Source: Oscillospiraceae bacterium (lineage in GTDB: Bacteria; Bacillota; Clostridia; Oscillospirales; Ruminococcaceae). From it: DNA of 64,000 nucleotides. This document shows positions 1-64,000 of this stretch, piece by piece. The stretch spans positions 23,696 through 87,695 of the forward strand of contig WRKZ01000001.1 in the NCBI GenBank assembly GCA_009777835.1, written 5' to 3'. The position numbers and the translations under genes are program-made. The notes below the pieces were generated by a model. That model worked only from the letters and a program-made list of their open reading frames with translations. It was not told the origin of the DNA and did no database searches. Positions within the stretch are counted from its first letter, which is position 1. Each line of letters opens with the position of its first letter.

Positions 1-15
1 TCGCTCAGTTCTTTA

Positions 16-465
16 ATGAGCGAAACCTTCATGGTGGGTATGGCTGCACTGTTCGCAATGGCGATTTATCTGTTGTTAGTCGCTGTTCCTGCTTATAAAG
101 ACGGAGTTGCCGAGGGGATTAAAGCCAAGAATCAAAGCCCCGATGAATCCATTGCCAAACCTAAACACACCTGGGCATTAATCGGGGTGATTTTGTGTGG
201 GGTGATGCTGATTCCCACGATTGTGTATCTGTCGGGCTCGCTTAATATGGGGGTTTATCGCTTGATTTGCGGTGCGATTTTTCCGTTGTCTTACTTTTTT
301 GAGTGGACTGTTTTGGGTGACATCGGTATTACCGAAAGGGGATTCTACGGTTTCGCGCCGTTTGTTTTTATGGGATTCTACGCATTGACGATTCCTGCGT
401 GTCATCTGGGATTTATGTTGGGCTTCGGAGATAAACTCAACAAGGATAAGATTATGTATAAGTAA
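16..465 (+). CDS. Hypothetical integral membrane protein (about 4 TM); may be 5'-truncated by the window edge
   Basis: ORF track; several hydrophobic stretches; the frame is open back to position 1. Confidence 0.7.
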   Translation: MSETFMVGMAALFAMAIYLLLVAVPAYKDGVAEGIKAKNQSPDESIAKPKHTWALIGVILCGVMLIPTIVYLSGSLNMGVYRLICGAIFPLSYFFEWTVLGDIGITERGFYGFAPFVFMGFYALTIPACHLGFMLGFGDKLNKDKIMYK

Positions 466-530
466 TTTGCAATTTGCCAAGAATTTGGCGGAGGATTTTG
501 CAAACGAACCATGATTGTGAGAATAAATTC

Positions 531-926
531 ATGCTGAACATCAAAAAAATACGCGGCGACTTCGGGGAAGCCGCCGTTTGTGCTTATTTAACAGAGCGCG
601 GTTACGAAATCATACAGACTAACTACCGCAAGTCAGGCGGTGAAATCGATATAATTGCAAATAATATTTGCTATAACGACGAAATCGTGTTCGTTGAAGT
701 CAAGACAAGAAAATTCGGAAGTTTAATTGACGGGTTGGAGTCGGTCACGCAGGAGAAAAGACGGCGAATTGTCAAGACAGCCGGTTCGTTTCTTCGGGAG
801 AATCCGCAGTTCGGTGGTATGAACGCACGATTCGATGTCGCCGCGGTAATCGTTACTACAGAAGAGTTGCCCCGGGTTCTCGAAATCGAATACATTCGTG
901 ATGCGTTTGAACCGGCTTTGCTCTGA
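531..926 (+). CDS. yraN: YraN/UPF0102 family PD-(D/E)xK nuclease-like protein
   Basis: G-x-x-GE-x-x-V..YL..GY.I...N.R...GEIDII..IVFVEVKTR...RFDV motifs; start moved to ATG 531 on family length. Confidence 0.92.
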   Translation: MLNIKKIRGDFGEAAVCAYLTERGYEIIQTNYRKSGGEIDIIANNICYNDEIVFVEVKTRKFGSLIDGLESVTQEKRRRIVKTAGSFLRENPQFGGMNARFDVAAVIVTTEELPRVLEIEYIRDAFEPALL

Positions 927-929
927 TTG

Positions 930-1358
930 TCATTGTGTCATGTGGAATTTTTCGTTTTTCTTTGCCCCGATTAAGTAAAGCAACGGTGCTGCCGAAAAGA
1001 GTATCAGCGAAAGCAAAGAGAAGATTACGATGGTCGCGGTCAGCCCCAGAAGAATCCCCGAAAGTATGACCAGTCGGTTTGATTTGTTCGGGGTGTTACC
1101 GTAGACGAGTCCCATGATTGCCACAACGAGCGAGTAAACGCCGATTAGGACTACGAACATTCCGACAACGGCGAAAGCCGCCGACATAGCCGGAAATTCG
1201 ATAGTGAAAAGCGTTAACATACTCAATAAAAAAGAAAACGCACTTCCTACGGTTGCGATTACAACCCCCGACCACATAATTATTATCGATTGAAAGAGCA
1301 GCAGAACCGAAGAGACACGAACCAAGTGTCTGCCGGGAGATTTTATCGGCTTGTTCAA
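930..1358 (-). CDS. Hypothetical membrane protein (3-4 TM)
   Basis: 142-aa hydrophobic ORF; its start overlaps the metA stop by 4 nt. Confidence 0.75.
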   Translation of the reverse strand: MNKPIKSPGRHLVRVSSVLLLFQSIIIMWSGVVIATVGSAFSFLLSMLTLFTIEFPAMSAAFAVVGMFVVLIGVYSLVVAIMGLVYGNTPNKSNRLVILSGILLGLTATIVIFSLLSLILFSAAPLLYLIGAKKNEKFHMTQ

Positions 1359-2311
1359 ATTCCGTCACCCCCTATGAAATATGACAGCGGCTGAATCTCG
1401 CCCAAATCGTAGGGAGTCCCTTTATAAACGCAGAAGTTCAGCCAGTTGGAGTACATCAAGCTTGCGTGACCCCGCCAGGTGTACAACGGCCGATTTTCGG
1501 GGGCATCGCCGGGGAAATAATTGTACGGGATTTCCGGGTTTATACCCTTCTCCACGTCTCGCTGATATTCGTTTTTGAGGGTGTTGTGGTCGTATTCGGC
1601 ATGACCCGTCACGAAGAATCGTCGGTCACTCTTATCGGCGATGATGTGCGTCCCGGAAAGCGGAGAGCTTACCAGGATTTTCAAATCTTTACAGGATTCG
1701 ACCTCTTCGGGAACAACCTCGGTATATCTCGATTGCGGTACGTAGAACACTTCGTCAAACCCTTTCAGCAACGGATGATTCCGCTCATCGCAATGGGCTT
1801 TTTGCGGATAAATCCCCGAAAGTTTCTTCGGTAATTCCCGCTTATTGATTCCGTAGTGATAGTAAAGCCCTGCCTGCGCCCCCCAACAAATGTGCATGGT
1901 GGAGTACACGTTGGTCTTCGACCACTCCATAATCGTGCAGAGTTCGTCCCAGTAAGCGACCTCCCGAAACTCTAACTTCTCGACCGGCGCACCTGTGATT
2001 ACGAGTGCGTCGAAACGTTCGTCTTTGACTTCATCAAAAGTTGTATAGAATGACGACATATGCTCACTTGATGTATTAGTCGAGGCATAGGTAGCTGTTT
2101 TTATGAGGGTTATGTCAATTTGAATCGGCGAATTCGACAGCAAGCGCATGAGCTGTGTCTCGGTTTCGATTTTAGTGGGCATCAGGTTGACAATCGCGAC
2201 TTTAAGCGGACGAATATCCTGCTTTAACGCTTCGTCAGTCGCCAAAACGAATATGTTTTCGTTTTGCAGGGTTTTATAAGCGGGCAGATTCCGCGATATA
2301 TTTATAGGCAT
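1355..2311 (-). CDS. metA: MetA-family homoserine O-acyltransferase, predicted O-acetyltransferase
   Basis: NLMPTK, ITGAPVE, catalytic C142 in ICWGAQA, GHAEY; Glu111 is the residue known to select acetyl-CoA. Confidence 0.95.
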   Translation of the reverse strand: MPINISRNLPAYKTLQNENIFVLATDEALKQDIRPLKVAIVNLMPTKIETETQLMRLLSNSPIQIDITLIKTATYASTNTSSEHMSSFYTTFDEVKDERFDALVITGAPVEKLEFREVAYWDELCTIMEWSKTNVYSTMHICWGAQAGLYYHYGINKRELPKKLSGIYPQKAHCDERNHPLLKGFDEVFYVPQSRYTEVVPEEVESCKDLKILVSSPLSGTHIIADKSDRRFFVTGHAEYDHNTLKNEYQRDVEKGINPEIPYNYFPGDAPENRPLYTWRGHASLMYSNWLNFCVYKGTPYDLGEIQPLSYFIGGDGI

Positions 2312-2347
2312 GGTGATTCGACCTTTCCGTAATGTAAGAATAACTTC

Positions 2348-2356
2348 ATTATATCA
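2348..2356 (-). promoter_or_regulatory. Extended -10 promoter (TGaTATAAT) for metA
   Basis: Minus strand reads tgatataat about 37 nt upstream of the ATG; SD ggaaagg present. Confidence 0.55.
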
Positions 2357-2363
2357 CAAACCC

Positions 2364-2407
2364 TAAACAGAATCAACCCCGGAAGCGTAAACTCCCGGGG
2401 TTGATTC
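2364..2407 (-). terminator. Intrinsic terminator after the serpin-fusion gene
   Basis: Perfect 13-bp stem gaatcaaccccgg/ccggggttgattc followed by tgttt on the minus strand. Confidence 0.75.
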
Positions 2408-2473
2408 ACAAGGAAAAAAGGAAAACAATGAAAACAAGCAGTTTTAATGGGTCGGAGTAATAATACGTGTAGT

Positions 2474-5400
2474 CTAGATTTCCAGCAACGCGCCGATGAA
2501 AATCGGTGTATTTGTCGTGTTATCAACAATCGCGAAGACGAATGGGCGGTTCAAGTCAACCTGTTTTGGTGTCAGTGACCAATCCCAAGCGTCCACGACC
2601 ACCGTTGTTACTGCCGCCGCTTTCGTGCCGGATTCATCTACTTCGATAAAAGTCTTGTGAAAAACGCCGCCGATATAGATGTTTCCATCCGGGGAGAGTG
2701 CTGTGCCGAGTTTCGAGAAGTCTGCATCGCGTTCATTGAATGCGGTAGACATTCCCATAGCTTTCAGAATATCGTTGAGTTCTATATCATATTCAAACGT
2801 GAATTTCGGCAGGAAGGTAATCAAGCCTTCTGACGGAGTTCTTGCCGACTTGAGTGCCTTGGTGATACCTTCCCCGCTCATGCTCTCGATATAGTCTTCG
2901 ATGCTTATCCCCTCATTCGGAAGGAATGCCGCAAAGGAATAGTGTCCGCCGGCATAATCTTTGGTGAAGCCGGTCGCATTTTCGGTTTGGAAGTATTTCA
3001 TGTCCTTTTGGTCGATTGCCAACATAAAGTCAACGTTTTGTTTGCTTCCGTCGGCTTTGGTGAAGTCACGTTTAATGACATCCTTCTCTTCATACTGTGA
3101 TTCCCAGGTCGAATCAAAAGCGATTGCGTTAATCAGGAACATAATGGTCAGTGGGTCGATTTCTTCCTCAGGGTTGAGGATTTCGTTAATCATGCCTTGG
3201 GTGCTTTGCGAAACCCATTCGTTAATGTCGGTGATTGCTTGGCTATCGAACGCCGACGGTTTAATCAGGGCGTTATAGAAAAGCTCATTCGTTTTAAGGA
3301 AGGCTTCCTTTATCGTGAAAATCTTCGGGGTTTCTCTGTACCAAATCGAGTTGGCGATTTCCAGTTTAGAACCCTCCACACTCGGCAATCCCGCTACATA
3401 TGCCGATAAAGCTTCGTTGAGTTGTGCGAGGCTTAATCCGCGTCCGAGTACGGCTTCCATCTCGGAAAGGGTCGTTCCGTCTGCTCCGTTAGCCGTCATA
3501 GCTAATGCAAGCAGAATCGACAGCGGCGAAACCAGATTGTTTTCGTCTGATTTTTCGGCAAAGCTCTTTTTGAATACATCAACCGTTAAATCTGCGAGTG
3601 CCGGCGCGAATTCGCTGTGCTGTTCGTACAAAAACGGTGCGGGTGCAGGCTCTTCAATCGGTTCTTTTGGTTCGGGTGCAGGGGTCGAAACGACGGTTCC
3701 GTTCAGCCCCAACGCCCCGCTTTGGGTGAAGTCTTTCAGCGACATTGAAACGACCGAATTGTTCGAAACAGCGTACGCATAATCGCCGATATACAGTCCG
3801 CGCTTGAATTCCGTTTGAGAGCCTTGGGTGTTGCTTAAAATTTCACCGAGCAGCGTGAATCCGTTTTCGGAATCATACGAAAGGAACGCAAATCCCGAAA
3901 CCTGCCCGCCCGTGGCGGATTTAATGTATGGGAAGCCGATGATATTCTTCTCCGGTACAACAAGAACCGATTTATGCTCACTTTCAAATGGGCTGCTATA
4001 GTAAGCGTAGGAACCGTTGTTTGTGTTGTTGGTGAGTTGATAAACGTCCAATTCGTTCAGCTCTTCGCCGTCTGCTACGTCAAACATGGTGATTTTAAGC
4101 CCCATGCGGACTCCGTTATCGTCGGTATCAACCCCGAAACCGAGGAGCAATCCCTCTTCGGAATCCCATTGGTGCAGATAGCGTGAGAAACCGGGAATCT
4201 TCAGTTCGCCCAGAAGAACAGGGTTAGTGGGTTCGCTTAAATCGAACGCAAACAACGGGTCGGTCTGCCAGAAAGTCACGATGTAGCCGCGGTCGCCGAT
4301 GAATCGTACCGAGTGAACGCTCTCGCCGAACCCGATTCGGTGAACCTCCGCCAAAATGTTCATACCTTCGTCAAATGTGTACAACGTTCCGCCCTGGAGT
4401 CCGTACATTTCGTCGAAATCAATCGGTACAAACGTCCGCATTGCCCAGTAAGTTCCTTGCAGACTTTCGGGAATGGGCAGAATGGTTGTGTTTTCCGATT
4501 GTTCGGGGCCTTTACCCCAAATTTCGGTCACTACCCGGAGGATGCCTTCGTGTTCGTCTAAATTGAACTGGTTGCGAATGTTCCCCTTGACCCTGCCTTG
4601 GGCGACGTATTCGATTTCGCCCGAGTCAAACGAAAACTTGTCGATGGTGGTGAAGTTTTCGTAGTTGCCGCTCCACCAACCCCATCTCCACCAGAGGTTG
4701 CTTTCGCTTCTTGTGATGTAGATGTTTTCGAGGGACGCATAAATGGTCTGAACCGAGCCGAGGTTCGCCATTACCGATACGGGGAGTTCTTCCCGCTCAA
4801 CGTCAAGCCCGCCGATTACCGTGTAGGAAATGTGGTCGAGTTCTTCCGGGAGGATGATTGATTTCCCGGGAACAATACAGCGTTCCCCGTTTGAGGTGTA
4901 GGAAGGAACGTATTCTTCAAGATTTTTGAATCCCAAACTGTCGGAGGTTGCCAGAATTTTCAGCGAAGGCGTGTAGTTGGAAATGAGGTATACGTTATTT
5001 TCCGACATTCTTGACGAGTGATATTGCCCCTTCTGCGAATAAGACGAGAGCGGCGCAGAGAAATCTCCGGCGGTATCGTACACATCCACGAATACTTCAT
5101 GCTCAAAATAAGAGATGTTGGAGGTGTAGGTCTTCCCGTTGTAGTCGTATTCGGTGGGGATTACGGTAAGGTCATGTCTGCCCCAAATCACGACCAGTTT
5201 GCCCTCATAAAGCAACATTTCATGGAGTTGGACAGCATCTTCGGGGAGGTTGATTTTAGCCTTGAGATTCATATCCCCGTTGTCGGTTTCGATAACGTTC
5301 ACGCCGATACCTTCGGAGGTGAATTTGTGTGCCGTTTCGTTATATCTGAGTGTCCCCGGCGCGACCACGTAGATGTTTTTTCCGTCGGTCTTGACTATGT

Positions 5401-5929
5401 CACCTTCTTGAATCCCTTCAACCTGGTTGTTCGTTCCGGAAAAGTCGAGTTCCGGGGTAGGGTTGCCGTCACTCCATGGGATAGAGTTGGTGGGTACTAC
5501 GAGATTACGAATTTCTCCCAAGTGCGAGTCATCCCAAAGATTCCCGCCCATTTGATGATTCCAGCCTTCAGCTTGAGTGAGTTCGTTAATCATGCGATAC
5601 AGTGTGACGTAATCGACATCGGTGTCCATTTTCGCCAACCACATCAGAATAATCAGTACGTCATCGATGGTGATTTTACCATCGAAGTTTAGGTCGAGGC
5701 GTTGTGACTCTTCCTCCGAAAGTGTGCGCATCTTCGCGAGATGTTTGAGGATTTCCAGTGCGTCGCCTATGGTGTAGGCGGCAGTTCCCGACGAGTTGCC
5801 GGAATTGACGGATTCGGTCGTTTCGGCTTCCGAAATCGAAACCGCCCCGGTTGTAAAGAGCGTGGTGAACAATAAACTCAAGCAGACAAGCAGTGCGGTG
5901 AGTTTCCTTCTTACTTTTTGTTGAAACAT
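2474..5929 (-). CDS. Secreted dockerin / beta-propeller (Beta_propel, COG4880-like) / serpin fusion protein
   Basis: Signal peptide; dockerin-like TIGDALEILKHLAKM and DLNFDGKITIDDVL; FSGTNNQVEGIQEGDIVKTDGKNIY and DPLFAFDLSEP propeller motifs; serpin SPLSI, INEWVSQST, EVDESGTKAAA hinge and NRPFVFAI. Confidence 0.88.
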   Translation of the reverse strand: MFQQKVRRKLTALLVCLSLLFTTLFTTGAVSISEAETTESVNSGNSSGTAAYTIGDALEILKHLAKMRTLSEEESQRLDLNFDGKITIDDVLIILMWLAKMDTDVDYVTLYRMINELTQAEGWNHQMGGNLWDDSHLGEIRNLVVPTNSIPWSDGNPTPELDFSGTNNQVEGIQEGDIVKTDGKNIYVVAPGTLRYNETAHKFTSEGIGVNVIETDNGDMNLKAKINLPEDAVQLHEMLLYEGKLVVIWGRHDLTVIPTEYDYNGKTYTSNISYFEHEVFVDVYDTAGDFSAPLSSYSQKGQYHSSRMSENNVYLISNYTPSLKILATSDSLGFKNLEEYVPSYTSNGERCIVPGKSIILPEELDHISYTVIGGLDVEREELPVSVMANLGSVQTIYASLENIYITRSESNLWWRWGWWSGNYENFTTIDKFSFDSGEIEYVAQGRVKGNIRNQFNLDEHEGILRVVTEIWGKGPEQSENTTILPIPESLQGTYWAMRTFVPIDFDEMYGLQGGTLYTFDEGMNILAEVHRIGFGESVHSVRFIGDRGYIVTFWQTDPLFAFDLSEPTNPVLLGELKIPGFSRYLHQWDSEEGLLLGFGVDTDDNGVRMGLKITMFDVADGEELNELDVYQLTNNTNNGSYAYYSSPFESEHKSVLVVPEKNIIGFPYIKSATGGQVSGFAFLSYDSENGFTLLGEILSNTQGSQTEFKRGLYIGDYAYAVSNNSVVSMSLKDFTQSGALGLNGTVVSTPAPEPKEPIEEPAPAPFLYEQHSEFAPALADLTVDVFKKSFAEKSDENNLVSPLSILLALAMTANGADGTTLSEMEAVLGRGLSLAQLNEALSAYVAGLPSVEGSKLEIANSIWYRETPKIFTIKEAFLKTNELFYNALIKPSAFDSQAITDINEWVSQSTQGMINEILNPEEEIDPLTIMFLINAIAFDSTWESQYEEKDVIKRDFTKADGSKQNVDFMLAIDQKDMKYFQTENATGFTKDYAGGHYSFAAFLPNEGISIEDYIESMSGEGITKALKSARTPSEGLITFLPKFTFEYDIELNDILKAMGMSTAFNERDADFSKLGTALSPDGNIYIGGVFHKTFIEVDESGTKAAAVTTVVVDAWDWSLTPKQVDLNRPFVFAIVDNTTNTPIFIGALLEI

Positions 5930-6073
5930 GGTAACGTTCTCCTTTTATATAAAGATTTGAAGCAGGGAAAATTTCCCCTCTATTAATACAAACAATCGAA
6001 AGTGCCGAAATGTTTTAGGTTTTCAAAAAAGTTTTTATTTTTTTTGCGATTTGGGGTTTTTCTGTAAAAAAGC

Positions 6074-6102
6074 TTGCTTTTTCGATTGTTATACATTATA
6101 AT
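6074..6102 (+). promoter_or_regulatory. Sigma-A promoter for the cdaR-ftsEX-metG unit
   Basis: TTGCTT-N17-TATAAT. Confidence 0.65.
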
Positions 6103-6190
6103 AGGTGGGAGTATGTCCGCCGCGCCCGATTTTTCAGTAAATCTTGGGAGAGCAAGGGATAACCTCTAAATTTTGAAAGGGGCAGAAGCC

Positions 6191-7285
6191 ATGACTAATA
6201 AAGCTTTTCAGAACGCAATCAGCCAAATGCAGGAAATCGGCGGGAATCGTGAAATCGGTATACTCGACGATGAGTTAAACGTTGTTGCCTGCAGCGAAGT
6301 CGAGAAAAACGGCAAAGTGTTATCTCTCCCGTTTTATCGGGATGAATACGAATCTCGTGCGACGGCAATCCATGAAGGGTTTACATACAAACCTTTCAGC
6401 GGTTCGGGCAAGCCGGAGTATATCGCGTTCGTTGAGGGAACCGATGAAATTGCTTCAACTATTGCTACTATGCTGACCGTTTCGCTCAATATCGTGAAAC
6501 AGCATTATGAAGAGAAGTATGACCGGAACAATTTCGTTAAAAATATAATACTCGATAATATATTCCACGGTGAAATCGGAATCAAAGCGCGGGAACTCCA
6601 TTTTAATCCCGATGTAACGCGGGTCGCACTTTTGATTCGGGTGGGGAGCCAGGTTGACGTTTCGGTTCTGGAAGTCATACGCAACCTCTTTCCCGATAAA
6701 AGCAAGGATTTTGTTTTTAATATTTCCGAGAATGATGTTGTGCTGGTTAAAGAAATCCGCCACAACACCGATACAAAAAACCTCGAAAAACTGGCGCGTT
6801 CGGTTTCCGATACGCTTTCGGGGGAATTTTTCACTCGTTCGGTTATAGGAATAGGTCTGCCCGTAACGGGAATCCGTGAGCTTGCACGCTCTTTCAGGGA
6901 TGCACAGACTGCTATTGAAGTCGGCAAGGTTTTCGATACGGATAAGAGCATAATCAGCTATTCAAACCTGGGAATCGCCCGTTTGATATATCATTTGCCG
7001 ACCGCACTTTGCGATACCTTCCTGGCTGAAGTCTTCAAGCGCGGCGGAACAATCGAAACGCTTGACCATGAGATTATGTTTACGATTCAGCGGTTTTTCG
7101 AGAACAGCTTGAACGTTTCCGAGACGGCGCGCAAACTCTTCGTTCACAGGAACACGTTGGTTTATCGTCTCGATAAAATCAAGAAGATGACCGGGCTCGA
7201 TTTACGTGATTTCGAAGATGCGATTGTCTTCAAACTCGCCCTCATGGTGAAGAAATACCTCTTAACTAACCCTATGAAGTTCTAA
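6191..7285 (+). CDS. cdaR: CdaR/PucR-family transcriptional regulator (GGDEF-like middle domain, C-terminal HTH)
   Basis: LNVSETARKLFVHRNTLVYRLDKI PucR HTH; typical position upstream of ftsE. Confidence 0.85.
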   Translation: MTNKAFQNAISQMQEIGGNREIGILDDELNVVACSEVEKNGKVLSLPFYRDEYESRATAIHEGFTYKPFSGSGKPEYIAFVEGTDEIASTIATMLTVSLNIVKQHYEEKYDRNNFVKNIILDNIFHGEIGIKARELHFNPDVTRVALLIRVGSQVDVSVLEVIRNLFPDKSKDFVFNISENDVVLVKEIRHNTDTKNLEKLARSVSDTLSGEFFTRSVIGIGLPVTGIRELARSFRDAQTAIEVGKVFDTDKSIISYSNLGIARLIYHLPTALCDTFLAEVFKRGGTIETLDHEIMFTIQRFFENSLNVSETARKLFVHRNTLVYRLDKIKKMTGLDLRDFEDAIVFKLALMVKKYLLTNPMKF

Positions 7286-7315
7286 CGAAATTACGGTAAA
7301 GGAAATCGAAATCGT

Positions 7316-8011
7316 ATGGTTGAATTGAAAAACGTTGAGGTTCATTACGGTGAAACCGGAATCGATGCGTTGAACGATGTGAATATTCGCATTAACGACG
7401 GTGAGTTCGTGTTTATTGTCGGTGATTCCGGTGCGGGGAAGTCCACCATGCTCAAACTGCTTACCAATGAGCTTTCGCCGACAAAAGGCAGGGTTTTCGT
7501 GAACGGGTACAACCTGTCTAAACTGAAGAAGAGCAAACTCCCTAAGTTTCGGCGTTCAATCGGGATGGTGTTCCAGGATTTCCGATTGATTCCCGATATG
7601 ACTGTTTTTGAGAATGTTGCGTTCGTGTTGCGGGCAACCGATAAATCAAAGAAGGTGATTCGTCAGCGGGTTCCGTACGTGCTGAATCTCGTGAAACTCG
7701 CCGACCGGGCAAAATCGTATCCGTCGCAGCTTTCCGGCGGCGAACGCCAGAGGGTGGGAATCGCACGGGCATTCGCCACCGACCCCGGGCTGATTATCGC
7801 GGACGAGCCTACGGGAAACATCGACCCGCGGCTTTCTTACGAAATAGTCGAGCTGTTGTTGGACATTAACAAATGCGGCGCGACGGTCATTATGGTAACG
7901 CATGAGCATGATTTAGTCCAGTATTTCGGCGGGCGAATCATTAATTTGAAAGGCGGTCGGGTCGTATTTGACGATTATATCGGCGGCAGGGGCACGGGAG
8001 AAGAAGTTTGA
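7316..8011 (+). CDS. ftsE: Cell division ATP-binding protein FtsE
   Basis: GDSGAGKST, LSGGERQR, ADEPTGNID; adjacent to ftsX. Confidence 0.93.
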   Translation: MVELKNVEVHYGETGIDALNDVNIRINDGEFVFIVGDSGAGKSTMLKLLTNELSPTKGRVFVNGYNLSKLKKSKLPKFRRSIGMVFQDFRLIPDMTVFENVAFVLRATDKSKKVIRQRVPYVLNLVKLADRAKSYPSQLSGGERQRVGIARAFATDPGLIIADEPTGNIDPRLSYEIVELLLDINKCGATVIMVTHEHDLVQYFGGRIINLKGGRVVFDDYIGGRGTGEEV

Positions 8012-8048
8012 ATGTCATGCCACGTTTGTGGTAGAAAGGCATGGTCAT
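8006..8048 (+). promoter_or_regulatory. Shared leader element, copy 1 (ahead of ftsX)
   Basis: gtttgaatgtcatgccacgtttgtggtagaaaggcatggtcat; 40 of 41 aligned bases match the spoIIIAC copy, plus two 1-nt insertions. Confidence 0.8.
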
Positions 8049-8053
8049 TAAGT

Positions 8054-8971
8054 ATGAGATGGAGTAATTTTACGTATCTTGTAAAGAAGGGCGTTAATTC
8101 GGTTTGGTATAACCGAATGATGTCGTTCGCTTCGTTTTGCGTTCTGTTGGTGAGCCTGCTTATGGTGGGGCTGGCAGTTCTTGCGGCGGTGAATATAAAC
8201 GTGATTTTGAGTTATGTCGAGAATCAGAACGAGATTCTTGTCTTTGCATACGGGGACTTACCCGACAGTGATAACAATCGAATCACAGCAGAATTGCAAG
8301 GAAGTCGTTACGTTTCCCCCGGCGGGGTGGTGTTCAAGTCCAAAGAAAGGGCATGGGAAGAGTACCGCGAACAGTATCCCAATGCAGGTTCGTTGTATGA
8401 ACGCATGGAGCATATGGATTATAATCCCATGCCGAATACTTTTATCGTGACAATCAACGATTTGAGCGGAATCAAGAATGCCGAACGCACCTTCCGTGAA
8501 ATTGACGGGGTTCGTGAGGTTGCTGCCCCGCATGACTTCGCCGAGTTTCTCGTAAAAATCCGAAACACGCTGACTATTATCGGCGGTGCGGTAATCCTGG
8601 CTTTGGTGATTGTCTGCCTCGTTATAATCTACAACTCTTCAAGGGCGAGCGTTTTTGCGCGAAGGCAGGAAATCAATATCATGAAGTATGTCGGTGCGAC
8701 CAACGCTTTCGTGAAGTTTCCCTTTTTGATTGAGGGATTGTTCATCGGGATTTTAGCCGGTGTAGCTTCGTGGGGGTTGACTACCGTTGCGTATAACTCG
8801 ATTATTTCGATGTTCGGCAACGATTATATGCTTTGGCAGGTACTCGGCTTGGGCGAATTGATTGCGTTCAGCGATATTTCGTGGTACGTTCTCGCCGCGA
8901 ACTGCGCCGCAGGCTCACTCTTGAGTGCGACCGGCACGATTATGAACATGGGCAAACATCTGAAAGTCTAG
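8054..8971 (+). CDS. ftsX: Cell division permease FtsX
   Basis: N-terminal ..YLVKKG...NRMMSFAS, RRQEINIMKYVGAT, PFLIEG, four TM segments. Confidence 0.92.
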   Translation: MRWSNFTYLVKKGVNSVWYNRMMSFASFCVLLVSLLMVGLAVLAAVNINVILSYVENQNEILVFAYGDLPDSDNNRITAELQGSRYVSPGGVVFKSKERAWEEYREQYPNAGSLYERMEHMDYNPMPNTFIVTINDLSGIKNAERTFREIDGVREVAAPHDFAEFLVKIRNTLTIIGGAVILALVIVCLVIIYNSSRASVFARRQEINIMKYVGATNAFVKFPFLIEGLFIGILAGVASWGLTTVAYNSIISMFGNDYMLWQVLGLGELIAFSDISWYVLAANCAAGSLLSATGTIMNMGKHLKV

Positions 8972-9005
8972 AACCGATTATTATCTATTATAAAGGAATT
9001 TTCTC

Positions 9006-10592
9006 ATGAAAAAAAAGTTTTATATCACAACCCCTATTTACTATCCGTCGGGGGAACCCCATATCGGGCATTGTTACACCACCGTCGCCTGCGACACAAT
9101 CGCACGGTATAAGAAGTGGCAGGGGTACGACGTGTTCTTCTCTACCGGAACCGACGAACACGGCATGAAAATCGAGGAGAGCGCGAAGAAAGCCGGGACT
9201 TCTCCGCAGGAATACGTTGACGAAATCGCCGGACGATTCAAGAAACTGTGGAAGTTTATGAATATCGGCTATGACCGTTTTATTCGTACCACCGATGAAG
9301 CGCATAAGTCTGCCGTGCAGAAAATTTTCACGGCACTGTACGAAAAAGGCTATATCTATAAGGGCGAATATGCGGGTAAGTATTGCGTCCCGGATGAGTC
9401 GTTCTGGACTGCATCACAGCTCAAAGACGGTAAATGCCCGGAATGTGGCAGAGAGGTCATCGATGCAAAAGAAGAAGCGTATTTCATGAAGATGGAACCC
9501 TTCGCCGAAAGAATCGAGAAGTTACTCACCGAGGGTGATTTTCTTCAACCTTCGGCGCGGGTCAATGAAATGCTTAACAATTTCATCAAGCCCGGACTGG
9601 AAGACCTGTGTGTTTCGCGAACCAGTTTCAAATGGGGAATCCCCGTACCGTTTGACCCCGAACACGTGGTCTATGTCTGGATTGACGCACTCTCGAATTA
9701 TATCACGCTCCTGGGCTACGAAAATGATGAGTACAGTGACATGAACTACTGGCAGCCGTCAACTGTCAATTGTCAGTTGTCAACTGTTAATTGTCTTCAT
9801 ATGACGGCGAAGGAAATCGTGCGTTTTCACTCGATTATATGGCCGGCGATTCTGATGGGGTTGGACTTACCGCTCCCGAAACGCCTGTATTCTCATGGGT
9901 GGATTAACTTCGGCGGGAAGAAAATGGGCAAAAGCACCGGAAACATCATCGACCCGTTTATACTCGGCGAACGGTTCGGGGTTGATGCGGTTCGATATCA
10001 GATTCTGCGGGAAATGCCGTTTTCGGGTGATTTTGATTTCTCTAACGAACTCATGCTCAATCGAATCAACACCGATTTAGCCAACGATTTAGGTAATCTG
10101 GTTTCTCGAACCGTCGCAATGGTAATCAAATATTTCGACGGGGCTATTCCTGTTTCATCGCTCAAGTTTGAATCGGGCGAAGACAGTGATTTGATGACTA
10201 AAGCTGCGAATTTACGGAATAAAGTTGATGAGTTAATCGAAACCCCTAAATTGTCGGAGGCGTTGGGTGAAATTTTTGCGGTGATTTCTCGTGCGAACAA
10301 ATATATTGATGAGACTACGCCGTGGGTTCTCGCCAAAGATGAGACGAATAAGCCGCGACTTGCGCAGGTTCTGTATAATCTGCTTGAGACCATTCGGATT
10401 TGTTCGAGTTTGTTGGCGGCGTTCATGCCGACTTCGATGAAACTGGTATGGGAACAAATCGGCGTTTCGGAATCGGAAGGGGATGTGACCTACGAAAAAG
10501 CCGGCGTTTGGAACGATGCGTTCAATTATACCGTTAAGAAAGGTGATATAATCTTCCCGCGGTTCGACATTGCAAAAGAGTTGGAGGGGTGA
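9006..10592 (+). CDS. metG: Methionyl-tRNA synthetase, short form without the C-terminal tRNA-binding domain
   Basis: ITTPIYYPSGEPHIGH, GTDEHG, LCVSR, WGIPVP, YVWIDAL, KMGKS (KMSKS variant); ends right after IFPRFD. Confidence 0.95.
   Translation: MKKKFYITTPIYYPSGEPHIGHCYTTVACDTIARYKKWQGYDVFFSTGTDEHGMKIEESAKKAGTSPQEYVDEIAGRFKKLWKFMNIGYDRFIRTTDEAHKSAVQKIFTALYEKGYIYKGEYAGKYCVPDESFWTASQLKDGKCPECGREVIDAKEEAYFMKMEPFAERIEKLLTEGDFLQPSARVNEMLNNFIKPGLEDLCVSRTSFKWGIPVPFDPEHVVYVWIDALSNYITLLGYENDEYSDMNYWQPSTVNCQLSTVNCLHMTAKEIVRFHSIIWPAILMGLDLPLPKRLYSHGWINFGGKKMGKSTGNIIDPFILGERFGVDAVRYQILREMPFSGDFDFSNELMLNRINTDLANDLGNLVSRTVAMVIKYFDGAIPVSSLKFESGEDSDLMTKAANLRNKVDELIETPKLSEALGEIFAVISRANKYIDETTPWVLAKDETNKPRLAQVLYNLLETIRICSSLLAAFMPTSMKLVWEQIGVSESEGDVTYEKAGVWNDAFNYTVKKGDIIFPRFDIAKELEG
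9759..9795 (+). repeat. Five tandem heptamers inside metG
   Basis: tcaactg tcaattg tcagttg tcaactg ttaattg tc, encoding STVNCQLSTVNC. Confidence 0.85.
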
Positions 10593-10603
10593 CTTCGACA
10601 CCC

Positions 10604-10632
10604 TTGACAAACATGAAAATCTATGCTATGCT
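10604..10632 (+). promoter_or_regulatory. Sigma-A promoter, probably giving a leaderless mRNA
   Basis: TTGACA-N17-TATGCT, with the ATG 6 nt downstream and no SD. Confidence 0.65.
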
Positions 10633-10638
10633 CTTCAC

Positions 10639-11817
10639 ATGAAAGTTATTATCAGCTATATAATGCTTCTTTCGGTTATAACCTTGTTCACGCTGTTTCT
10701 CGATGCGGTAAGCGGCTTATTTGTGTTGATTATTTTCATTTCTGCGATTGTTATTTCAACCGCTCTGCATATTTATGCCGTTAAGGCTTTCGATTGCGAC
10801 ATCTCGGTCAATGCGAATTTACTGGAAAAAGGCGATAAAATCGAAATGCAGGTACGCACCCCGAAAGCGGCGTTTTTTTTGCCGAGCGTTTTCGAGATAA
10901 AGTTTAAACTCTCCTACCATCTGAACTGCCGTGAAGAAATCTACGCAATCACATTGGGCAGACAGGAAAAAGCGGGGGTTTTTCTTGTTGATGCGAACTT
11001 TTGGGGAAAAGCAAATATAGAAATCGCTCAAATTAAGGCAAATGATATTCTGGGGATTTTTGCAGCTTTGCCGAATTTTGCCAAACTTAAGTCAACCGGA
11101 AGAATCTGTAAAAAAAACGTTTTCACTGTGAAGATTTTTCCCGGTATTTCGGAACTTTCTCACAAAGCCGAGTTAATTCGGACGCTGGAGGATGCCAGTA
11201 TTCACGACGATAACGACCAAAGCAGGGAAATCCCTTTCGCTTTTACGGGATTCCCGGGGTACGAACATCGGGATTATGTACCCGGCGACCCGCTCAAGAG
11301 TATTAACTGGAAACTTTCGGCGAAACGTGATAAATTATTCGTCCGTAAACCGGAAGCGTATGCGGGCGGTGACATGGCACTCTTTCTCGATAGTAGGTGC
11401 GCCCCGCAAAGCGAGGAGTTCATTCGGGGGCGAATCGCCGAACAGTCCGCGCTTGAATCTATGTTGGCACTGGCACAAACCCTTTCAAAACAAGAAATCT
11501 TGTGCAGGGTTTACGTTCTGTTCGATGGGGAATGGGGGGTCACTTCGGTTCAAGGGGCAGATGATATAGAAAATCTGCGATTCGCGCTTACCGAATATTC
11601 TTACCGCGAAGACGGCGAAAGGCTTCCTTCTGTTTCGGAGGAAAACGCAAGCGGATTCGTTATATTCACGGCGAACCCCGATGAGGATTTGTATTCGCAA
11701 ACCGAAGCACTTCGGCATAAAGGCAATAATCCGGAAATCGTATCGCCGATTCAAGGTATTTGCAGTGACTGGCTAATTCAAGAGAACGACAGCGAAATCA
11801 GTTTTGTCAGGAGTTAG
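10639..11817 (+). CDS. DUF58 domain-containing membrane-anchored protein
   Basis: HRDYVPGDPLKSINWKLSAKRDKLFVR motif; N-terminal TM pair; upstream of a transglutaminase-like gene. Confidence 0.85.
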   Translation: MKVIISYIMLLSVITLFTLFLDAVSGLFVLIIFISAIVISTALHIYAVKAFDCDISVNANLLEKGDKIEMQVRTPKAAFFLPSVFEIKFKLSYHLNCREEIYAITLGRQEKAGVFLVDANFWGKANIEIAQIKANDILGIFAALPNFAKLKSTGRICKKNVFTVKIFPGISELSHKAELIRTLEDASIHDDNDQSREIPFAFTGFPGYEHRDYVPGDPLKSINWKLSAKRDKLFVRKPEAYAGGDMALFLDSRCAPQSEEFIRGRIAEQSALESMLALAQTLSKQEILCRVYVLFDGEWGVTSVQGADDIENLRFALTEYSYREDGERLPSVSEENASGFVIFTANPDEDLYSQTEALRHKGNNPEIVSPIQGICSDWLIQENDSEISFVRS

Positions 11818-11822
11818 AGTTT

Positions 11823-13874
11823 ATGAAGGCTATAATCAAATCTGTTTTGTTCCCGTGTTTACTTAGTTTTGTGACTTCCGTATCGGTTTTCTACGTCTAT
11901 GAAAGCGGCGGATTCTTCAGCCACTTTTTTCCTATAATGGCGATTCTTGCAGGGAACGCATTTTTGTTCTGCGCTTATGAGAAGTTACGGCTCAAAAACA
12001 AGACCTGGTTTTCGACCATCGTTGTCATTATTGGGCTGATTTTCGTGTTGTTTATAGCGATTCAGTTGATTTTCGCTCAAGGGGACGGATTATATCGGCA
12101 TTTTACCGAATGGTTTTTCAAGACCGGGGATACCGTCTTGTATTTCCCGTGGTTTACGGCGGCATTGATGGTTATGTACGTTCCTTTTATTTCGTCAACG
12201 ATTTTCTACTTCACGAATGTGCGGTATAATGCTTTTTTCGTAATGCTGACCTGTATGACGACCTTCGCGCTTTATGCTAAGACTTTTACGGCGATTCCTT
12301 TCATTTTCCCATCTTTGATTATAGCGTTGTTCCTGTTTGTCTCAATCGAGAAGCGTTGGTATAACCCGGCAGCGAATCGGGCGTTGAATTACGGCAAGTT
12401 TGTCGCAACCGGGGCGTGTTTCGTGGCGTTGTCGGCGTACATAGCGGGACTGTTTCCGCCTGCCGAGACCACCCCTTACCGACAGAAATTCGACGACTTG
12501 ATTACCGGGGGAATGACCGGACTGCTCGACCTGGCGGGATTCTCAATCGACGGAAACGTTTCCGGCACTTCCACCCCGTTAACGGTTGATGATGAGCGGA
12601 TTTTGTTTCAGGTTTATAACGAAACCTCGGACGAAATCGGATATTTGCGGCGGCAGGTGTTTGATTACTGGACGGGGGAGGAATGGGAACACAATGATTC
12701 CGGCGGGATGACCTGGGTAGCCCGGTACGTTGAAAATTTGAGTGAACCCTTTGTGTTAGGGTCGTCGCAGGAATTCGTGATGATTCAGGAATTCGTGATG
12801 ATTCGTATACTGACCTACAGCGATATCGGCTATTTGCCGGTTCCGCCGAATTCTGCGGGAATTTACTTTCCGGATGAGCAAATCCCGAAATCGATTCGCG
12901 GGGAGTACTACGTCCAGGGGCGGCGGCGTTCGCATTTTAACAAGGTCTACACCCTCGAATACACTAAATCGCCCTCCGAGGCGAGTGAACCCCTCTTTTA
13001 CGATTATGAGCGTGAGTGGTACATGGATTCCACTCTGGGACTGTACGCACCGGTTGACTATATGGAGGAAATCCGTGAGCTTGCACTTGAAATCACTGCA
13101 GATTACGACAGTGTCTACGATAAAGCCGCTGCGATTGAACAGTATTTCTATAACGGAGAGTTCAAGTACGACGCGGGTTTTATTCCCGAAACCAAAGCGG
13201 TGGAGTATTTCTTGTTCGAGTCTAAAACCGGGACTTGTTCCGATTTCGCAACCGCTATGACGATTCTTGCACGGGCGGCGGGAATCCCTGCACGATATGT
13301 CGAGGGGTACGTTTTAGATGAATCGGCTAAAACAGATGAAAATGTCTACATCGTTCAGGTCAAACATTCCCACGCATTCCCCGAAATATATATCGAGGGC
13401 GAAAACGGCGGCGAATGGGTGATTTTCGAGCCGACCATTCCCGGAGAATCCCGCGAAAGAAGCGGGTTCGGTTATGTAGGTGTGCTTACCGTGCTGATTT
13501 CTCTCGGCGGGGCAGGAGTAGGAAGCCTGCTTTTCGTTATTTTCGTATTGCCGAAAATAAAGGAACGCAGATTCCGTCAAAGGCTTCAAGATGCTTCTGC
13601 GGATGAGCAGGTTTGCCGGGTTTATAATCGGATTTATTCGCTGTTCATGAAGGAAATGGGCATTAATGAACGTACGTTGTCTTCGGGGGATTTAGACCGA
13701 TTCGCAAATGCGAGATACCGAACCGAGCTTTCGATGCTTACCGCAAACTACGATAGAGTGGTATACGGTGGAATTCCCGCTGTTGAAGGGGATTTTCCGG
13801 GGCTTTATGTAAGGTTTTTTGAGGCTGTTGAAGCTGTCCGAAAAGAATCGAAAAAGCGGGCAAAAAAGAATTAA
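11823..13874 (+). CDS. Membrane transglutaminase-like protein (TgpA-like)
   Basis: Multiple TM segments followed by GTCSDFA (Cys), GIPARYVEGY and HSHAFPEIY (His/Glu). Confidence 0.88.
   Translation: MKAIIKSVLFPCLLSFVTSVSVFYVYESGGFFSHFFPIMAILAGNAFLFCAYEKLRLKNKTWFSTIVVIIGLIFVLFIAIQLIFAQGDGLYRHFTEWFFKTGDTVLYFPWFTAALMVMYVPFISSTIFYFTNVRYNAFFVMLTCMTTFALYAKTFTAIPFIFPSLIIALFLFVSIEKRWYNPAANRALNYGKFVATGACFVALSAYIAGLFPPAETTPYRQKFDDLITGGMTGLLDLAGFSIDGNVSGTSTPLTVDDERILFQVYNETSDEIGYLRRQVFDYWTGEEWEHNDSGGMTWVARYVENLSEPFVLGSSQEFVMIQEFVMIRILTYSDIGYLPVPPNSAGIYFPDEQIPKSIRGEYYVQGRRRSHFNKVYTLEYTKSPSEASEPLFYDYEREWYMDSTLGLYAPVDYMEEIRELALEITADYDSVYDKAAAIEQYFYNGEFKYDAGFIPETKAVEYFLFESKTGTCSDFATAMTILARAAGIPARYVEGYVLDESAKTDENVYIVQVKHSHAFPEIYIEGENGGEWVIFEPTIPGESRERSGFGYVGVLTVLISLGGAGVGSLLFVIFVLPKIKERRFRQRLQDASADEQVCRVYNRIYSLFMKEMGINERTLSSGDLDRFANARYRTELSMLTANYDRVVYGGIPAVEGDFPGLYVRFFEAVEAVRKESKKRAKKN
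12768..12803 (+). repeat. Perfect 18-bp in-frame tandem duplication
   Basis: caggaattcgtgatgatt x2 = QEFVMI QEFVMI. Confidence 0.9.
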
Positions 13875-13914
13875 GAAAAATTTTGAAAAAACACTGGATT
13901 TTTCCTTTCGTTTC

Positions 13915-13923
13915 TGTTATAAT
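13915..13923 (+). promoter_or_regulatory. Extended -10 promoter for ppdK
   Basis: TGtTATAAT about 43 nt before the ATG; SD aggagg. Confidence 0.55.
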
Positions 13924-13966
13924 GTAAGATGAAATAAATAAATTACTATCAGGAGGACAACCCATA

Positions 13967-16606
13967 ATGGCAAAACAATTCGTGTATCTGTTCAAAGACG
14001 GAGATGGTTCGCAGAGGAACCTTCTCGGCGGAAAAGGCGCAAACCTCGCCGAAATGACCAAACTCGGGCTGCCGATTCCGCAAGGATTCACCGTTTCTAC
14101 CGAAGCCTGCACCCAGTATTATGATGACGGCGAAGTGATTAACGATTCAATCCAGACCGAAATCATGCAGAACATCGACAAGTTGGAGGCTATTGCCGGA
14201 AAGAAATTCGGCGATAAAGAAAATCCGTTACTTGTATCGGTGCGTTCGGGGGCGCGTGCTTCCATGCCGGGAATGATGGACACTATCCTCAACTTAGGTC
14301 TCAACGACGAAGTTGTAAAGGTAATCGCCGACAAGTCCGGTAATGCACGTTGGGCATACGACTGCTACAGACGTTTTATCCAGATGTATTCCGACGTTGT
14401 TATGGAAGTCGGCAAGCAGTACTTTGAAGAATTAATCGAGAAACTTAAACACGCTAAAGGCAACGCCGAAATGCTCGATACGGAACTTACAGCAGAAGAC
14501 TTGAAAGAACTCTGCGTGCAGTTCAAGGCAGAATACAAGGCGAAACTCGGCGAAGATTTCCCGACCGACCCGAAAGAACAGCTCATGGGCGCGATTAAAG
14601 CCGTTTTCCGTTCATGGAACAACGACAGGGCGAAATACTACCGCAGAATGCACGACATTCCCGGCTCGTGGGGGACTGCCGTTAACGTGCAGGAAATGGT
14701 ATTCGGAAACCTGGGCGATACTTCGGGAACAGGTGTTGCGTTCACTCGTGACCCTTCGACCGGCGAAAAGAAACTGTACGGTGAATACCTCATCAACGCA
14801 CAAGGTGAAGACGTGGTAGCGGGAATTCGTACCCCGAACCTCATCACCCAGCTTGAACAAGACCTTCCGGAAGCGTACAATGAATTCGTGAAAATCTGTG
14901 ACAAACTCGAAAATCATTACAAAGATATGCAGGACATGGAATTCACCATCGAAGACAAGAAACTGTATATGCTGCAAACTCGTTCGGGTAAGAGAACGGC
15001 TGCTGCTGCCCTGAAAATCGCTTGCGACCTCATCGACGAAGGTTTGAGAACCGAAGAAGAAGCGGTTTGCATGATTGACCCGAAACAGCTCGACGCACTC
15101 CTTCACCCGCAGTTCGATACAGCGGCGTTGAAAGCGGCGGCGGTAATCGGAAAGGGAATCGAAGCTTCTCCCGGTGCGGCTTGCGGAAAAATCGCACTTT
15201 CGGCTGAAAAAGCGGCTGAATGGGGAAAAACAGGCGAAAATGTAATCCTGGTAAGACCTGAAACTTCTCCCGAAGATATTGAAGGTATGGACTTCTCGAA
15301 GGGAATCCTCACCGCAATCGGCGGTAAGACTTCTCATGCGGCAGTGGTCGCTCGCGGAATGGGTAAATGCTGTATCGTAGGAAGCAAAGACCTCAAAATC
15401 GATGAAGAAGCGGCAACCTGCAAAATCGGCGGGCAATCATTCAAAGAAGGCGATGTGATTTCACTTGACGGTTCGACCGGTAATATCTACGGTACTGCTA
15501 TCAAGACGGTTGAAGCTACTATCGGTGGCGATTTCGACCGGATTATGAAACTCGCTGACAAATACAGAAAACTCGGCGTTCGTACTAACGCGGATTCTCC
15601 TAAAGATGCGGCGGTAGCTGTTAAATTCGGCGCGGAAGGAATTGGACTGTGCCGTACCGAGCATATGTTCTTTGAAGCGGACAGAATCGCTGCCATCCGT
15701 GAGATGATTTGTGCTGAAACCGTTGAACAGCGCGAAGCGGCTTTGGCAAAGCTCGAACCTATGCAGCAGGGTGACTTTGAAGGTATATTCGAAGCAATGG
15801 GTAAATACCCCGTAACCATTCGTTTCCTTGACCCGCCGTTGCATGAGTTCCTTGAAGGAATCGATACCGCGGCACTCGCGAAAACCGTCGGTAAAACGAA
15901 CGAACAAATCAAAGAAATCGTTACGTCTCTGCATGAGTTCAACCCGATGATGGGTCACAGAGGATGCCGTCTGGCGGTCACTTACCCGGAAATCGCGGCA
16001 ATGCAGACCCGTGCGGTAATTAAAGCGGCAATCGCCGTTAACAAAAAGGGATTAAACGTTGTTCCGGAAATCATGATTCCGCTTATCAGCGAAGCGAAGG
16101 AATTGGCGTTCGTTAAAGCGGTAGTAGTTGAAACAGCTAACAAACTGATTGCAGAAGCAGGCGTTCAATTGAAATACCTGGTGGGCACCATGATTGAAAT
16201 TCCGAGAGCTGCCCTCACCGCTGACGAAGTTGCGGAAGAAGCTGAATTCTTCTCGTTCGGAACGAATGACCTTACTCAGATGACGTTCGGTTTCTCTCGT
16301 GACGATGCAGGTAAGTTCCTCGATGCTTACTACAGTACCGGAATTTACGAGTTTGACCCGTTCGCGAAAATTGATACCAAAGGCGTTGGTAAACTGGTCG
16401 AAACTGCAGTGAAACTTGGTCGCGGTACTAATCCGAAACTGAAACTGGGAATCTGTGGCGAACATGGCGGCGACCCTTCTTCGGTGGCGTTCTGTCATAC
16501 CGTAGGACTCGATTACGTTTCCTGCTCGCCTTTCCGTGTACCGATTGCGAGATTAGCGGCGGCTCAAGCGGCTATTGAAGATGGTAACGTGAGTAATAAA
16601 GGCTAA
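13967..16606 (+). CDS. ppdK: Pyruvate, phosphate dikinase
   Basis: LLGGKGANL, SVRSGARASMPGMMDT, GGKTSHAAVVARG phospho-His loop, GLCRTEHMF, FSFGTNDLTQ. Confidence 0.98.
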   Translation: MAKQFVYLFKDGDGSQRNLLGGKGANLAEMTKLGLPIPQGFTVSTEACTQYYDDGEVINDSIQTEIMQNIDKLEAIAGKKFGDKENPLLVSVRSGARASMPGMMDTILNLGLNDEVVKVIADKSGNARWAYDCYRRFIQMYSDVVMEVGKQYFEELIEKLKHAKGNAEMLDTELTAEDLKELCVQFKAEYKAKLGEDFPTDPKEQLMGAIKAVFRSWNNDRAKYYRRMHDIPGSWGTAVNVQEMVFGNLGDTSGTGVAFTRDPSTGEKKLYGEYLINAQGEDVVAGIRTPNLITQLEQDLPEAYNEFVKICDKLENHYKDMQDMEFTIEDKKLYMLQTRSGKRTAAAALKIACDLIDEGLRTEEEAVCMIDPKQLDALLHPQFDTAALKAAAVIGKGIEASPGAACGKIALSAEKAAEWGKTGENVILVRPETSPEDIEGMDFSKGILTAIGGKTSHAAVVARGMGKCCIVGSKDLKIDEEAATCKIGGQSFKEGDVISLDGSTGNIYGTAIKTVEATIGGDFDRIMKLADKYRKLGVRTNADSPKDAAVAVKFGAEGIGLCRTEHMFFEADRIAAIREMICAETVEQREAALAKLEPMQQGDFEGIFEAMGKYPVTIRFLDPPLHEFLEGIDTAALAKTVGKTNEQIKEIVTSLHEFNPMMGHRGCRLAVTYPEIAAMQTRAVIKAAIAVNKKGLNVVPEIMIPLISEAKELAFVKAVVVETANKLIAEAGVQLKYLVGTMIEIPRAALTADEVAEEAEFFSFGTNDLTQMTFGFSRDDAGKFLDAYYSTGIYEFDPFAKIDTKGVGKLVETAVKLGRGTNPKLKLGICGEHGGDPSSVAFCHTVGLDYVSCSPFRVPIARLAAAQAAIEDGNVSNKG

Positions 16607-16640
16607 AAAAGCATAGTGATGTCGATGGGTTTAAAATAAT

Positions 16641-16684
16641 TGCAAAAAAATTCCTCCCGAGTTTTCGGGGGGAATTTTTCGCAA
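16641..16684 (+). terminator. Intrinsic terminator after ppdK
   Basis: aaaaattcctcccga-gttt-tcggggggaattttt. Confidence 0.8.
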
Positions 16685-16847
16685 TATTGCTGAATTTTCA
16701 CAATCGCCGTAAGCGAATAACCCGACAGAGTCCGGCATATATTAAGCGGTATGCAGAAGCGCGAAACGAAGCATGAAATCAAGTTCGCAAAAAAAATTTA
16801 TTTTTTTTGAAACATTTCTGTCGTTTCAAACGTTTTATTGTTAGAGG

Positions 16848-16876
16848 TTGACTTATTTTGTCGGACATGATATAAT
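16848..16876 (+). promoter_or_regulatory. Sigma-A promoter for the LTA synthase-family gene
   Basis: TTGACT-N17-TATAAT with extended -10 TG. Confidence 0.75.
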
Positions 16877-16948
16877 ATAGCAGTTGCGCTTGACTGCGAA
16901 ATGCGAAACGGGGTGTAAATGGTGACAAATCAAGAAAGGGCGTGCTTA

Positions 16949-19171
16949 ATGAAAAAGGCGGAAATGCCGAAAATTGTTAAAGAAGAAGCGGAAGAGGTCA
17001 TAAACACGGAAAATCACGGATATATGAAAGAGTTTTTTGGGCGGATACGTGCGGGTTTTTCTGCGTTTTTCGGGTTGGGGAAATTAGGGAACGTTCTGTA
17101 CCTTGTGTTCTTCCCTGTTTTTGTCATTTATTTGGAGATTTTAACGCGTTCATTCGTTGAAAGAAGCGTCGGCGTGACTTTCGTCAATTACATATATATC
17201 CTGTTGTTTTCTATATCGGCGGGACTGATGCTGTATGTGGGGAGTTCCCTGTTCAAGCGAGAGCGGCTCAACAAAATCATCGCTAACACGCTGATTTCGC
17301 TTATTACACTGGTTTATCTTATTGAAATCGTTGCGCGTAACTCGTTTAACTCGTTTTTCGGGTTGGATTTTCTTGCGGCAAACGGCGGAAATATGCTCCG
17401 CGATTATCACGAAATCACCTTCAAAGTTATAGTTCAAAGCTTCGGAATCATCCTGCTTTTTGTTGTGCCGTTGGTTCTTTTTAATCTGCCTTTTATTTCA
17501 AAAAGGCTTACCAAAAAAGCCGCCCCCGCTTCAATCAAAGCCTCTGCGCTCCTGTTGATGGTGATTCTTCATGTTGTGACGGTCGGAATTATCGAAAGCT
17601 CAACCCAAAGCAACGGGATACCATCCGATAAGGGGATTTATTCCTCCCAATATGAGGTGAATAAGAGCGTTTCGCGTTTTGGAATGTTCACGACCTTGCG
17701 TTTGGAAGTCAAGCATCTTTTATTCGGGAAAGCCGCTTATAAAGGTGGCGCGGATGACGGCGGGGGAGATGTTCCCATTTTCACGAATCCGCCAACAAGT
17801 GAAGCTACTACTGCGACAGCTTCTTCGGGCAATAAACCGGTTTCATCGACTGAGTCGGCTGTAACCACCCCGGCTGTTCATGTTCCGACCCCGCAAATCG
17901 GCGAAGGGTACGACCTTCTCGCACTTAGTCAGAGCGAGGGGAACAAAACCCTCAAAGACATGAATGAGTACTTCGCGGGAATCGAACCCACCATGACCAA
18001 CGATTATACAGGGATTTTTGCAGGCAAGAATATTATATTCTTGACGTTGGAGGCGTATACGCCGTTTCTTGTCTCGGAAGAGCTTACGCCGACTCTCTAT
18101 ATGATGATGAACAGCGGGTTCGTGTTCGAGAATTTCTATCAGCCTGCGTGGGGCGGTTCGACCTCATCGGGAGAGTTCTCTGCATTGATGGGATTATTCC
18201 CCGATAGCGGGCAGGCTATGCAGAACACAATCGGCAAGGATTTGAGTTTCACCATCGGGAACAGGCTTTTGTCGAAAGGCTATACCTCATATGCGTTCCA
18301 CGGAAACAATCACGAATATTATAAACGTCATTTGACTCACAAGGCACTCGGTTACAGTGAGTTTATCGCACCGGGGAGCGGACTCAATAATTTAGCACCG
18401 GGTTGGCCGGGGAGTGACAAGGATTTACTGGAAAAAACCCTCGACTATTATATCGACAAGCAACCCTTCAGCGTGTATTATATGACCCTCAGCGGGCATA
18501 GTGTTTACACCCGAAATGGTAATGCTATGGCTTCGCGCAACTGGGAGAAGGTTCAGCACCTGCCGTATTCCGAGGCGGTGAAGGCATATATTGCTTGTAA
18601 TCTGGAGTTGGAATATGCCATGGAATACCTCATTCAAAGGCTTGAAGAGGAAGGGATTCTTGAAGATACCGTAATAGTCGCCACGAACGACCACTACCCT
18701 TACGGGCTTGAACCGCCAATCGCCGACAGGGATTATATTCCCGAACTGATTAAAGGGGATTCCTCTGCGACGTTGAGCGCGGACGAACGTGCGTTCGAGT
18801 TGTACAGAAGCACTTTCTTCTTGTGGAGTGCGAGCGTGAAAAAGCAGGTGGTGGTGACTAAACCGGGTTACACCTTAGATATTCTGCCGACGGTGCTGAA
18901 TCTGTTCGGTGAGACGTATGATTCGCGCATTTTTACCGGACGCGATTTACTCTCGGATACACCGGGGATTGCGATTTTCCCTAATTACAGTTGGATTTCA
19001 GAGGTGGGGAGTTATAATTCCGCTACGGGGATTTTCACGCCTAATCCCGAGTTTGAAGGTAAGGAACTGGGCGATTACGTAAGCTCGGTATCAAAGGTCG
19101 TGAAAAATCGGATTGCGTACGGTAAAAGCGTTCAACAGAATGATTATTTCCGGTATTTGAACGGTTTATAA
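16949..19171 (+). CDS. LTA synthase family protein (LtaS-like, sulfatase fold)
   Basis: About 5 N-terminal TM; KNIIFLTLEA, GGSTSSGEF catalytic Thr loop, FHGN, TLSGH, NDHYPY, DILPTVLNL. Confidence 0.88.
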   Translation: MKKAEMPKIVKEEAEEVINTENHGYMKEFFGRIRAGFSAFFGLGKLGNVLYLVFFPVFVIYLEILTRSFVERSVGVTFVNYIYILLFSISAGLMLYVGSSLFKRERLNKIIANTLISLITLVYLIEIVARNSFNSFFGLDFLAANGGNMLRDYHEITFKVIVQSFGIILLFVVPLVLFNLPFISKRLTKKAAPASIKASALLLMVILHVVTVGIIESSTQSNGIPSDKGIYSSQYEVNKSVSRFGMFTTLRLEVKHLLFGKAAYKGGADDGGGDVPIFTNPPTSEATTATASSGNKPVSSTESAVTTPAVHVPTPQIGEGYDLLALSQSEGNKTLKDMNEYFAGIEPTMTNDYTGIFAGKNIIFLTLEAYTPFLVSEELTPTLYMMMNSGFVFENFYQPAWGGSTSSGEFSALMGLFPDSGQAMQNTIGKDLSFTIGNRLLSKGYTSYAFHGNNHEYYKRHLTHKALGYSEFIAPGSGLNNLAPGWPGSDKDLLEKTLDYYIDKQPFSVYYMTLSGHSVYTRNGNAMASRNWEKVQHLPYSEAVKAYIACNLELEYAMEYLIQRLEEEGILEDTVIVATNDHYPYGLEPPIADRDYIPELIKGDSSATLSADERAFELYRSTFFLWSASVKKQVVVTKPGYTLDILPTVLNLFGETYDSRIFTGRDLLSDTPGIAIFPNYSWISEVGSYNSATGIFTPNPEFEGKELGDYVSSVSKVVKNRIAYGKSVQQNDYFRYLNGL

Positions 19172-19173
19172 AA

Positions 19174-19213
19174 TAAAAAAAACAAGAGCAGCGTTCAAGC
19201 TGCTCTTGTTTTT
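19174..19213. terminator. Bidirectional terminator between convergent genes
   Basis: aacaagagcagc/gctgctcttgtt stem with A and T tracts on either side. Confidence 0.85.
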
Positions 19214-19226
19214 GCTTTTCAGGAAT

Positions 19227-19637
19227 TTAGCGTATTCTCGGGAAAATGCTTCCGTGGCTGTGACCATCATCCCATTCGGAAGGTAAGTGCAACGCACCCT
19301 CGATAATCCAACCTACGTTTGAGTTGTTTCCCGATTTGAATATGACTTTCACGCTTCCGTCTTCCTCGTTTGACTTGGTGTAAGTCCCGCTTTTTTTGGT
19401 GTCGTGCGATAATGAAGCCTCGAATTTTCCGTCGGTGTGCAACCAGATGGTCTGACCGCTGTAGCTGTAGGTCTCGGCACTGTTTCGTCTGTTCTGCTGA
19501 ATCACGAAAAACGTGATAACTCCCCCGATTAATCCCACCGCCGCCACAATGCAGACAACCGTAACGATTAGCTTGTTGCGTTTAGCTTTTTTGATTGCGG
19601 CTTCCCGCTGTAATTTTTTCTCTTTAGAAATCGACAT
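19227..19637 (-). CDS. Small membrane-anchored extracellular protein of unknown function
   Basis: Basic N-terminus, one TM, beta-rich domain ending WDDGHSHG. Confidence 0.75.
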   Translation of the reverse strand: MSISKEKKLQREAAIKKAKRNKLIVTVVCIVAAVGLIGGVITFFVIQQNRRNSAETYSYSGQTIWLHTDGKFEASLSHDTKKSGTYTKSNEEDGSVKVIFKSGNNSNVGWIIEGALHLPSEWDDGHSHGSIFPRIR

Positions 19638-19703
19638 ATTACATCCTGTCGCCCTTTCATGTTTTTCGAGTTTTCAGCCATTCTTCAAATTCCCTGATTT
19701 TCG

Positions 19704-21641
19704 TTAACCCTCGCCGTGGTCATATTTGGGTGCGTTCGCGATGACTTCCGCTTCGAGTTGGCCCGGAAGCTCTTGATACCGTGCGAATTCCTGTGTGAAA
19801 CTGCCCAGTCCTTTCGTCATCTGAAGAATCACCAATGCAAAGTCGGTGGTTTCGGATTGCGGCATTTCGGCATCGATTTGTGTCATGTTATTTTCGAGCG
19901 GGCTTGTTCCCAAAACAGAACCGCGCCGTTTGTTGACAATCCCCATGACATCTCCGGTGTTTTCGTTGCCGACCGTAATCTTCATCGAGAGAATCGGTTC
20001 AAGCAAACAAGGAGTCGCCGCCTTTGTTCCTGCTTTGAACGCCAACCGCGCCGCCTGAACAAATGCGATTTCCTTACTGTCAACCGGGTGATACTTACCA
20101 TCGGTGAGGGTCGCTTTGAGCCTTACCACGGGGTATCCGGCAATCGGCCCATGTTCGATACTTTCTTTCAGACCTTTTTCAACGGCAGGGAAGAACTGTT
20201 TCGGTACACTGCCGCCGACTACTTTTTCTTGGAAAATCAATTCGTCTTCGCTGTGCGGTTCGAAATCCATTATAACCACCCCGAACTGCCCCGCACCACC
20301 CGACTGTTTCTTGTGTTTGCCTTCGATTCCGGTGACTTTTTTACGAATCGTTTCGCGGTACGCGATTACCGGCGGCGAAAGCTCAACATCCACCCCGAAT
20401 TTAGATTTCATTTTATTTACCGTAACGTCAAGGTGCTGGTCACCCAGTCCGCCGATTACCCTCTGGCGGGTTTCGGAATTGTTTACATAAGAGAGAACCT
20501 TGTCCTCTTCGCAAATTTTCTTGATTGCGCCGCTGATTTTCGCTTCATCACCTTTGCCCTTCGCTGAAATCGCCTGGAAGAATACCGCAACAGGGAATTC
20601 AATCGGTGCAAACTCGGTCTTGACACCCGGATTCACGAGTGCGTCTCCGGTTGTCGCCGAAAGTTTGGTAATCGTGACTATGTCCCCTGCGAAAGCCTCA
20701 CCCAAGTCTTCTTGCTTCTTGCCTTTGATTGCGAGCAGCTTACCGAAGCGTTCCGGTTCCCCGGTACGCAGATTCAGTGGTTCGGTTTTCGCGTTGAGTG
20801 AGCCGGTAACGACCTTCACTAAACTCATCTTTCCTACAAACGGGTCGGCGATTGTCTTAAACACGAACGCCGACAGCGGTTTTGATTCGTCGTATGCGGC
20901 ATTGTTTCCGTCGGAAGTAGGTTCGCCTTTAACGTCAAGCGGAGACGGGAATGAATTTACGATTAAATCAAGGAGAGATTCAACCCCCTCACCCGAATTA
21001 GCAGTCACTGCAACCACCGGCGCAATTACTCCTTGGGCAAGTCCGTCGCGCAGACCTTTAGAGAATTCGGCATCGCTTAACTCTTCCCCGCCGAAAAACT
21101 TTTCCATCAACGCTTCATCGGTTTCGGCGATTAGCTCTGCCAGTGAATCTTTGTCCGAAAGCTCACACACTGCCCCGCCGAATCGTGATTTAAGCCCGGC
21201 GAGCGTTTTAGCGAAGTCGGCATTATCCTCATCGTTTTTCGTGACGGCGAAGATTCGGGCTTTCCCTTGTTTCGAAGCCTCATTATACGCTTTGATTGTC
21301 CCGACCTGCACACCATCTTTCGCCGAGAGTGCGATTACAACCGTTTCAACCGCACGAATACCCTCGTACATTCCGCCGATAAAGTCAAACTGACCGGGCG
21401 TGTCGATAATGTTGATTTTGGTGGACTTCCATTCGGTGTAAGCGAGGGAAATGTTCAGCGATATTTTCCTCTTGATTTCTTCCGGGTCGTGGTCGCTGAC
21501 GGTGCTTCCGTCACTGACTTTACCCATTCTGTCGATTCCGCCGCTCTTGAACAAGAGGGCTTCCGCCAGGGTTGTTTTTCCGCTGCCGCCGTGTCCGGCA
21601 AGTGCGATGTTCCGGATGTTCGCCGATTTGTAAGATTTCAT
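19704..21641 (-). CDS. Elongation factor G paralog (EF-G2/EF-G-like GTPase)
   Basis: GHGGSGKT, IDTPG, TKND, domain IV HKKQSGGAGQFG and DGKYHPVDS, LLEPI; switch I reads KISLN instead of RGITI. Confidence 0.9.
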   Translation of the reverse strand: MKSYKSANIRNIALAGHGGSGKTTLAEALLFKSGGIDRMGKVSDGSTVSDHDPEEIKRKISLNISLAYTEWKSTKINIIDTPGQFDFIGGMYEGIRAVETVVIALSAKDGVQVGTIKAYNEASKQGKARIFAVTKNDEDNADFAKTLAGLKSRFGGAVCELSDKDSLAELIAETDEALMEKFFGGEELSDAEFSKGLRDGLAQGVIAPVVAVTANSGEGVESLLDLIVNSFPSPLDVKGEPTSDGNNAAYDESKPLSAFVFKTIADPFVGKMSLVKVVTGSLNAKTEPLNLRTGEPERFGKLLAIKGKKQEDLGEAFAGDIVTITKLSATTGDALVNPGVKTEFAPIEFPVAVFFQAISAKGKGDEAKISGAIKKICEEDKVLSYVNNSETRQRVIGGLGDQHLDVTVNKMKSKFGVDVELSPPVIAYRETIRKKVTGIEGKHKKQSGGAGQFGVVIMDFEPHSEDELIFQEKVVGGSVPKQFFPAVEKGLKESIEHGPIAGYPVVRLKATLTDGKYHPVDSKEIAFVQAARLAFKAGTKAATPCLLEPILSMKITVGNENTGDVMGIVNKRRGSVLGTSPLENNMTQIDAEMPQSETTDFALVILQMTKGLGSFTQEFARYQELPGQLEAEVIANAPKYDHGEG

Positions 21642-21797
21642 AAGCCATCCCCTTTTCGTTTATTTAAATTTTACTTTTTCGAATCCTCACGTATTGCTCA
21701 AAAAGATTATACTACATTTTTAACAAAAAATCTATAGCTTTTTGAAAATTTTTTGGTGAATTTTCTGAATTTTGAAAATTTTTAAATTTTTTTAGAT

Positions 21798-22508
21798 TCA
21801 GGGGAGGCGATTGTCCGAAAAATCAATATACAGGAAACGCGCCCCCATAGTCGAAATCACCGAAACGTCCCGAACATTGTTGTTTTTCATGTCCAGCCAT
21901 TTCAGCCCCGCTAATTTCGCTAACGGAGTAATATCCTCGACTTGATTGTTCTTGAGGAACAGGCGTTCCATTCTCACAAGCTCACTCAGTGGCGACAGAT
22001 TGCTGATTTGATTGTTGTCTAAATCAAGAAATTCCAACCCAAGCAGATTCGATAACGGCGAAATATCGCTGATTTGATTATCCATCGCCGATAAGACTTT
22101 CAGGTCGTTCAGTCCGCTAATCGGGCTTAAATCGCTGATTTGGTTGTTGTCCAAAATCAGATGTTCAAGATTGGAAAGTTCACTCAATGGTTTAATGTCT
22201 TCGTCGGTGAGTTCCATCCCGCTTAAGTCGATTTTTGTGGCGTTTTCGGGGACTTCCCTGCCTTTGATGATAACGAGCCGCGGCGGTTCCTCGGTGATGA
22301 TTTCGGTAACGCTTTGCGATTCGCTCCTGCCGGTTTCGCCGATATCATCGATTCCGTCACTGCGCTTGTCGGATTTACAACCGGACACACCGATAACGGC
22401 GATGAGTGTAATCGCCGTCAGCAGTATATTGCATTTCTTCCGGTAGGAATTGACTGCCGGAAATGCAACAAGATTTGCAGTGTAAGTCCGTCTTTTTTTG
22501 AATTTCAT
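21798..22508 (-). CDS. Internalin-type leucine-rich repeat lipoprotein
   Basis: Lipobox VSGC; about five 22-aa repeats of the LxxLxLxNNQISDLSPL type. Confidence 0.85.
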   Translation of the reverse strand: MKFKKRRTYTANLVAFPAVNSYRKKCNILLTAITLIAVIGVSGCKSDKRSDGIDDIGETGRSESQSVTEIITEEPPRLVIIKGREVPENATKIDLSGMELTDEDIKPLSELSNLEHLILDNNQISDLSPISGLNDLKVLSAMDNQISDISPLSNLLGLEFLDLDNNQISNLSPLSELVRMERLFLKNNQVEDITPLAKLAGLKWLDMKNNNVRDVSVISTMGARFLYIDFSDNRLP

Positions 22509-22523
22509 ACCGACTTTCTCCCT

Positions 22524-23036
22524 CTATTCCCCCTCAAGGTAATTCGCTTCATCGCTCAACTTAAACGCTTTTCGCAACTCATTTTTCCAAATCATAACTT
22601 TCCCCGAATCGGGGTAAACCGCCGCTTCCGGTGCGGTTAAATCCACAGTGTCAACATCAAGATACACGAGCGGCGCATTTGAAGTGTTAATCAGCATATG
22701 CGCGCCCGATTCATTCGCGGGCATGACAATCACATCGCCCTCCGAAACGGATTTTTCACCGTCGGGAGTCTTTAACGTACCACTACCGCTTATGATATAA
22801 AAAACTTCTTCGCTACCCAAGTGATAATGATACGGATAGTTCGCTTTCCCCGGTTGCAAGGTGTAAAAGCAGACGGATAGCTTCCCTACTCCTGCGGTGA
22901 AAGGGTTGCTTACCGCACTTTTTTGATACTCGAAAGAGCGTTTGTGTTCTTTCCCGGGTTCAAAAAACTCGTTTAAATTTGCAGTTGTAAACTCCGCGGT
23001 TTTTACGTTTGAAATGGTGATTTTTTGCATTTCCAT
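22524..23036 (-). CDS. Cupin domain protein
   Basis: YHYHLGSEEVFYIISGSG and GAHMLIN motifs; SD aaggag before ATG 23036. Confidence 0.88.
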   Translation of the reverse strand: MEMQKITISNVKTAEFTTANLNEFFEPGKEHKRSFEYQKSAVSNPFTAGVGKLSVCFYTLQPGKANYPYHYHLGSEEVFYIISGSGTLKTPDGEKSVSEGDVIVMPANESGAHMLINTSNAPLVYLDVDTVDLTAPEAAVYPDSGKVMIWKNELRKAFKLSDEANYLEGE

Positions 23037-23075
23037 TAACTCCTTCTTTATAATTAAAGTGAGCAAAATGCTTGA

Positions 23076-23810
23076 TTATATTTTCGCGAGGGCTTCTTCT
23101 AAAGTCAAGCCTGTATAATCCTGCGCATGGAAAAGCTTACCGTTTTGCCGTGAATCCGCAAACGCACCTAATGCCGCACCGGGAATCACACTTTCCGGTG
23201 CGTGGAAAGCGTTCGGCCCACCTAAATCGGTTCTGCACCAACCCGGGTCGAGCAGGGTTATAACTACATCTTTATCCTTGACTACAGTTGACAGGTCGGT
23301 CGTGAATTTGTCCAATGCCGCCTTACTCGCCGAATATCCCGCCTGTTGCGGTTCATCTTTGATTCCGCTGGTGGTGTTGATTATCCTGCCGAATCCGCGT
23401 TCAAGCATTTTCGGAAGCAGTCGATAGCAAATCATTGCCGGTGAAGTCGTGTTGATTATAAAACTTTTTGTGAAATCTTCTGCAGGGGTCGTGAAGTATT
23501 CGGTACGATATGCAATCTGCACCCCCGCATTATTAAAGAGTATATCCACAACTCCTTCATTGGGTCTGCTCTTTGAACAAATCTCATCCAACATAGCCTC
23601 GACTTGGTTTAAGTCCGACAGTTCCGCACCTATAGAATAGGCTTCCACCCCCAACGCCAGAACCTCATTCAAGATTTTTTCCGCGTGGTTGACATCTCGT
23701 GAGTGCAGAATAAGGTTGCACCCCTGTTTCGCCATGAAAAGCGCGACTTGTTCGCCGAGTCCGCGGCTCGCCCCCGTGATTAATGCCCATTTTCCTTTTA
23801 CGTTAGTCAT
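23076..23810 (-). CDS. Short-chain dehydrogenase/reductase
   Basis: TGASRGLG, NNAG, YSASK, LDPGWCRTDLGG. Confidence 0.92.
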   Translation of the reverse strand: MTNVKGKWALITGASRGLGEQVALFMAKQGCNLILHSRDVNHAEKILNEVLALGVEAYSIGAELSDLNQVEAMLDEICSKSRPNEGVVDILFNNAGVQIAYRTEYFTTPAEDFTKSFIINTTSPAMICYRLLPKMLERGFGRIINTTSGIKDEPQQAGYSASKAALDKFTTDLSTVVKDKDVVITLLDPGWCRTDLGGPNAFHAPESVIPGAALGAFADSRQNGKLFHAQDYTGLTLEEALAKI

Positions 23811-24003
23811 TGCCTTCTCCTCCTGAAATTCTTTTTTTCTTCCACTCTTCGATTCCTTGTTTGACCGAATCGACAACTTTTCTATCCATTGCCGCTTCGG
23901 TTTGTGCGATTGCCGCATCTAAATCTCCGCCGAGTTCTTTAATCATATACAACGTTGATAAATTCTTGCTGTTAGTATCGAATATTTCTGCTGCATTAGC
24001 CAT
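23803..24003 (-). CDS. Small hypothetical protein (66 aa), paralog of 45052..45231
   Basis: SD ggagg; translationally coupled on both sides; similar to the 59-aa ORF. Confidence 0.75.
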   Translation of the reverse strand: MANAAEIFDTNSKNLSTLYMIKELGGDLDAAIAQTEAAMDRKVVDSVKQGIEEWKKKRISGGEGND

Positions 24004-24190
24004 TGCCTTCTCCTCCTTCACTTGTTTTCCCGATTGATTTGAGTATATCTTCGCGTGCTTTTTCCGGGGTTACTCCTTTTGCGTCTGCTAATATTTCGTA
24101 AAAGGTTGCACGCATTCCCTGCATATTTCCTTGTTCGAGCATTACCGCCAACGGAGTATACTCGGCGACTTTATCTACCTTATCAGCCAT
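23996..24190 (-). CDS. Small hypothetical protein (64 aa)
   Basis: SD gggga, coupled to the upstream epimerase stop and to the downstream ORF. Confidence 0.7.
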   Translation of the reverse strand: MADKVDKVAEYTPLAVMLEQGNMQGMRATFYEILADAKGVTPEKAREDILKSIGKTSEGGEGNG

Positions 24191-25220
24191 TACTCTCTTC
24201 CCCCTTAATTTGCAGTATTGCCGAATCCAACGCCGAAATCACTCGGTCGCACCATGAATCAAACTCAACGTCTTCGACCTGCAGTCCGGGATTTGCCAAT
24301 ACGTTTTCGATTGTCTCGCGAACGCCTTGGTCGAATCTTTTAGTCGGGGTGAATCCCGGTACGAGACGTTTGAGTTTTGCGTTATCGAACACCACCGAGT
24401 TAGATTTATCCCCGATTAGAGAACCGGTGAAGTCATAATCCGAGCATTTTGCCAAAAAGTCCGACGGAACGTAATACGGCTTATATTGAACGTTCAAGAC
24501 GTTTGCAATCGCCGTGTAAATTTGATTCCAGGTTAACGTCTCATCCGACGTGATTTGAACCGACTCCCCGATTGCATGAAGATTTCCCATCAATCCGATG
24601 AATCCGCCTGCAAAGTCGGAATTATGCGTCATCGTCCACAGCGAAGTACCGTCTCCGTGGACTATAACGGGTTTCCCCTCCAGCATACGCTTGACGATTT
24701 GCCACGAACCCTTCTCCCCGTGAACGCCGAGCGGTACCGAACGCTCATCATAAGTGTGGGACGGCCGAACGATGGTTACGGGAAAGTTTTCTTCTCTGTA
24801 CAGTTTGAGCAGATATTCTTCGCAAGCGATTTTATTGCGCGAGTATTCCCAGTAAGGGTTGGCAAGCGGAGTAGCCTCATTGACCCTGTAATCCGACAGC
24901 GGTTTCTGATACGCCGATGCCGAACTTATGAAAATAAACTGTTTAGTCTTGTCTTTGAACAGTCGATAATCCCTCTCCAACTGTGGCGGAACAAACGCTA
25001 TAAAATCAGCAACGGTATCAAATTGCAGGTCTGCAATTAATTCGGCGACTTTAGACTCATTGTTTATATCGGCTTTGAGTTGTTTTACGTTTTCGGGCAG
25101 CGTTGCGTTTCGATTGCCCTTGTTCAGCACGTACAATTCCCATTCGTCGGAATTAGCGAGTAATCCGGTAATCGCCATGCTGATTATACCGGTTCCGCCT
25201 ATAAATAAAGCTTTTTTCAT
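24183..25220 (-). CDS. NAD-dependent epimerase/dehydratase family (extended SDR)
   Basis: IGGTGIIS, FISSASAY, YSRNK, VRPSHTY, HGDG. Confidence 0.9.
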   Translation of the reverse strand: MKKALFIGGTGIISMAITGLLANSDEWELYVLNKGNRNATLPENVKQLKADINNESKVAELIADLQFDTVADFIAFVPPQLERDYRLFKDKTKQFIFISSASAYQKPLSDYRVNEATPLANPYWEYSRNKIACEEYLLKLYREENFPVTIVRPSHTYDERSVPLGVHGEKGSWQIVKRMLEGKPVIVHGDGTSLWTMTHNSDFAGGFIGLMGNLHAIGESVQITSDETLTWNQIYTAIANVLNVQYKPYYVPSDFLAKCSDYDFTGSLIGDKSNSVVFDNAKLKRLVPGFTPTKRFDQGVRETIENVLANPGLQVEDVEFDSWCDRVISALDSAILQIKGEESNG

Positions 25221-25304
25221 GGTTATGACTTCCTTTTTTATATTTTATTACGGCAAAGCCCTCCTTAATGTCTTAAGGAGAACTTCACAAACTTAATCAT
25301 TGCG

Positions 25305-25454
25305 GCTCTTGTTTAGCTTTCAGCCTCGTCAAGCTCACCTGCTCGACGACGAAGTTGCCGACCCGTGAGCTCTTGTTTAGCTTTCAGCTTCGTCAAGCTC
25401 ACCTGCTCGACGACGAAGTCGCCGACCCCGTGAGCTCTTGTTTAGCTTTTAGCT
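25305..25454. repeat. Repeat family A: 2.3 tandem copies of a 64-65-bp palindromic unit
   Basis: Units start at 25305, 25369 and 25434 (gctcttgtttagctttcagc..gtcaagctcacctgctcgacgacgaag..gccgaccc..gtga). Confidence 0.9.
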
Positions 25455-25719
25455 AGTTTTCAACAAAACCGCTTTCTACGAGCTTAATCAAGCCTTCGAC
25501 TGCCAACTGTTCATCGGCACCATCGGCTATAACCCTTATGGAAGAACCCCTCACGATTCCTAATGAGAGAATCCCCAACAAGCTCTTGGCGTTTACCCGC
25601 CGCTCTTCCTTTTCCACCCAGATGGATGACTTATACTCGTTTGCCTTCTGAATAAAGAACGTTGCCGGCCGCGCGTGCAAGCCAACCTGATTCTTAACGT
25701 CTACCTCTTTTACGAACAT
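25453..25719 (-). CDS. ptsH: Phosphocarrier protein HPr
   Basis: GLHARPA (His15) and VNAKSLLGILSLG (Ser46). Confidence 0.95.
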   Translation of the reverse strand: MFVKEVDVKNQVGLHARPATFFIQKANEYKSSIWVEKEERRVNAKSLLGILSLGIVRGSSIRVIADGADEQLAVEGLIKLVESGFVEN

Positions 25720-25780
25720 AAAAACCGACCTCCTATTAAATTTTCAGCTCATGTATTTCCGCTTTTTCAATGCTATATTA

Positions 25781-25809
25781 ATTATATCTGCTATTGCCGG
25801 ATTAATCAA
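25781..25809 (-). promoter_or_regulatory. Sigma-A promoter for ptsH
   Basis: TTGATT-N17-TATAAT on the minus strand. Confidence 0.6.
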
Positions 25810-25847
25810 TATATTTAATCACTAAATTTCAGGCACTTTTTCGTCGA

Positions 25848-26543
25848 TTATTTGTGAAAGTTGTACATATCGGGGCGTTTTTTTGCTGTAGCGTTGAGAG
25901 ATTCCTCGGCGCGCCACTTATTGATTTCTGCGTGATGTCCCGATAGAAGCGTTTCCGGAACTTTTCTTCCTCGCCAGACTTCCGGGCGGGTGTACAGCGG
26001 ATGTTCGAGCAATCCGTCCCAGTGACTTTCCTCGGTATATGCCGAAGAATCCGGCAGAACCCCCTCCTGCAATCGAACGAGGGAGTCTGTCAGGATTAAC
26101 GCAGGGAGTTCCCCGCCGGTGACAACGTAATCGCCGACACTGATTTCTTCGAACGCCAGTTCTTCAAGTACCCGACAGTCGATTCCTTCGTAATGACCGC
26201 ATAATATGACCAGCCATGGTTCTTTGGCGAGTTCTTTCACCAATTCTTGGGTGAGGGTTTTCCCTTGGGGGGACATATAAATGAGCCTCGGCGGAGGGGA
26301 TTTTTCTTGTTGCCCCTCTATGATTCCGCAAATGCAGGAATACACCGGTTGGGCTTGGATAATCATTCCGGTTCCGCCGCCGTAGGGCTTGTCGTCCACC
26401 GAGCGGTGCTTGTTTTCCGCGTAATCGCGAATATTATGGCAGTTGACCTCGACAACCCCCGCCGTTCGCGCTCTTCCTATAATACTTGCCGAGAGATAAC
26501 TCTCACAAACCGCCGGAAACAGGGAGGCTATATCAATTTTCAT
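25848..26543 (-). CDS. trmD: tRNA (guanine37-N1)-methyltransferase
   Basis: SLFP, VDDKPYGGGTGM, YMSPQG, CGHYEGID, SVGDYVVTGGE, YTRP. Confidence 0.96.
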   Translation of the reverse strand: MKIDIASLFPAVCESYLSASIIGRARTAGVVEVNCHNIRDYAENKHRSVDDKPYGGGTGMIIQAQPVYSCICGIIEGQQEKSPPPRLIYMSPQGKTLTQELVKELAKEPWLVILCGHYEGIDCRVLEELAFEEISVGDYVVTGGELPALILTDSLVRLQEGVLPDSSAYTEESHWDGLLEHPLYTRPEVWRGRKVPETLLSGHHAEINKWRAEESLNATAKKRPDMYNFHK

Positions 26544-27051
26544 CGAAGAGTCCTTCCAGCGGGCGAATTTTAATAAGCCCTCCCGCAATGTCCACGCTGA
26601 TTAGCACCTCCGGAACAGACGGGAACAGGAGTTGTTTTCCCTCCGGCGTTCGGATTACGTAGACATCTTTCGGGGCATTTTGCAGGATTTCTTCGACTTT
26701 GCCGTAGTGTTTTCCCGTGTCTGCGTCGGCTACATCAAGCCCGATTAAATCGCAAATAAACCAGGAATCATCGGGGAGGGTATAATCTGCCCTGTCAACG
26801 TACAGAAATTCCCCCACGAGATTCTCCGCTGTTACGATGTTGTCGATATCTTCCAGTTCCAGGACGACAAACCCTTTTCGGATTTCGCGAATCCGTGCGG
26901 TTAAGGGGGATTTGCTTTCCCCCAAGTAGAACCGTTTGAAGCCGTCGAAAACGTCGGCATTATCGCAAAGCAGTTGCGCCCTTATGAGGCCTTTCAGGCC
27001 TTGCGGCTTGGTCAGCCGCGCGATTTCGATATATTTTTTTGTTCTTTCCAT
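26533..27051 (-). CDS. rimM: Ribosome maturation factor RimM
   Basis: PQGLKG, FICDLIGL, GKVEEIL, DVYVI; overlaps trmD. Confidence 0.92.
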   Translation of the reverse strand: MERTKKYIEIARLTKPQGLKGLIRAQLLCDNADVFDGFKRFYLGESKSPLTARIREIRKGFVVLELEDIDNIVTAENLVGEFLYVDRADYTLPDDSWFICDLIGLDVADADTGKHYGKVEEILQNAPKDVYVIRTPEGKQLLFPSVPEVLISVDIAGGLIKIRPLEGLFDEN

Positions 27052-27059
27052 ATGCCATG

Positions 27060-27121
27060 ATTATACATTAATTTTTATTGTTTGTCAAACCCTTGACAAA
27101 ATAAAAAATTCGTTGTATACT
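27060..27121. promoter_or_regulatory. Back-to-back consensus sigma-A promoters for rimM and the HD-GYP gene
   Basis: Minus strand TTGACA(27088-83)-N17-TATAAT(27065-60); plus strand TTGACA(27093-98)-N17-TATACT(27116-21). Confidence 0.85.
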
Positions 27122-27159
27122 AATGAAGTCCAAAGTGCAAACGAATAGGAGAAGTTGTT

Positions 27160-28443
27160 ATGTCTGCTTTCGACAATGTCCCGGTCAGGTTACGCAATCT
27201 CCCGGTTGACTTGTATTTAGAATGTAAAATTTACTCAAAAAAACCGTCCGACGCTAATCGCCCGAACGAGGAAGACTTTTCGCTGTTATGTGAGAATCAA
27301 ACCCTTACTCAGGGGGTAATCGACCGCTTGAAACGAACTGTTTTCCCTTCAAGCATGATTCACCTTCCGCGGCAGGGGGTTATTTCCGGTTTGTTCGATA
27401 AAGGTCATAACGTCGGGTATAGTGACGATGATGTTCGTGCTATTCGCGACGGAAAAAAACCGTGGGTTTCCAAAAAGCCGACCTCTGTTTCGACGAAGTC
27501 TTCCAGTAAAGGAGAATCGTCTCACAGCAGCTCGAAAGTCAAGAGTGATTCTAATGCCGGCTTTTTCAAGAAAAAATTCCAGATAAAACGGTTCGGTGAA
27601 GTGATTGAGCTTTATAACAAAACCAAGGACATCACTGAAAATATGCTCAGTACCGCCGCCGCTACGGGGAAAATTGATAAAGAACAGAGTGCGGCAATCA
27701 CGAAGGATGTTCAAGAGCAGCTTGGTTCGACCGATGTTTCGTTGATTATCCAGACAATCAACCAGATTCGTACCGCCGACCAGTATCTCCACTCCCATTG
27801 CCTGAACGTGGCGTTCCTCAACGGATTGATGGGCAGATGGATGATGCTTGATTCTCAACGCCAGAATGAACTGGTGGAGGTCGGGCTGTTCCACGATATA
27901 GGAAAACTGTCAATTGCGCCGGAAATTCTTAATAAACCTGCCGAACTCAACGAAGAGGAATTCAGCGAAATCGAGAAGCACCCCTCTCTTTCGGTGGAAA
28001 TGCTGATTAAATCGGGGGTTCGTAATAAAGCCGTGCTTGAAGGGGTCGCCCAACATCACGAGAGATTCAACGGAACGGGCTATCCGAAAGGTCTGGTAGC
28101 GGAAGAAATATGTGAGTATGCACGAATTACGGCAATCTCAGATACTTATGATGCGATGGTGACAGACCGATTCCACGATAACGCTCACTCGCCTTTTGTG
28201 ATTTTGAACGAGTTCGGGCGGGGCGGGTATTCGGAACTGGAATTACGGTATGTAAACGTCTTCATCAATTGCATGATTGACGAGTTGCAGGGCAAAGAAA
28301 TCATCATGAACGACGGTTCGGAAGCGGTCGTGCTTCTGGTTGACCCGCGCAGACTGCTTTACCCTATCGTAGAAGTCGAAGGTCGGGTTGTTTCCACCGA
28401 CAGCAGTTTCTATTGCGTGAGAATGAAGAATATGTTGAGTTGA
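27160..28443 (+). CDS. HD-GYP domain protein (putative cyclic dinucleotide phosphodiesterase)
   Basis: HCLNV, FHDIGK, HHERFNGTGYP, DTYDAM. Confidence 0.9.
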   Translation: MSAFDNVPVRLRNLPVDLYLECKIYSKKPSDANRPNEEDFSLLCENQTLTQGVIDRLKRTVFPSSMIHLPRQGVISGLFDKGHNVGYSDDDVRAIRDGKKPWVSKKPTSVSTKSSSKGESSHSSSKVKSDSNAGFFKKKFQIKRFGEVIELYNKTKDITENMLSTAAATGKIDKEQSAAITKDVQEQLGSTDVSLIIQTINQIRTADQYLHSHCLNVAFLNGLMGRWMMLDSQRQNELVEVGLFHDIGKLSIAPEILNKPAELNEEEFSEIEKHPSLSVEMLIKSGVRNKAVLEGVAQHHERFNGTGYPKGLVAEEICEYARITAISDTYDAMVTDRFHDNAHSPFVILNEFGRGGYSELELRYVNVFINCMIDELQGKEIIMNDGSEAVVLLVDPRRLLYPIVEVEGRVVSTDSSFYCVRMKNMLS

Positions 28444-28479
28444 TTAGTCATATAAAAGCGGGAAATCCCCGCTTTGAAC

Positions 28480-28552
28480 GGGGGTATAGCGCAGTTGGGA
28501 GCGCGTCTGACTGGCAGTCAGAAGGTCAGGGGTTCGAATCCCCTTATCTCCA
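28480..28552 (+). tRNA. tRNA-Ala(GGC)
   Basis: Full cloverleaf: acceptor GGGGGTA/TATCTCC with G3-U70, anticodon arm TCTGA-CTGGCAG-TCAGA, TTCGAAT loop; CCA not encoded. Confidence 0.97.
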
Positions 28553-28563
28553 GTGGATTGTAA

Positions 28564-28609
28564 TAATACGAACCCCTTATCGATGAACATCGGGTAGGGG
28601 TTCGTATTA
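28564..28609. terminator. Long hairpin between two convergent tRNA genes
   Basis: 14-bp stem taatacgaacccct/aggggttcgtatta. Confidence 0.7.
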
Positions 28610-28620
28610 GTCTTGTTTCC

Positions 28621-28694
28621 TGCACCATCAGGGACTCGAACCCCGGACCTACCGGTTATGAGCCGGTAGCTCTAACCAACTGAGCTAATGGTGC
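28621..28694 (-). tRNA. tRNA with CAT anticodon, most likely tRNA-Ile2 (lysidine type)
   Basis: GCACCAT/ATGGTGC acceptor, ACCGG-CTCATAA-CCGGT arm; loop CTCATAA resembles Firmicutes Ile2 rather than elongator Met (TTCATAC); paired position 1-72 excludes initiator. Confidence 0.9.
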
Positions 28695-28739
28695 TATTAT
28701 ACTGCTTGTCGGACAAAAAATCCCTGATTTTTATTGAAA

Positions 28740-28827
28740 GTAAGGGTGTAATACCCCGCCCCTTGGGGCGGCACTCTCGCCCGCAGGGCGAGGTGTGCAG
28801 GGCTTGCCCTGCGGTGTTACCTTACAT
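28740..28827. repeat. Repeat family B (MITE/REP-like, about 87 bp), copy 1
   Basis: Highly similar to 50773-50858; internal hairpins ctcgcccgcagggcgag and cagggcttgccctg; gtaagg/ccttac ends. Confidence 0.85.
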
Positions 28828-28985
28828 CAATTCGATTTTTATATGCCGATTTTTATATGCCGACAAGTAGTATAGCATATTTCTTTGAGAATTTCTACTA
28901 TAATTTGAAAATTCGGCATTTTGCACAAAAAACAGCGGTCGATTTTAGTGAAATTCGCCAAATTTTACATTTAGCTAGCACATAC

Positions 28986-29014
28986 TTGACATAACAAAAT
29001 TTCTATGATAAAAT
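28986..29014 (+). promoter_or_regulatory. Sigma-A promoter for the MATE-recJ-srtB-rel operon
   Basis: TTGACA-N17-TAAAAT; ATG 9 nt downstream, no SD. Confidence 0.75.
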
Positions 29015-29023
29015 AAATAAATT

Positions 29024-30412
29024 ATGATGCGTGATATGACGAAGGGAAAACCTTTCCCGATAATAATTCGGTTTTGCATACCAATCCTGTTGGGGAGTCT
29101 GTTTCAGCAGGCGTATAACATGGTAGACGCTCTAATTGTGCGTCGCTTCGTGGGATTGGACGAGATGGGGGCGGTTCTGTCCACCGGTTCTCTGCATTTT
29201 ATGATAATCGGTGGGATTATCGGCTTGACTACGGGGTTCTCCATACCGATTTCCCGTTCATTCGGGGCGGGCGACCACGTCGAGATGCGTAAACTCGCCG
29301 CGAACGCTTTCTATCTGTGCGGATTTTTCTCGGTAATTCTTACCGCATTGACCTTGGTCTTCATTCGGCAGCTTCTTGTCTTCATGCAGACCCCCGCCGA
29401 AACGATTGAAGCGGCATACTCTTACATAATAGTGTTATTCGGCTCAATCCCCGTGATTATGGCGTATAACATACTTGTTGCCCTGCTCCGCTCATTGGGT
29501 GACAGCAAGACTCCTCTTTATTTCTTGACGGTTTCCTGCTTTTTAAACATAATCCTTGACCTGCTTTTCATAGCCGTTTTCAAATGGGGGACGGCGGGGG
29601 CGGCGTGGGCAACGGTGATTTCGACTTTTGTGGCGGTTGTCTTGTGCTTTATTCATATACGAAAGAATTTCCCGGCTTTGTATTTTGGCAAGGGTGAGTT
29701 CAAGTTTTGCCGTAAACGTTCCGCCGTATTACTGCGAAACGGCGTTCCTATGGCGTTACAGTTTTCGATTACAGCGGTGGGGAGCGTGATTATTCAGCGG
29801 GCGGTGAACAGTTTCGGTGCGATTGCGGTTTCGGCAATCGGAACGGCGGCGCGGTTGCAGATTTTCGTAATGCAACCGATGGAAGCACTCGGCTTAACAA
29901 TGGCGACCTATTGCGCACAAAACCTCGGCGCGGGAAAACTTCACCGTATAAAAAAGGGAATCCGGTTGAGCATGATTACGGTACTGATTTACAGTGTCGT
30001 CACCGGATTGCTAATCATTTTTGCGGGGCGATACCTGGCTTTCTTGATTATCGGATTAGGCGCGGGTTCGGCGGAGGAATCCGCAGGCATAGCCGAAGCG
30101 ATGGGGTATATCAAGCAGTTTCAAATCGTGAACGGCAGCTTCCATTGGCTGTTGGGGATTCTGTTTATCGTACGGAATTCGGTTCAGGGATTGGGTTACA
30201 GCAAAGTCACCATGTTAGCGGGGGTGAGTGAGCTTTTTGCGAGGGCGGCGGTGGCGTTCATGCTGGTACCGTTCTTCGGGTTTAATGCGATTTGTTTCGC
30301 GAATCCTATGGCATGGCTTGCCGCCGATATACTACTGATTATTGTGTTCTTGACTTTGATGAGGAAGTTTTCGAGAATTAATCGTCATGATTTAAAAGGT
30401 AAAATCTCATGA
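29024..30412 (+). CDS. MATE family efflux transporter
   Basis: MTKGKP..IIRF.IP.LLG.LFQQ.YN.VD, LRSLGDSKTPL, QNLGAG; about 12 TM. Confidence 0.93.
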   Translation: MMRDMTKGKPFPIIIRFCIPILLGSLFQQAYNMVDALIVRRFVGLDEMGAVLSTGSLHFMIIGGIIGLTTGFSIPISRSFGAGDHVEMRKLAANAFYLCGFFSVILTALTLVFIRQLLVFMQTPAETIEAAYSYIIVLFGSIPVIMAYNILVALLRSLGDSKTPLYFLTVSCFLNIILDLLFIAVFKWGTAGAAWATVISTFVAVVLCFIHIRKNFPALYFGKGEFKFCRKRSAVLLRNGVPMALQFSITAVGSVIIQRAVNSFGAIAVSAIGTAARLQIFVMQPMEALGLTMATYCAQNLGAGKLHRIKKGIRLSMITVLIYSVVTGLLIIFAGRYLAFLIIGLGAGSAEESAGIAEAMGYIKQFQIVNGSFHWLLGILFIVRNSVQGLGYSKVTMLAGVSELFARAAVAFMLVPFFGFNAICFANPMAWLAADILLIIVFLTLMRKFSRINRHDLKGKIS

Positions 30413-32514
30413 TTAAAAAGTGGAATGTAAAAAATTTCAAGGCTGAAATAACCAGTCCGGTGGTTGCAGGGCTGAGTCCGCTTGCGAAGGACGTTCTTGC
30501 CGCACGCTCCGTTACCGATGTGGAGTCGGCACACAACTTTTTTAATGCGGAACTGTTTCACTCGCCTTTTCTTTTGAAAGACATGGATAAAGCCGTTGAA
30601 ATCGTAAAAGAAGTGTTGGAGAACGGCGGACGAATCACCGTATACGGTGACTATGACTGTGACGGAATTACCGCTACGGTTATGCTTTACAGTTATCTCA
30701 CCGCGCTCGGCGGGGAGGTTGACTGGTACATACCTTCCCGGGGGGAAGGATACGGACTTAACGCTGCGGCAATCGAGAAAATCGCTGTGGGCGGTACAGA
30801 GTTGATTATAACCGTGGATAACGGGATTTCAGCCTTCGCGGAGGCTGAGTTAATCAAGCAAAAAGGCATCAAGCTAATCATAACTGACCATCATACCCCT
30901 TATAAAAACGGTGAATGTCTTCCGCAAGCCGATGCGATAATAAATCCGAAACAGAGGGATTGCAGTTACCCTTTCAAGGAATTAGCCGGGTGCGGCGTAG
31001 CACTCAAACTGATTTGCGCAATGGAAAACTCCGACGGGGCAGACGTAATCGAACAATACGGCGATTTAGCCGCAATCGGCACAATTGCCGATATAGTCCC
31101 CATTACAGATGAAAACCGCCAGATTGTCGCATTGGGGCTTCAACATCTCGAATACTCCGAAAATATCGGGTTGCATTGTCTTATGAAGAAGGCAGGTCTG
31201 GGAGAATCCCATATAGATTCGACTGCGTTGGCATTTATCCTCTGTCCGCGGATTAATGCGGCGGGGCGGCTTGCACATCCGGGAAAAGCGGTCGAACTCC
31301 TGCTTTGCGAGAATCATGAAATCGCCTCGGCAAAAGCCGAAGAGCTCAACGCACTTAATCGGCAACGGGTGGAAGAAGAGCGTGAAATTATTTCGCAAAT
31401 TGAGAAACTTTTGAGCGAAAACCCCCGACTTCTAAAGCAAAGGGTGTTGGTTTTATCGGGAAAAGACTGGAATCCCGGAATAATCGGGATTATCGCCTCC
31501 CGCATGGTGACACGATACGGCAAACCCTGCGTGGTAATCACTCATGAGGTGGCTTCGACGACAGCAAAAGCAGAACAAGAGCAACGGGCGGCGGCTTCGC
31601 CGTCGGCAGGTTGCTTGACGACAGCAAAAGCGAGTTGTCGCTCGGTCGGCGGATTCTCGGTTTATGAGATGTTGGCGTTCTGCGGTGATTTGTTGGTCAA
31701 TTTCGGCGGACACGCGGGTGCGGGGGGATTTTCGCTTGAAAGCGAGAAAATCGAGGCATTGACCGAACGGATTCACGAATACGCGAGAACCCGCTTCACC
31801 GTCATGCCGGAACTTGAAGTCGGGGCTGATTCAATCCCGAACGCACATGATATAAACGTCGAAAACGTTGAAAAACTAGAGATGGTTCAGCCGTTTGGCG
31901 AAGGTAATACCGTACCGATTTTCTACCTGCCGAATTGTTTAATCAAGAGCAAACGTCCGCTGAAAGAAGGCAAGTACATTTCGTTTACCGCCGAGTATCA
32001 AGGCAGAGATTTCAAGGTGCTGGACTTTTCGCGGAGTTATGCCGATTTTTGGTATAAAATCGGAGATATGGTTGACTTGATGCTCAATTTTTCGATTAAC
32101 GAATACAATGATTCTAAAGACGTGAGCATGAAGATTGTTGATATACGACTTTCGGGATTGTCGCAGGACAGATTTTTCTTGGCGAAGGCGACTTATGAAC
32201 AGGTCGTGCGGGATGAGGAAATCGACGGCAATCTGTATTCGCGGATTGTTCCGGGCGATTCCGACATGAAACGTGCCTACGACATAATCAGAAACAGCGG
32301 TTGTCTTGATGAAATCGTTCAAAGGGGCGTGAAGTCGGGAATAAACTACTGTATGCTCCGTGTGATTATCGATGTGTTTGAGGAAATGGGGCTGCTCACG
32401 TTGAATCCTGTGACAGGGGGGATTGAAATGAACAAATCAGGGACAAAAGCGGACTTAAACAAGTCTGAGGTGCTTATAAATTTAAAGCTGAAAGCGGAAA
32501 GGAGTTCTGGCTAA
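30409..32514 (+). CDS. recJ: Single-stranded DNA exonuclease RecJ, with a 20-aa repeat-derived insertion
   Basis: YGDYDCDG, ITVDNG, TDHH, GTIAD, PRINAAGR, GGHAGAGG, PFGEGN. Confidence 0.95.
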   Translation: MIKKWNVKNFKAEITSPVVAGLSPLAKDVLAARSVTDVESAHNFFNAELFHSPFLLKDMDKAVEIVKEVLENGGRITVYGDYDCDGITATVMLYSYLTALGGEVDWYIPSRGEGYGLNAAAIEKIAVGGTELIITVDNGISAFAEAELIKQKGIKLIITDHHTPYKNGECLPQADAIINPKQRDCSYPFKELAGCGVALKLICAMENSDGADVIEQYGDLAAIGTIADIVPITDENRQIVALGLQHLEYSENIGLHCLMKKAGLGESHIDSTALAFILCPRINAAGRLAHPGKAVELLLCENHEIASAKAEELNALNRQRVEEEREIISQIEKLLSENPRLLKQRVLVLSGKDWNPGIIGIIASRMVTRYGKPCVVITHEVASTTAKAEQEQRAAASPSAGCLTTAKASCRSVGGFSVYEMLAFCGDLLVNFGGHAGAGGFSLESEKIEALTERIHEYARTRFTVMPELEVGADSIPNAHDINVENVEKLEMVQPFGEGNTVPIFYLPNCLIKSKRPLKEGKYISFTAEYQGRDFKVLDFSRSYADFWYKIGDMVDLMLNFSINEYNDSKDVSMKIVDIRLSGLSQDRFFLAKATYEQVVRDEEIDGNLYSRIVPGDSDMKRAYDIIRNSGCLDEIVQRGVKSGINYCMLRVIIDVFEEMGLLTLNPVTGGIEMNKSGTKADLNKSEVLINLKLKAERSSG
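31557..31631. repeat. Repeat family A copy, in frame inside recJ
   Basis: 60-bp unit bounded by gacgacagcaaaagc (31557-71, 31617-31); aligns by eye at roughly 80% to the reverse complement of 25369-25433. Confidence 0.85.
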
Positions 32515-33474
32515 ATGAAACGTATACCTTTATTATTGTTGCTGATTTTGCTGATTACGGCAATCAGCGTAACGGGGTGCAGTAAAGTTGATGACGGGGT
32601 TCCTGAGGAAACACCTGACAGCAGTACTGAGGCAGAGACCACCGAGCCGCCGGAAGAAACGGGTGAGCCTGAACCGCAAATTCCCGAGTTGCCGCCGATG
32701 CTCCCCGATTATCTTGAGTTCTATGAAATCAATGAGGATGTGGTGGGACATTTGAGAATTGACGGAACGAAAATCAATTATCCGGTGCTTCAAGGCCCGA
32801 ACAACGACTTCTACATGGACCACAACATTTACAAGCAGGAAGATAAGATTAACGGTTCGGTTACTGCCGATTATAAGAACCGTTTCAACGGCTACGAAAT
32901 CTCCGATAATACGGTTTTGTTCGGGCATAACAATGCGGGGAATTTTCTGTCGGTGGGTCAACTGACGCGGTATTACTTCGGTGCGCTTGACGGTTCGTTG
33001 GCTTTTTACAAATCGAACCCGGTGGTGTATTTCGATACCATGTACGAAAAAATCGAGTGGAAGGTGTTTGCGGGGGTGCTGTTTAACACGCAAGATCGAT
33101 ACGGCGAACGTGTTTTCTTCTGGAATCATACCGATTTCGCTAACGAAAAAGACTTTCATGATTATATCCGAATGGTAATGGACAGGAGTCCGTTTTTCAC
33201 CGATGTTGATATCGAATACGGCGACCAAATTCTCTCGCTTATGACGTGTTATTACCCCGGTCCCGATGTCGATGCGCGGTGGGTGGTGTTCGCACGGCGG
33301 GTTCGTCCCGGGGAGAGTAACGAGGTCGATACAAGCAAAGCTATTTTTAACCGCGATTATTTCCGTTTTGGAAAGAGTTCCGGCGAAAGTACCTGGGACA
33401 CGTCTTATTTGAAGAGTCTTTCGGGTGAATCGGGTGAGTTGCCGCCGGTCGGCAAATGGAGGAAGTATGAATAG
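32515..33474 (+). CDS. srtB: Class B sortase with a lipoprotein signal
   Basis: Lipobox VTGC; INYPVLQGPNNDFY, LFGHN (His), LSLMTCY (Cys), RWVVFAR (Arg). Confidence 0.9.
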   Translation: MKRIPLLLLLILLITAISVTGCSKVDDGVPEETPDSSTEAETTEPPEETGEPEPQIPELPPMLPDYLEFYEINEDVVGHLRIDGTKINYPVLQGPNNDFYMDHNIYKQEDKINGSVTADYKNRFNGYEISDNTVLFGHNNAGNFLSVGQLTRYYFGALDGSLAFYKSNPVVYFDTMYEKIEWKVFAGVLFNTQDRYGERVFFWNHTDFANEKDFHDYIRMVMDRSPFFTDVDIEYGDQILSLMTCYYPGPDVDARWVVFARRVRPGESNEVDTSKAIFNRDYFRFGKSSGESTWDTSYLKSLSGESGELPPVGKWRKYE

Positions 33475-35800
33475 TAATCAAAACAGTGAGCCCGAAGGCA
33501 AAATTGCGGGCAAAACCGATGGTGATTTTAACGAAAAAGATTTTTCGGAAGATTTTTCAAAAGAAGCGTTGTGGGAGCGGATTCTGACGAAAGCCAGGAG
33601 TACCGAAAAAAAATACGATGAGGTGAAACTCCAAAAAGCGTACGAAGTCTCGTTCGAGGCGCATGACGGGGTTCGACGTAAAAGCGGTGAGCCGTATATC
33701 GTTCACCCGGTTGAAGTCGCCGAAATCCTCCTTGAACTCTGTATGGACACCGATACAATCGCGGCTTCGCTGTTGCATGATGTTGTGGAGGACAATAATA
33801 TCATGTTCCCGCTTTCGGATATACGGCGGCGATTCGGTGATGATATTGCGAACCTGGTTGACGGGGTCACGAAAATCGGGTTTGTTACCGCTAAATCGGG
33901 GGAGAATATTCAACAGCAGATTCATGCCTCTACTGCGGAAGAACGTAAGAACGAAAATGTGCGCAAAATCTTGATTTCCATGTGTAACGATACGCGGGTT
34001 TTCATTATAAAACTCGCCGACCGCCTGCATAATATGAGAACGCTCGGTGCGTTTCGTGTTGAGAAGCAAAAGAGAATCGCACTCGAAAGTATGAGCTTTT
34101 ACGCACCTATTGCCCATCGTCTCGGAATCGCGCATATGAAAGACGAACTGGAAGACCGTTCGTTATATTATCTCGATAATTTCGCTTATAAAGAAATCGT
34201 AGACACGCTGGAACGCCATAAACTCAACTGCGGTGATTTTATTGAGCAAATCAAGTCGAAAATTCAAGAGCGACTCAGAGGTGTGCCGTTTCCCTCCGAA
34301 ATCGAGGGCAGGGTCAAAGGGATTTACAGTCTTTACAAGAAAATGTACGCAACGGGGAAAACCATTGATGAGATTTATGACGTTTATGCGGTCAGGGTTA
34401 TAATTGAATCGCCGAAATCTCCCGACTGTTATACCGTAATGGGCGAAGTCCATGATATGTACAAACCTATTCCCATGACTTACAAGGACTACATCGCTTC
34501 ACCGAAATTAAACGGATACCAGTCCCTTCATACCACCGTTTTGGGAAGAGAGCGGATTCCCTTTGAAGTGCAGATTCGTACCCGGGATATGCACAATACC
34601 GCACGATACGGGGTTGCGGCACATTGGCGGTACAAGAGCGGAACTTTCGCGCCTAAACAGCACGAAAACAAGTTCGATTATATCAGACAGCTTCTGGAAC
34701 AGCAACAACAGTCAGACGATGTTGACAGCCTTTCCAACGCCATTAAGACCGACCTTTCACCCGACGAAGTCCATCCCATGACCCCGAAAGGTGAGTCTAA
34801 GACCCTCCCGAAAGGTTCTACCGTGGTTGACTTTGCGTATCTGATTCATACACAGGTCGGCAATAAGATGATTGGTGCGAAAATCCGCGGGAAACAGGTC
34901 AGTTTCGACCATGCACTCGAAACCGGTGATGTTGTTGAAATTATCACGTCGGACTCGCCGAACCACGGGCCTACACGTTCGTGGTTGGATTATGCGAAAA
35001 CAAGTCACGCACGCGCAAAGATTCAGAGTTGGCTTAAGAGCATACGCCGACCCGAAAATATTTCGTCGGGGCGGGCTTTAATCGACAGCGTACTCCGTCG
35101 GGATAACATCAAAGCCGACGATGAATCGCTGGATTTGTTGGCTAAACGGCACAAATTCAACTCGCTGGAAGCGTTGTGTGCGGCAATCGGTTACGGTGGG
35201 GTCAAAACCACCGATGTGACCGACTGGATTCAAAAAGAACTGGGCAAAAAACCCGAAATCTTTTCGCCGCCTACCCGGGAAGAATTACAGGAACAAATCG
35301 AGCAGACCCGCAAGAAGAAACAGTCGGGCGGGGTGAGCGTTAAGGGAATCGATGATTGTCGGACACGATTCGCGAGTTGTTGTAATCCACTCCCCGGCGA
35401 TGATATAATCGGATTTGTTACGCGGGGTTACGGTGTTTCCATTCACAAGAGGGATTGCACGAACATTACGGCGAGAATGGATTCACAAGAGGGCAAAGAA
35501 CGTTTAATCGAAGCCGAATGGGCAGAAACCGAAAATGAATCCTATTGCGTTACCATTGAAATAATCGGGGTTGACAGGAAAGGGCTTCTCATGGACATTA
35601 TCGCCTGCGTTTCGTCCAACCATATCCCGATAATCTCTAATAATTCCCGAACGCTCAAAAACGGAAACGCATTCATCAGTTTGACGTTCAGCATTACCGG
35701 GATGGAACAACTGAACAAACTCATAGCGCGGCTCAACAAGGTCGCAGGGGTGATTAGCGTAGAAAGGACGGGTAATAGGGGTGAAAATAACAAGTCTTAA
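33467..35800 (+). CDS. relA: Bifunctional (p)ppGpp synthetase/hydrolase Rel
   Basis: RKSGEPYIVHP, LLHDVVED, KLADRLHNMRTL, GRVK, YQSLHT, EVQIRT, TGS domain, CCNPLPGD, ACT domain. Confidence 0.96.
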   Translation: MNSNQNSEPEGKIAGKTDGDFNEKDFSEDFSKEALWERILTKARSTEKKYDEVKLQKAYEVSFEAHDGVRRKSGEPYIVHPVEVAEILLELCMDTDTIAASLLHDVVEDNNIMFPLSDIRRRFGDDIANLVDGVTKIGFVTAKSGENIQQQIHASTAEERKNENVRKILISMCNDTRVFIIKLADRLHNMRTLGAFRVEKQKRIALESMSFYAPIAHRLGIAHMKDELEDRSLYYLDNFAYKEIVDTLERHKLNCGDFIEQIKSKIQERLRGVPFPSEIEGRVKGIYSLYKKMYATGKTIDEIYDVYAVRVIIESPKSPDCYTVMGEVHDMYKPIPMTYKDYIASPKLNGYQSLHTTVLGRERIPFEVQIRTRDMHNTARYGVAAHWRYKSGTFAPKQHENKFDYIRQLLEQQQQSDDVDSLSNAIKTDLSPDEVHPMTPKGESKTLPKGSTVVDFAYLIHTQVGNKMIGAKIRGKQVSFDHALETGDVVEIITSDSPNHGPTRSWLDYAKTSHARAKIQSWLKSIRRPENISSGRALIDSVLRRDNIKADDESLDLLAKRHKFNSLEALCAAIGYGGVKTTDVTDWIQKELGKKPEIFSPPTREELQEQIEQTRKKKQSGGVSVKGIDDCRTRFASCCNPLPGDDIIGFVTRGYGVSIHKRDCTNITARMDSQEGKERLIEAEWAETENESYCVTIEIIGVDRKGLLMDIIACVSSNHIPIISNNSRTLKNGNAFISLTFSITGMEQLNKLIARLNKVAGVISVERTGNRGENNKS

Positions 35801-36419
35801 ACTCGGCACGTTCGAGACTAATACCTACATCGTGATTTCGGGGAATCGGGCGGCGGTCATTGACCCGGCGGGAGAATCTTCGAGGATTTTAGATGTTGTT
35901 AAGTCAGAAGGGGCGGAATTAGTTGCGATTCTGCTTACCCACGGACATTTTGACCATACTACTTCTGCGGCGGAATTGAGGGCGGCTACCGGGGCGAAAA
36001 TCCACATTCACGAATATGATAACGAGATGTTGGCAGATATCGACAAGTCTTACGGCAGACTGGATTCGCCGTCGTTCAACGCTTGTATTGCCGACGCTTT
36101 CGTGGAGGACGGAAGCGTGGTTGAAATCGGCGATTTACGTTTCGAGGTAATGCATACTCCGGGTCACTCGAAAGGGAGTGTTTGTTATGTATGTTCTTCC
36201 AAAGAAACAAATGAGGTGATTTTCGCGGGGGATACCCTCTTCGCCGGTTCGGTAGGAAGAATCGACGGGTACGGGGGGAGTCATGATGCGCAGATGGATT
36301 CACTCAGGCGGCTTAAACTGCTTGAGGCGAAGAACGGCGATTATCGGGTTCTTGCCGGTCATGGGGAAGAGACTACTCTTGAACGGGAGAAGCGCAGTAA
36401 TCCGTTTTTAGCGGATTAA
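35781..36419 (+). CDS. MBL-fold metallo-hydrolase (glyoxalase II-like)
   Basis: THGHFDH, TPGHSKGS, GDTLF, GHG; GTG start. Confidence 0.92.
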   Translation: MKITSLKLGTFETNTYIVISGNRAAVIDPAGESSRILDVVKSEGAELVAILLTHGHFDHTTSAAELRAATGAKIHIHEYDNEMLADIDKSYGRLDSPSFNACIADAFVEDGSVVEIGDLRFEVMHTPGHSKGSVCYVCSSKETNEVIFAGDTLFAGSVGRIDGYGGSHDAQMDSLRRLKLLEAKNGDYRVLAGHGEETTLEREKRSNPFLAD

Positions 36420-36436
36420 AGTCTTGACATGAAGAG

Positions 36437-37657
36437 ATGAAGAAAGTTTTACCCGTTTATCCGTATCATTATCACGTTGAACGTATAATCCGCGCGTTCG
36501 GGTTTGAACCTTATGACGTACCTGTTTTCGTGTTTGACGAAAATGCCGACAAACTCACGGTTTGTACTTCAGTGTACGACAGAATGGCGGAAGTCACCGG
36601 GAAGACACTTCCGTGGGGGATTTTCACGGGAGTGCGCCCGATTAGATTTATTCGTGAGAACAGAGGGCAAATCGAAGATTTCAGAATCAGCCCCGCCAGA
36701 TTGGCGTTGGCAGACGAAATCATAGACTTTCAGAGGGCGGTTTTACCCGCCGCGAAAAACGCAGTCTTGTTATATGTCGGGATTCCGTTTTGCCCCGGAC
36801 GATGTGCGTATTGCAGTTTCGTGAGTGAATCGGTGAAGAAGTCGTACCGATTGATTCCCGAGTATGTGGACTTGTTGATTCGTGAGTTGCAAAGCCGGGG
36901 AGAAGCCGTTCGGGAACGCGGCTTTATTCCCGAAGCGATTTATATCGGCGGTGGAACACCTACTTCTCTGCCGTTAGACCAACAAGAACGAATATATCGA
37001 CAAATTCGTGAATTGTCGCCGAATCACAGAGGGAGAGAGTATACAATCGAAGCGGGCAGACCCGAAACCCTCACCCATGAAGTCATAGATTTGCTCAAGC
37101 GTTCGGGTGCGAACCGTATTTCAATCAATCCGCAGAGTATGAACGATAAAACGCTGGAGTTAATCGGGCGGGGACATTCTTCGGGTGACGTTTATTCGGC
37201 TTATGAGCGGGCACGCAGGCAGGATTTCGATTCTGTTAATATGGATTTGATTGCGGGTTTGCCGGGAGAAGACGAGTCGGCTTTTGCGGACAGTTTGAGT
37301 AAAGTTATTGAATTAGCACCCGAAAACATCACGGTACACAGCCTCGCCAAGAAGCGTTCGGCGGTGTTTGCAGGTGAAATCGGAGGCGATTTCACCGAGA
37401 CGGCATACAAAATCCTGAAAAGTGCGGGGTATTCGCCCTATTATCTCTATAGAATGAGCAACAGCGCGGGAGACAACATCGGTTATATGCGAAACGCAGA
37501 AAAAATCGGGATTTACAACGTCGCTATGATGGATGAAAGCGTGAACGTCCTGGGAGCGGGGTGCGGTGCGGCAACCCGGATTATCACCGATTCCGGTAAA
37601 ATTCAAAAGCATTATAATCCGAAATATCCGTATGAATATATTAAGTCGCAATATTGA
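36437..37657 (+). CDS. hemZ: HemZ-type radical SAM protein, N-terminally shortened
   Basis: PWGIFTGVRP, GIPFCPGRCAYCSF, YIGGGTP, EAGRPET, NMDLIAGLPGE. Confidence 0.85.
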   Translation: MKKVLPVYPYHYHVERIIRAFGFEPYDVPVFVFDENADKLTVCTSVYDRMAEVTGKTLPWGIFTGVRPIRFIRENRGQIEDFRISPARLALADEIIDFQRAVLPAAKNAVLLYVGIPFCPGRCAYCSFVSESVKKSYRLIPEYVDLLIRELQSRGEAVRERGFIPEAIYIGGGTPTSLPLDQQERIYRQIRELSPNHRGREYTIEAGRPETLTHEVIDLLKRSGANRISINPQSMNDKTLELIGRGHSSGDVYSAYERARRQDFDSVNMDLIAGLPGEDESAFADSLSKVIELAPENITVHSLAKKRSAVFAGEIGGDFTETAYKILKSAGYSPYYLYRMSNSAGDNIGYMRNAEKIGIYNVAMMDESVNVLGAGCGAATRIITDSGKIQKHYNPKYPYEYIKSQY

Positions 37658-37697
37658 TGCGCAACGAAAGTTGCGGAATAAATAGGAGGATTTACAA

Positions 37698-38636
37698 ATG
37701 AAGGTATTATCAACAATAACCATGAACCGGAGGGTGAATGACGATGTATTCAGCTACATCATGTCATCGGAGGGGGATTATTTCCGCCAACTTGCCGAAA
37801 CTGCCATGTCGCTAATCAAACACGAAAAAGAAAAGCCGATTATTTTGCTTTCGGGACCTTCGGGTTCGGGCAAAACCACGACTGCTTTTCGGCTGAAGGG
37901 GTTGCTTCGTGATTTAGGTGTTAAAACCTACGCGCTGTCGATGGATAACTATTTCTTGACTGTAGACGACCCCAGGAACGAACGCGAACCCGATGGTTCG
38001 ATTGACTTTGAGTCTCCCAAACGCCTCGATATGGATTTGTTGGACGAACATTTGGATAAGCTTTTCAACGGGGAAGAGTTCACGTTACCGGTGTTCGACT
38101 TCGCGAATCAACGTCAACTCAAAGGCAAGCAGTTTAGGCGAAAAGAGCATGAGATGGTTATAATCGAGGGGATTCACTCGCTCAATCCCGCAGTCACCGG
38201 CAGAGTTTCGGAACACGCCGCCGGGGTCTACGTCAGTGTTCGCACACGTATGAAGCGTGAAAGCGGTGAGCTTATTCACCCATCGAAAATACGTTTAATG
38301 CGCAGATTAGTCCGGGATAAACTTTTCCGTGGGAGAGAGGCGGCGCAAACGCTGGAATTTTTCGAGAAAGTCCAACTCGGCGAGAAGAAGTATATTCTTC
38401 CGCATAAGTGCTATGCCGAGCATAATATCGACACCTTCATCGCTTATGAAGCGGCAGCGTATAAAAACTTCCTTACCGAGGAACTTACCGCGCTTCGCGA
38501 CAGTAATTATGAAGGATTCGAGAAATATGAGGATATGCTGCTTATTTTGGACGAACTCGTGGGGGTGGATTTAACTCCGGTTCCGTCTACGTCGCTTGTG
38601 CGTGAATTCGCAGGGGGAAGCAGCTTCGAGTATTAA
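37698..38636 (+). CDS. Uridine/nucleoside kinase family P-loop protein
   Basis: LSGPSGSGKTT, SMDNYF, DFESP, IIEGIH, RLMRRLVRD. Confidence 0.85.
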   Translation: MKVLSTITMNRRVNDDVFSYIMSSEGDYFRQLAETAMSLIKHEKEKPIILLSGPSGSGKTTTAFRLKGLLRDLGVKTYALSMDNYFLTVDDPRNEREPDGSIDFESPKRLDMDLLDEHLDKLFNGEEFTLPVFDFANQRQLKGKQFRRKEHEMVIIEGIHSLNPAVTGRVSEHAAGVYVSVRTRMKRESGELIHPSKIRLMRRLVRDKLFRGREAAQTLEFFEKVQLGEKKYILPHKCYAEHNIDTFIAYEAAAYKNFLTEELTALRDSNYEGFEKYEDMLLILDELVGVDLTPVPSTSLVREFAGGSSFEY

Positions 38637-38649
38637 TATATAGTCGCAG

Positions 38650-38688
38650 AAAAAAATCCTCGCTTTTTCAGTGAGCGAGGATTTTTTT
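38650..38688. terminator. Bidirectional terminator
   Basis: aaaaaaatcctcgct/agcgaggattttttt between convergent genes. Confidence 0.85.
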
Positions 38689-39172
38689 ATTTCTTGTCTT
38701 TTTTAGTTTCTTTTTTCTCGTCTTCTTTTTTGTTTTTAAATACCAGAAACTTACTGATGAAGTAGTTTCCGATTACGATGAAAATCTGCGCAAAGATTTT
38801 CATCAGACCTTCGTATTGACTTCCCAGCCATACATCAACCGTCAGATACAAAAAACCGATTTCCGCCGCCAAGGTCGTTAAGCGAGAACCGTAGAAAATT
38901 CCCGCTTGTTTGAACCAGTCGGCTTTTTTGGTTTCGGCATTGCGGAACACGAAAATCTTGTTGACGAAAAAGGCGAAAGTTACCGCGCAAATCCATGAGA
39001 CGGTCGTGGCAGGCAGGGTAGTTGCCCCCAGAAAGTCAGGTGAGTGCAGCTTGAAGAAATGGGAGGCGGTAATCTGCGATACGAACGAGACCACCGTAGT
39101 CAGCCCCCCGAAGAAAAGGTATGAAATGACCTCCCTGTGTTTTGTGTAAAGATTCTTCAGTTTAGTTACCAT
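38687..39172 (-). CDS. GtrA family membrane protein (lipid-linked sugar flippase-like)
   Basis: YLFFGGLTTVV, FAFFVNKIFVF, NYFISKFLVF. Confidence 0.9.
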   Translation of the reverse strand: MVTKLKNLYTKHREVISYLFFGGLTTVVSFVSQITASHFFKLHSPDFLGATTLPATTVSWICAVTFAFFVNKIFVFRNAETKKADWFKQAGIFYGSRLTTLAAEIGFLYLTVDVWLGSQYEGLMKIFAQIFIVIGNYFISKFLVFKNKKEDEKKETKKDKK

Positions 39173-40638
39173 ACGGTTACGATTTCCTCTCCTGCGATGA
39201 ACGCTTCGACGTTTGCAAGCAGTCGCGCGGAATACGCGCCTTTAGTTTTGTATAGATTGTTTCCGTTTATTCGGACGATGTTCATCAGATTAGACGATGC
39301 GTAGAACTCCAATACGTCGTTATCGCGTGATTTATCCCGATAAACGTATGAAATCCGCAGAATTAACTCTTCACCGCCGTCTTCGAAAAAAAGCTCATCT
39401 CCGCTTGCGCGAATGACAAATTCGTACAAATCCTTGAAGTCGGAGTTGCGTGCCGCCGCTAATTCTTCCCCATTTATAAGGAATGATTGTTGGTCGGTAT
39501 CACCGATTATCTCGAAATCGTAAGTGAGGGTATCGGTTTCGATTAAAAGCCTTTCGAGTGAGAAAATATACGGGGTGCAAATAACACTCGAAATAATATC
39601 CTTGGGCTGAACGTCAATCCAGGGAAGGGTTTCGGCGGCGAAGATAAAAACCACATCGGGGACTTCACTGCTCATACCGTATAACCTCGACGAGTCGATG
39701 CCTTGAACGGCATCCCCTATTATGAGGGTATATTTGCTGTCGGCGAATTCGACTTCAACCCTGCAGGAGGGTTCGCCCAACCCGGTGAATTCCATATCGA
39801 TTTCTTCGGGGCGAATCCAGGCTACTTCGGCAGCGGTCAGCCCGAAAATCCCGTAAATCGCGCTCGATGAACGTTCGGGATGCAAATCGGTGCTGATTGG
39901 TTCGGTTATTCGGTGGGTATTAAACGTGCGGCTTTCTTCTAACGGAAGTTGCGGCAAAGCCTCGATAATCAGCGGTGTTTCGGATTCATTCGGGCGGAAA
40001 ACCGTGACCCGCTCAATTACAGGTGTGGTAAAAGAATCATACTGTGGGAACGCCAGACGTTCGACCCAGTAATGACGTTCCCTCAGGAATCCCTCGGAAA
40101 CCCGCCCGGATAGTTCATAGACGTTTTCGTCACCCTCGACCATGAGGTATACGCCCGAGCCCACCGGAAGCGTTCCGCCCAGCGAGAACGCCAACTCCGT
40201 GCCGTCCCGAAAAGTTACCTTTATATTCGCGCGCGGGGAATCGCCTAATCCGTATTTGGCTAAATCTGAATTTTCAGTATTTTCTTCCACCGTCGAAACC
40301 GATGAAAGTGATGCCGCGTCGGCTGCCAGATTCAGCAAAGACAATTGATTATACGGAACGTTCTTACTCCTCACGTTGAGTTCGGGGATTGTGTACCCGT
40401 CGTTTCCGTCGGAGGAAACAGTGTATCCGTCTTTGTCAAGCAGATTGAAGAGGGTGATTTTCTCCACATCTTCGGGCAGGAAGTCGGCGAAGACGGTTTT
40501 CACTGAGGCAGGGACAGGTTCGGCAGGTTCGGGGTTGTCATCAGGTCGGGGTTGAGTAAAGTGGAGAATCAGGACAGTCGCGCCGAGAACTGCCACCCCG
40601 ATAAGTGAAATCAGCATGATTTGCAGATTATTTTTCAT
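39166..40638 (-). CDS. DUF4340 domain membrane-anchored protein
   Basis: Single TM; two copies of the L..YGL..P / FTGLGEP motif; follows a GldG-like gene. Confidence 0.8.
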   Translation of the reverse strand: MKNNLQIMLISLIGVAVLGATVLILHFTQPRPDDNPEPAEPVPASVKTVFADFLPEDVEKITLFNLLDKDGYTVSSDGNDGYTIPELNVRSKNVPYNQLSLLNLAADAASLSSVSTVEENTENSDLAKYGLGDSPRANIKVTFRDGTELAFSLGGTLPVGSGVYLMVEGDENVYELSGRVSEGFLRERHYWVERLAFPQYDSFTTPVIERVTVFRPNESETPLIIEALPQLPLEESRTFNTHRITEPISTDLHPERSSSAIYGIFGLTAAEVAWIRPEEIDMEFTGLGEPSCRVEVEFADSKYTLIIGDAVQGIDSSRLYGMSSEVPDVVFIFAAETLPWIDVQPKDIISSVICTPYIFSLERLLIETDTLTYDFEIIGDTDQQSFLINGEELAAARNSDFKDLYEFVIRASGDELFFEDGGEELILRISYVYRDKSRDNDVLEFYASSNLMNIVRINGNNLYKTKGAYSARLLANVEAFIAGEEIVTVW

Positions 40639-40687
40639 GTCTATGACCATTTCCTCTCTGAATACAAAAGTACAATGAATCTTTCAA

Positions 40688-42262
40688 TTAAATTCTGCTC
40701 CTTTTAAACCAGACGATTATTCCCGTAGCGACTACCGCCACCGGTAGGAACAGCATAAACACCAATGCGATTATTCGGGCATTTTCGGCAGTAATCTGGA
40801 ATGAAGTCACTATAAAAGATTTCGGAGCGACTGAGATGTTGACGGTTTTTCCGCTGATTGTTGCCATCATGTTTATGAAGAATCCGGTGTTATTGTTGTT
40901 GCGTTGTGCCATGAAGTATGGGTTCAGTGCGTTCCCGCCCCTTCTGCCGCCGCCGAACACGATTACGTTGCTCGTGATTTCTTTTGAGGTGAGTCCGTCG
41001 GTTTCGTATCTGATTTTACTGCTCTGAACTGCCACATCAAAAGCACCCTGCCTTGCCATATCGGGATTCCAGTCTACCCCCTCCGCCAACGCTTCAAACG
41101 GGAGGACTACCGAACCTTCGTACGAGGATAACAGTGAAAAAGTCCTCATGTTTGAGCGTTCTTCGAAAACCCGATTGACCTTCCGCATGAGTTCGCCGTG
41201 GATTTCGAAATTCGGGTTAAGTCGCTCAAGATATTCCTGCGGCTGATAATACTGAACATTAATCTGTAACGCTTGGTCGGCGGTGGCATATCGCGGGTCG
41301 CGCTGAAACACGAACGCACGCTCAACTTGGATTCCCCAGTGAGATTCCAAAAAAGCATCGAGATTGGGCGTACTCGCTGATTCATGCGTGATATAAATCA
41401 GCGTTTTGCCTAATAATCCGTCGTTATTGAGCCAGTTGTTCAGTTTTTCGAGTGCCGCATCGGTGTAATCGGCGGTAGGGGAGTCGATTATAATAAAATC
41501 CAACTCCGGTTCAATGGTTACGGTTTTCACCATGTCGATTTCGCTCACGTTATAGGCATTCATGCTGAGGAGTTCTTCCAGAAATTCGTTCTTGCTCTCG
41601 TTGAATCCGGTAACGGCGAATGCCACATGGGTCGGCTCAACGTCGCTTACCGCCAGAATCGCCGAGAGCAACTCACGTTCCGCCGCCGCCGAAACGTCGG
41701 TTTGTAACATTCCGTACATACTGTAAAAGCCTGCGTATTCTTCCGATACGGGGTTCCCGTCCGGGTCGAAATAGCTTACTTCGAGGTAATCGCCGTCGTT
41801 GAGGATGCGGTGGCGGAGGGTAGTTTTAGATTCCACTATGATTGAAGTAGGCGATAAAGCATTTTCGTACTTGTCGGCGAAATCCGGGTTTGAGGCTAAA
41901 TCAAGATAATGAATCGTGATTTTTCCGTTTGAGGCGGCGGCGAACCGTTTCAGGATTTCGTTGGTTTGGTTATAGAACTCGCTGAAACCGCCTTCGGTGA
42001 TGAAGTCATTCTCCCGACTTAATACGGTCAGCGTGACCTCATCGTCTAAATCCCGCAAGAAAGCTGCCGTATCTTCTTCAATCGAGAAAATTCGGTTCGC
42101 CGACGTATCGACTTTTACGTCAAACCGTTCGAGTAACATTCCCGCTATGATATTCACCAGTACTACCCCGGTTATGAAAATCACGGTGAGCAGAATTGAT
42201 AATCCGCCGTGCTTGAACTTCTTGCTTGTGAAAATTTTCGTAAATTTCTTGATGTTTTTCAT
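40688..42262 (-). CDS. GldG-like ABC transporter auxiliary component
   Basis: KHGG N-terminal TM, VDTSANRIFSI, SPTADYT, C-terminal TM ending WFKRSR. Confidence 0.85.
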   Translation of the reverse strand: MKNIKKFTKIFTSKKFKHGGLSILLTVIFITGVVLVNIIAGMLLERFDVKVDTSANRIFSIEEDTAAFLRDLDDEVTLTVLSRENDFITEGGFSEFYNQTNEILKRFAAASNGKITIHYLDLASNPDFADKYENALSPTSIIVESKTTLRHRILNDGDYLEVSYFDPDGNPVSEEYAGFYSMYGMLQTDVSAAAERELLSAILAVSDVEPTHVAFAVTGFNESKNEFLEELLSMNAYNVSEIDMVKTVTIEPELDFIIIDSPTADYTDAALEKLNNWLNNDGLLGKTLIYITHESASTPNLDAFLESHWGIQVERAFVFQRDPRYATADQALQINVQYYQPQEYLERLNPNFEIHGELMRKVNRVFEERSNMRTFSLLSSYEGSVVLPFEALAEGVDWNPDMARQGAFDVAVQSSKIRYETDGLTSKEITSNVIVFGGGRRGGNALNPYFMAQRNNNNTGFFINMMATISGKTVNISVAPKSFIVTSFQITAENARIIALVFMLFLPVAVVATGIIVWFKRSRI

Positions 42263-42265
42263 AAG

Positions 42266-42985
42266 TTATGACCACCGCCTTTTCTCAAGGACTCTCACAG
42301 TCAAGAACAGGAACACGACGCAAACACTCACAAAAAACAGCAGGTTTGAGATTTCAACCAGTCCGATTGTGAAACGTTCGTACCGTTCGATTAGCGAAAA
42401 GCTCCTGAACGCATCCGATATAAATCCGATTTTGATATAGGATGCGGCAATCGATGAGAGCAGGAACCCGATGTTCACGAAAACGCTGATTGTAGCGGCT
42501 ACCATCTGATTCTCGGTCAGGGACGATATGAAAATCCCGACCGAAATATAGACCGCACCGAGAAGCAACAGCCCGGTCATGTGTCCCGAAATGCTCCTCC
42601 AACTAACCTCAACGAATCGAGACAGGACGATTCCGTAAATCGGCATGATTGCTGTCGAAATCAAGAAAATCGTGTATGATGCGGCAAACTTCGCCCCGAC
42701 AATCCCGAACAGGCTCACCGGTGCGGTTAGAGTCAACTGGTCGGTTTTGTTGCGGCGTTCTTCCGAAAAAAGCCGCATCGTAAGCATGGGAATGGTAATC
42801 ATCAGTACAAAGAAAAGCCACGAAAAGACCTGTGAGATGTCGGCGACTCCGACAGTCGGTGCGACACCGGTAAGCGTGAAAAAGTAAAAGAACGTCGCCG
42901 AAAAGAAGAAGTAAAGTCCGATAAAGACGTATCCCAGCGGCGTGACGAAATATGCTTTCAGTTCTCTTTTGAAAATAGCGAGCAT
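42266..42985 (-). CDS. GldF-like ABC-2 permease
   Basis: IFKRELKAYF, TMRLFSEERRNKTDQLTLTAPV, SSLTENQ. Confidence 0.9.
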   Translation of the reverse strand: MLAIFKRELKAYFVTPLGYVFIGLYFFFSATFFYFFTLTGVAPTVGVADISQVFSWLFFVLMITIPMLTMRLFSEERRNKTDQLTLTAPVSLFGIVGAKFAASYTIFLISTAIMPIYGIVLSRFVEVSWRSISGHMTGLLLLGAVYISVGIFISSLTENQMVAATISVFVNIGFLLSSIAASYIKIGFISDAFRSFSLIERYERFTIGLVEISNLLFFVSVCVVFLFLTVRVLEKRRWS

Positions 42986-43821
42986 TAAACAATATCCCCC
43001 GTAGTTAGTTTCAAGAAAATTTCTTCCAGCGTTAATTCGGCAGACTTTGTCACCGAAGTAACCCCTTTTATATTTGCGATTTTTTTGAGCATTTCATCGG
43101 AATTGCCTTCAACGGTGACAATCAATTTCTTGTTATCAACCTCGTCTTGCAATCCCGCCGAAAGGCTCCCCGCCGTTCCGTCGGCAACGATTTTCCCTTG
43201 GTTGATGATTACGATTTTGTCGCATACCGCCTGAACTTCCGGCAGAATGTGCGACGAAAGTATAACGGTATGATTCTTCCCCAATTTCTTAATCAGCGTG
43301 CGGATTTCTATTATTTGCTTCGGGTCGAGGCCTACCGTAGGCTCGTCCAGAATTAAAATCGGCGGATTTCCCACCAATGCCCCCGCCAATCCCACACGTT
43401 GGCGGTATCCTTTGGAAAGGTTGCGAATCAGTCGTTTTCGATGAGATTCGAGCTTGACGAGTTCGCAAATCTCGCTCAAATGTGAATTTTTGGGGATTTT
43501 CGACTTTTTCAGCGAGTAAACGAAGTTCAGATACTCGTTTACCGTCATGTCGAGGTAAACCGGTGGCTGTTCGGGGAGGTATCCGATGTTTCGCTTCGCG
43601 GCGAGCGGTTCTTCCAGAATATCCACCCCATTCAGGAACGCCTTCCCCGACGTGGAAGAAATGTACCCCGTCAGAATGTTCATGGTTGTGGACTTCCCTG
43701 CGCCGTTCGGCCCGAGGAAACCGAGGATTTGACCGGCTTCGGCGGTGAACGAGATGTTGTCTAAAGCTTTTTGTCCCTTTGTGCTTCCGTAATATTTTGT
43801 CAGATTTTCGACTTTAATCAT
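42985..43821 (-). CDS. GldA-like ABC transporter ATP-binding protein
   Basis: LGPNGAGKST, LSKGYRQR, LDEPTVGLDP, SSHIL. Confidence 0.93.
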   Translation of the reverse strand: MIKVENLTKYYGSTKGQKALDNISFTAEAGQILGFLGPNGAGKSTTMNILTGYISSTSGKAFLNGVDILEEPLAAKRNIGYLPEQPPVYLDMTVNEYLNFVYSLKKSKIPKNSHLSEICELVKLESHRKRLIRNLSKGYRQRVGLAGALVGNPPILILDEPTVGLDPKQIIEIRTLIKKLGKNHTVILSSHILPEVQAVCDKIVIINQGKIVADGTAGSLSAGLQDEVDNKKLIVTVEGNSDEMLKKIANIKGVTSVTKSAELTLEEIFLKLTTGDIV

Positions 43822-43837
43822 GTTTGTTTGATTTCCT

Positions 43838-44764
43838 TCAAATTATTTCAATTTCGAAAAAGTCGGCGATTGTTTTCACCGTGGGTTTTAAGTCATCGTT
43901 GCAGCGGGAATACCATTCGTTGATGTATTCTTCAAAGGTGAGTTCTTCGCAGTCCCCCATTGCGTAGAGGATTTTCAGCGCGTCCCACGAGTGGGGATTG
44001 TCCTTGAACGCGCTTTCGTATATCGGGGCGGCAAGCGTGTTTATGAAGCGGTTTACGTTATCGTTGCCGCCGACTTCCCCGGCATCGAAATCCCATTCAA
44101 CCATAGGGGATTCTTCCAGGGTTTGCCTGTGCTGTTTGAACAGTTCCGCCAGTTCATGCTCATAAATCCCGATTGAATAATAGTGTGCGCGCGCCCTGTA
44201 TTCATTACGCATGATTTTGCCGTAGTAAGCCCAGTTTGGACGAGGAGCGTCATTCTTCCATTTTTCCGAAAGCACGTCCAACGCATAAAAAGCATGAACT
44301 TCGCATATAAGTTCGTCAAACCAGAAATGTCTTCCTGATATGTAGAATCCTCCTGTTGCGTAATGTGCAAGCTCATGCGAGAGCTGTCTTACGTAAATTG
44401 ACCAGTGAGTCCCCGATGACGAGATGAAAAGCATTTCAAGGTTGGTGTAGATGAATGCACCGTTATTATCGCTCGCTTTAATAAACAGTTGCTGTTCTTC
44501 GTTGTTATGGCGGAGCATGTATTCTTTCGAATAAGCATCGTATAAAACCCCGGCGACTTCCTCGGCTATCAGCAAGACTTCATCGTCTCGCACGTTGCCC
44601 CAGACCCCGCGCTGTAAGTACCAGTGTGTTCCTTCCAGTTGAAGATGGTCGGGTACTCCCGGCGGCGGAGTTATGTCACTGCCGAACGCGCCAATCGCAT
44701 TGAAATAAAGCATTACGCCAAGCGTAATCACCGTGGATATGACGAGTACCAGTATTTTTCGCAT
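43838..44764 (-). CDS. Exported gluzincin-type zinc metallopeptidase
   Basis: N-terminal signal or anchor; HELAH followed by a WFDE third-ligand motif. Confidence 0.7.
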   Translation of the reverse strand: MRKILVLVISTVITLGVMLYFNAIGAFGSDITPPPGVPDHLQLEGTHWYLQRGVWGNVRDDEVLLIAEEVAGVLYDAYSKEYMLRHNNEEQQLFIKASDNNGAFIYTNLEMLFISSSGTHWSIYVRQLSHELAHYATGGFYISGRHFWFDELICEVHAFYALDVLSEKWKNDAPRPNWAYYGKIMRNEYRARAHYYSIGIYEHELAELFKQHRQTLEESPMVEWDFDAGEVGGNDNVNRFINTLAAPIYESAFKDNPHSWDALKILYAMGDCEELTFEEYINEWYSRCNDDLKPTVKTIADFFEIEII

Positions 44765-44783
44765 ATGATGCTCCTTATTGTTT

Positions 44784-45015
44784 AGAATGGGGGATTCTCC
44801 CCCAAACCCCCTGTCGCTTCGCAGGGAAACCCTGCTTCGCTCCCTAAAGAATGGGGCTTCGCCCCAAACCCCCTCACCTGCGGAGGCAGAGCCGCCTTGG
44901 TTCCCTAAAGAATGGGGGATTCTCCCCCAAACCCCCTGTCGCTTCGCAGGGAAACCCTGCTTCGCTCCCTAAAGAATGGGGGCTTCGCCCCAAACCCCCT
45001 GTCGCTTCGCTCCCT
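44784..45015. repeat. Repeat family C: BIME-like mosaic of four palindromic units
   Basis: Units of 64, 61, 64 and about 43 bp at 44784, 44848, 44909 and 44973, each agaatgggg-hairpin-cccaaaccccct; units 1 and 3 identical. Confidence 0.92.
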
Positions 45016-45051
45016 TTAACAGTAATCCCCCCGTTTCCGAGGGGACGATGA

Positions 45052-45231
45052 TTATAATTCGGCTACTAACTTCTCTACGTATGCGACTTCTTCCTGGGAC
45101 ATGACCGCTTTAGCTTCGAGAATCGATTCGCTCAACCCTTTGACTTTAATCCCGATATTCTCCTTCTCTATCTTTAACAGCTTGAAAAGCATAGAGTTGT
45201 TTTTATCCCTGATTTCTGCGTTGGTTGCCAT
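45052..45231 (-). CDS. Small hypothetical protein (59 aa), not in the ORF track
   Basis: MATNAEIRDKNNSMLFKLLKIEKENIGIKVKGLSESILEAKAVMSQEEVAYVEKLVAEL; SD aggggtga; consensus promoter upstream; similar to 23803..24003. Confidence 0.82.
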   Translation of the reverse strand: MATNAEIRDKNNSMLFKLLKIEKENIGIKVKGLSESILEAKAVMSQEEVAYVEKLVAEL

Positions 45232-45267
45232 GAAATCACCCCCTACTTACTTAAGAAATACTACTAT

Positions 45268-45296
45268 ATTATAACAGACTCTCACAGGCGTGTCAA
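45268..45296 (-). promoter_or_regulatory. Consensus sigma-A promoter for the 59-aa ORF and downstream genes
   Basis: TTGACA-N17-TATAAT with TG extension. Confidence 0.85.
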
Positions 45297-45449
45297 TCAA
45301 TTTTGAAAATTTTTTTTGAAATTTTGAAACTTTTCCGGAACTGTACGTGACTACCCTATCGTAAGCAGATTTCAATCGGATTCGTCTGTTTGGTCAATTT
45401 GTACAAGAGTACCCAATACTCGGGCGAGGTTATTTGGTGAAATTGCCAG

Positions 45450-45478
45450 TTGACAAACTCATGAAAATGATGTATACT
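45450..45478 (+). promoter_or_regulatory. Sigma-A promoter for the 1272-aa surface protein, with a ~190-nt leader
   Basis: TTGACA-N17-TATACT. Confidence 0.8.
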
Positions 45479-45674
45479 GCTACAAGCGTGTGAATCCAAT
45501 GCGTTCCTTGCGAAGAAATGTTTTTGAACAATGATTTAGCCTCTCCAGTAGGCGGGGCAGTGAAAAGTGAAACAGTTTCCTTTGAAGGAAGGTTGCGGTT
45601 TGGACGCAAAATCTAACAAGCTTAGGGAAAATCTATAATCCCTATGCAAAACTTAATTAAATGGAGGAAAAAAC

Positions 45675-48600
45675 ATGAGAAAAAGAAGATTGCTTGCAAT
45701 CCTCGTGACTGTGTCGATGGTGTTATCACTGTTTACCATGTTTACGAGTGCAAGCGACGCTGTTCGTGACACTGTAACCCGTGAATGGGGCTATGTGAAC
45801 GAATATGAATACGAAATCGATGTCAAAGTTGATTTCGGCGGCAACGTTGCTTTTGCTGTTGGCGATAAGGTAAACCTTAGTGCCGTTGATGCTGATAGTT
45901 TCGTTGCTGAAAAAGCTGACTCCTCTCCTAAAGCATTTACGGTCAGCGGCGCAAAAATTAGCGGAAACAACCGCACACAGGAAATTGCTACCGATTCTTT
46001 CGGTTGGGAAGTTTTCACTGTTGTCGGTACTGCTAATGACAGAATTACCGCGGGAAGCCGTTCTTCTCTTACTTTCACCTTAGTTGGTAAGTTCGAGGCC
46101 GACCTTTACAACGGTACTTACGAAGTGGATGACATCCAGATTGTTGATGATTTCTTTGCTCAACTCGTTCTCGGTGAATCCCCTGAAGAAGAAGAAATCG
46201 ATTTCGTGTACGCTGAAGACGATGACGGCATTGATGAAATCATTTTCGTTACCGATGTACGTGCAACCGCTACCAAAGTTGCTCTTGAAGACGTTGTTGA
46301 CAATGGGTCGGATTTCATCGGTAACTCTGACCTCGGTCTGTACGGCGATTACGGTGATGGAATCTTCACCCTTAAAATGAAAGGGATTGAATGGGACGAA
46401 GCACCTTTCATTTTCGGTGCTGACGCTGTAGTTCTTGACCTTGATTTCGTTGGACGTAACTTAGGAAATTCCGGGAATAGTGACCCTAACTACGACTTAC
46501 TCGTATGGACTGACATTTTCGAACTTGCTAATGCTGATGATAACGGCGACTTCGATATTGAAGAGTTCATTGATGAAGTTGTGAGAGTACGTATTCCTAA
46601 ACCTGCAAATGCAAACGCAAACCTCGGAACACTTAGTGCAGAACTCCCTGTTGATTATCTTTACTGCGAAAGCGATGATGACGGCTACGAACAAGTAGAA
46701 GAAATCTACTTTGCTGTTGTAAATCGTGTAGCTAAAAAAGATGATACTTGGGCAACCGTGGTTATCGAAGACGTTCTCGGTGAAGATACCCCGGACTCTG
46801 CAGAAAACCAACTGTTCGGTGCTACCCTCACTATCGAAGGTGAGTACCTGCTCATCGGCGTTCCTGAAGGCGAAGGCGAAGTTACCCGCTCTTACGGATA
46901 CGTAAATGAGTACGAATACGAAATTGATGTAAAAATCGATTTCGGTGGAGAAGTATTTTTCGCTGTCTCTGACGCGGTTGAACTCGACGGCGGATTTAAT
47001 GCCGCAGTTGCTGAAGAACTTGCTACTCTGGAAGCTACAATGGCTGTCGAAACCGCTGCTTATGATGCCGCTTCGGCATCTGAAGAAACCGTTACTAGCG
47101 TTATGACTTCGGCTTCTACGGATGAGTCTTCCGCTAGAACCGCTGCGACATCCGCTTCTAACGCTGCTGCCGATGCTAGCGCATCTCTCGTTTCGGAATC
47201 GGTTGCTGGTAATAATACTTCTGCTTTTTCTAGTGCTTACGCTAGTGCACTCGTTGATGTCGCATCGGCAGAAGCTGCTGTAGCCTCTGCTTCCAGTGCG
47301 TACTCAAGTGCTTCGGTGGCTAGTGACTCTCTGGACGTTGCTATGACCAGTGCTTCTACCGCATACGATAATGCTTCTTCCAGTGCAAGCTCCATCGAAG
47401 ACGAAGCTGACCGTGTTTTCGTAGTTGCTGCTGACGAAGACGAAAACGAATTCGAACTGACTGTAAGTGCTGTTAGAATCAGCGGAAACAGCCGTATGCA
47501 ACCTGCTGACAACACTGACCAGCTTGGTAGTGCTGACGCAAGAGAAAAAGGATTTGAATGGGATGTTGCCAGTGCTGTGGGTACACGTAATGACAGACTC
47601 ACCGCAGGAAACCGTTCTTATCTGACTTTCACTTTAATCGGTAATTTTGATTTAGACCTCTACAATGACGGATTTGACGTAGATAGCATCAAAATCGCTG
47701 AAGGATTCTTGGCTACCATTATATTTGATGAGGATTCATCGGAAACCCCATTCAAGTATAACAAAAATGTAAATGGTATTGATGACATCATCTCTGTATC
47801 GGCTGTTCGCAAGACCGGCGAAAAAGTTGCCCTTGATGACGTTGTTCTTTCTAAGGCTTCGAACACGAACAATGCAGGCGCATTCGACCTTACCGACGGT
47901 GTTACGACCCTTGAATTAGGTAGAATTCTGTTCAATGAAGCACCGTTCATCTTCGGTGCGGAATCCATTGTCCTTGACCTTGAATTCACAGAAAGAAACC
48001 TGAAGAACTTCAATACGGGCGATGATAACTATGACTTGCTCGTTTGGACTGATTTGTTTGAAGACGAAAACACAGAAGAAGGCGACACTTTTGACGTAAT
48101 GGATTTCCTTGGTGATGTTGTTAGATTCCGTATTCCGAGACCTTCTAACGCTAACACTAACCTCGGCGTTCTCAGCGTTGAACTTCCTGCTGAATTCTTC
48201 TCGAACGCAGACTTTAAACGCGCAAGCAAAATTTACTTCGCTGTAATTAACCGGGTTGTTGGGGAAAATGACACATTCGTTGATGTTGTTATCGAAGATG
48301 TTGTAGACGGAACCGACAACGCTCTCTGGGGCGCATCTCTCACCATTGAAGGTGAAGCTATTCGTCCTACAGTTCCTGTCAAAGAAAACTACGTTATCGA
48401 TGACATTTCCGAAAAAATCGGCGAAGACGGCAAAGTTGATTTAGCTGAATTAATCGCTGAAATCGGGGCAAACTACGACAAGGTTATACTTTCTGAAGAA
48501 GGCTTACTCGCTCTCGAAGAAGATTTGACCGTAGTTGTAGCAGAAGGAATCGAATACACGATTCTGGTAGACTCCATCGATGAAGACGCGATTGCTGAAG

Positions 48601-49493
48601 GATTCGTATTGAATTTCTCGGTAGTCAGCGAAAACTACGCAATCGAAGGATACTCCTTCGCAGAAGGCTCACTCGTGATTCTTCCCGGCGAAGTTGGCGA
48701 ATTCGGACTTGACATTGAACTGTTCGTATCGGCAGAACTCCTCGGCGAACTTGACGCAGCAGACATCAATCTGTACTATGTTTCCGGCGCGACTGTTTCT
48801 CTCATCAAAGACGGCGTTGAAGTCGTAGTTGAAGCTTGTGAAGAAGCAGAAGAAGACGAAGAGCATGATTGCGAAGAAGAAGAATGTGAACTCGCTGTTC
48901 TCGGCGTAAAAGTCGTACTCAGCAAAGCAAGCTTCTACGTACTCGCTGACGCTGCTCCTCAAGTAGAAGGTGACGTAACTGATACTACCACTTCTGACAC
49001 CGAAACCGAACCGACCGAAACCGAACCGACCGAAACCGAAACTTCGGCAACTGAAACCGAAACTTCGGGAACCGACACTTCCGTAAGCACTACTTCGGGA
49101 ACCGACACTTCCGTAAGCACTACTTCGGGAACTTCCGGAAGCAATGACGTTAACACTTCGGACACTTCGGACACTTCGGACACTTCCGGAACTGCTACTT
49201 CTGTAAGCGAATCCGATACTGAAGCTACTTCGGAAACTTCTGAAATTATTGAAGAAGGCTACAAAGTAGGTGACGTTAACGGTGACGAACAGATTACGAT
49301 TGCTGACGCACTCGAAATTCTGAAGTACTTGGCGAAAATGACGAGTACCCTCGACACAGAAGAAGGTCTTGAAGCGGGAAGAATCCTCGGCGCAACCGTA
49401 CCGGGAATCGGCGATGTTCTTGAAATCCTCAAATACCTCGCGAAAATGAACAACGCACTCGTTGATAATCACGATTGGGCACCCAGGGCGTAA
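45675..49493 (+). CDS. Large acidic secreted dockerin protein, candidate S-layer/major surface protein
   Basis: Signal peptide; duplicated ~370-aa unit; Ala/Ser insert; beta-rich domain ending ASFYVL; T/S/E linker; C-terminal GDVNGDEQITIADALEILKYLAKM dockerin. Confidence 0.8.
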   Translation: MRKRRLLAILVTVSMVLSLFTMFTSASDAVRDTVTREWGYVNEYEYEIDVKVDFGGNVAFAVGDKVNLSAVDADSFVAEKADSSPKAFTVSGAKISGNNRTQEIATDSFGWEVFTVVGTANDRITAGSRSSLTFTLVGKFEADLYNGTYEVDDIQIVDDFFAQLVLGESPEEEEIDFVYAEDDDGIDEIIFVTDVRATATKVALEDVVDNGSDFIGNSDLGLYGDYGDGIFTLKMKGIEWDEAPFIFGADAVVLDLDFVGRNLGNSGNSDPNYDLLVWTDIFELANADDNGDFDIEEFIDEVVRVRIPKPANANANLGTLSAELPVDYLYCESDDDGYEQVEEIYFAVVNRVAKKDDTWATVVIEDVLGEDTPDSAENQLFGATLTIEGEYLLIGVPEGEGEVTRSYGYVNEYEYEIDVKIDFGGEVFFAVSDAVELDGGFNAAVAEELATLEATMAVETAAYDAASASEETVTSVMTSASTDESSARTAATSASNAAADASASLVSESVAGNNTSAFSSAYASALVDVASAEAAVASASSAYSSASVASDSLDVAMTSASTAYDNASSSASSIEDEADRVFVVAADEDENEFELTVSAVRISGNSRMQPADNTDQLGSADAREKGFEWDVASAVGTRNDRLTAGNRSYLTFTLIGNFDLDLYNDGFDVDSIKIAEGFLATIIFDEDSSETPFKYNKNVNGIDDIISVSAVRKTGEKVALDDVVLSKASNTNNAGAFDLTDGVTTLELGRILFNEAPFIFGAESIVLDLEFTERNLKNFNTGDDNYDLLVWTDLFEDENTEEGDTFDVMDFLGDVVRFRIPRPSNANTNLGVLSVELPAEFFSNADFKRASKIYFAVINRVVGENDTFVDVVIEDVVDGTDNALWGASLTIEGEAIRPTVPVKENYVIDDISEKIGEDGKVDLAELIAEIGANYDKVILSEEGLLALEEDLTVVVAEGIEYTILVDSIDEDAIAEGFVLNFSVVSENYAIEGYSFAEGSLVILPGEVGEFGLDIELFVSAELLGELDAADINLYYVSGATVSLIKDGVEVVVEACEEAEEDEEHDCEEEECELAVLGVKVVLSKASFYVLADAAPQVEGDVTDTTTSDTETEPTETEPTETETSATETETSGTDTSVSTTSGTDTSVSTTSGTSGSNDVNTSDTSDTSDTSGTATSVSESDTEATSETSEIIEEGYKVGDVNGDEQITIADALEILKYLAKMTSTLDTEEGLEAGRILGATVPGIGDVLEILKYLAKMNNALVDNHDWAPRA
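49000..49200 (+). repeat. Nested short tandem repeats encoding the Thr/Ser/Glu linker
   Basis: 30-bp unit at 49062 and 49092; gaaaccgaaccgacc x2; acttcggac repeats. Confidence 0.85.
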
Positions 49494-49609
49494 CAGAAAC
49501 TAATTAGTCCCACACTCTCCGCGGGAGAGAGTAAAAAAATAAAAACAGATTTCGGGCGGGAAAACCGCTAATGACACCCGCCCGAAACAAAATTTGGAGG
49601 TAATTCAAA

Positions 49610-50326
49610 ATGAAAAAAATGGTAAAACTCATGTCAATAATCGTAGCTATCGCTATGATTGCTTCTCTCGCAGTTAGCGCATCCGCTTCTGCAGGCACTC
49701 CGAACACTGCCGGAGAAAAAGGAATCGTATTCGGTTTCGTAAACAATGACCCGACTAAGTTGGCACTTATCGTTCCGGACGGCGGAACTACCGGTATTGC
49801 CGGTTGGGGATTCGTTGACATCAAAATCGTTCCTCCTGCAGGCGGAACCATCAATGCACGTCCGTCAGCTGCTGACGAAGACCTTGACATCACTAACACC
49901 CCCGGTTCCAGCGTAGTTGAAGGCACCTACGGCGGCGGCGTTGTATTCCCTGAATTTTTTGCAGGCGGATTCGTTGTTGCAACTTGGAACGTAACCGGAA
50001 CCGGCGACTTCGTAATCACCGGTGACTACACTTATGACCCTGAAGGCGCTGATAATGAAGATTTCACATTGAACCTTACCGTAAGCAACGTATTCGGAAG
50101 CACCGAAACTACCGTTGCAACTCAAGAAACCGCTGCACCTACCGAAACAACTGAAGGCGGAACTGAAGAAGGAACTCAAGCAACTGCAGCTCCTACCGCA
50201 GCTCCTACCGCTGCTGCTACCACCACTTCGGGAACCACTCCTAAAGGCGGCGTAGCTCTCGCAATCATTCCTACTTTGGCAGCTGCCGGCGCAGCAGTCT
50301 TCGCAGCTTCCAGAAAAAGGAAGTAA
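49610..50326 (+). CDS. Sortase-signal surface protein with a ~135-aa beta domain (candidate cohesin/anchoring scaffoldin)
   Basis: Signal peptide, beta-strand domain, T/A/E linker, TPKGG-hydrophobic-RKRK tail; the cohesin call is a loose pattern match only. Confidence 0.65.
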   Translation: MKKMVKLMSIIVAIAMIASLAVSASASAGTPNTAGEKGIVFGFVNNDPTKLALIVPDGGTTGIAGWGFVDIKIVPPAGGTINARPSAADEDLDITNTPGSSVVEGTYGGGVVFPEFFAGGFVVATWNVTGTGDFVITGDYTYDPEGADNEDFTLNLTVSNVFGSTETTVATQETAAPTETTEGGTEEGTQATAAPTAAPTAAATTTSGTTPKGGVALAIIPTLAAAGAAVFAASRKRK

Positions 50327-50442
50327 GACTAACCTAATGTCAAGGCTTTGACATTGCAAACAGGTAATATGCGGGCGGTAGATTAGCTCTGCTGCCCGCT
50401 TTTACAACTAAAATTAGAGGGAAAATCTGGAGGAATACTAAC

Positions 50443-50718
50443 ATGAAATTGAGAAAAGTTTCTTCACTCGTGATTGCTATCGCTATGGCGGCTACTATGG
50501 CTGCAGCAGCAAGTGCGAGCGAAAACGAAACCGAAACCACTGCTGAAGAAACCACCGCTGCAACTGCTGCTACGACTGCAGCAACTACTGCCGGTGGAAC
50601 TGTTGCAGGTGGGGACAAAGACGGCGACCTCAAAACAGGTGTCGGCGGCGTGGCTATCCTCGGTGGAGTCGCTGTTATGGCGGCAGGTGCCGTTATAGTC
50701 GCGAAAAAGAGAAAGTAA
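50443..50718 (+). CDS. Minimal sortase-signal protein (Thr/Ala/Glu-rich mature peptide of about 40 aa)
   Basis: SD ggagg; signal peptide; DLKTG-hydrophobic-KKRK tail. Confidence 0.82.
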   Translation: MKLRKVSSLVIAIAMAATMAAAASASENETETTAEETTAATAATTAATTAGGTVAGGDKDGDLKTGVGGVAILGGVAVMAAGAVIVAKKRK

Positions 50719-50733
50719 TCGCATCACGCGATG

Positions 50734-50768
50734 AACGACGCCGGGATTTTTCCGGCGTCGTTTTATTG
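50734..50768 (+). terminator. Intrinsic terminator closing the surface-protein operon
   Basis: aacgacgccgg/ccggcgtcgtt stem followed by ttatt. Confidence 0.8.
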
Positions 50769-50772
50769 AAGA

Positions 50773-50858
50773 TAAGGGTGTAATACCCGCCCATTGGGGC
50801 AGTTCTCTCGCCCGTAGGGCGAGGGGTGCAGGGCTTGCCCTGCGGTGTTAGCTTACAT
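50773..50858. repeat. Repeat family B, copy 2
   Basis: Highly similar to 28741-28827. Confidence 0.85.
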
Positions 50859-51090
50859 TTGGCGAAATTTGTATGAATCTGCCGACACGATTTTGGGAAA
50901 AGTATATTGAAGCAATCCTTATTCCTATATTTAGAAGCGTTGAGAATTTTCGTGAAAAATAACCAAAAATTCACCTAAAATTTTGGTTATTTTGCCTATT
51001 GAAAATTTCTTAAATTTATATTATAGTATAAGGGTAAGCATTTGCGGCTGTTCGGCTGCAAAAACAAAAAAATTTGGAGGAAATAATCGC

Positions 51091-51759
51091 ATGAAATTAA
51101 GGAAAATTCTATCGTTAGTCGTGGCAATCGTCATGATTAGCACTCTCGCAATTTCCGCAGGCGCGGTTTGGACAGTTCCGATTGAATCGGCACCGAGTGG
51201 ATACGACGTACAGTTCCATGTAGCGGGCTCTTCGGTAAGACCCAGAACCGATGCAATCAACTACGAACTTATCAGGGGCGTAAGATGGACGTTCGAACTC
51301 ACCGAAACCGATTACGGTGTAGACGAAAATGGTGTTCCCGGGGATTTCGTTGTGGTTAGTGCCGGTTGGAACTGCGGACCTACTGGCTGGCAACAACAAG
51401 ATTTCAATTACCCGGCACAAAAAAGCTACACGGTTGACCTTAGTCAACACGCTTGGGTTCCCGCACCTGAAGGTCAAGAAGGCGGCACGGGAATCGACTG
51501 GTTGGAGGTTTCTGCAGCAGTATTCTCCGACCTTACGTGTAAAGGAACGGTTAAAATCGAAATCCTCGGGCCGAACAACGTTGTTCTTTCCAGAGGACAG
51601 CAGGAACTCGCAACTACGAGTACCGGCACTACTGCTACCGGCAACACCAACAATTCCGAACTTAAAACCGGCGTTGACGGCGTGGCGATTCTTGGCGGCG
51701 TAGCGATTCTCGCGGCAGGTGCAGTAATTGTTACCGGCAAAAGAAGAAAATCTCGCTAA
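51091..51759 (+). CDS. Sortase-signal surface protein with a Trp-containing beta-sandwich (CBM-like) domain
   Basis: SD ggagg; signal peptide; WNCGPTGWQQQDF; ELKTG-hydrophobic-KRRK tail. Confidence 0.8.
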   Translation: MKLRKILSLVVAIVMISTLAISAGAVWTVPIESAPSGYDVQFHVAGSSVRPRTDAINYELIRGVRWTFELTETDYGVDENGVPGDFVVVSAGWNCGPTGWQQQDFNYPAQKSYTVDLSQHAWVPAPEGQEGGTGIDWLEVSAAVFSDLTCKGTVKIEILGPNNVVLSRGQQELATTSTGTTATGNTNNSELKTGVDGVAILGGVAILAAGAVIVTGKRRKSR

Positions 51760-51781
51760 ATTGAGAGTCTAATCTTAATCC

Positions 51782-51815
51782 AAAAAATACCGCTTGAATA
51801 AGGCGGTATTTTTTT
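51782..51815 (+). terminator. Intrinsic terminator
   Basis: aaaaaataccgc/gcggtatttttt. Confidence 0.8.
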
Positions 51816-51868
51816 GTTTGTGAGTGTTAAACTAGTGTCAAGTAAAGCAGTATTTTTAAAGAAATCAA

Positions 51869-52834
51869 GTGAGGAATCAAATGAGGAAATTTATAGCAAG
51901 TATTACAGCGGGATTAATTTCCGTGCTGTTTTTGACGACGATTGCAAGCGCAATTCAGTTTAGCCCTGAAAACAAAGACATCGAAATCGTGTATGGCGAA
52001 TTCACCGGATACAGATTCAACGGGCCGGAAGCCCCGGTTGGGGTGAACACCTCACAAATCGCGAAGGTGAAGTTCTATATCAAATGCCCCGACTTAGAGA
52101 CAATCGAAGAAGCGGTCGTGCAACTTGTATTCAATTCGGGGAGTACCGGTTGGGTCGAAACCGAACATGATTTGAACGACGGACTAATCGTCGAAGTGGA
52201 GGTTGACGGTGTAGTCGAAGGTGATTTCTTCGATGCGGCGTTGGGAACCTGGAACGAAGAAGTTTGGGGAACGTTCTCGGTAGAATTGCTCAACTCGGCA
52301 GGAGGAGTCATCGGAACGCCGGTTTACCCCGACAATGAACCCGAAGTCACCGAGACCGAACCGGAATTCACCACGTCGGAACTTATGAAAGACGGAGTGA
52401 ACACCGAAGAAACGAGTGAAGAAATGACCGAAGAAATGACCGAAGAATCCATCGAGGAAACCATGCCTGAATTTACCGAACATGAAACCACCGAGACTCA
52501 TCACGAAATGACCGAACCGGAAGAAACAGTCGCCCCTAAAGACGGGACTTTCGCCCCGGTGACTACCACCATGTTCGAGACTGTAGCGGGCGCGCAAGAC
52601 AACGAAACCAACACCACCGAGACCGTTACGGAAACCATGAGCGAAGAAGAAGTCACCACCGTCCCGACCACCGAGGCAACGACAGCAGAGACTTCGCCTC
52701 ACAGCTCCGCGGCAATTCAAGGCGGAAATGAAACCGCGCCCAAGACCGGCAGTACGCATATCGCGACTGCGATTATCATCACGACACTTTCGGCAGTGAC
52801 AATCGCGACAACACGTAAGAAGAGGAATCCTTAG
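51869..52834 (+). CDS. Sortase-signal surface protein with a related CBM-like domain and a long T/E stalk
   Basis: Signal peptide; FNSGSTGWVETEH; Glu/Thr-rich stalk; APKTG-hydrophobic-RKKR tail. Confidence 0.8.
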   Translation: MRNQMRKFIASITAGLISVLFLTTIASAIQFSPENKDIEIVYGEFTGYRFNGPEAPVGVNTSQIAKVKFYIKCPDLETIEEAVVQLVFNSGSTGWVETEHDLNDGLIVEVEVDGVVEGDFFDAALGTWNEEVWGTFSVELLNSAGGVIGTPVYPDNEPEVTETEPEFTTSELMKDGVNTEETSEEMTEEMTEESIEETMPEFTEHETTETHHEMTEPEETVAPKDGTFAPVTTTMFETVAGAQDNETNTTETVTETMSEEEVTTVPTTEATTAETSPHSSAAIQGGNETAPKTGSTHIATAIIITTLSAVTIATTRKKRNP

Positions 52835-52845
52835 GAATCATAACA

Positions 52846-52878
52846 AAAACAAGAGCCGCAATCAGCGGCTCTTGTTTT
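52846..52878. terminator. Bidirectional terminator
   Basis: aaaacaagagccgc/gcggctcttgtttt. Confidence 0.85.
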
Positions 52879-52886
52879 CGTTACGC

Positions 52887-53471
52887 TCATCTTATTTCAA
52901 CGATTGTGATGTTTTCAACCGGGACGCTGACTTCGCTTAAGAGTGCGTCTTTGATTTTCGCGGCATCTTGTGCGGTAAGTCCGTCGGTACGGACGATTAT
53001 GTTCGTACCGCGTTCGGAAATGTAACACAGCACATCCGAGAATCCTTGTGCACGTAGGAGGGCTTCGACTTTAGCCTCACTTTCGATGAATCCGCCAAGG
53101 GAAAGTGCATCCCCGGCGATTGCCTGGATTTCCTCACCGCGAACGTCACCGCCTGATATAATGGTCTGGATAAATTCTTTGGCTTCATCACGGCTTTCGC
53201 GCTTTGAAATCCTCGCCTGGGCGAAAAACGCCGCAACATCATCGTCGAGTATGTCTGCTGAGACGAATTGCGTGTCACCATAGTTGGAGTTCCTGCCGGC
53301 TTGTTCCTCGCCCGCATTTTCGGAAGGGGTGGTGGAGGGCTGAACGTTCCTGTTTGCCGAGACCGCAAAGTTTACATAGACCGCTAACCCTAAAAGTAAA
53401 GCGAGTCCTGCGATTATGATTTGTTTTTTACCGATGATTACGTTGATTCGCGGAAGTTTGAATTTTCTCAT
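52887..53471 (-). CDS. spoIIIAH: Stage III sporulation protein AH
   Basis: LGLAVYVN TM, FFAQARI..RE.R, EAKVEALLRAQGFSD; last gene of the operon. Confidence 0.9.
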   Translation of the reverse strand: MRKFKLPRINVIIGKKQIIIAGLALLLGLAVYVNFAVSANRNVQPSTTPSENAGEEQAGRNSNYGDTQFVSADILDDDVAAFFAQARISKRESRDEAKEFIQTIISGGDVRGEEIQAIAGDALSLGGFIESEAKVEALLRAQGFSDVLCYISERGTNIIVRTDGLTAQDAAKIKDALLSEVSVPVENITIVEIR

Positions 53472-53510
53472 GTTAGTTTTCTCCTTTGGAATGTAAGATT
53501 AGTTTTTGTT

Positions 53511-53996
53511 TTAAGAAGTTACGCTGATTCTCGTTGTGTTGATTCCTAACACGCGTGAAACCAACTCAATGAGTTTCTGTTTGACGATTACGTTTTCGCC
53601 GCCTTCACAAACGATTGCCACCCCGCGGACTTTTGGGGTTATGACGGTTCTGACACCGCTCCCCCTCTCGGAATAGACGTTCTCGGAAAGGCTGTCTAAT
53701 GTAACGACGATTGTGAACTCCCCTACGCCGTCAATAGCGGAAATGGCCCTTTCAAGCTTTTGTTCGAGTCGCTTCTCGTATTCCTCATAAGCGGTGTAAT
53801 CCGAAACCGCCGCCGGGTTCGAGCCGCCTCGATCGTTCTGCGAAAACGCATCCGATACGAACAGCAGTGCAATCAATGCTAATGCGCCGACCAGCAGTGT
53901 TTTGAACGCTTTCTCATTCTTGAACAATGACCTAAAGTCAAAGACTTTGCTTTTCTTCTCCATGATTCCATGCCGCCCACCCTGCATATGCGGCAT
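53511..53996 (-). CDS. spoIIIAG: Stage III sporulation protein AG, short form (start 53996 or 53963)
   Basis: YEKRLEQKL...IDGVG...V.VTL, PKVRGVAIVCEGG, L.I...RISV. Confidence 0.85.
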   Translation of the reverse strand: MPHMQGGRHGIMEKKSKVFDFRSLFKNEKAFKTLLVGALALIALLFVSDAFSQNDRGGSNPAAVSDYTAYEEYEKRLEQKLERAISAIDGVGEFTIVVTLDSLSENVYSERGSGVRTVITPKVRGVAIVCEGGENVIVKQKLIELVSRVLGINTTRISVTS

Positions 53997-54025
53997 GGTG
54001 GTTAGTCCTTTCCTGTTTTTTAAGC

Positions 54026-54532
54026 TCACGCTTCGTCCGTCTTGAATTCCCCCGTGATTAATATTTCGTCTCCAACCTCCCTCTGAATGATTCGAAATGA
54101 CTCCCTGAGCCGCTCAATTTCTTCTTCATTCTCCTCATCCCCTTCCTTTGTGAGTACAACCCTAATTTCATTAATAGATATGCTGTACTTGTCTGAAATA
54201 TTAACGTTTACCGAAATTTGTCGTACGAAAATTTCTTCCTCGGCTAATATCCGGGTGAGTTGGTGGCTTATTTCCTTCTCGACTGCATGGGATTGCGCTT
54301 TGTTGTATTCCTCTTCGAAGTTGATGTACGGAATGTTGTCGAACAGCCCGTCGGTTTCAAATTCCGATGCGAAGTTGACCCGCCCGCTCGTGAAAAAGAA
54401 AGCGAATCCTGCAAGGAAAAAGCATGAGACCATGAAATCTGTCTGCTTTTTGGCAGAGCCTTCCGGCAATAACATTTTGAACAGGCTTAATGCAATCGCC
54501 ATTAAGCATACGTTTAGAAGAATTTCCCTCAT
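54026..54532 (-). CDS. spoIIIAF: Stage III sporulation protein AF
   Basis: Two N-terminal TM with MLLPEG; operon position. Confidence 0.75.
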   Translation of the reverse strand: MREILLNVCLMAIALSLFKMLLPEGSAKKQTDFMVSCFFLAGFAFFFTSGRVNFASEFETDGLFDNIPYINFEEEYNKAQSHAVEKEISHQLTRILAEEEIFVRQISVNVNISDKYSISINEIRVVLTKEGDEENEEEIERLRESFRIIQREVGDEILITGEFKTDEA

Positions 54533-54594
54533 TGTTATGACCATGCCTTTCCGCCACAAAGTGGCATGAATTCAAACCTGTCAAGCTCACCTGC
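54530..54594 (-). repeat. Shared leader element plus family A fragment ahead of spoIIIAF
   Basis: 64/65 identical to 56451-56515, including the start codon. Confidence 0.92.
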
Positions 54595-54619
54595 CGGCGG
54601 CTTGACGAAGCAAGCCCTG

Positions 54620-55780
54620 CTATGCTCCCCCAATGCGAATCATGAGTGCGACCGAAACTAACATAATCAGTGTAAAGCAGGAAATCATGGCTAAAATAAT
54701 CGAAAGTATATTCTCCCCGCTTTTGAGCAGTGAACCCAGTCGCGCCGCCCCGAACATTTCACCTACCGCTGCGGCGGCGGTTAGCGTGAATCGGAACACA
54801 AGCACCGACAGCAAAGACGGAAGACAGACCGCCGCAATCGCGACCATGCCGAATGCCCCGGTCGCGCTCTTAACCACTGTGAAGCTTCCGTTCACCACCG
54901 ATAAAGCATCCGAAATTGAGCCGCCGATAAACGGCACTCCTCCTGAAATGGTGAATTTTACCGCCCGCATCGCGACAGAGTCGGTACTCCCCGATACAAG
55001 GCTTTGAATCGTCAACAGCCCGACAAACAGCGTAGTGAGTAGTCCCAACGTCCAGACCACGAAGGTCTTTACCATATGGGCGAGACGTTCGGTCTTTAAA
55101 TCCGGGCTGACCGCCCCCGCAATCGAGACCCCTAAAATCGATACCGATAAAGGCATTAATGCCATTACCATGACCTGGCTGAAAATCTGTGCCGCCGCAA
55201 TGACCGCACCGTTGAACAGGTTCGCCGATACAAGTTGACCCATGACCGCCATTATTCCCGCCAGAATCGGAATAAAAGTCAACATGAATGCCCCCGCCGC
55301 CGTAAGGGTCTCGGTGGTGCGCATGACACATTCGGCGATTACCGCGCTCATAATCCCCGCCCCTGCGAGAACCCCCGCCATCTCGAAAGCGGTTACGGCA
55401 GAAGAACCCGATTTGGGGCCTGAAGCCGAGTCCCGCAGGGTCTCAGCAACCGCACACAGAAGAATCACCCCCGCCAAAGACATGAACATTTTCAGCGGCT
55501 TGGTGATTTCCTGTTTGAGGAGTGTCCATAATTCCGACAACACCGCCGTGAAGGTCAATTCAAGGGGCTTTGCTTCCTCCATGAATTCCTGCGCATCATC
55601 GGGGAGGGCTTCCAGCAATTCGTCTTGGTAAAGGTTGAGGTTTTCTTCTATATAGTTATTTAAATTTAGGGACACGATTTCGTTACGCTCATAGTCGTTT
55701 TCAACGACTATATTATTAGCAGAAGCCGAAAAAGTCGGCAGAATTATTACAAGAAGTATAATTGCGAACAGTTTTTTCAT
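54620..55780 (-). CDS. spoIIIAE: Stage III sporulation protein AE
   Basis: Multi-TM; PILAGIM, GLLT.Q, KFTISGGVPFIGGSISDA, VKSATGAFG. Confidence 0.92.
   Translation of the reverse strand: MKKLFAIILLVIILPTFSASANNIVVENDYERNEIVSLNLNNYIEENLNLYQDELLEALPDDAQEFMEEAKPLELTFTAVLSELWTLLKQEITKPLKMFMSLAGVILLCAVAETLRDSASGPKSGSSAVTAFEMAGVLAGAGIMSAVIAECVMRTTETLTAAGAFMLTFIPILAGIMAVMGQLVSANLFNGAVIAAAQIFSQVMVMALMPLSVSILGVSIAGAVSPDLKTERLAHMVKTFVVWTLGLLTTLFVGLLTIQSLVSGSTDSVAMRAVKFTISGGVPFIGGSISDALSVVNGSFTVVKSATGAFGMVAIAAVCLPSLLSVLVFRFTLTAAAAVGEMFGAARLGSLLKSGENILSIILAMISCFTLIMLVSVALMIRIGGA
55691..55711. repeat. 21-bp palindrome (family D) inside spoIIIAE
   Basis: atagtcgttttcaacgactat, identical to 61560-61580. 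Confidence 0.8.
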
Positions 55781-55810
55781 TTTCACTTCCCCTTTTTGAA
55801 TTTTTCTCAA

Positions 55811-56200
55811 TCAGGCGTTAATCAATCCCACGACAATATCCACCAGTCCTTTGAACAACGGAAGCGACACCAGAACAATCGCCAGTTTGCCCGCCATCTC
55901 GATTTTTGCGGCGATTGCCGTCTCACCGGAATCGCGGCAGGTGTCTCCCGCAAGTTGGGTTATATAGCAGATTGCTAATGCTTTCAGGAGTGCCGCACCA
56001 TAAACCGCATCGAGGCTTACGGTGTCGGTGAGTTCACGGATTAGCGTAAGTACCGGTGAAATCTGCCGAATTACGGCAAGCAGAATGACAATCCCCGCAA
56101 TCAGCGAGATGTATATGCCGAATTCGGGCTTGTACTGCTTTATGACTATAGAAAGCAGGGCAGCGATAATCCCCGCCCCGACAATCGGTATAAGTTCCAT
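55811..56200 (-). CDS. spoIIIAD: Stage III sporulation protein AD
   Basis: KQYKPEF, LLKAL.I.YITQ....CRDSGE.AIA.KIE.AGK. Confidence 0.93.
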   Translation of the reverse strand: MELIPIVGAGIIAALLSIVIKQYKPEFGIYISLIAGIVILLAVIRQISPVLTLIRELTDTVSLDAVYGAALLKALAICYITQLAGDTCRDSGETAIAAKIEMAGKLAIVLVSLPLFKGLVDIVVGLINA

Positions 56201-56255
56201 ATGACATGCCTCTTTCCGGTTGTTCCTTACATTTTTGACAGCTTTTCGGCTTACT

Positions 56256-56453
56256 TCAAGCAAACCCGAACACATTCTTAATCGTGTCGAACAGTACGCC
56301 GATTTCCTTTATAATCATCAGCAGAACCACCACTAATCCGGCTATACTGACCATCATTGCCTGTTCATTACGCTCCGACTGTTTAAGTAATTGCGAAAGT
56401 ACCGCCACGATGATTCCCACCCCGGCAATCTGAAAAATCAAGTCCAGTTCCAT
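56256..56453 (-). CDS. spoIIIAC: Stage III sporulation protein AC
   Basis: MELDLIFQIAGVGIIVAVLSQLLKQSER.EQA. Confidence 0.93.
   Translation of the reverse strand: MELDLIFQIAGVGIIVAVLSQLLKQSERNEQAMMVSIAGLVVVLLMIIKEIGVLFDTIKNVFGFA

Positions 56454-64000: not shown

Follow-up and report, generated by a model that had tools for sequence, protein, structure and literature searches.

Serpins equipped with a dockerin are thought to protect cellulosomes and cell surfaces against proteases in fibre-degrading gut communities. They were already named as a known class by the initial annotation of the DNA studied here, and the literature bears this out: SIGN-Doc-SERPIN ORF01368/01369 are known from R. 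flavefaciens FD-1 (PMC2930009) and dockerin serpins are also found in C. thermocellum (bioRxiv 10.1101/2020.04.21.053413). These cellulosomal proteins of R. flavefaciens FD-1 and Clostridium thermocellum consist of a signal peptide, an N-terminal dockerin, a Pro-rich linker and an inhibitory-type serpin. In the 64-kb stretch of DNA that was analysed (the window), we find a protein with the same four elements, but with a propeller of about 580 aa and a spacer inserted between the dockerin and the linker. It is a variant of the known dockerin-serpins that is new in its propeller.

The protein is encoded by a single ORF of 1151 aa on the minus strand (2474..5929), to which all features below refer. 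It starts with ATG, and a ribosome-binding site, AAGGAGA (5938..5944), can be read in the sequence 8 nt 5′ of the ATG at 5929. The predicted signal peptide, MFQQKVRRKLTALLVCLSLLFTTLFTTGAVSISEA (aa 1-35, 5825..5929), has a hydrophobic segment beginning at residue 9 and then a signal-peptidase-type site; cleavage between SEA and the following E was called by eye with the -3/-1 rule. The dockerin occupies aa 45-101 (5627..5797) and is followed by a spacer (aa 102-162, 5444..5626) composed of a short conserved helix, DYVTLYRMINELTQ, and a disordered stretch. In the AF2 model the helix corresponds to model residues 12-25 and pLDDT is below 50 across residues 28-62; a DYxxxY motif is conserved in the alignment (A2). 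The PF09826 (COG4880-type) beta-propeller (aa 163-744, 3698..5443) is complete to its natural C-terminus, with Pfam matching Beta_propel at aa 163-733 (E=1.9e-125, profile positions 1-494 of 495) and an all-beta AF2 model (pLDDT 86.9, pTM 0.89). A Pro/Glu-rich linker, TVVSTPAPEPKEPIEEPAPAPFLYEQ (aa 745-770, 3620..3697), resembles the dockerin-to-serpin linker of the stand-alone dockerin-serpins compared (P0081, P0086 and the serpin of locus L165), and leads into a complete serpin domain (aa 771-1151, 2477..3619; stop codon 2474-2476), matched by Pfam PF00079 at aa 778-1149 (E=7.8e-88, profile positions 3-368 of 370). Both E-values are far beyond chance, and the succession of signal peptide, dockerin, propeller, Pro/Glu linker and complete serpin in one ORF, as first annotated, is confirmed.

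The dockerin is the only one of these domains that Pfam scores below its cut-off (Dockerin_1 at aa 54-94, 20.7 bits vs 22.9). Its second repeat is canonical, with the loop DLNFDGKITIDD (D79-x-N-x-D-G-x-I-x-x-x-D90) and the helix VLIILMWLAKM, and its first repeat retains the helix TIGDALEILKHLAKM with a degenerate loop (N-S-S-G-T-A-A-Y-T-I-G-D). The segment can be aligned by eye to the dockerins that the nearest propeller relatives carry at their N-termini. The call is probably sound despite the sub-threshold score, because the segment is clearly homologous to relatives' dockerins that pass the cut-off, namely those of P0017 (27.2 bits), P0018 (25.6 bits) and the third gene of locus L168. As for a docking partner, Pfam recognised no cohesin among the four candidate proteins examined within the window. 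The domain encoded at 49610, which had been put forward as such a partner, was given up as a cohesin: it has no Pfam match, a single homologue and an unusable model (pLDDT 35.6).

The serpin half is 56-58% identical to the dockerin-serpins P0081, P0084 and that of L165, and its closest solved relative is tengpin (2pef/2vh4), to which it aligns end to end (E about 1e-98). Tengpin, from Thermoanaerobacter tengcongensis (PDB 2pef, 2pee, 2vh4), is a proven inhibitor that forms SDS-stable complexes with elastase (PMC1905895). The hinge E-S-G-T-K-A-A-A-V-T fits the inhibitory pattern (P17 Glu, P15 Gly, P14 Thr/Ser, small residues at P12-P9) and is near-identical to ELGTKAGAVT of tengpin, including Val at P9, so that its initial reading as an inhibitory-type hinge holds. 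Both proteins have the C-terminal motif LNRPF(I/V)FAI(I/V)DN, and the fusion protein shows the C-terminal serpin signature VDLNRPFVFAI. Tengpin differs in its reactive loop (...VDITAAGIPV...) and requires its own N-terminal peptide to hold its native state. In the fusion serpin, hinge and reactive-centre loop, ESGTKAAAVTTVVVDAWDWSLTPKQVD, span aa 1099-1125 (2555..2635), and 27 residues separate P17 and the beginning of LNRPF (26-29 in relatives). If Glu1099 is taken as P17, a count of 17 residues leads to the same predicted scissile bond as before, P1-P1′ Trp1115-Asp1116 (2582..2587), with Ala1114-Trp1115 as the alternative. The same count places Thr, Glu, Asn, Arg and others at P1 in the closest relatives, which leaves room for a register error of one or two residues; among 35 relatives the hinge is conserved and P7-P5′ is hypervariable. 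The chymotrypsin- or elastase-like specificity that had been proposed is not established, as the residue count was its sole basis.

The propeller belongs to a family with a rather different setting. Its best relatives are 45-50% identical, and the PF09826/COG4880 proteins of Clostridia, such as those of R. flavefaciens FD-1 (L037), Blautia producta (L067) and Dorea ammoniilytica (L040), have the same propeller at about 30% identity and share the motifs SDTNNQVEGVxEGDIVKTDG and TFxQTDPLFxxDLSDP. These are single-pass membrane proteins linked to ECF sigma factors, whereas the fusion protein has a predicted cleavable signal peptide, a dockerin and a serpin, and no adjoining sigma gene. Across the family, the propeller gene is immediately preceded by an ECF sigma gene in about 100 of 160 loci (59 of 80 at species level), 110 of 164 PF09826 ORFs begin with a cytoplasmic tail and then cross the membrane, and one member carries an RsgI_N anti-sigma N-terminus. 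Since the typical PF09826 protein crosses the membrane once and its gene follows that of an ECF sigma factor, its propeller is probably the sensor domain of an anti-sigma factor. The initial annotation had passed over both the sigma-factor linkage and the membrane anchoring of most members. At the fusion locus no sigma gene lies upstream, the upstream gene being a divergent PucR-type regulator, and no sigma match was obtained at L001, L003 or L165. Nor does the fusion protein have a cytoplasmic N-terminal tail and transmembrane helix, its hydrophobic segment starting already at residue 9. Other approaches to the propeller were less informative: a PDB sequence search with its profile gave no match, Foldseek with the model returned only generic multi-propeller proteins such as DDB1 (TM about 0.3), searches of the literature on PF09826/COG4880, on anti-sigma factors with propellers and on chagasin with propellers yielded nothing relevant, and the ECF re-classification paper makes no mention of a propeller in its main text.

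The combination of dockerin, propeller and serpin looks unique in public data. No second protein with both propeller and serpin was present among the best 150 matches from 1.84 billion representative proteins, in line with the initial impression of an unrecognised three-domain architecture. Two candidates for fusions in reverse order, P0200 (1154 aa) and P0211 (757 aa), proved to be tandem triple and double serpins, respectively. The fusion protein is a singleton, with one member sequence on one MEGAHIT-style metagenome contig.

Its two halves nevertheless exist as separate neighbours elsewhere. In the termite-gut contig L165 the gene order is PucR, FtsE, FtsX, propeller P0003, propeller P0009 and a 464-aa dockerin-serpin, which shares the strand of P0009 and is separated from it by 58 nt, so that dockerin-propeller and dockerin-serpin are separate genes there. 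The fusion gene has the same PucR-FtsE-FtsX neighbours, L003 and L165 show synteny with its flanks, and L165 contains near-best relatives of both halves (propeller 48% identical to P0003, serpin 56%). Signal peptide, dockerin, linker and serpin, in just this order, make up the closest stand-alone serpin relatives (P0081, P0084, P0086 and the L165 serpin). The unfused neighbours in the syntenic L165 thus represent a visible precursor, which argues for an origin by fusion: a gene for signal peptide, dockerin and propeller would have been joined in frame to a neighbouring gene for signal peptide, dockerin, linker and serpin, whereby the serpin would have lost its own signal peptide and dockerin. 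The FtsEX-propeller adjacency was found only in the close relatives L003 and L165. A link between PucR and the propeller in Lachnospiraceae loci was discarded as incidental, because further genes (an aconitase and the sigma gene in L040) separate the propeller from PucR, which is 3.5-4.5 kb upstream, and Rfam found nothing in positions 1-12000 of the window.

A protein known from a single metagenome contig, whose junction is without read coverage and falls inside a low-complexity Pro/Glu linker, invites the suspicion that an assembly or sequencing error has merged what are two separate genes in the organism. As to expression, termite-gut metatranscriptome contigs match both halves, one on the serpin half with 4 mismatches in 206 nt and two on the propeller half with 0 and 1 mismatches, and in the two termite-gut metatranscriptomes none covers the propeller-serpin junction. 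Yet a point error cannot delete the roughly 90 residues of signal peptide and dockerin that precede the serpin in its stand-alone relatives, and the propeller reaches its natural end and the serpin begins at its natural start, in frame. The GC content is even over the fusion region, no minus-strand promoter or terminator motif is found near the junction, and the synteny of the flanks with L003 and L165 likewise speaks against an artefact. Taken with these observations, an artefact appears very improbable.

If the fusion is genuine, it could still be of little meaning. A chance deletion may have joined two genes for cellulosome-type surface proteins, each module keeping its own job or the propeller acting as a spacer. 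The fusion is, after all, a singleton, and dockerin-propeller genes occur in tandem arrays (L165, L168), which makes any downstream gene a likely fusion partner. Most propeller loci are devoid of a serpin: none was found near the propeller in the 160 other loci, and we therefore rejected a general serpin-propeller neighbourhood. The secreted-clade loci L003, L084, L168, L169 and L170 are likewise without serpin linkage, and together these absences mean that a functional coupling could be local or accidental. Against mere chance, the adjacency recurs in both gene orders, with propeller before serpin in L165 and, in the termite-gut contig L002, serpin before propeller at a distance of 21 nt. Neither domain is damaged, their boundaries are clean, and transcripts match each of the halves. 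Moreover, the propeller has independently been fused to an inhibitor in L027, an uncultured Clostridia MAG (CALZBV010000050.1), where it carries a C-terminal chagasin-type Inhibitor_I42 (79.9 bits). This protein is like ours in being secreted, with a lipoprotein-type signal peptide, and in having a peptidase inhibitor C-terminal to a PF09826 propeller, but it has an inhibitor of cysteine peptidases instead of a serpin and no dockerin. The adjacencies in L165 and L002 and the fusion in L027 provide independent support for propeller and serpin belonging together, and we consider a fortuitous union of unrelated modules quite unlikely. Two Bacillaceae-type propellers named “inhibitor of cysteine peptidase” by JGI (P0062 and P0077) were dropped from the comparison, as Pfam finds no Inhibitor_I42 in them.

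It is tempting to go further and to regard the propeller itself as a protease-recognition module, whose anti-sigma form would detect extracellular proteases and whose secreted form would capture them, or be cut by them, and pass them to the attached inhibitor. Two unrelated inhibitor families (serpin, I4; chagasin, I42, in L027) are found C-terminal on secreted propellers, two of the three C-terminal additions that Pfam recognises in about 164 members are peptidase inhibitors, and serpin genes adjoin propeller genes in L165 and L002. On the other hand, a single domain serving for both serine and cysteine proteases is unparsimonious, the Foldseek search gave no hint in this direction, and the absence of a nearby serpin from 160 other loci does not favour it either. 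We regard this possibility as unlikely.

We rather favour, with moderate confidence, a genuine surface-docked suicide inhibitor of serine proteases in which the propeller is a binding module, the gene having been born by fusion of neighbours. The host is a termite-gut Clostridia bacterium, probably of the Oscillospiraceae. The protein would be exported by the Sec pathway and tethered through its N-terminal dockerin to the cell surface or to a cellulosome-like scaffold. A serine protease, likely a chymotrypsin-like digestive enzyme of the host or a subtilisin-like microbial enzyme, would then cleave the exposed serpin loop, possibly at the predicted Trp1115-Asp1116 bond, and insertion of the cut loop into beta-sheet A would trap the protease covalently. 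The propeller, which the initial annotation took for a targeting or bait module, may have been recruited to position the inhibitor beside the propeller's ligand; in most of its relatives it would face outwards and serve as the sensor of an anti-sigma factor anchored in the membrane.

A broader and speculative idea, which we hold to be improbable as it stands, is that PF09826 serves quite generally as a module for recognising proteases. Hundreds of Clostridia would use it as an extracellular ECF anti-sigma sensor that signals an attack by foreign proteases, comparable to RsiV, which reports lysozyme, and in termite-gut bacteria it would have been freed, tagged with a dockerin and wired to inhibitors (the serpin, or the chagasin of L027), capturing a protease for a suicide inhibitor at the surface.

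The finding physically couples a serpin module to a large and widespread domain that lacks an assigned function. By a Rosetta-stone argument, PF09826 gains a first functional lead, some role in protease control, from the fusion taken together with the neighbouring genes in two other termite-gut contigs and the independent chagasin fusion. If the coupling is real, it would represent a natural design for the targeting of a suicide inhibitor, and, owing to the strong linkage of the family to ECF sigma factors, the lead can be tested in gut bacteria that grow in culture, for instance Blautia producta, Dorea and R. flavefaciens.

The fused gene is one unbroken ORF of 1151 codons that fills window positions 2474–5929 on the minus strand, with a strong ribosome-binding site (AAGGAGA) read from the sequence 8 bases upstream of its ATG. 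Pfam places a Beta_propel domain (PF09826) at residues 163–733 with nearly the whole profile covered (E=1.9e-125) and a serpin domain (PF00079) at residues 778–1149 covering the whole profile (E=7.8e-88), separated by a linker of 26 residues, TVVSTPAPEPKEPIEEPAPAPFLYEQ; no NCBIfam model matches the protein. Its N-terminus, with a K/R-rich start, a hydrophobic core from residue 9 and an SEA|E site, reads as a predicted classical signal peptide. The Dockerin_1 segment (residues 54–94) scores 20.7 bits, slightly below the Pfam cut-off of 22.9 bits. The predicted dockerin assignment holds despite this score, because an alignment by eye pairs this segment with the dockerins at the N-termini of the nearest propeller relatives (P0002, P0003, P0009, P0017 and P0018), two of which pass the cut-off. 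These relatives and the window protein have the same unusual layout, where the calcium loop of repeat 1 is degenerate and repeat 2 is canonical (DLNFDGKITIDD in the window protein). ORF reading, Pfam and alignment confirmed the signal peptide, N-terminal dockerin, propeller, linker and serpin where the initial annotation had placed them.

In a JGI metagenome locus, L165 (sample 3300038395), a PucR-type regulator, FtsE, FtsX, two dockerin-propeller proteins (P0003 and P0009) and a dockerin-serpin are encoded on a single strand, the last starting 58 nt after P0009. The PucR-FtsE-FtsX block adjoins the fused gene in the window as well, and near-best relatives of both its propeller and serpin halves are found on L165. 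On a Nasutitermes hindgut contig (L002), a serpin gene is followed 21 nt on by a propeller gene. In the fusion, the propeller is complete to its natural C-terminus and the serpin starts at the conserved (E)F(A/I)PA motif, which is located after the linker in stand-alone serpins; compared with the separate genes, the fusion lacks the stop codon and spacer, along with the signal peptide and dockerin that the serpin would carry by itself. Judged from its sequence, the fused gene is a clean, domain-level joining of neighbouring genes. The contig that holds it stems from an ENA metagenome assembly, yet creation of the fusion by assembly or sequencing is very improbable: a point error could not yield such a clean domain-level fusion, the two sides of the junction have no repeat in common, which makes an assembly chimera improbable, GC content is uniform over the fusion region, and a motif search detected nothing resembling a promoter or terminator near the junction on the coding strand. 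Metatranscriptome contigs from two termite-gut data sets (runs X1 and X2; 2017) match both halves at window 3266–3471, 5013–5278 and 5425–5646 with 0–4 mismatches each (4 in 206 nt for the serpin-half contig, 0 and 1 for the two propeller-half contigs), and none of them spans the propeller–serpin junction. Matches to both halves thus place the organism and its transcripts in an independent data set of 2017. The fused gene is probably real, though a singleton.

The three-domain architecture had been unfamiliar from the start, and three database searches agree that a combination of propeller and serpin is unusual. In a word-indexed search of 5.8 billion proteins, the whole-protein query retrieved propeller-only relatives, with both domains in the query alone, and the best 120 matches to the serpin-only query were nothing but serpin-only proteins. 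Exhaustive HMMER searching of 1.84 billion cluster representatives gave no propeller and serpin combination besides the query among the 150 matches listed, down to 282 bits, an end under which fusions of far more divergent domains might fall. Two long candidate fusions, P0200 (1154 aa) and P0211 (757 aa), were rejected as triple and double serpins, carrying three and two complete serpin domains, respectively, in tandem within single polypeptides. The nearest known relatives are only ~50% (propeller) and 58% (serpin) identical; so few members of the lineage have been sampled, which partly accounts for the “unique” status of the fusion.

The window protein is a dockerin-serpin into which a propeller of the sensor type has been inserted, a variation on known dockerin-serpins. 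This dockerin-serpin architecture has already been catalogued in R. flavefaciens FD-1 (PMC2930009) and reported in C. thermocellum, where a recombinant serpin inhibited subtilisin best (bioRxiv 10.1101/2020.04.21.053413). The closest relatives of the serpin half (56–58% identical) are termite-gut or Oscillospiraceae proteins, and the order signal peptide, dockerin, Pro-rich linker and serpin is found in P0081, P0084, P0086, P0089 and the L165 serpin. The best solved relative is tengpin (E ~1e-98), a bacterial serpin whose complexes with elastase are SDS-stable and which requires an N-terminal peptide to remain metastable (PMC1905895); the equivalent segment in the window fusion would be tethered to the propeller. 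The hinge ESGTKAAAVT, proposed to be of inhibitory type, satisfies the inhibitory consensus and is almost identical to that of tengpin, and the C-terminal signature VDLNRPFVFAI is found. Counting from Glu1099 as P17 reproduced the predicted P1-P1' site, Trp1115-Asp1116. Among 35 relatives compared, the hinge is almost invariant and P7 to ~P5' hypervariable, as would be expected for inhibitors with diversified targets, and the same count puts Thr, Glu, Asn, Arg, Cys, Tyr, Trp and others at P1; given this variety the loop register, and hence the specificity, is only a prediction. On another contig (L164:1489-5932), three tandem dockerin-serpin genes (P0081, P0084 and P0089) overlap by 4 nt. As their dockerins are near-identical while their reactive loops differ (count-based P1 Arg, Thr and Ala), the trio looks like a small specificity array.

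Our literature search found no paper discussing PF09826/COG4880, and a sequence search of the PDB found no relative of the propeller half. Its AF2 model is confident (pLDDT 86.9, pTM 0.89), and in a structure search its only matches are multi-propeller proteins of a generic kind, DDB1 for example (TM ~0.3). We surveyed the context of 160 loci encoding propeller relatives, 80 of them from species representatives in GTDB and 80 from metagenome contigs (L004-L163). In 100 of the 160, the propeller ORF is directly preceded by a same-strand gene for an ECF-type sigma factor, whose end lies 350–1000 nt ahead of the first propeller alignment; this gene is the sole conserved neighbour (59 of the 80 species-level loci). 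Examples are R. flavefaciens FD-1 (L037), Blautia producta DSM 2950 (L067) and Dorea ammoniilytica (L040), where the sigma (8965–9543) and propeller (9536–11440) ORFs overlap by 8 nt. Moreover, 110 of 164 propeller ORFs begin with a hydrophilic tail of 25–120 residues and then have a hydrophobic helix; this layout, a cytoplasmic tail plus a single transmembrane helix, is the one that single-pass anti-sigma factors have, and one member, encoded behind a sigma gene, has an RsgI_N anti-sigma N-terminus. There, a 269-aa sigma-like protein (L017:8532-9341) is followed by the propeller protein (L017:9407-11659; RsgI_N 29.4 bits). This layout is the one used by the polysaccharide-sensing RsgI proteins of cellulolytic clostridia. 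On the grounds of sigma adjacency, topology and the RsgI_N member, the typical PF09826 protein appears to pair, as an anti-sigma factor, with an ECF sigma factor, its propeller facing outward as the sensor. No such class is described in the literature found, the body text of the ECF re-classification paper included, and the family would seem to be a widespread and undescribed kind of anti-sigma factor with a propeller sensor. Among PF09826 proteins, the window protein is one of a secreted minority, made up of dockerin-bearing, often tandem-duplicated termite-gut genes (L003, L165, L168), lipoproteins (L002, L027) and Bacillaceae forms. Two dockerin-propeller paralogues stand in tandem at L165:2861-8163 and three at L168:36-6748, the latter array having behind it a gene for a PDZ/S41 C-terminal processing peptidase.

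As for the docking partner, the domain encoded at 49610–50326 had been put forward. The protein of this ORF combines a signal peptide with a domain of ~140 residues, followed by a linker rich in Thr/Ala and a membrane anchor at the C-terminus. Pfam gave no match for it, the homologue search found one relative and its structure model was too poor to use (pLDDT 35.6); nothing in these results marks it as a cohesin. It is a reasonable candidate because it lies directly after the window's only other dockerin-motif protein (45675–49493). The interpretation in the initial annotation is partly supported: the modules and the inhibitory-type hinge are, its docking partner is not. The 45675–49493 product, a secreted protein of 1272 aa, contains a large duplication within itself and stretches rich in Ser/Ala and Thr/Ser, and has its dockerin at the C-terminus. 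Three small proteins come after it (49610–50326, 50983–51759 and 51869–52834), each made up of a signal peptide, a domain for which Pfam gives no significant match, a linker rich in Thr/Ala/Glu and a membrane anchor at the C-terminus, and the cluster 45675–52834 may be an uncharacterised surface-assembly locus. Long-unit tandem repeats lie at 44784–45010 (63 nt x 3.6, intergenic) and 25305–25454 (64 nt x 2.3). Within the methionyl-tRNA synthetase ORF, the 7-nt unit GTCAATT is repeated 5.4 times at 9758–9795, read as STVNCQLSTVNC, and ORF 11823–13874 contains a perfect 18-nt tandem duplication, QEFVMIQEFVMI, at 12768–12804; these two are either true in-frame insertions or assembly oddities.

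On the reading that we find likeliest, the fused protein would be exported and, through its dockerin, anchored to a surface or scaffold protein that bears a cohesin, where the serpin would work as a suicide trap on gut-lumen serine proteases and the propeller, as a binding module, would decide where, or on what, the inhibitor acts. A serpin was found in none of the 160 general propeller loci, so the link is no family-wide rule. That two unrelated modules were joined by accident seems unlikely to us. Serpin linkage occurs in 3 of the 8 loci examined from the secreted termite-gut clade, as a fusion in the window and as neighbouring genes in L165 and, in reverse order, in L002, with none in L003, L084, L168, L169 and L170. 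C-terminal additions to the propeller are rare (median tail 27 residues), and only three are recognised by Pfam: two peptidase inhibitors of unrelated families and one DUF3221. Besides the serpin, the second inhibitor is found in an uncultured Clostridia MAG (L027:4400-6799), whose 799-aa protein runs from a lipoprotein-type signal through a PF09826 propeller to a C-terminal Inhibitor_I42 domain (residues 702–785; 79.9 bits against a cut-off of 27.2; NPSTGY motif) of the chagasin-type cysteine-peptidase inhibitor family. These additions are suggestive, not conclusive, in tying the propeller to proteases. The propeller might itself be a protease sensor, which we consider rather doubtful, as inhibitors of both serine and cysteine proteases sit on it; for the same reason we favour, for the propeller as binding module, a ligand other than one particular protease, such as a surface, a glycan or some other shared feature. 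The fusion is chiefly valuable as a Rosetta-stone clue to PF09826, a large uncharacterised domain family, and the apparent typical partnership of this family with an ECF sigma factor is a side result of value.

Follow-up and report, generated by a model that had tools for sequence, protein, structure and literature searches.

Genes and repeat copies in the window

We analyzed a 64-kb stretch of a metagenome contig from an uncultured member of the Oscillospiraceae, hereafter called the window. An earlier inspection of this DNA, the original prediction, had named ftsE, ftsX and genes of the spoIIIA operon and had described a short element in front of ftsX, spoIIIAC and spoIIIAF. The gene names were borne out by NCBIfam models for ftsE, ftsX, spoIIIAA to spoIIIAE and spoIIIAG, and by operon position and a weak Pfam match for spoIIIAF. 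The genes concerned and the copies of the element, which we call the cassette, are as follows.

7316-8011, plus strand: ftsE (NCBIfam TIGR02673, 3e-79)
8004-8056, plus strand: cassette copy 1, an insertion at the ftsE-ftsX junction (sequence, self-BLAST, covariance model), with TCAT (8015-8018), GCCAC (8019-8023), loop GTTT, GTGGT (8028-8032), the Shine-Dalgarno (SD) sequence AGAAAGG (8033-8039), the outer stem CATGCC (8016-8021) with GGCATG (8038-8043), ATGGTCAT (8041-8048) and the ftsX ATG (8054-8056)
8054-8971, plus strand: ftsX, 305 aa from the ATG at 8054 (NCBIfam FtsX_Gpos, 1.7e-61)
40636-40690, minus strand: diverged fourth cassette at the junction of an ABC_transp_aux gene (40688-42262) and a DUF4340 gene (sequence, Pfam), with the layout TAATTGAAAGATTCAT, T, GTAC, TTTT, GTAT, TCAGAGAGGAA, ATGGTCATAGAC, ATG (40638-40636)
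53961-53997, minus strand: variant ahead of spoIIIAG, with hairpin CATGCCGC...GCGGCATG (53997-53969), GAATC and ATG (53963-53961)
54026-54532, minus strand: spoIIIAF, 168 aa (operon position; tblastn to relatives; weak, sub-gathering match to Pfam Spore_III_AF)
54530-54582, minus strand: cassette copy 3 at the spoIIIAE-spoIIIAF junction, ATG 54532-54530 (covariance model, 67.8 bits)
56256-56453, minus strand: spoIIIAC, 65 aa (TIGR02848, 1e-23)
56451-56503, minus strand: cassette copy 2 at the spoIIIAB-spoIIIAC junction (sequence, self-BLAST, covariance model 67.4 bits), with GTTTGAAT (56498-56491), TCAT (56490-56487), GCCAC (56486-56482), TTT, GTGGC (56478-56474), SD AGAAAGG (56473-56467), ATGGTCAT (56465-56458) and the start ATG (56453-56451)

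Read directly from the window, the core of copy 1 (8006-8048, plus strand) is GTTTGAATGTCATGCCACGTTTGTGGTAGAAAGGCATGGTCAT and that of copy 2 (56498-56458, minus strand) is GTTTGAATTCATGCCACTTTGTGGCAGAAAGGCATGGTCAT; copy 3 (54577-54537, minus strand) is the same as copy 2 except for GGCGG instead of GGCAG. The string GAAAGGCATGGTCAT occurs three times in the window with 0.14 occurrences expected. By self-BLAST, copy 1 matched copy 2 with E = 1.6e-7 and copy 3 with E = 8.6e-6, while copies 2 and 3 matched each other with E = 3e-27. Thus, the three copies that had been reported were confirmed, and they lie far above chance. Copies 2 and 3 are parts of a 65-nt repeat of 98% identity (54530-54594 and 56451-56515), which takes in the start ATG and 24 nt on the 5' side of the core as originally described. 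Including the diverged fourth cassette, for which nhmmer gave E = 0.054 and the covariance model E = 4e-4 to 8e-4, there are four copies and one variant in the 64 kb.

The stop codon TGA of ftsE (8009-8011) falls within the left end of copy 1, GTTTGAAT, and is directly followed by an in-frame ATG at 8012. At the other two junctions the upstream stop codons reside further away, at 56569-56567 for spoIIIAB and at 54622-54620 (TAG) for spoIIIAE. The inner and the outer stem overlap and share GCC of the 5' arm, and in the ftsX copy the inner stem contains a G-U pair (GCCAC/GUGGU); both had been recognized correctly by the original prediction, as had the related hairpin ahead of spoIIIAG. The latter (53969-53997) is the fourth occurrence of CATGCC-N(8-24)-GGCATG in the window, where 0.03 are expected. 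Its fold has -19.7 kcal/mol (z = -2.9), and its GGGTGGGCGGCATGG portion is similar to AGGTGGGGCGGCATGGTTATAAAAATG in a cassette between spoIIIAD and spoIIIAE of the relative L012. Since the spoIIIA operon recurs unchanged on another contig from the same sample, and since a 270-nt contig from an independent DNA run spans the ftsE-ftsX junction with one mismatch, the junctions are not an assembly artefact.

The cassette occupies junctions that are short in most relatives

The spoIIIAE-spoIIIAF gap is -4 to +5 nt (overlapping or abutting) in 13 related loci compared with 87 nt in the window. A few relatives contain other, unrelated inserts at this junction, and in the relative L006 it carries only a second repeat, module B (see below). 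Similarly, spoIIIAB and spoIIIAC are separated by 10-23 nt in five close relatives and by 113 nt in the window, and ftsE and ftsX overlap in four relatives compared with a 42-nt gap in the window. Because most relatives have either an overlap (ATGA) or a short gap at these junctions, we concluded that the cassette is a lineage-specific insertion, by which the native SD and the stop-start coupling were displaced 40-110 nt from the start codon. One suggestion of the original prediction, a repeat recruited as an RBS cassette, agrees well with an insertion that is without counterpart in most relatives, precedes unrelated genes and always has the start codon as its end. In a relative whose protein is 44% identical, the DUF4340 junction exhibits a diverged arrangement of SD, 13 nt and start codon. 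Part of the 3' half of the cassette may accordingly be an old feature of vertical descent and not a mobile one.

Occurrence in relatives and sequencing runs

Further copies were detected in related genomes. L006 has copies ahead of spoIIIAA and spoIIIAC with about 95% mutual identity, L012 a copy between spoIIIAB and spoIIIAC besides the variant at spoIIIAD-spoIIIAE, L025 a copy between spoIIIAF and spoIIIAG, and L039 copies ahead of a PucR-like regulator gene and a HAD phosphatase gene. The targets therefore include an ATPase (spoIIIAA), a regulator and a phosphatase, and the rule that the element precedes genes for membrane or envelope subunits did not hold. The secondary copies look like the spoIIIAB-spoIIIAC copy of their own genome, and judged by this resemblance the latter is the likely source of the secondary copies in each lineage.

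A loose regular expression for the 3' half of the cassette found 12 sites in 229 kb (1.85 expected from shuffles), 11 of which abutted a real ORF start. In about 100 kb of related loci, a search with the covariance model at E < 0.01 gave ten hits, each of which runs in sense orientation and has a start codon as its end. The figures for copy number and for the proportion of copies located at start codons are an extrapolation from some 230 kb, gathered around genes that had been picked by way of the cassette finding. In a termite-gut metatranscriptome, core-like sequence with unrelated flanks was present on 4-5 contigs. Among the sequencing runs the organism appeared in only two, at low coverage, and the 131-nt element itself was listed in none. 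A scan of a genome collection with CATGCCN{10,14}GAAAGGCATGGTCAT yielded three hits, which were dismissed as chance matches; they lie within coding sequences of unrelated taxa and are devoid of the inner hairpin. Our literature searches did not reveal a description of the cassette or of intergenic repeats in termite-gut Oscillospiraceae.

Consensus sequence and inner hairpin

The consensus of the family comprises TTCAT, a variable hairpin of 4-6 bp, GA(A/G)AGG, 0-2 nt, ATGGTCATAA, 2 nt and ATG. The SD GA(A/G)AGG pairs with the extreme 3' end of 16S rRNA and is located 13-14 nt from the ATG, a distance at the long end of the spacings known to work. Seven different stems were found (GCCAC, GUAC, GAGGU, GCAC, UGAGC, GCCU and UUGUAU). 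A shuffle test of the hairpins, on segments delimited after the hairpins had been seen, gave a Fisher-combined p of about 2e-9. In the inner hairpin, four out of five pairs showed changes on both sides, and its covariation, counted on an alignment fitted to the covariance model, was 0.296 as against 0.159 in shuffles (0 of 500 reached the score) and at most 0.09 in slid controls. The folding z-scores of the whole element were weak (-0.5 to -1.3). The spacer ATGGTCATAA is strongly conserved though the stems diverge, and in 11 out of 12 copies paired in-frame ATGs are exactly 12 nt apart. RBS function accounts for neither feature, and a trans-acting factor could be the explanation of both. An additional anti-SD pairing, CUUUC:GAAAG, forms in L006 and L012 and is weak in the copies of the window; it is out of register in the MAFFT and covariance-model alignments and was therefore not counted per column.

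Promoter-like or terminator-like sites were not found in the junctions, nor sigma-70-like sites in the cassettes. The TTGACA in GAGCTTGACAGG, considered as a -35 box, and CATAACAAT, considered as a -10 box of the sigma-E/sigma-K type, were both rejected, as neither has a partner hexamer at the proper spacing and transcription would start intragenically. A leader peptide or N-terminal extension was rejected as well. Close FtsX homologues, mostly 298-305 aa long and spanning the whole query, begin with MRWSNF, and copies 2 and 3 differ from copy 1 by frame-shifting indels, which argues that conservation acts on nucleotides. We also dropped the idea that GUCAUAAC mimics the anticodon loop of the initiator tRNA. 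Rfam contained no matching family: at gathering score only two tRNAs were recognized in the window, and nothing relevant at E <= 5 was close to the copies. Consistent terminal inverted repeats were absent from the aligned members. The ftsX copy is flanked on both sides by AAGT, possibly a 4-bp duplication, and the other copies have no AAGT flanks.

Module B and other repeats

Upstream of copies 2 and 3, and elsewhere in the window, a second type of repeat is located.

56499-56558, minus strand: module B, a nested-hairpin repeat (AAGTTTGAATAAGGGCTCAT, GC hairpin, GCAGGTGAGCTTGACAGG) between the spoIIIAB stop codon and copy 2
54583-54619, minus strand: hairpin GGCTTG CTTCGT CAAGCC and the right arm of module B (GCAGGTGAGCTTGAC), 5' of copy 3
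25305-25454, minus strand: two tandem module B units with a period of 64 nt, after the end of a gene

On the 3' side of the tandem units, the start region of an epimerase gene (start 25220) contains a degenerate AAAAGGAAGTCATAACCATG. Module B is attached at copies 2 and 3 and at both L006 copies, and only there are two hairpins present. In the metatranscriptome run X2 it was detected in at least eight other contexts, on both strands. The window harbors further hairpin repeats, a pair at 28729/50761 and an array at 44784-45010.

Interpretation of the cassette

We consider it probable, at about 60%, that the sequences in the window are paralogous copies of a short translation-initiation cassette which is specific to a clade of uncultured termite-gut Oscillospiraceae and replaces native coupled junctions. 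The cassette has been copied directly 5' of start codons, in sense orientation throughout, and initiation of the downstream gene would now be driven by its own SD. The hairpin beside the SD may have been kept because it shields the SD from 5' sequence, or because it guards the 5' end once the operon mRNA has been cleaved; the upstream module B would then cap the 3' end of the upstream mRNA fragment. In the ftsX copy only, a ribosome terminating at the ftsE stop codon, 4 nt before the outer stem, would open this stem and coupling could thus be restored. A role in coupling is plausible for this copy alone.

The original prediction had favored a two-state switch common to all copies, in which the SD is free when the inner hairpin forms and occluded when CAUGCC:GGCAUG forms, translation of the upstream cistron shifting the balance. 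In the window copies the stems are nearly isoenergetic (inner -6.3 to -7.1, outer -8.0 to -8.1 kcal/mol) and share GCC; they lie within about 1-1.7 kcal/mol of each other, the flanking context sets the dominant one, and the outer state pairs the SD fully (UUUG:CAGA plus CC:GG). The ftsX copy moreover supplanted an ancestral ATGA overlap, and its stem near the ftsE stop codon (8009-8011) reaches 11 bp. However, opening of the SD takes only 1.2-3.2 kcal/mol in a 90-nt context, and in copies 2 and 3 the upstream stop is 113 and 87 nt away with a strong hairpin in between. Moreover, spoIIIAA and the PucR-like gene, which have the cassette in relatives, are first genes with nothing translated on their 5' side. 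The covariance model across relatives, a check that had been proposed along with the switch, sustained the inner hairpin and failed to sustain the outer stem: the three pairs extending the conserved UCAU:AUGG to CATGCC/GGCATG each occur in three or four of nine members. Only the three copies of the window have all of them, and there is no covariation, the score having been reached by 149 of 500 shuffles. The stem is absent from L012 and L025, and L006 has only CAUA:UAUG. CATGCC/GGCATG is thus a trait of the subfamily of the window genome and not of the family, and a switch as a property of the element is distinctly improbable.

Conserved unpaired sequence around a covarying stem is typical of protein-binding RNA motifs, and UUCAU, GAAAGG and AUGGUCAUAA around the variable hairpin could accordingly be the site of an RNA-binding protein or small RNA that defines a post-transcriptional regulon. 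The conserved spacer and the 12-nt ATG distance mentioned above would fit such a factor. Against it stand the mixed targets (sporulation channel, division, ABC accessory protein, regulator, phosphatase) and the near-identical whole copies, spacers included, within a genome, which point to recent copying rather than convergence; a complementary small-RNA candidate was not found on either strand of the window, and we regard this reading as quite unlikely. The motif presumably resembles the SELEX consensus of CsrA, but a CsrA site was rejected as GGA is not conserved (GGC, GGU and GGA are all present). There is also a small chance that the cassette is a cis RNA signal (UUCAU, hairpin, GAAAGG, N, AUGGUCAUAA, NN, AUG), in most cases with the paired in-frame AUGs at a distance of 12 nt, which is read by a dedicated factor or by a non-standard initiation or processing pathway and spread by copying aimed at the site immediately 5' of start codons; if true, it would be a mobile "start-site module" rewiring the translational control of operon-internal genes. 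A selfish or neutral MITE-like or REP-like repeat, whose start-codon bias reflects the loss of insertions that arose elsewhere or without an SD, would be in line with the patchy occurrence among relatives, with the wealth of other hairpin repeats in the window genome (module B, the 28729/50761 pair and the array) and with the many contexts of module B on both strands. Yet, such a filter for tolerated insertions would equally permit insertion anywhere from the stop codon to the native SD, whereas all ten covariance-model hits end exactly at a start codon in sense orientation. In addition, consistent terminal inverted repeats or target duplications are missing, and the hairpins differ even inside one genome, unlike hairpins recognized by a transposase. 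With the native SD moved away, the downstream genes could be made only if the SD of the cassette works. A neutral repeat is therefore unlikely.

According to the initiation-cassette reading, the element, a complete initiation region in itself, has repeatedly taken the place of tight stop-start junctions within operons (spoIIIA, ftsEX and an ABC accessory operon). If it is functional, operon stoichiometry could be rewired by copying a small module instead of by point mutation. The cassette would also offer a compact natural part consisting of hairpin, SD and spacer, a candidate intercistronic insulator for Firmicutes. Furthermore, the data guard against misreading the attractive two-state fold, which belongs to the copies of one genome, as a feature of the family.

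Comparison with known systems

In a two-state leader both structures are conserved or covary among homologues, while here the inner hairpin covaries and the outer stem does not. Coupling hairpins have a stop codon within reach of the ribosome; this applies to the ftsX copy (4 nt) and neither to copies 2 and 3 (113 and 87 nt) nor to the first-gene copies. The cassette differs from MITEs by its lack of terminal inverted repeats, CATGCC/GGCATG being internal and confined to the window subfamily. RAYT-associated REP/BIME elements possess a fixed GC-rich palindrome with a 5' tetranucleotide and lie downstream of genes, whereas in the cassette the stem varies and the position is on the 5' side of genes.

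In Firmicutes, a GAAAGG-type SD, which pairs with the 3' end of 16S rRNA, and a small hairpin guard RNA against 5' exonuclease. The STAB-SD of Bacillus (cryIIIA, GAAAGGAGG) and the 5' stem-loops of the ermC and aprE leaders are mRNA stabilizers. The cassette shares with them a GAAAGG-type SD beside a small hairpin and may stabilize mRNA likewise; unlike the cassette, STAB-SD is located at a great distance from the start codon and is not known to be a repeat.

REP/BIME elements of E. coli belong to the co-transcribed intergenic repeats that alter the fate of mRNA. The same has been described for ERIC in Yersinia and Correia/nemis in Neisseria (De Gregorio et al., in PMC3184786). Like the cassette, these three are short hairpin repeats between co-transcribed genes that become part of the operon mRNA and can alter the expression ratio of the flanking cistrons. 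Unlike the cassette, they are marked either by terminal inverted repeats or by a palindrome that is conserved, insert in either orientation, are located after stop codons or anywhere in the spacer and are not known to supply the downstream start codon. The plastid intercistronic expression element (IEE) resides between cistrons and gives rise to stable, translatable downstream units of an operon transcript, according to the abstract-level account in PMC2230500. The likeness is one of function alone, the system and its sequence being unrelated to the cassette, and the IEE, as portrayed there, is protein-dependent and not a natural dispersed repeat.

Judged by layout and not by sequence, the closest known kind are REP2 of Neisseria and the IR of Borrelia plasmids, which according to the review contain stem-loops, an RBS and ATG (Parkhill 2000, Morelle 2003 and Dunn 1994, via Delihas 2011, PMC3184786). 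REP2 is described there as 120-150 bp long and promoter-bearing. The core of the cassette has about 50 nt, or about 100 nt if module B is counted, and no promoter-like site, is mostly situated within operons between native SD and ATG, belongs to a Gram-positive lineage and varies in its hairpin sequence. REP2 and IR have two internal stem-loops, the core one conserved hairpin and two only with module B. Since the phyla are unrelated, homology with REP2 is not expected. All are multi-copy, without terminal inverted repeats and resemble a copied 5' UTR, and the trait of RBS and ATG fused to the downstream ORF recurs in the cassette, all copies of which end at the start ATG. Repeats bearing both an RBS and a start codon have rarely been described, REP2 and the Borrelia IR being the examples, and the present family comes from a Gram-positive gut lineage.

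Cassette copies in the window and in related genomes

The three similar sequences which the original prediction had placed ahead of ftsX, spoIIIAC and spoIIIAF were found on reading the window, as was the related CATGCCGC/GCGGCATG hairpin ahead of spoIIIAG. The predicted gene names were also correct: ftsE, ftsX, spoIIIAA to spoIIIAE and spoIIIAG matched NCBIfam models, and spoIIIAF and spoIIIAH were supported by operon position plus Pfam. For ftsX the ATG at 8054 was taken as the start codon, because a length of 298-305 aa and full coverage of the query are found in most of the close FtsX homologues. A diverged fourth cassette was detected on the minus strand.

8006-8048, plus strand: cassette copy 1, ahead of ftsX
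56458-56498, minus strand: cassette copy 2, ahead of spoIIIAC
54537-54577, minus strand: cassette copy 3, ahead of spoIIIAF
40636-40690, minus strand: diverged fourth copy, at the junction of an ABC-accessory gene with a DUF4340 gene
53969-53997: related hairpin ahead of spoIIIAG

The sequence GAAAGGCATGGTCAT occurs three times in the window versus 0.14 expected occurrences. In a BLAST search of the window against itself, copy 1 matched copies 2 and 3 with E values of 1.6e-7 and 8.6e-6, respectively, while copies 2 and 3 matched each other with 3e-27 and make up one 65-nt repeat of 98% identity, which runs exactly to the start ATG. A loose regular expression for the 3' half yielded 12 sites in 229 kb versus 1.85 expected from shuffles; at 11 of the 12 a genuine ORF begins directly next to the site. 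With a covariance model trained on seven copies, ten members were obtained at E < 0.01, every one in sense orientation and ending at a start codon. The cassette is thus a repeated family rather than three single sites; its copy number is an extrapolated figure.

Family members were found in several comparison loci outside the window. L006, whose SpoIIIAE is 73% identical, contains cassettes at the spoIIIAB-spoIIIAC junction (AB-AC; other junctions are abbreviated likewise) and ahead of spoIIIAA. In L012 the AB-AC junction carries a cassette and AD-AE a variant of it, L025 has an AF-AG cassette similar to the L012 copy, and in L039 one precedes a PucR-like regulator gene and another a HAD phosphatase gene. 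At AB-AC of L022 a form without hairpin is present, TTTGAATTAAAGGATGGTTATAACAATG, in which TGA is the spoIIIAB stop codon. A termite-gut metatranscriptome contained core-like sequences with unrelated flanks in 4-5 contigs. Some copies within a genome are near-identical; between genomes they diverge, and the secondary copies of each lineage resemble its own AB-AC copy. Judging from these similarities, the AB-AC junction was probably the source of copies, and copying would have been recent and recurrent.

Two in-frame ATGs exactly 12 nt apart (ATGGTCATAAnnATG) were found in 11 of 12 cassettes (in the window e.g., at 56465-56451, 54544-54530 and 40650-40636), the first lying just 1-2 nt past the SD. 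Only the ftsX copy has a spacing of 13 nt, its ATGs hence being out of frame. In a relative whose protein identity is 44% (L043, 9960-10003), the DUF4340 junction was also read: in this junction, which reads AGAAAGGG, C, GTGACCGATAGC, GTG, the layout of SD, 13 nt and start is retained with GTG in place of both ATGs. Therefore, part of the 3' half of the cassette is probably old at this locus.

Insertion between the native SD and the start codon

Loci of the relatives' spoIIIA operons were gathered by a protein-alignment scan of metagenomes and look-ups, and every junction was inspected. The AE-AF gap, which amounts to -4 to +5 in 13 related loci (ATGA overlap or abutting genes), is 87 nt in the window. 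The AB-AC gap is 113 nt, compared to 10-23 nt in five close relatives. In four relatives ftsE and ftsX share 4 or 14 nt, whereas in the window 42 nt lie between the stop and ATG 8054. At all three junctions the SD native to the relatives persists in the window, but upstream of the insert: the AB-AC spacer contains GGGGG, the last part of spoIIIAE has GGG codons and that of ftsE has GGGAG. The insert therefore separates the old SD from the ATG, which leaves GAAAGG of the cassette as the sole SD that the start codon has in reach. Insertion took place in sense orientation and directly 5' of start codons, and both the native SD and the overlap of stop and start were displaced by it. The cassette brings its own SD at a spacing of 13-14 nt and retains a hairpin.

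Different, unrelated inserts exist at AB-AC and AE-AF in a few relatives, and both junctions look like insert hot spots in this clade. Other insert types are carried by the AE-AF junctions of L013 and L018, and by AE-AF of L011 and AB-AC of L013. One type found at relatives' junctions is a tandem array of the heptamer CAATTGA; a second cassette type consists of a hairpin followed by CCCTACAT, SD and ATG. L038 (1790-1925; JGI 3300038395) stems from the metagenome that also yielded L006. Its ftsE-ftsX junction contains a stretch of N, next to which are found ATGAGATGGAGCAACTTC, a duplicate of the ftsX 5' end, and AAAGGAGG, a new SD; either a distinct insertion has occurred at this junction or the scaffolding has produced an artefact.

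The window corresponds to contig k141_1965820 in the ENA metagenome assembly ERZ27257348. Its cassette junctions are not assembly artefacts. A 23.6-kb contig from the same sample (L005; ENA ERZ27257348 k141_927893) matches about 51800-60900 and is identical over the whole spoIIIA operon; either a variant strain or redundancy in the assembly may account for it. The ftsE-ftsX junction is spanned with one mismatch by a 270-nt contig of an independent DNA run. The SpoIIIAE and FtsX homologues are labelled 'MAG: Oscillospiraceae bacterium', and 'termite gut metagenome' is the label of the single RNA run in which part of the window was found.

RNA structure and alternative explanations

The family consensus reads TTCAT, hairpin, (A)GA(A/G)AGG, 0-2 nt, ATGGTCATAA, 2 nt, ATG. 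Nine of ten members possess the hairpin between TTCAT and the SD, formed by seven different stems. Equally good folds were rare among shuffles of this segment (Fisher-combined p ~2e-9, the segment limits having been chosen after the hairpins were known). In an alignment that had been fitted to the structure, both sides were changed in four of five hairpin pairs, and the covariation score was 0.296 versus 0.159 in shuffles (0/500 reached it; slid controls at most 0.09). These data indicate that the inner hairpin is conserved. The closing contact UCAU:AUGG is 87.5% paired and, because it is nearly invariant, is neutral evidence for structure. Three extra pairs extend it to CATGCC/GGCATG; each is present in 3 or 4 of 9 members, all three together in the window's three copies only. 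Covariation of this outer stem was no better than in shuffles (149/500), and the stem is not conserved across the family.

For the window copies we calculated similar energies of the two states, -6.3 to -7.1 kcal/mol for the inner and -8.0 to -8.1 kcal/mol for the outer state, the dominant one varying with the length of flank included. Within 90 nt of context, 1.2-3.2 kcal/mol suffice to open the SD, and folding z-scores of the whole element are weak (-0.5 to -1.3). In the minimum-energy folds of L006 and L012 an upstream CUUUC pairs with the SD GAAAG instead. Hence, some SD-proximal pairing recurs across the family by means differing between lineages.

Covariation across relatives, proposed originally as a check, thus spoke for the inner hairpin and not for the outer stem. 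Accordingly, a conserved switch shared by the copies, in which the two stems alternate, is very unlikely: it fails in comparison across the family, and it is inapplicable where translation of an upstream gene is absent. Coupling by unfolding fits the geometry of the ftsX copy alone, where the ftsE stop (8009-8011) is immediately followed by an in-frame ATG at 8012 and the outer stem spans about 8012-8048. Sites for trans-acting factors typically show single-stranded motifs that do not vary, arranged around a stem that covaries, and RBS function accounts neither for ATGGTCATAA nor for the fixed ATG spacing; we consider such a site unlikely. A purely neutral repeat, rather unlikely as well, is hard to reconcile with ten sense, ATG-ended copies out of ten. 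The original interpretation was supported in part, with the repeat recruited as an RBS cassette upheld and the switch rejected.

Module B and other repeats of the window

Copies 2 and 3 are immediately preceded by a second repeat unrelated to the cassette, module B. It consists of nested hairpins, the conserved arms GCTAAACAAGAGCTCAC and GTGAGCTTGAC enclosing a GC-rich hairpin in which A/G and T/C changes compensate each other; in order it reads GCTAAACAAGAGCTCAC, GC hairpin, GCAGGTGAGCTTGAC.

25305-25454, minus strand: module B, two tandem units with a 64-nt period
56499-56558, minus strand: module B
54583-54619, minus strand: module B

The two L006 cassettes are ~95% identical to each other, module B included. 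Module B alone occurred on both strands in at least eight contigs of the termite-gut metatranscriptome in other contexts, and in two contexts in a DNA run.

The window contains further repeats. A 99-nt repeat of 90% identity (28729-28827 and 50761-50858) comprises three successive GC-rich hairpins and ends with GGTGTTACCTTACAT; one copy adjoins two tRNA genes (28480-28552, plus; 28621-28694, minus). Directly past a gene end, 44784-45010 is a tandem array of 61-64-nt units with hairpins of the GGGGG...CCCCC type. The segments 45774-47987 and 48991-50553 contain paralogous coding sequences of 71-80% identity, spaced by about 1.1 and 1.5 kb, past which a low-complexity coding region shows short repeats of the ACCGAA/ACTTCGGGAACC type; the whole probably encodes a repetitive surface protein.

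Possible function and relation to known elements

AGAAAGG is complementary to CCUUUCU, which is located at the very 3' terminus of the 16S rRNA in Firmicutes. Base pairing so far 3' tolerates a longer distance between SD and start than the GGAGG core, and a spacing of 13-14 nt is long, yet workable. The cassette would serve as the working initiation region of the downstream genes. Its hairpin may shield the SD against variable upstream sequence; alternatively, hairpin and bound ribosome may protect the 5' end after endonucleolytic cleavage, which would resemble Bacillus STAB-SD and 5' stem-loop stabilisers. Module B, where present, might cap the upstream fragment. Promoter-like or terminator-like sites were not found in the cassette junctions. 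Elsewhere, a strong intrinsic terminator (58053-58083, minus strand; 14-bp stem and T run) ends the upstream gene of a solute-binding protein, and ahead of spoIIIAA (~58025-58040, minus strand) the motif CATAGAAT, whose L006 counterpart is CATAGTAT, is a candidate -10 box of the sigma-E type for the spoIIIA operon.

No Rfam family matched the cassette, a literature search disclosed no description of it, and it does not match MITEs or REP/BIME elements in their defining features. On the computational evidence, it is unusual for a repeat with a covarying hairpin to abut start codons and donate an SD. Among described elements, Neisseria REP2 and the similar Borrelia IR come closest; they are devoid of terminal inverted repeats, have internal stem-loops and an unknown origin, and carry an RBS and ATG fused to downstream ORFs (PMC3184786). 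The cassette would work like these repeats but lacks a promoter, is smaller and mostly operon-internal, and has a variable hairpin. We class it as a variant of the REP2/Borrelia IR kind, standing outside that family itself.

Follow-up and report, generated by a model that had tools for sequence, protein, structure and literature searches.

A lineage-specific small interspersed hairpin repeat with a companion leader module in termite-gut Oscillospiraceae

The window, by which we mean the whole 64-kb stretch of Oscillospiraceae DNA analysed here, carries five hairpins of one repeat family, designated family A, at four loci: a tandem array behind ptsH, two junctions of the spoIIIA operon, and the recJ open reading frame (ORF) (Table 1). 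The array had previously been described as 2.3 tandem units starting at the ptsH stop codon, and this was borne out by TRF (25305-25454, period 64, 2.3 copies, 95% matches, score 272) and by the ORF list. Its two hairpins, at 25394-25438 and 25330-25373, fold on the minus strand with −27.4 and −20.3 kcal/mol and score 89 and 78 bits in the covariance model, while the spacer between units reads GAAGCTGAAAGCTAAACAAGA on the minus strand. Throughout the array, the window agrees at every position (100% identity) with an independent JGI contig, L001. The ptsH product has 88 aa and ends in FVEN before the stop codon; in relatives it has 87 aa and ends in FVE.

Table 1. Features of the window discussed in the text
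Feature	Position	Strand	Evidence or remark
Family B leader, ftsE/ftsX junction	8006..8053	+	no family A hairpin; single GTTTGAAT
Bidirectional terminator between convergent genes	19181..19210		stem AACAAGAGCAGC/GCTGCTCTTGTT
Family A tandem array	25305..25454	-	2.3 units of 64 nt, directly 3′ of the ptsH stop
ptsH (HPr)	25453..25719	-	ORF list; PF00381 on L001; homologue sequences
Left 15-nt direct repeat of the recJ copy	31557..31571	+	GACGACAGCAAAAGC; sequence; empirical p = 0.001
Family A copy in the recJ ORF	31572..31616	+	covariance model, 45.7 bits, E about 1e-11; fold
Right 15-nt direct repeat of the recJ copy	31617..31631	+	perfect match to the left copy
Bidirectional terminator after spoIIIAH	52848..52876		16 nt in common with the ptsH array
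Family B leader before spoIIIAF	54533..54577	-	sequence comparison with the spoIIIAC leader
Rearranged family A copy C4, spoIIIAE-spoIIIAF gap	54578..54619	-	covariance model, 23 bits
Family B leader before spoIIIAC	56454..56498	-	GTTTGAAT, small hairpin, GAAAGG
Family A copy C3, spoIIIAB-spoIIIAC gap	56499..56548	-	50 nt; covariance model, 86.8 bits

Within the spoIIIA operon, copy C3 matches the array unit at 40 of 44 positions over 56501-56544 (4 differences) and is flanked on both sides by the 8-mer ATTCAAAC (56491-56498 and 56549-56556), an exact repeat with an empirical p of about 0.02. The same copy is found unchanged in L109 and L110. Copy C4 reads GTCAAGCTCACCTGCCGGCGGCTTGAC over 54580-54606; it retains an intact 3′ arm and an intact TTGACAG tail, and replacement of its 5′ half has created a GTCAAGC/GCTTGAC hairpin. 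In these points, including the single 8-mer in the ftsX leader and the rearranged nature of C4, the preliminary description proved accurate. The leader of spoIIIAC comprises, in this order, GTTTGAAT, a hairpin with the arms UGCCAC and GUGGCA, GAAAGG, 13 nt and the ATG, and the spoIIIAF leader with the family A tail is 98% identical to it over 65 nt. At the ftsE/ftsX junction, the single ATTCAAAC (8006-8013) is followed by the same leader minus the hairpin; this is a paralogous 'empty' form. The leader is a second, separate repeat family (B) and not a part of family A. In the A+B composite the two are joined by the linker GGUUUGAAUU. This composite has been kept at spoIIIAB/AC in both the window and L111, with a divergence that preserves its structure. 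It might have been read as a translated N-terminal extension, since L016 and L111 have it open and in frame, but a TGA closes both window copies.

The recJ copy was overlooked in the preliminary description. It adds 60 nt (20 codons, counting one copy of the duplication) in frame within DHHA1, and alignment to solved RecJ structures placed about 20-26 extra residues directly before the conserved AKxSxRS. The right 15-nt repeat continues into conserved RecJ codons and is therefore target sequence. Likewise, contig L086 contains a 57-nt family A insert (19 codons) inside a lipoprotein signal peptide, so that family A is found inserted in frame into unrelated ORFs.

Family A can be described as a GC-rich hairpin repeat of ∼45-60 nt that occurs at gene ends, between genes and inside genes. 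Its core is a two-tier hairpin, in which a lower stem (AAGAGCUCAC/GUGAGCUU, with covariation in the inner pairs) is separated by a small internal loop, GGG(G)/GCAG, from an upper stem of 7-8 bp capped by a triloop. The upper stem may have any sequence, provided that pairing is kept: at least four unrelated upper-stem sequences occur among the copies and all of them pair. The hairpin measures 35-43 nt with a GC content of 0.46-0.74 (window 0.47) and is an imperfect palindrome, as are REPs with their 20-40 nt or so. It has an A-rich head 5′ and UUGAC 3′. On the sense strand the 5′ flank is the A-rich AAGRGC, on the opposite strand GTCAAGC, while TTGA(C/T) directly 3′ of the hairpin is invariant across all copies. 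Besides the hairpin arms, no inverted repeats were detected in family A.

Several observations bear on the structure of this hairpin and its orientation. In the family A alignment 97.3% of the pair cells were paired, compared with 29-46% in slid controls, these counts being taken from an alignment fitted to the model itself. Compensatory changes were present at 4 pairs, and the observed covariation score was reached by none of 500 shuffles. Furthermore, the ptsH array folds with −59.6 kcal/mol on the transcribed strand versus −45.6 kcal/mol on the other strand, and G-U pairs together with compensatory changes keep the hairpin folded on the transcribed strand. Without exception, the 10-11 loci point the same way as the genes around them, in the same, non-terminating orientation throughout, and all lie between or inside co-directional genes. 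On the sense strand, the head contains 5.4 A and the tail 1.7 T per 10 nt, so no U-tract of the kind that marks an intrinsic terminator follows the hairpin on the transcribed strand of family A. The reverse strand presents the hairpin followed by a moderately U-rich tract (5.4 of 10). A simple terminator scan called the family A hairpins on neither strand. Rfam yielded only two tRNAs at gathering score over the window, and nothing credible at E≤1 when the ptsH array and C3 were searched. We also discarded a promoter (TTGACA is present in the family A tail, but no copy has an acceptable −10 at 16-18 nt), a sigma-G/F/E promoter (no fitting spacing at the copies), an integron attC site (the flanking 8-mers form direct instead of inverted repeats and do not match RYYYAAC/GTTRRRY) and an H-type pseudoknot of the unit (implausible loop lengths, and a second stem that is not kept in C3).

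Outside the window, family A was found on four other termite-gut metagenome contigs: L016, with a copy in front of ligA; L086; L111, with three copies (L111a-c) in its spoIIIA operon; and L121, with a 2.5-unit array and one single copy. Moreover, 14+2+1 (about 15) termite-gut RNA contigs carry it with unlike flanks, several of them with tandem units; these contigs are of low depth, carry no strand information and possibly contain DNA. Copies at non-homologous loci, such as C3 and the one in L086, are about 91% identical. The earlier claim of a dispersed, non-autonomous multi-copy repeat thus stands. With four loci in the 64-kb window, two in 8.8 kb of L121 and three in 10.8 kb of L111, the densities, which come from contigs only, would extrapolate to more than 100 copies per genome. 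All clusters (the window array, the L121 array and those on RNA contigs) run head-to-tail. A search of the GTDB representative genomes, which do not include the source genome, with the pattern GCTCAYGG-N18-26-CAGGTGAGCTTGAC returned six chance matches in unrelated GC-rich genomes, of which one was inspected. Among the matches listed from a 17-mer scan of metagenomes, 93 of 95 were due to chance and only L016 and L086 were real; a scan of viral contigs gave chance matches only, and a protein collection searched with concatenated six-frame translations of the repeat, so as to recover spurious ORFs over other copies, gave nothing at E≤10. Apart from this, the repeats were seen to break metagenome assemblies, L110 terminating in a hairpin loop, and to cause mis-called gene starts.

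Filled and empty sites, for which the preliminary description had suggested looking among relatives, do occur. The site 3′ of ptsH is empty in L121 and L122. L121, which is syntenic with the window at about 70% nucleotide identity, has a TAA and an ordinary terminator in a 70-nt gap where the window gap measures 232 nt. Empty orthologous spoIIIA junctions of related Oscillospiraceae span 0-19 nt: without a copy, spoIIIAB/AC measures 13-19 nt in L112, L116 and L117, and spoIIIAE and spoIIIAF overlap or abut in L112, L113, L115 and L117. Occupancy is reciprocal: behind the HD-GYP and GT8 genes, copies are present in L121 and missing from the window. Because SpoIIIAE yields a star-like tree, a single gain followed by several losses is indistinguishable from several gains at the spoIIIA junctions. 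Related lineages have other hairpin inserts at the same junctions, which points to gaps between cistrons as recurrent landing sites. We conclude that family A was inserted secondarily into transcribed DNA, namely gene 3′ ends, gaps between cistrons, 5′ leaders and, in frame, ORFs, and that insertion duplicated the target sequence at some sites (15 nt in recJ, 8 nt at the spoIIIAC leader).

The family had also been proposed to seed terminators, leaders and protein inserts. The latter two parts hold insofar as copies do occur in leaders and, in recJ and L086, as in-frame inserts; the first is not supported, as the ptsH array lies where relatives have an ordinary terminator and its sense strand is devoid of a U-tract. 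It is correct that the arm AACAAGAGC/GCTCTTGTT forms the stems of the terminators at 19181-19210 and 52848-52876 (the latter previously placed at 52846), and AAGAGC(AGC) is common to the former stem and the head of family A. Conceivably, family A descends from, or recombines with, host terminators with AAACAAGAGCnGC...GCnGCTCTTGTTT stems, the two terminators being its relatives. The shared 9-mer speaks against this: in an empirical k-mer test it was not unusual, the shuffle-based expectation of 0.58 underestimating the real k-mer bias, and it is absent from the terminators of related loci. The terminator scan gave no support either. As to similarity at chance level, this applies to the 9-mer but not to the 16-nt identity AAACAAGAGCCGCAAT between the distal array end and terminator 52846, which was reached by only 1.1% of the control windows (p about 0.01). 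Furthermore, the array sits at the position of the L121 ptsH terminator, whose 5′ arm begins with AAACAAAGGC, the reverse strand of every copy has the terminator-like order described above, and the lower stem in L121 (AAGAGCAGC/GCTGCT) equals the stem of terminator 19181. Since the lower stem varies between copies, one coincidence of the latter kind is unsurprising. Kinship of terminator 19181 with family A is accordingly unproven and the link of family A to terminators in general is weak. A terminator origin, which as a statement on descent would be compatible with the explanation that we favour, therefore seems to us somewhat unlikely.

Another possibility is that family A behaves like a REP, handled as single-stranded DNA by a Y1 transposase of the RAYT or IS200/IS605 type that would recognise the conserved lower stem and, as a flanking cleavage motif, TTGAC, insert strand-specifically and leave no regular duplication. 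IS200/IS605 elements show a replication-strand bias and have their insertion site 3′ of four or five defined nucleotides, for instance TTAC or TTGAT. An imperfect GC-rich palindrome whose stem is conserved at the base and free at the top, the invariant TTGA(C/T), the strict strand bias and the lack of flanking duplications at half of the loci would all suit such a mechanism. RAYT-associated REP/BIME sequences resemble family A as short imperfect GC-rich palindromes that are multi-copy and clustered in transcribed intergenic DNA, gaps between cistrons among it. REPs, however, are marked by a conserved GT(A/G)G head and by alternating clusters (PMC2817692), whereas family A lacks this head and is clustered head-to-tail, not alternating as in BIMEs or REP doublets. 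Family A also differs in its target duplications at some loci, its in-ORF copies and its Firmicute host. Moreover, the real 15-nt duplication in recJ would be unexpected from such chemistry, the G-U pairs point to the transcribed strand as RNA, and neither a Y1 transposase nor a RAYT, whose gene is flanked by two REPs in REP systems, was seen among the about 40 ORFs of the 64-kb window. We therefore regard this reading as unlikely.

Less likely still is a classical MITE, that is, a deletion derivative of an IS with terminal inverted repeats, mobilised in trans by a DDE transposase and leaving a fixed 8-bp duplication. It could draw on the exact ATTCAAAC repeats that bracket the 50-nt C3, on the single 8-mer of the ftsX leader, on L016, which is arranged like C3 with a 7/8 repeat, and on the mere existence of filled and empty sites. 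Flanks resembling target duplications had in fact been put forward. At single loci this was confirmed (15 nt at recJ, 8 nt at C3 before spoIIIAC, 7/8 at L016 and 12-19 nt at the arrays), but flanking duplications are missing at 5 of 10 loci (L086, L121b and L111a-c), so that such flanks are not supported as a general property. With lengths of 8-19 nt where present, and absence at half of the loci, a MITE with a fixed duplication is not supported. In addition, GTTKGAAT occurs 3′ of the hairpin in L086 as well, without a leader and without a left copy, and may therefore belong to the element itself, while C3 and L016 may both stem from one insertion of A into B, the resulting composite having been copied later. 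The hairpin arms are the only inverted repeats, a related IS was not found within the 64-kb window, and a Pfam scan of its about 40 ORFs revealed no transposase, as had been stated before.

Finally, it is very improbable that family A is not mobile at all but a vertically inherited, cis-acting regulatory or processing RNA motif with occasional local duplication: the sense orientation everywhere, the covariation and G-U pairs, the A+B composite kept at spoIIIAB/AC and a conserved 20-mer, GCTAAACAAGAGCTCACGGG, that the window array has in common with L111c at a protein divergence of about 27% would fit this, but most relatives are empty at the orthologous sites, occupancy is reciprocal between the window and L121, copies beside unrelated genes are about 91% identical, the recJ target is duplicated, and a regulatory role would be unexpected inside the recJ and L086 ORFs.

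Comparison with known small repeats placed family A as follows. Firmicute SPRITEs share with it a terminator-like hairpin near CDS 3′ ends, the lack of an identifiable partner IS, unclear target duplication and confinement to one or two close species (PMC3049150). Unlike family A, they are AT-rich, with an 18-bp duplex and a long U-tract, and are enriched between convergent genes (PMC3049150); family A is GC-rich (0.6-0.7, compared with 0.47 in the window) with a two-tier stem and a hypervariable top, lies in co-directional gaps, is non-terminating, forms tandem arrays and has its U-rich tract solely on the reverse strand. Correia (CREE) and ERIC elements are co-transcribed hairpins that serve as RNase III or RNase E substrates and alter flanking expression, and strains differ in which of their sites are filled or empty (PMC10969869), as relatives do for family A. 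They are, however, 100-200 bp long with inverted ends of at least 26 bp and, in the case of Correia, a fixed TA duplication, versus 45-60 nt and a variable or absent duplication for family A. Rickettsia palindromic elements (RPE) are tolerated as in-frame inserts in unrelated genes (PMC10969869), similar to family A in recJ and L086. As RPEs measure about 100-150 bp, belong to alpha-proteobacteria and are mostly intragenic, while family A is mainly intergenic, this is a resemblance and not membership; size and host differ. The intercistronic RNase III hairpins of phage T7 likewise consist of a lower stem, an internal loop and an upper stem, and their cleavage leaves a protective 3′ hairpin. 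With these, family A would share at most a way of working: layout and intercistronic position are alike and the sequences unrelated, and any processing of family A would be by analogy. REPs reportedly affect mRNA 3′ ends and stability in the E. coli malEFG operon, and the same would be expected here.

Taken together, family A is a small hairpin repeat of the REP/SPRITE kind, interspersed and specific to one lineage, and the leader module that accompanies it is unusual. As the overall explanation, we consider it probable that it is a small non-autonomous interspersed repeat of one clade of uncultured termite-gut Oscillospiraceae. Recombination between flanking duplicates could have produced head-to-tail arrays such as the 2.3 units behind ptsH, and this array appears to have replaced the ancestral intrinsic terminator. 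Reading the arrays as 'n + 0.3' tandem repeats would be just as possible, however, and the left partial unit of the L121 array is not native HD-GYP sequence. In reverse orientation, the hairpin and its U-rich tract would terminate operon transcription, which may be why only one orientation is observed. In the tolerated orientation we presume that the hairpin acts on the mRNA, where it could stop 3′ exonucleases, serve as a processing site or uncouple adjacent cistrons, and selection would then maintain its folding as RNA. Together with the B leader, which provides a small hairpin, a putative GAAAGG ribosome-binding site and a fixed spacer to the ATG, family A may form a composite intercistronic cassette that was itself copied. 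A bolder idea, to which we would give little credence at present, is that no conventional transposase is involved: family A would be copied by template switching or target-primed synthesis, with an intermediate that is single-stranded or RNA, and would constitute with B a portable cassette. This would explain why the duplications vary from 8 to 19 nt and are lacking at some of the sites, why the copies are strictly co-oriented with transcription, why 'n + 0.3 unit' tandems are frequent, and why the stem base is conserved below a freely changing top.

Family A is a further example of small interspersed repeats, which other bacteria are already known to carry. Good descriptions of such hairpin repeats exist for Proteobacteria and for a few pathogens, but there are scarcely any for the uncultured Clostridia, the dominant members of gut communities. 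The consequences of such a repeat can be traced comparatively in family A: a terminator was apparently replaced, translationally coupled sporulation junctions were opened, and peptides were added to RecJ and to a signal peptide. The family furthermore combines with a second module that provides a ribosome-binding site. The portable cassette of the bolder idea, if real, would consist of a 3′ hairpin, an AU-rich linker, a 5′ hairpin, a ribosome-binding site and a fixed ATG spacer, and it would rewire how translation is coupled in operons like spoIIIA. Should the variable duplications reflect unconventional copying, family A would offer a tractable entry point to it.

Tandem repeat analysis (TRF) confirmed an array at the ptsH stop with a period of 64, 2.3 copies, 95% matches and a score of 272. 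It starts at the TAG of ptsH, and throughout its length the window is matched exactly by an independent JGI contig of 1 kb. As the neighboring genes (rimM, trmD, ptsH, NAD-epimerase and SDR) and the spoIIIAA-AH operon, the second locus, all lie on the minus strand, family A, the hairpin repeat forming the array, is read here on the minus strand as the transcribed strand. The copy between spoIIIAB and spoIIIAC agrees with the unit at 40 of 44 positions and is bracketed by ATTCAAAC at 56491-56498 and 56549-56556, and the one between spoIIIAE and spoIIIAF is rearranged, retaining the 3′ arm and tail. The ftsE/ftsX junction has one GTTTGAAT followed by the same leader as the spoIIIA copies, and the stems at 19181 and 52848 are made of AACAAGAGC and its complement. 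The preliminary description of the sequence was accurate in all these respects.

The ptsH array folds better on the transcribed strand (−59.6 kcal/mol, z = −4.2) than on the opposite strand (−45.6 kcal/mol), owing to several G-U pairs. Five copies served to build a covariance model, which recovered every known copy with 75-89 bits and revealed one new copy in the window (45.7 bits) and three in L121, a contig of another assembly. In the alignment fitted to this model, standard pairs occupied 97.3% of the pair cells versus 29-46% in slid controls, four pairs displayed changes on both sides, and the observed covariation score was reached by none of 500 shuffles. Independently, single-sequence folds gave the same architecture despite unrelated upper stems; the inner lower stem covaries too (TCAC/GTGA, AGC/GCT, AAC/GTT). 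No Rfam family matches the hairpin.

Anatomy and locations of the family A hairpin and the family B leader (L-handles are contigs from other assemblies)
Feature	Location	Strand	Sequence or setting
A, A-rich head	5′ of hairpin	transcribed	..AAACAAGA
A, lower stem		transcribed	GAGCUCAC/GUGAGCUU
A, internal loop	between lower and upper stems	transcribed	GGG(G)/GCAG
A, upper stem (UUC loop)		transcribed	UCGGCGAC/GUCGUCGA
A, tail	directly 3′ of hairpin	transcribed	UUGAC
A, upper stem variant (single-sequence fold)			TCGGCGRC/GYCGTYGA
A, upper stem variant (single-sequence fold)	L016		TCGAAGC/GCTTCGA
A, upper stem variant (single-sequence fold)	L111a, b		GAGCGAA/TTCGCTC
A, upper stem variant (single-sequence fold)	L111c		GGGCAGGC/GCCTGTCC
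A, upper stem variant (single-sequence fold)	L121		TCGGTGGC/GCCGCCGA
A, tandem array	window 25305-25454	-	ptsH stop
A, second copy	window 56501-56544	-	spoIIIAB-AC gap
A, rearranged copy	window 54580-54606	-	spoIIIAE-AF gap
A, new copy (covariance model)	window 31569-31631	+	recJ
A, new copies (covariance model)	L121 3245-3310, 3187-3244, 2028-2090		
B, parts			GTTTGAAT, small hairpin UGCCAC/GUGGCA, GAAAGG, then 13-14 nt to ATG
B	window 8006-8053	+	before ftsX
B	window 54533-54577	-	before spoIIIAF
B	window 56454-56498	-	before spoIIIAC
B	L016 about 1549-1600		before ligA
B	L111 about 190-230 and about 1705-1746		before spoIIIAA and spoIIIAC

The suggestion that family A is a dispersed multi-copy repeat was borne out beyond the few copies in the window. 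Two large pattern scans returned mostly chance matches, and among the matches listed from a termite-gut metagenome there were two real copies. One (L016) forms a hairpin plus leader immediately ahead of ligA. The other (L086) falls in the N-terminal part of a lipoprotein ORF beginning at the stop of pstB; it adds 19 codons (EGLAGRRLRRRAGELDRLE) there, which separate the MKKLK n-region from the hydrophobic core. Furthermore, when contigs of three termite-gut RNA runs were searched with the window copies at ≥80% likeness, the hairpin turned up with differing flanks on 14 contigs from one of the runs and on 2 from a second. In at least three of these, units follow each other head-to-tail, separated by other A-rich spacers, and one further RNA contig has a recJ-type variant, likewise in tandem. 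The window comes from an uncultured Oscillospiraceae member of the termite gut: public runs containing it were exclusively termite-gut metatranscriptomes, window proteins were found again on termite-gut contigs of JGI and ENA, and the closest homologues of the window SpoIIIAE and HPr belong to MAGs labelled Oscillospiraceae. Among GTDB species representatives, a pattern matching the window three times gave only chance matches, so the source genome is not one of them.

Filled and empty sites, which the preliminary description had anticipated, are indeed present in relatives. Orthologous spoIIIA operons were retrieved from nine related organisms via SpoIIIAE homologues (63-76% protein identity). 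The spoIIIAB-AC gap, 113 nt in the window, measures 13-19 nt in L112, L116 and L117 (stop, GGGGAG-type ribosome-binding site, ATG); in L113 it spans 168 nt with neither family A nor family B, and the L115 contig stops short of this junction. The spoIIIAE-AF gap is 87 nt in the window, the genes overlap or abut in L112, L113, L115 and L117, and they are ∼27 nt apart in L116 after correction of the AF start. Filled sites were found in L111, where hairpin and leader occur together ahead of spoIIIAA and at AB/AC, and the hairpin alone at AE/AF; all these copies have diverged, and their upper stems are still paired. In L118 and L119 these junctions are occupied by hairpin repeats of quite another kind, so they look like recurrent landing sites for hairpin inserts. 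Since the SpoIIIAE neighbor-joining tree is star-like, with the window and L111 beside empty relatives, a single gain followed by several losses is inseparable from repeated gains at spoIIIA.

The strongest evidence here for mobility comes from two syntenic genomes with copies at differing sites. L121 has HD-GYP, rimM, trmD, ptsH, epimerase and SDR in the order found in the window, at ∼70% nucleotide identity. Its ptsH-epimerase gap is only 70 nt, consisting of TAA, an ordinary terminator with A-tract, stem and T-tract (AAACAAAGGCATACC..GGTATGCCTTGTTTT), and a ribosome-binding site, and the ptsH site of L122 is equally empty. The window HPr, ending at 25453-25458, has 88 residues (..FVEN*) versus 87 (..FVE*) in close relatives, indicating that the array junction remodelled the stop codon and C-terminus. 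Conversely, L121 has a 2.5-unit array (period 58) directly 3′ of the HD-GYP gene, after which the window has no family A copy, and a single copy directly 3′ of a glycosyltransferase gene. The C-terminus differs likewise in the HD-GYP protein, which ends in ..VLLDGK* in L121 and in ..MLS* in the window.

The proposed target duplications are real at some loci, inconstant in length and not universal. In recJ, 60 nt were added in frame inside the DHHA1 domain, and the 45-nt element is bracketed by a perfect 15-nt repeat, GACGACAGCAAAAGC (empirical chance 0.001). Alignment with solved RecJ structures places ∼20-26 extra residues immediately ahead of the conserved AKxSxRS stretch; as the right-hand repeat codes for part of this stretch, native recJ sequence was duplicated. 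By the same test, the exact 8-nt repeat at the spoIIIAC leader has p ∼0.02, and the paralogous ftsX leader, which has a single 8-mer and lacks the hairpin, represents an empty form. The L016 flanks match at 7/8, tandem arrays repeat 12-19 nt, and no flanking repeats were detected at L086, L121b or L111a-c. In the L121 array, the partial unit on the left does not correspond to native HD-GYP sequence, and in L086 GTTGGAAT lies 3′ of the hairpin with no leader there. A DDE-type MITE does not fit this variable pattern.

Family A behaves much as small interspersed repeats of the REP, SPRITE or Correia type do, but it belongs to none of the REP, MITE or SPRITE classes. It has neither the GT(A/G)G head nor the alternating clusters of REPs (PMC2817692), neither a fixed target duplication nor, within the window, a partner IS was found as for MITEs, and it differs from SPRITEs (PMC3049150) in being GC-rich and not located between convergent genes. 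No transposase is present in the window. The in-frame copies recall Rickettsia palindromic elements (PMC10969869).

The claim that family A seeds terminators was not supported. Against a control with the real k-mer bias, the shared 9-mer is unremarkable: most 150-nt windows contain some 9-mer with at least five other occurrences. It is also absent from terminators at related loci. The final partial unit of the array does have 16 nt in common with the 52846 terminator, a length reached by only 1.1% of control windows. In addition, the stem of the L121 copies is exactly that of the 19181 terminator, and the ptsH array occupies the position of the terminator in L121. A historical link between family A and the terminators of this lineage is possible but unproven.

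All 10-11 independent loci (four in the window, three in L111, two in L121, and one each in L016 and L086) were co-oriented with the surrounding genes, an outcome with a chance probability of roughly one in a thousand. Read on the mRNA strand, the hairpin is preceded by a mean of 5.4 A in 10 nt and followed by 1.7 T in 10 nt, so a U-tract is missing in the mRNA direction and a moderately U-rich tract exists in reverse. The simplest reading is that insertions in the terminating orientation within operons would be purged by selection, the remaining orientation being maintained as folded RNA.

Several other repeats and genes were seen alongside. A third family (28755-28827 and 50786-50858; 73 nt, 90% identical, both intergenic) folds (−52.5 kcal/mol, z = −5.3) into a closing stem with three GC-rich hairpins, resembling a four-way junction, and has no Rfam match at the gathering score; its head, AAGGGTGTAATA, is also present in L116 near position 190. 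A 63-nt tandem repeat (44784-45010, 3.6 copies, hairpins GGGGGATTCTCCCCC and CCCTGTCGCTTCGCAGGG) lies directly upstream of ORF 43838-44764 (minus strand, no Pfam match). L118 has hairpins containing GTCGGGGTCGCCGT at spoIIIA junctions (1-135 and 1840-1945), and L119 has a three-hairpin insert, a long AACAGATTGGTAGCAAAGTGTTAGC palindrome and (GACAATT)x4 there (315-430, 1000-1110 and 2130-2245). The heptamer in the L119 spoIIIAE-AF spacer is that of (GTCAATT)x5.4 at window 9758-9795, within the methionyl-tRNA synthetase ORF. In L115 (560-1120), a ∼400-nt insert between spoIIIAD and spoIIIAE, flanked by the direct repeat ATAAATATGTAAAAA, has a very long hairpin fold and a TTGACA-17-TATAAT promoter-like site, and may be a larger MITE. 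L110, an ENA k141 contig, ends at position 1 exactly in the spoIIIAB-AC hairpin loop, as expected because repeats break de Bruijn assembly. The window also encodes a 1151-residue ORF (2474-5929, minus strand) in which a beta-propeller domain (PF09826) and a complete serpin domain (PF00079) are fused, and five consecutive ORFs without a Pfam match, one of 1272 aa (45675-52834, plus strand). The latter, which contain duplicated modules (45774/46881, 46398/47937) and repetitive linkers rich in Thr, Glu and Pro (48999-49245, 52329-52464), may encode cell-surface proteins.

Lastly, the leader noted in the preliminary description is a second repeat, family B, which sits at a fixed distance from the start codons of unrelated genes. 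It has a conserved spacer, CATGGTCATAAnn, its hairpin shows compensatory variants (GAGG/CCUC) in L111, and it is missing from the empty, compact junctions of relatives. The two spoIIIA copies in the window, A tail included, are 98% identical across 65 nt, which suggests that an A+B composite was recently copied or converted. Family B carries its own ribosome-binding site, and the old site of the target gene is kept upstream of the insert (GGGGG in the window, GAGGTG in L016). As a working hypothesis, the 3′ hairpin of A, an AU-rich linker, and the 5′ hairpin and ribosome-binding site of B would together constitute an intercistronic processing and translation cassette.

Follow-up and report, generated by a model that had tools for sequence, protein, structure and literature searches.

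The recJ gene occupies positions 30409-32514 on the forward strand of the window (the whole stretch of DNA analysed here, 64,000 nucleotides long) and encodes a protein of 701 amino acids, as defined by the list of open reading frames, Pfam and homologs. Pfam divided RecJ into DHH, DHHA1 (residues 344-460) and RecJ_OB domains, and all columns that are invariant across 56 RecJ sequences were retained in the window protein. The open reading frame reads ...ITHEVAS TTAKA EQEQRAAASPSAGCL TTAKA SCRS..., and gacgacagcaaaagc is present twice, at 31557-31571 and 31617-31631. Alignment of the 59 best homologs with MAFFT showed 27 residues between the “KPCVVIT” strand and “AKGSxRS” in the window RecJ, compared with 4-7 in orthologs. 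Only one of these homologs, P0019, had a homologous insert at this site; an 11-residue extension in P0058 is unrelated to it. The empty site was read at the DNA level in the nearest clade members L074, L075 and L076, and the nearest RecJ available was 65-70% identical with the window protein. The preliminary description had placed 20 extra residues just before the conserved xSxRS motif. Site and insert agreed with our alignment, but the excess over orthologs is about 23 residues, made up of a 60-nt unit and about 9 nt just upstream (31546-31559).

The insert site lies between two DHHA1 strands, directly before the invariant S409/R411. The AF2 model of RecJ had a mean pLDDT of 92.3, with the insert (about residues 381-400) at 54-58, and placed the insert between strands 374-379 and 405-411. 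By this model, the insert lengthens a surface loop by about 20 residues.

An element body lies between two perfect direct repeats of 12-15 nt, all on the forward strand. The upstream repeat gacGACAGCAAAAGC (31557-31571) encodes (S)TTAK(A), and the unambiguous part of the duplication is 12 nt (31560-31571). The element body, AGA followed by ACAAGAGC ... GCAGGT ... GCTTGAC (31572-31619), was identified with pattern match, covariance model and fold, and translates in frame as (A)EQEQRAAASPSAGCL(T). The downstream repeat, again gacGACAGCAAAAGC (31617-31631), encodes the native TTAK(A) preceding S409/R411. The outer helix pairs 31579-31585 with 31610-31616, and the inner helix pairs 31589-31595 with 31599-31605 and is closed by a UUC loop; the sense strand folds with -24.3 kcal/mol, compared with -16.9 kcal/mol for the antisense strand. 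Local alignment extended past the upstream repeat into GAGGTGGCTTCGAC (31546-31559, forward strand). Apart from one extra base, this stretch is like the 3' end of family members (GCAGGTGGCTTGAC, as in loci L059 and L064), and it coincides with about three extra residues (EVAS); by resemblance, it could be left over from an older or tandem copy.

The 60-nt unit was also said to be similar to the reverse complement of an intergenic tandem unit at 25369-25433. Because MAFFT aligned the raw recJ and intergenic segments poorly, we used local alignment instead. The recJ unit scored 66 against the reverse complement of the array, and the 500 shuffled controls scored 14.9±2.5 with a maximum of 30, which puts the alignment about 21 standard deviations above the shuffles. 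The similarity was thus confirmed, but the array extends over 25305-25454 (reverse strand; 2.3 units of 64 nt, TRF score 272). Its full units at 25390-25449 and 25326-25384 matched the covariance model with 75.7 and 67.7 bits. The recJ copy scored 69 bits (E about 1.5e-12), a value that is partly circular because this copy was among the 20 training sequences. The loop length at this site varies among orthologs (P0011, P0014, P0058), as would be expected if the extra residues were a native lineage-specific loop with a chance or compositional resemblance to the array. But the distance of about 21 standard deviations from the shuffles, the covariance model E of about 1e-12 (low partly by construction, with the copy in the training set) and the presence of both helices and both conserved ends in the recJ copy leave this idea with practically no probability, and we regard it as refuted by the shuffles, the pattern match and the covariance model.

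The array begins at the stop codon of ptsH (HPr), upstream of an epimerase gene (neighbours assigned by Pfam), and is co-oriented with both. Besides the copies in the preliminary description, we identified a third full copy and a partial copy in the window. The third is a solo copy between spoIIIAB and spoIIIAC (56499-56558, reverse strand; 54.8 bits with the covariance model), co-oriented with the spoIIIA operon and with GTTTGAAT on both flanks. The partial, rearranged copy (54580-54619, reverse strand) was found by sequence reading directly after the spoIIIAE stop codon and was missed by the covariance model at E<=1; its 3' end (GCAGGTGAGCTTGAC) and the following 50 nt match 56451-56515 with 98% identity. 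The spoIIIA operon was recognized by Pfam, and the nearest RecJ and PstA homologs belong to named Oscillospiraceae MAGs, so the assignment to a clostridial lineage fits.

A metagenome scan revealed 17 further copies in other organisms, and with a hairpin-agnostic pattern all of the metagenome loci found (16/16) were true family members. The family is widespread in these related metagenomic organisms, where most copies are intergenic. Its consensus is AAAGCnAAACAAGAGCnACnGTGTCGGCGGCTTCGCCGnCGAGCAGGTnGCTTGACGA. The element body of about 45-50 nt has an A-rich 5' end (wAAACAAGAGC), two helices of 7-8 bp each with an internal loop between them, a 3-nt loop, and the 3' end GCAGGT-N-GCTTGAC. In the family alignment 98.3% of cells pair and compensatory changes occur in eight pairs; none of 500 shuffles reached the observed values. 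The outer helix, AAGAGCNAC with GTNGCTT, pairs in all cells (100%) and forms terminal inverted repeats. An attC-like reading was rejected because the would-be core positions covary and are not conserved. A scan of GTDB with the hairpin-core pattern CGGCRRCTTCGYCGTYG-GCAGGT was also abandoned. It gave 56 single matches, none of them in Clostridia and none from relatives of the window organism; apart from a few unclassified records they came from non-clostridial, mostly GC-rich lineages, and we take them as chance hits of a GC-rich pattern.

The hairpin is strand-specific. G-U/U-G pairs number 20 and A-C/C-A pairs two, and the copies fold with -24 to -31 kcal/mol in sense and -17 to -21 kcal/mol in antisense. 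In at least 18 of 24 loci the repeat has the orientation of the adjacent genes, and a typical copy, single or tandem, stands after a stop codon and before the next ribosome-binding site. Tandem periods outside coding DNA include 64 nt (the window array) and about 54 nt (L066/L071). Neither terminator nor promoter was found in the scan of the ptsH array (terminators on both strands of 25150-25550), where the sense 3' flank reads GACGAAGC..., and a terminator-like repeat (e.g. SPRITE) on the antisense strand was dropped as there is no hairpin with a T-run at this array. Rfam reported only two tRNAs in the whole window at the gathering threshold, and nothing relevant in 25200-25500 at E<=10.

These features could also be read as those of a mainly selected RNA module, an intercistronic stabiliser or processing hairpin, whose spread reflects a function in mRNA and whose recJ copy might tune translation or decay. 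The structure is specific to the transcribed strand, where it is rich in G-U pairs, the orientation and the placement between stop codon and ribosome-binding site are as such a module would have them, and transcription should read through the copies because no U-tract or terminator was called. However, coding insertions with target duplications and tandem arrays indicate mobile DNA, and the orientation bias could also come from a strand-asymmetric purine-rich target. As the main explanation we consider RNA selection unlikely; it is compatible with insertion, and the two are not mutually exclusive.

Five of 17 solo copies stand between direct repeats of 8 nt or more, compared with 1.7% under the null, and these repeats measure 8, 8, 9, 11 and 12 nt. 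Three to five variable bases stand at the junctions beside the duplications, and clear duplications are absent from most intergenic copies. A single transposase would not usually give duplications of variable length with variable bases at the junctions. A search of the window and 18 loci for a transposase or a longer parent element sharing the same ends gave only the tandem array itself, and the viral contigs contained no copy.

At least four further copies seem to be in frame: in PstA (L059), in a second RecJ (L001) and in the open reading frames of L058 and L064. The PstA permease of L059 carries a 20-residue insert, and its 93%-identical ortholog P0121 is without it. In L058 and L064 the copies stand in N-terminal regions flanked by duplications; their insertion in frame is suggested by the reading of the open reading frames and the flanking repeats. 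The coding inserts measure 60, 60, 60, 63 and 69 nt. The preliminary description had compared the recJ segment with Rickettsia palindromic elements and supposed that a palindromic intergenic repeat also enters genes in frame; this interpretation is therefore supported by the further in-frame copies, the family and the ortholog comparison, beside the shuffled controls.

The RecJ of L001 has its insert at the same codon as the window RecJ, and the two proteins belong to different clades. One ancient insertion in their common ancestor, followed by precise losses elsewhere through direct-repeat recombination, would account for the coincidence of position (within 1 nt), for the unusual 5' junction CAGAA and the AGCAAC/GTTGCT outer stem common to both copies, and for the gain of 23 residues over 4-residue loops in both. 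But other members of both clades are without the insert, and because the two RecJ proteins lie in separate, otherwise insert-free clades, the insert would have to be lost precisely and independently at least about seven times. Each genome has perfect flanking repeats (12-15 and 11 nt), but these differ between the genomes (8/11 match by eye), the 3' half of the element is read in two frames (GCLTT in the window recJ, ELLDRD in L001), and the two recJ copies are the least similar pair of the family, with 63% identity. So we judge a single ancient insertion quite improbable.

Because its relatives are all MAGs, the window probably comes from a metagenome assembly, and a repeat that was collapsed or chimerically joined in assembly or binning could produce a false insert. 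The insert, however, keeps the reading frame exactly and has native recJ codons perfectly duplicated at its two ends. An artefact is also at odds with the difference between the recJ copy and every other copy in the window (76-80% identical) and with independent assemblies in which a second recJ and a pstA show this type of event. We hold it to be very improbable.

The recJ segment thus very probably arose when a single copy of a small non-autonomous mobile repeat recently inserted in frame. The element would insert at purine-rich ...AAAG sites and leave a target duplication of 8-12 nt, and in recJ it is the native T-A-K codons that are duplicated. The length added in total is a multiple of three, no stop codon occurs in the sense frame xAA-CAA-GAG...GCA-GGT-xGC-TTG-ACG, and the insert sits in a length-variable turn between two DHHA1 beta strands, so that recJ remains open. 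RecJ is probably still functional with the extra flexible loop. As part of the host mRNA, intergenic copies would be transcribed, and their sense strand could fold into a stable hairpin that may act on the mRNA. Mobility may follow a DNA transposition-like (MITE-like) mechanism. A less probable route, to which we give little weight, is an RNA-mediated, SINE-like or otherwise single-strand-mediated element in place of a cut-and-paste MITE. The strand-specific structure on the transcribed strand, the co-transcription with host genes and the AAAG targets would suit such a route, and duplications of 8-12 nt with a few untemplated-looking junction bases may recall target-primed insertion. If it is true, the repeated insertion into recJ, which encodes a 5'-3' ssDNA exonuclease, might be non-neutral, and an ssDNA intermediate of the element might interplay with RecJ.

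Our literature search turned up reviews on RPEs, MITEs and REPs but nothing describing this family, which has no Rfam match either. RPEs are palindromic repeats found in intergenic regions and in frame in unrelated housekeeping genes, to whose products they add a peptide at positions compatible with the protein fold (PMC10969869). The present element is like them in its occurrence in recJ (twice), pstA and two N-terminal regions and in its one stop-free frame. But the RPEs of Rickettsia measure about 100-150 bp and encode a peptide that is conserved, whereas our element has about 45-50 nt, occurs in Oscillospiraceae-like Clostridia, and encodes a peptide that varies with the covarying hairpin and whose 3' half is readable in two frames. 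It further differs in its flanking target duplications and its almost constant co-orientation with host genes. By these described features the element acts like an RPE without belonging to the RPE family.

In-frame fusions are also formed by MITEs, with intragenic ERIC, BOX and cyanobacterial MITEs as examples (PMC10969869). Like them, the element is small and non-autonomous, its ends are complementary in inverted orientation (the outer helix), direct repeats flank it, copies can be tandem or clustered, and it occasionally inserts in frame within genes. But it is much shorter than typical MITEs, its duplications of 8-12 nt are variable and accompanied by extra junction bases, and its orientation to genes is near-invariant. 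REP/BIME elements are GTAG- or CGTC-tagged palindromes (PMC3733652). The element is similar to these as GC-rich hairpins of 20-50 nt after genes within operons, transcribed with the host mRNA and occasionally in tandem or inverted pairs (L066, L071). However, the consensus AAAGCnAAACAAGAGCnACnGTGTCGGCGGCTTCGCCGnCGAGCAGGTnGCTTGACGA does not contain the GTAG/CGTC tag, copies occur inside coding sequences, and there are target duplications. We rejected a REP-like reading because no GTAG or CGTC tag is conserved and the location is not strictly extragenic.

Colonisation of housekeeping genes by in-frame palindromic repeats is best known from Rickettsia and is often viewed as a peculiarity of reduced intracellular genomes. 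Here a far smaller element has had the same outcome in free-living, spore-forming gut Clostridia. Before/after pairs are available, namely pstA with and without the insert at 93% identity and two independent insertions at one recJ codon. They offer a system for asking how proteins tolerate selfish DNA, how targets are chosen and whether strand-specific RNA or ssDNA structure drives mobility. In practice, inserts of this kind can disturb gene calling, the alignment of orthologs and quality checks on MAGs in work with Oscillospiraceae. Without the insert, the recJ site would be expected to read ...GACAGCAAAAGCGAGT..., and the predicted tryptic peptides of the insert are AEQEQR and AAASPSAGCLTTAK.

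The recJ ORF (30409-32514, plus strand) was full-length, encoding 701 amino acids with DHH, DHHA1 (residues 344-460) and RecJ_OB domains. The preliminary description proposed that RecJ has extra residues before the xSxRS motif, and alignment with the 59 best matches confirmed that they are real: 27 residues separate the 'KPCVVIT' strand from the 'AKGSxRS' motif in the window, against 4-7 in the orthologs. The insert directly precedes the invariant S409 and R411, and the protein around it reads ...VVITHEVAS-TTAKA-EQEQRAAASPSAGCL-TTAKA-SCRS.... At the DNA level it is bordered by two occurrences of the 15-mer gacgacagcaaaagc (31557-31571 and 31617-31631, plus strand), which are 60 nt apart. Among the 59 matches, a comparable insert was present in P0019 only, while P0058 had an unrelated 11-residue extension nearby. 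In a search of 5.8 billion proteins the best identity to any relative was 65% by BLASTP, or at most 70% when conserved columns of the alignment were compared; the named relatives were MAGs of Oscillospiraceae. Gene order MatE - RecJ - (sortase) - RelA/SpoT is kept between window 29024-35800 and three RecJ relatives with empty sites (loci L074, L075 and L076). The two nearest relatives (P0002 and P0004) and P0019 all came from one JGI sample, 3300038395. Just upstream of the direct repeat, 31546-31559 (GAGGTGGCTTCGAC) resembles the element 3' end GCAGGTGGCTTGAC plus one base; it may be left over from a previous or tandem copy, and would then explain 3 of the 23 additional residues.

The AlphaFold2 model of the window RecJ (56 sequences) had mean pLDDT 92.3 and pTM 0.90. 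The pLDDT was 54-58 over about residues 381-400, between DHHA1 strands 374-379 and 405-411. The solved RecJ structure 8Y30 aligned through this region with a gap at the insert position, the loop at the site is naturally variable in length among orthologs, and all columns invariant across 56 RecJ sequences were intact in the window RecJ. We infer that the insert is probably a tolerated surface excursion.

The kinship of the recJ unit with the reverse complement of an intergenic array, also proposed before, was borne out: local alignment of the reverse-complemented recJ segment with the ptsH array scored 66, against 14.9 +/- 2.5 in 500 shuffles (maximum 30). This array (25305-25454, minus strand; 64-nt unit repeated 2.3 times, Tandem Repeats Finder score 272) lies between ptsH, encoding HPr, and an epimerase gene. 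Both genes are on the minus strand like the array itself, so the array and the recJ copy have the same orientation relative to transcription. A third full copy (56499-56558, minus strand) lies co-oriented between spoIIIAB and spoIIIAC, and downstream of the spoIIIAE stop codon there is a partial, rearranged copy. Segments 54530-54594 and 56451-56515, 65 nt and 98% identical, each combine the element 3' end, about 50 nt holding a putative ribosome-binding site as well as a small hairpin, and a gene start encoding MVITM; these starts belong to spoIIIAC and to the gene after spoIIIAE. A translation-start region seems to have moved from one intercistronic site of the spoIIIA operon to another, carried by the element or by a composite that includes it.

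A pattern of the conserved ends only (ACAAGAGC N20-32 GCAGGT N1-2 GCTTGAC) gave three matches in the window and none in shuffles. In JGI metagenome contigs it gave 17 copies at 16 loci from five metagenomes, all evident family members. A covariance model scanned over the window and 17 loci found only four copies within the window (recJ, two array units and 56499-56558); beyond it, the model found the copy in L001, the locus of P0019, several extra copies in loci L066 and L071, inverted pairs included, and a diverged intergenic copy in L076. L076 is part of a MAG with accession WRJN01, which lies inside the WQRH-WRNX series from higher-termite guts (PMC7024585). The element loci had G+C contents of 37%-50% and no other DNA in common with the window, which means that the family spans several organisms. 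No Rfam family matched the element, no copy was found in viral contigs, a GTDB genome scan with a GC-rich hairpin pattern gave chance matches only, and no description of the family was found in Rfam or the literature searched. At L066 8673-8812 and L071 2891-3079 the copies stand as head-to-head inverted pairs between genes, a BIME-like arrangement.

Alignment of 20 copies showed a structure of two helices with 8 pairs each. Standard pairs filled 98.3% of helix cells, with compensatory changes in 8 helix pairs (40 cells); none of 500 shuffles reached these values, and slid controls fell to 27-44% pairing. The structure is strand-specific: G-U/U-G pairs outnumbered A-C/C-A pairs 20 to 2, and folding energies were -24 to -31 kcal/mol for sense strands and -17 to -21 kcal/mol for their complements. 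For at least 18 of 24 loci, the copy either lies within a sense-strand gene or has one close by, ending no more than about 45 nt upstream or starting just downstream. Typically, a stop codon (..TAAGCTAA|ACAAGAGC) flanks the copy on one side, and a Shine-Dalgarno sequence with ATG on the other. No solo copy among the 24 loci was clearly antisense to its neighbours, the ambiguous cases being inverted pairs. Stop-free frame-copies were more frequent in antisense (52/60) than in sense (36/60), so stop codons do not account for the sense orientation of every coding copy.

Coding insertion was recurrent. The PstA permease of locus L059 reads MEVISKKD-KQEPQGGASLQAGGLTKKE-SINY..., whereas the segment is missing from P0121, a 93%-identical ortholog with MTISKKD-SINY..., and from 20 more orthologs. 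In loci L058 and L064 the copy appears to fall in the N-terminal part of an ORF, ahead of a signal or transmembrane segment, and L001 encodes the second RecJ, with its insert at the same position as in the window. L062, with the element 3 codons into an ORF of uncertain start, may be a further case. All coding copies share the 5' frame xAA-CAA-GAG, but the 3' half of L001 is read in another frame (ELLDRD, against GCLTT in the window), so the nucleic acid and not the peptide is conserved. By manual count, coding inserts were 60, 60, 60, 63 and 69 nt long, whereas the tandem copies between genes have, among others, periods of 64 nt (window array) and about 54 nt (L066/L071); copies in coding sequence survive only when in frame. 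Of 17 solo copies, 5 had direct repeats of at least 8 nt at their borders; the rate in a null of mismatched flanks was 1.7% (P ~1e-5, our own binomial estimate). These five are exactly the coding copies, with repeats GACAGCAAAAGC, CGTAGCCAAAG, GAAAAAGGT, AAAAAAGA and GAAGAAAG, and their targets are purine-rich with AAAG at the end.

The two recJ inserts could go back to a single old event, but only if the insert was later lost precisely about seven times. In the neighbour-joining tree the window RecJ grouped with P0002, P0004 and P0008, and P0019 with P0018, P0020 and P0021; all six of these relatives lack the insert. Their empty sites read ...GCC/GCA/GCT AAA/AAG GG.... Each insert stands between perfectly duplicated codons of its own lineage. 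A CAGAA junction is common to both copies. They are the least similar pair in the family (63%). The own-lineage duplications, the low copy similarity and the insert-free clade relatives make two independent insertions within 1 nt of the same position much more likely. We suspect a more specific target, about YAGC-N-AAAAG, which recurs at the pstA site and the ptsH stop codon; together with a permissive loop, it could account for double insertion at one position of recJ.

The family is structured, reaches new sites with target duplication, and forms tandem arrays and inverted pairs. It would be mobilised in trans by an enzyme; no parent element was found in the window and 18 loci. The strict co-orientation and the strand-specific hairpin, rich in G-U pairs, could come from a purine-rich target of asymmetric sequence, from an intermediate of single-stranded DNA or RNA, or from selection acting on the mRNA. 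An unusual mechanism of mobility is improbable. A process like that of Rickettsia palindromic elements (RPEs) had been proposed for this clostridial lineage: recurrent in-frame insertion (recJ, PstA, L001, L058/L064) agrees with it, and the element is like RPEs in mode of action (PMC10969869), but it differs from them in size and has no conserved peptide. Among bacterial MITEs a minority produce in-frame fusions (PMC10969869), and the element acts like these too, but its correspondence to MITEs is only partial, given its variable duplication length and the lack of a known parent IS. REPs carry a GTAG or CGTC tag (PMC3733652), which is absent here.

The window genome carries several small hairpin-repeat families. 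One repeat, about 100 nt long and with three GC hairpins, is found at 28729-28827 and 50761-50858 (about 90% identical), one copy adjoining two tRNA genes. It was also present in L059 (2303-2399, 7428-7469) at 94% identity; L059 belongs to a different organism (G+C 43% vs 47.5%). The repeat is far more conserved between the two than coding genes, had no Rfam match, and could be a second element, either mobile or a functional RNA. At 44784-45010 an unrelated tandem array (63-nt unit, 3.6 copies) with several GC hairpins (GGGGGATTCTCCCCC, CAGGGAAACCCTG) appears to lie in an intergenic spacer. Perfect hairpins AAAACAAGAGCCGC-loop-GCGGCTCTTGTTTT at 52840-52880 and 19173-19211 look like bidirectional terminators, and AAACAAGAGC(CGCAA) is common to them, the element 5' end and the distal end of the ptsH array (25300-25314). 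Short tandem repeats in frame, of period 6-30 nt (ACCGAA, ACTTCGG... types), are numerous at 48990-49250, 50150-50610 and 52330-52460, the last inside an ORF rich in Thr, Glu and Pro (51869-52834) whose terminal tail resembles a membrane anchor.
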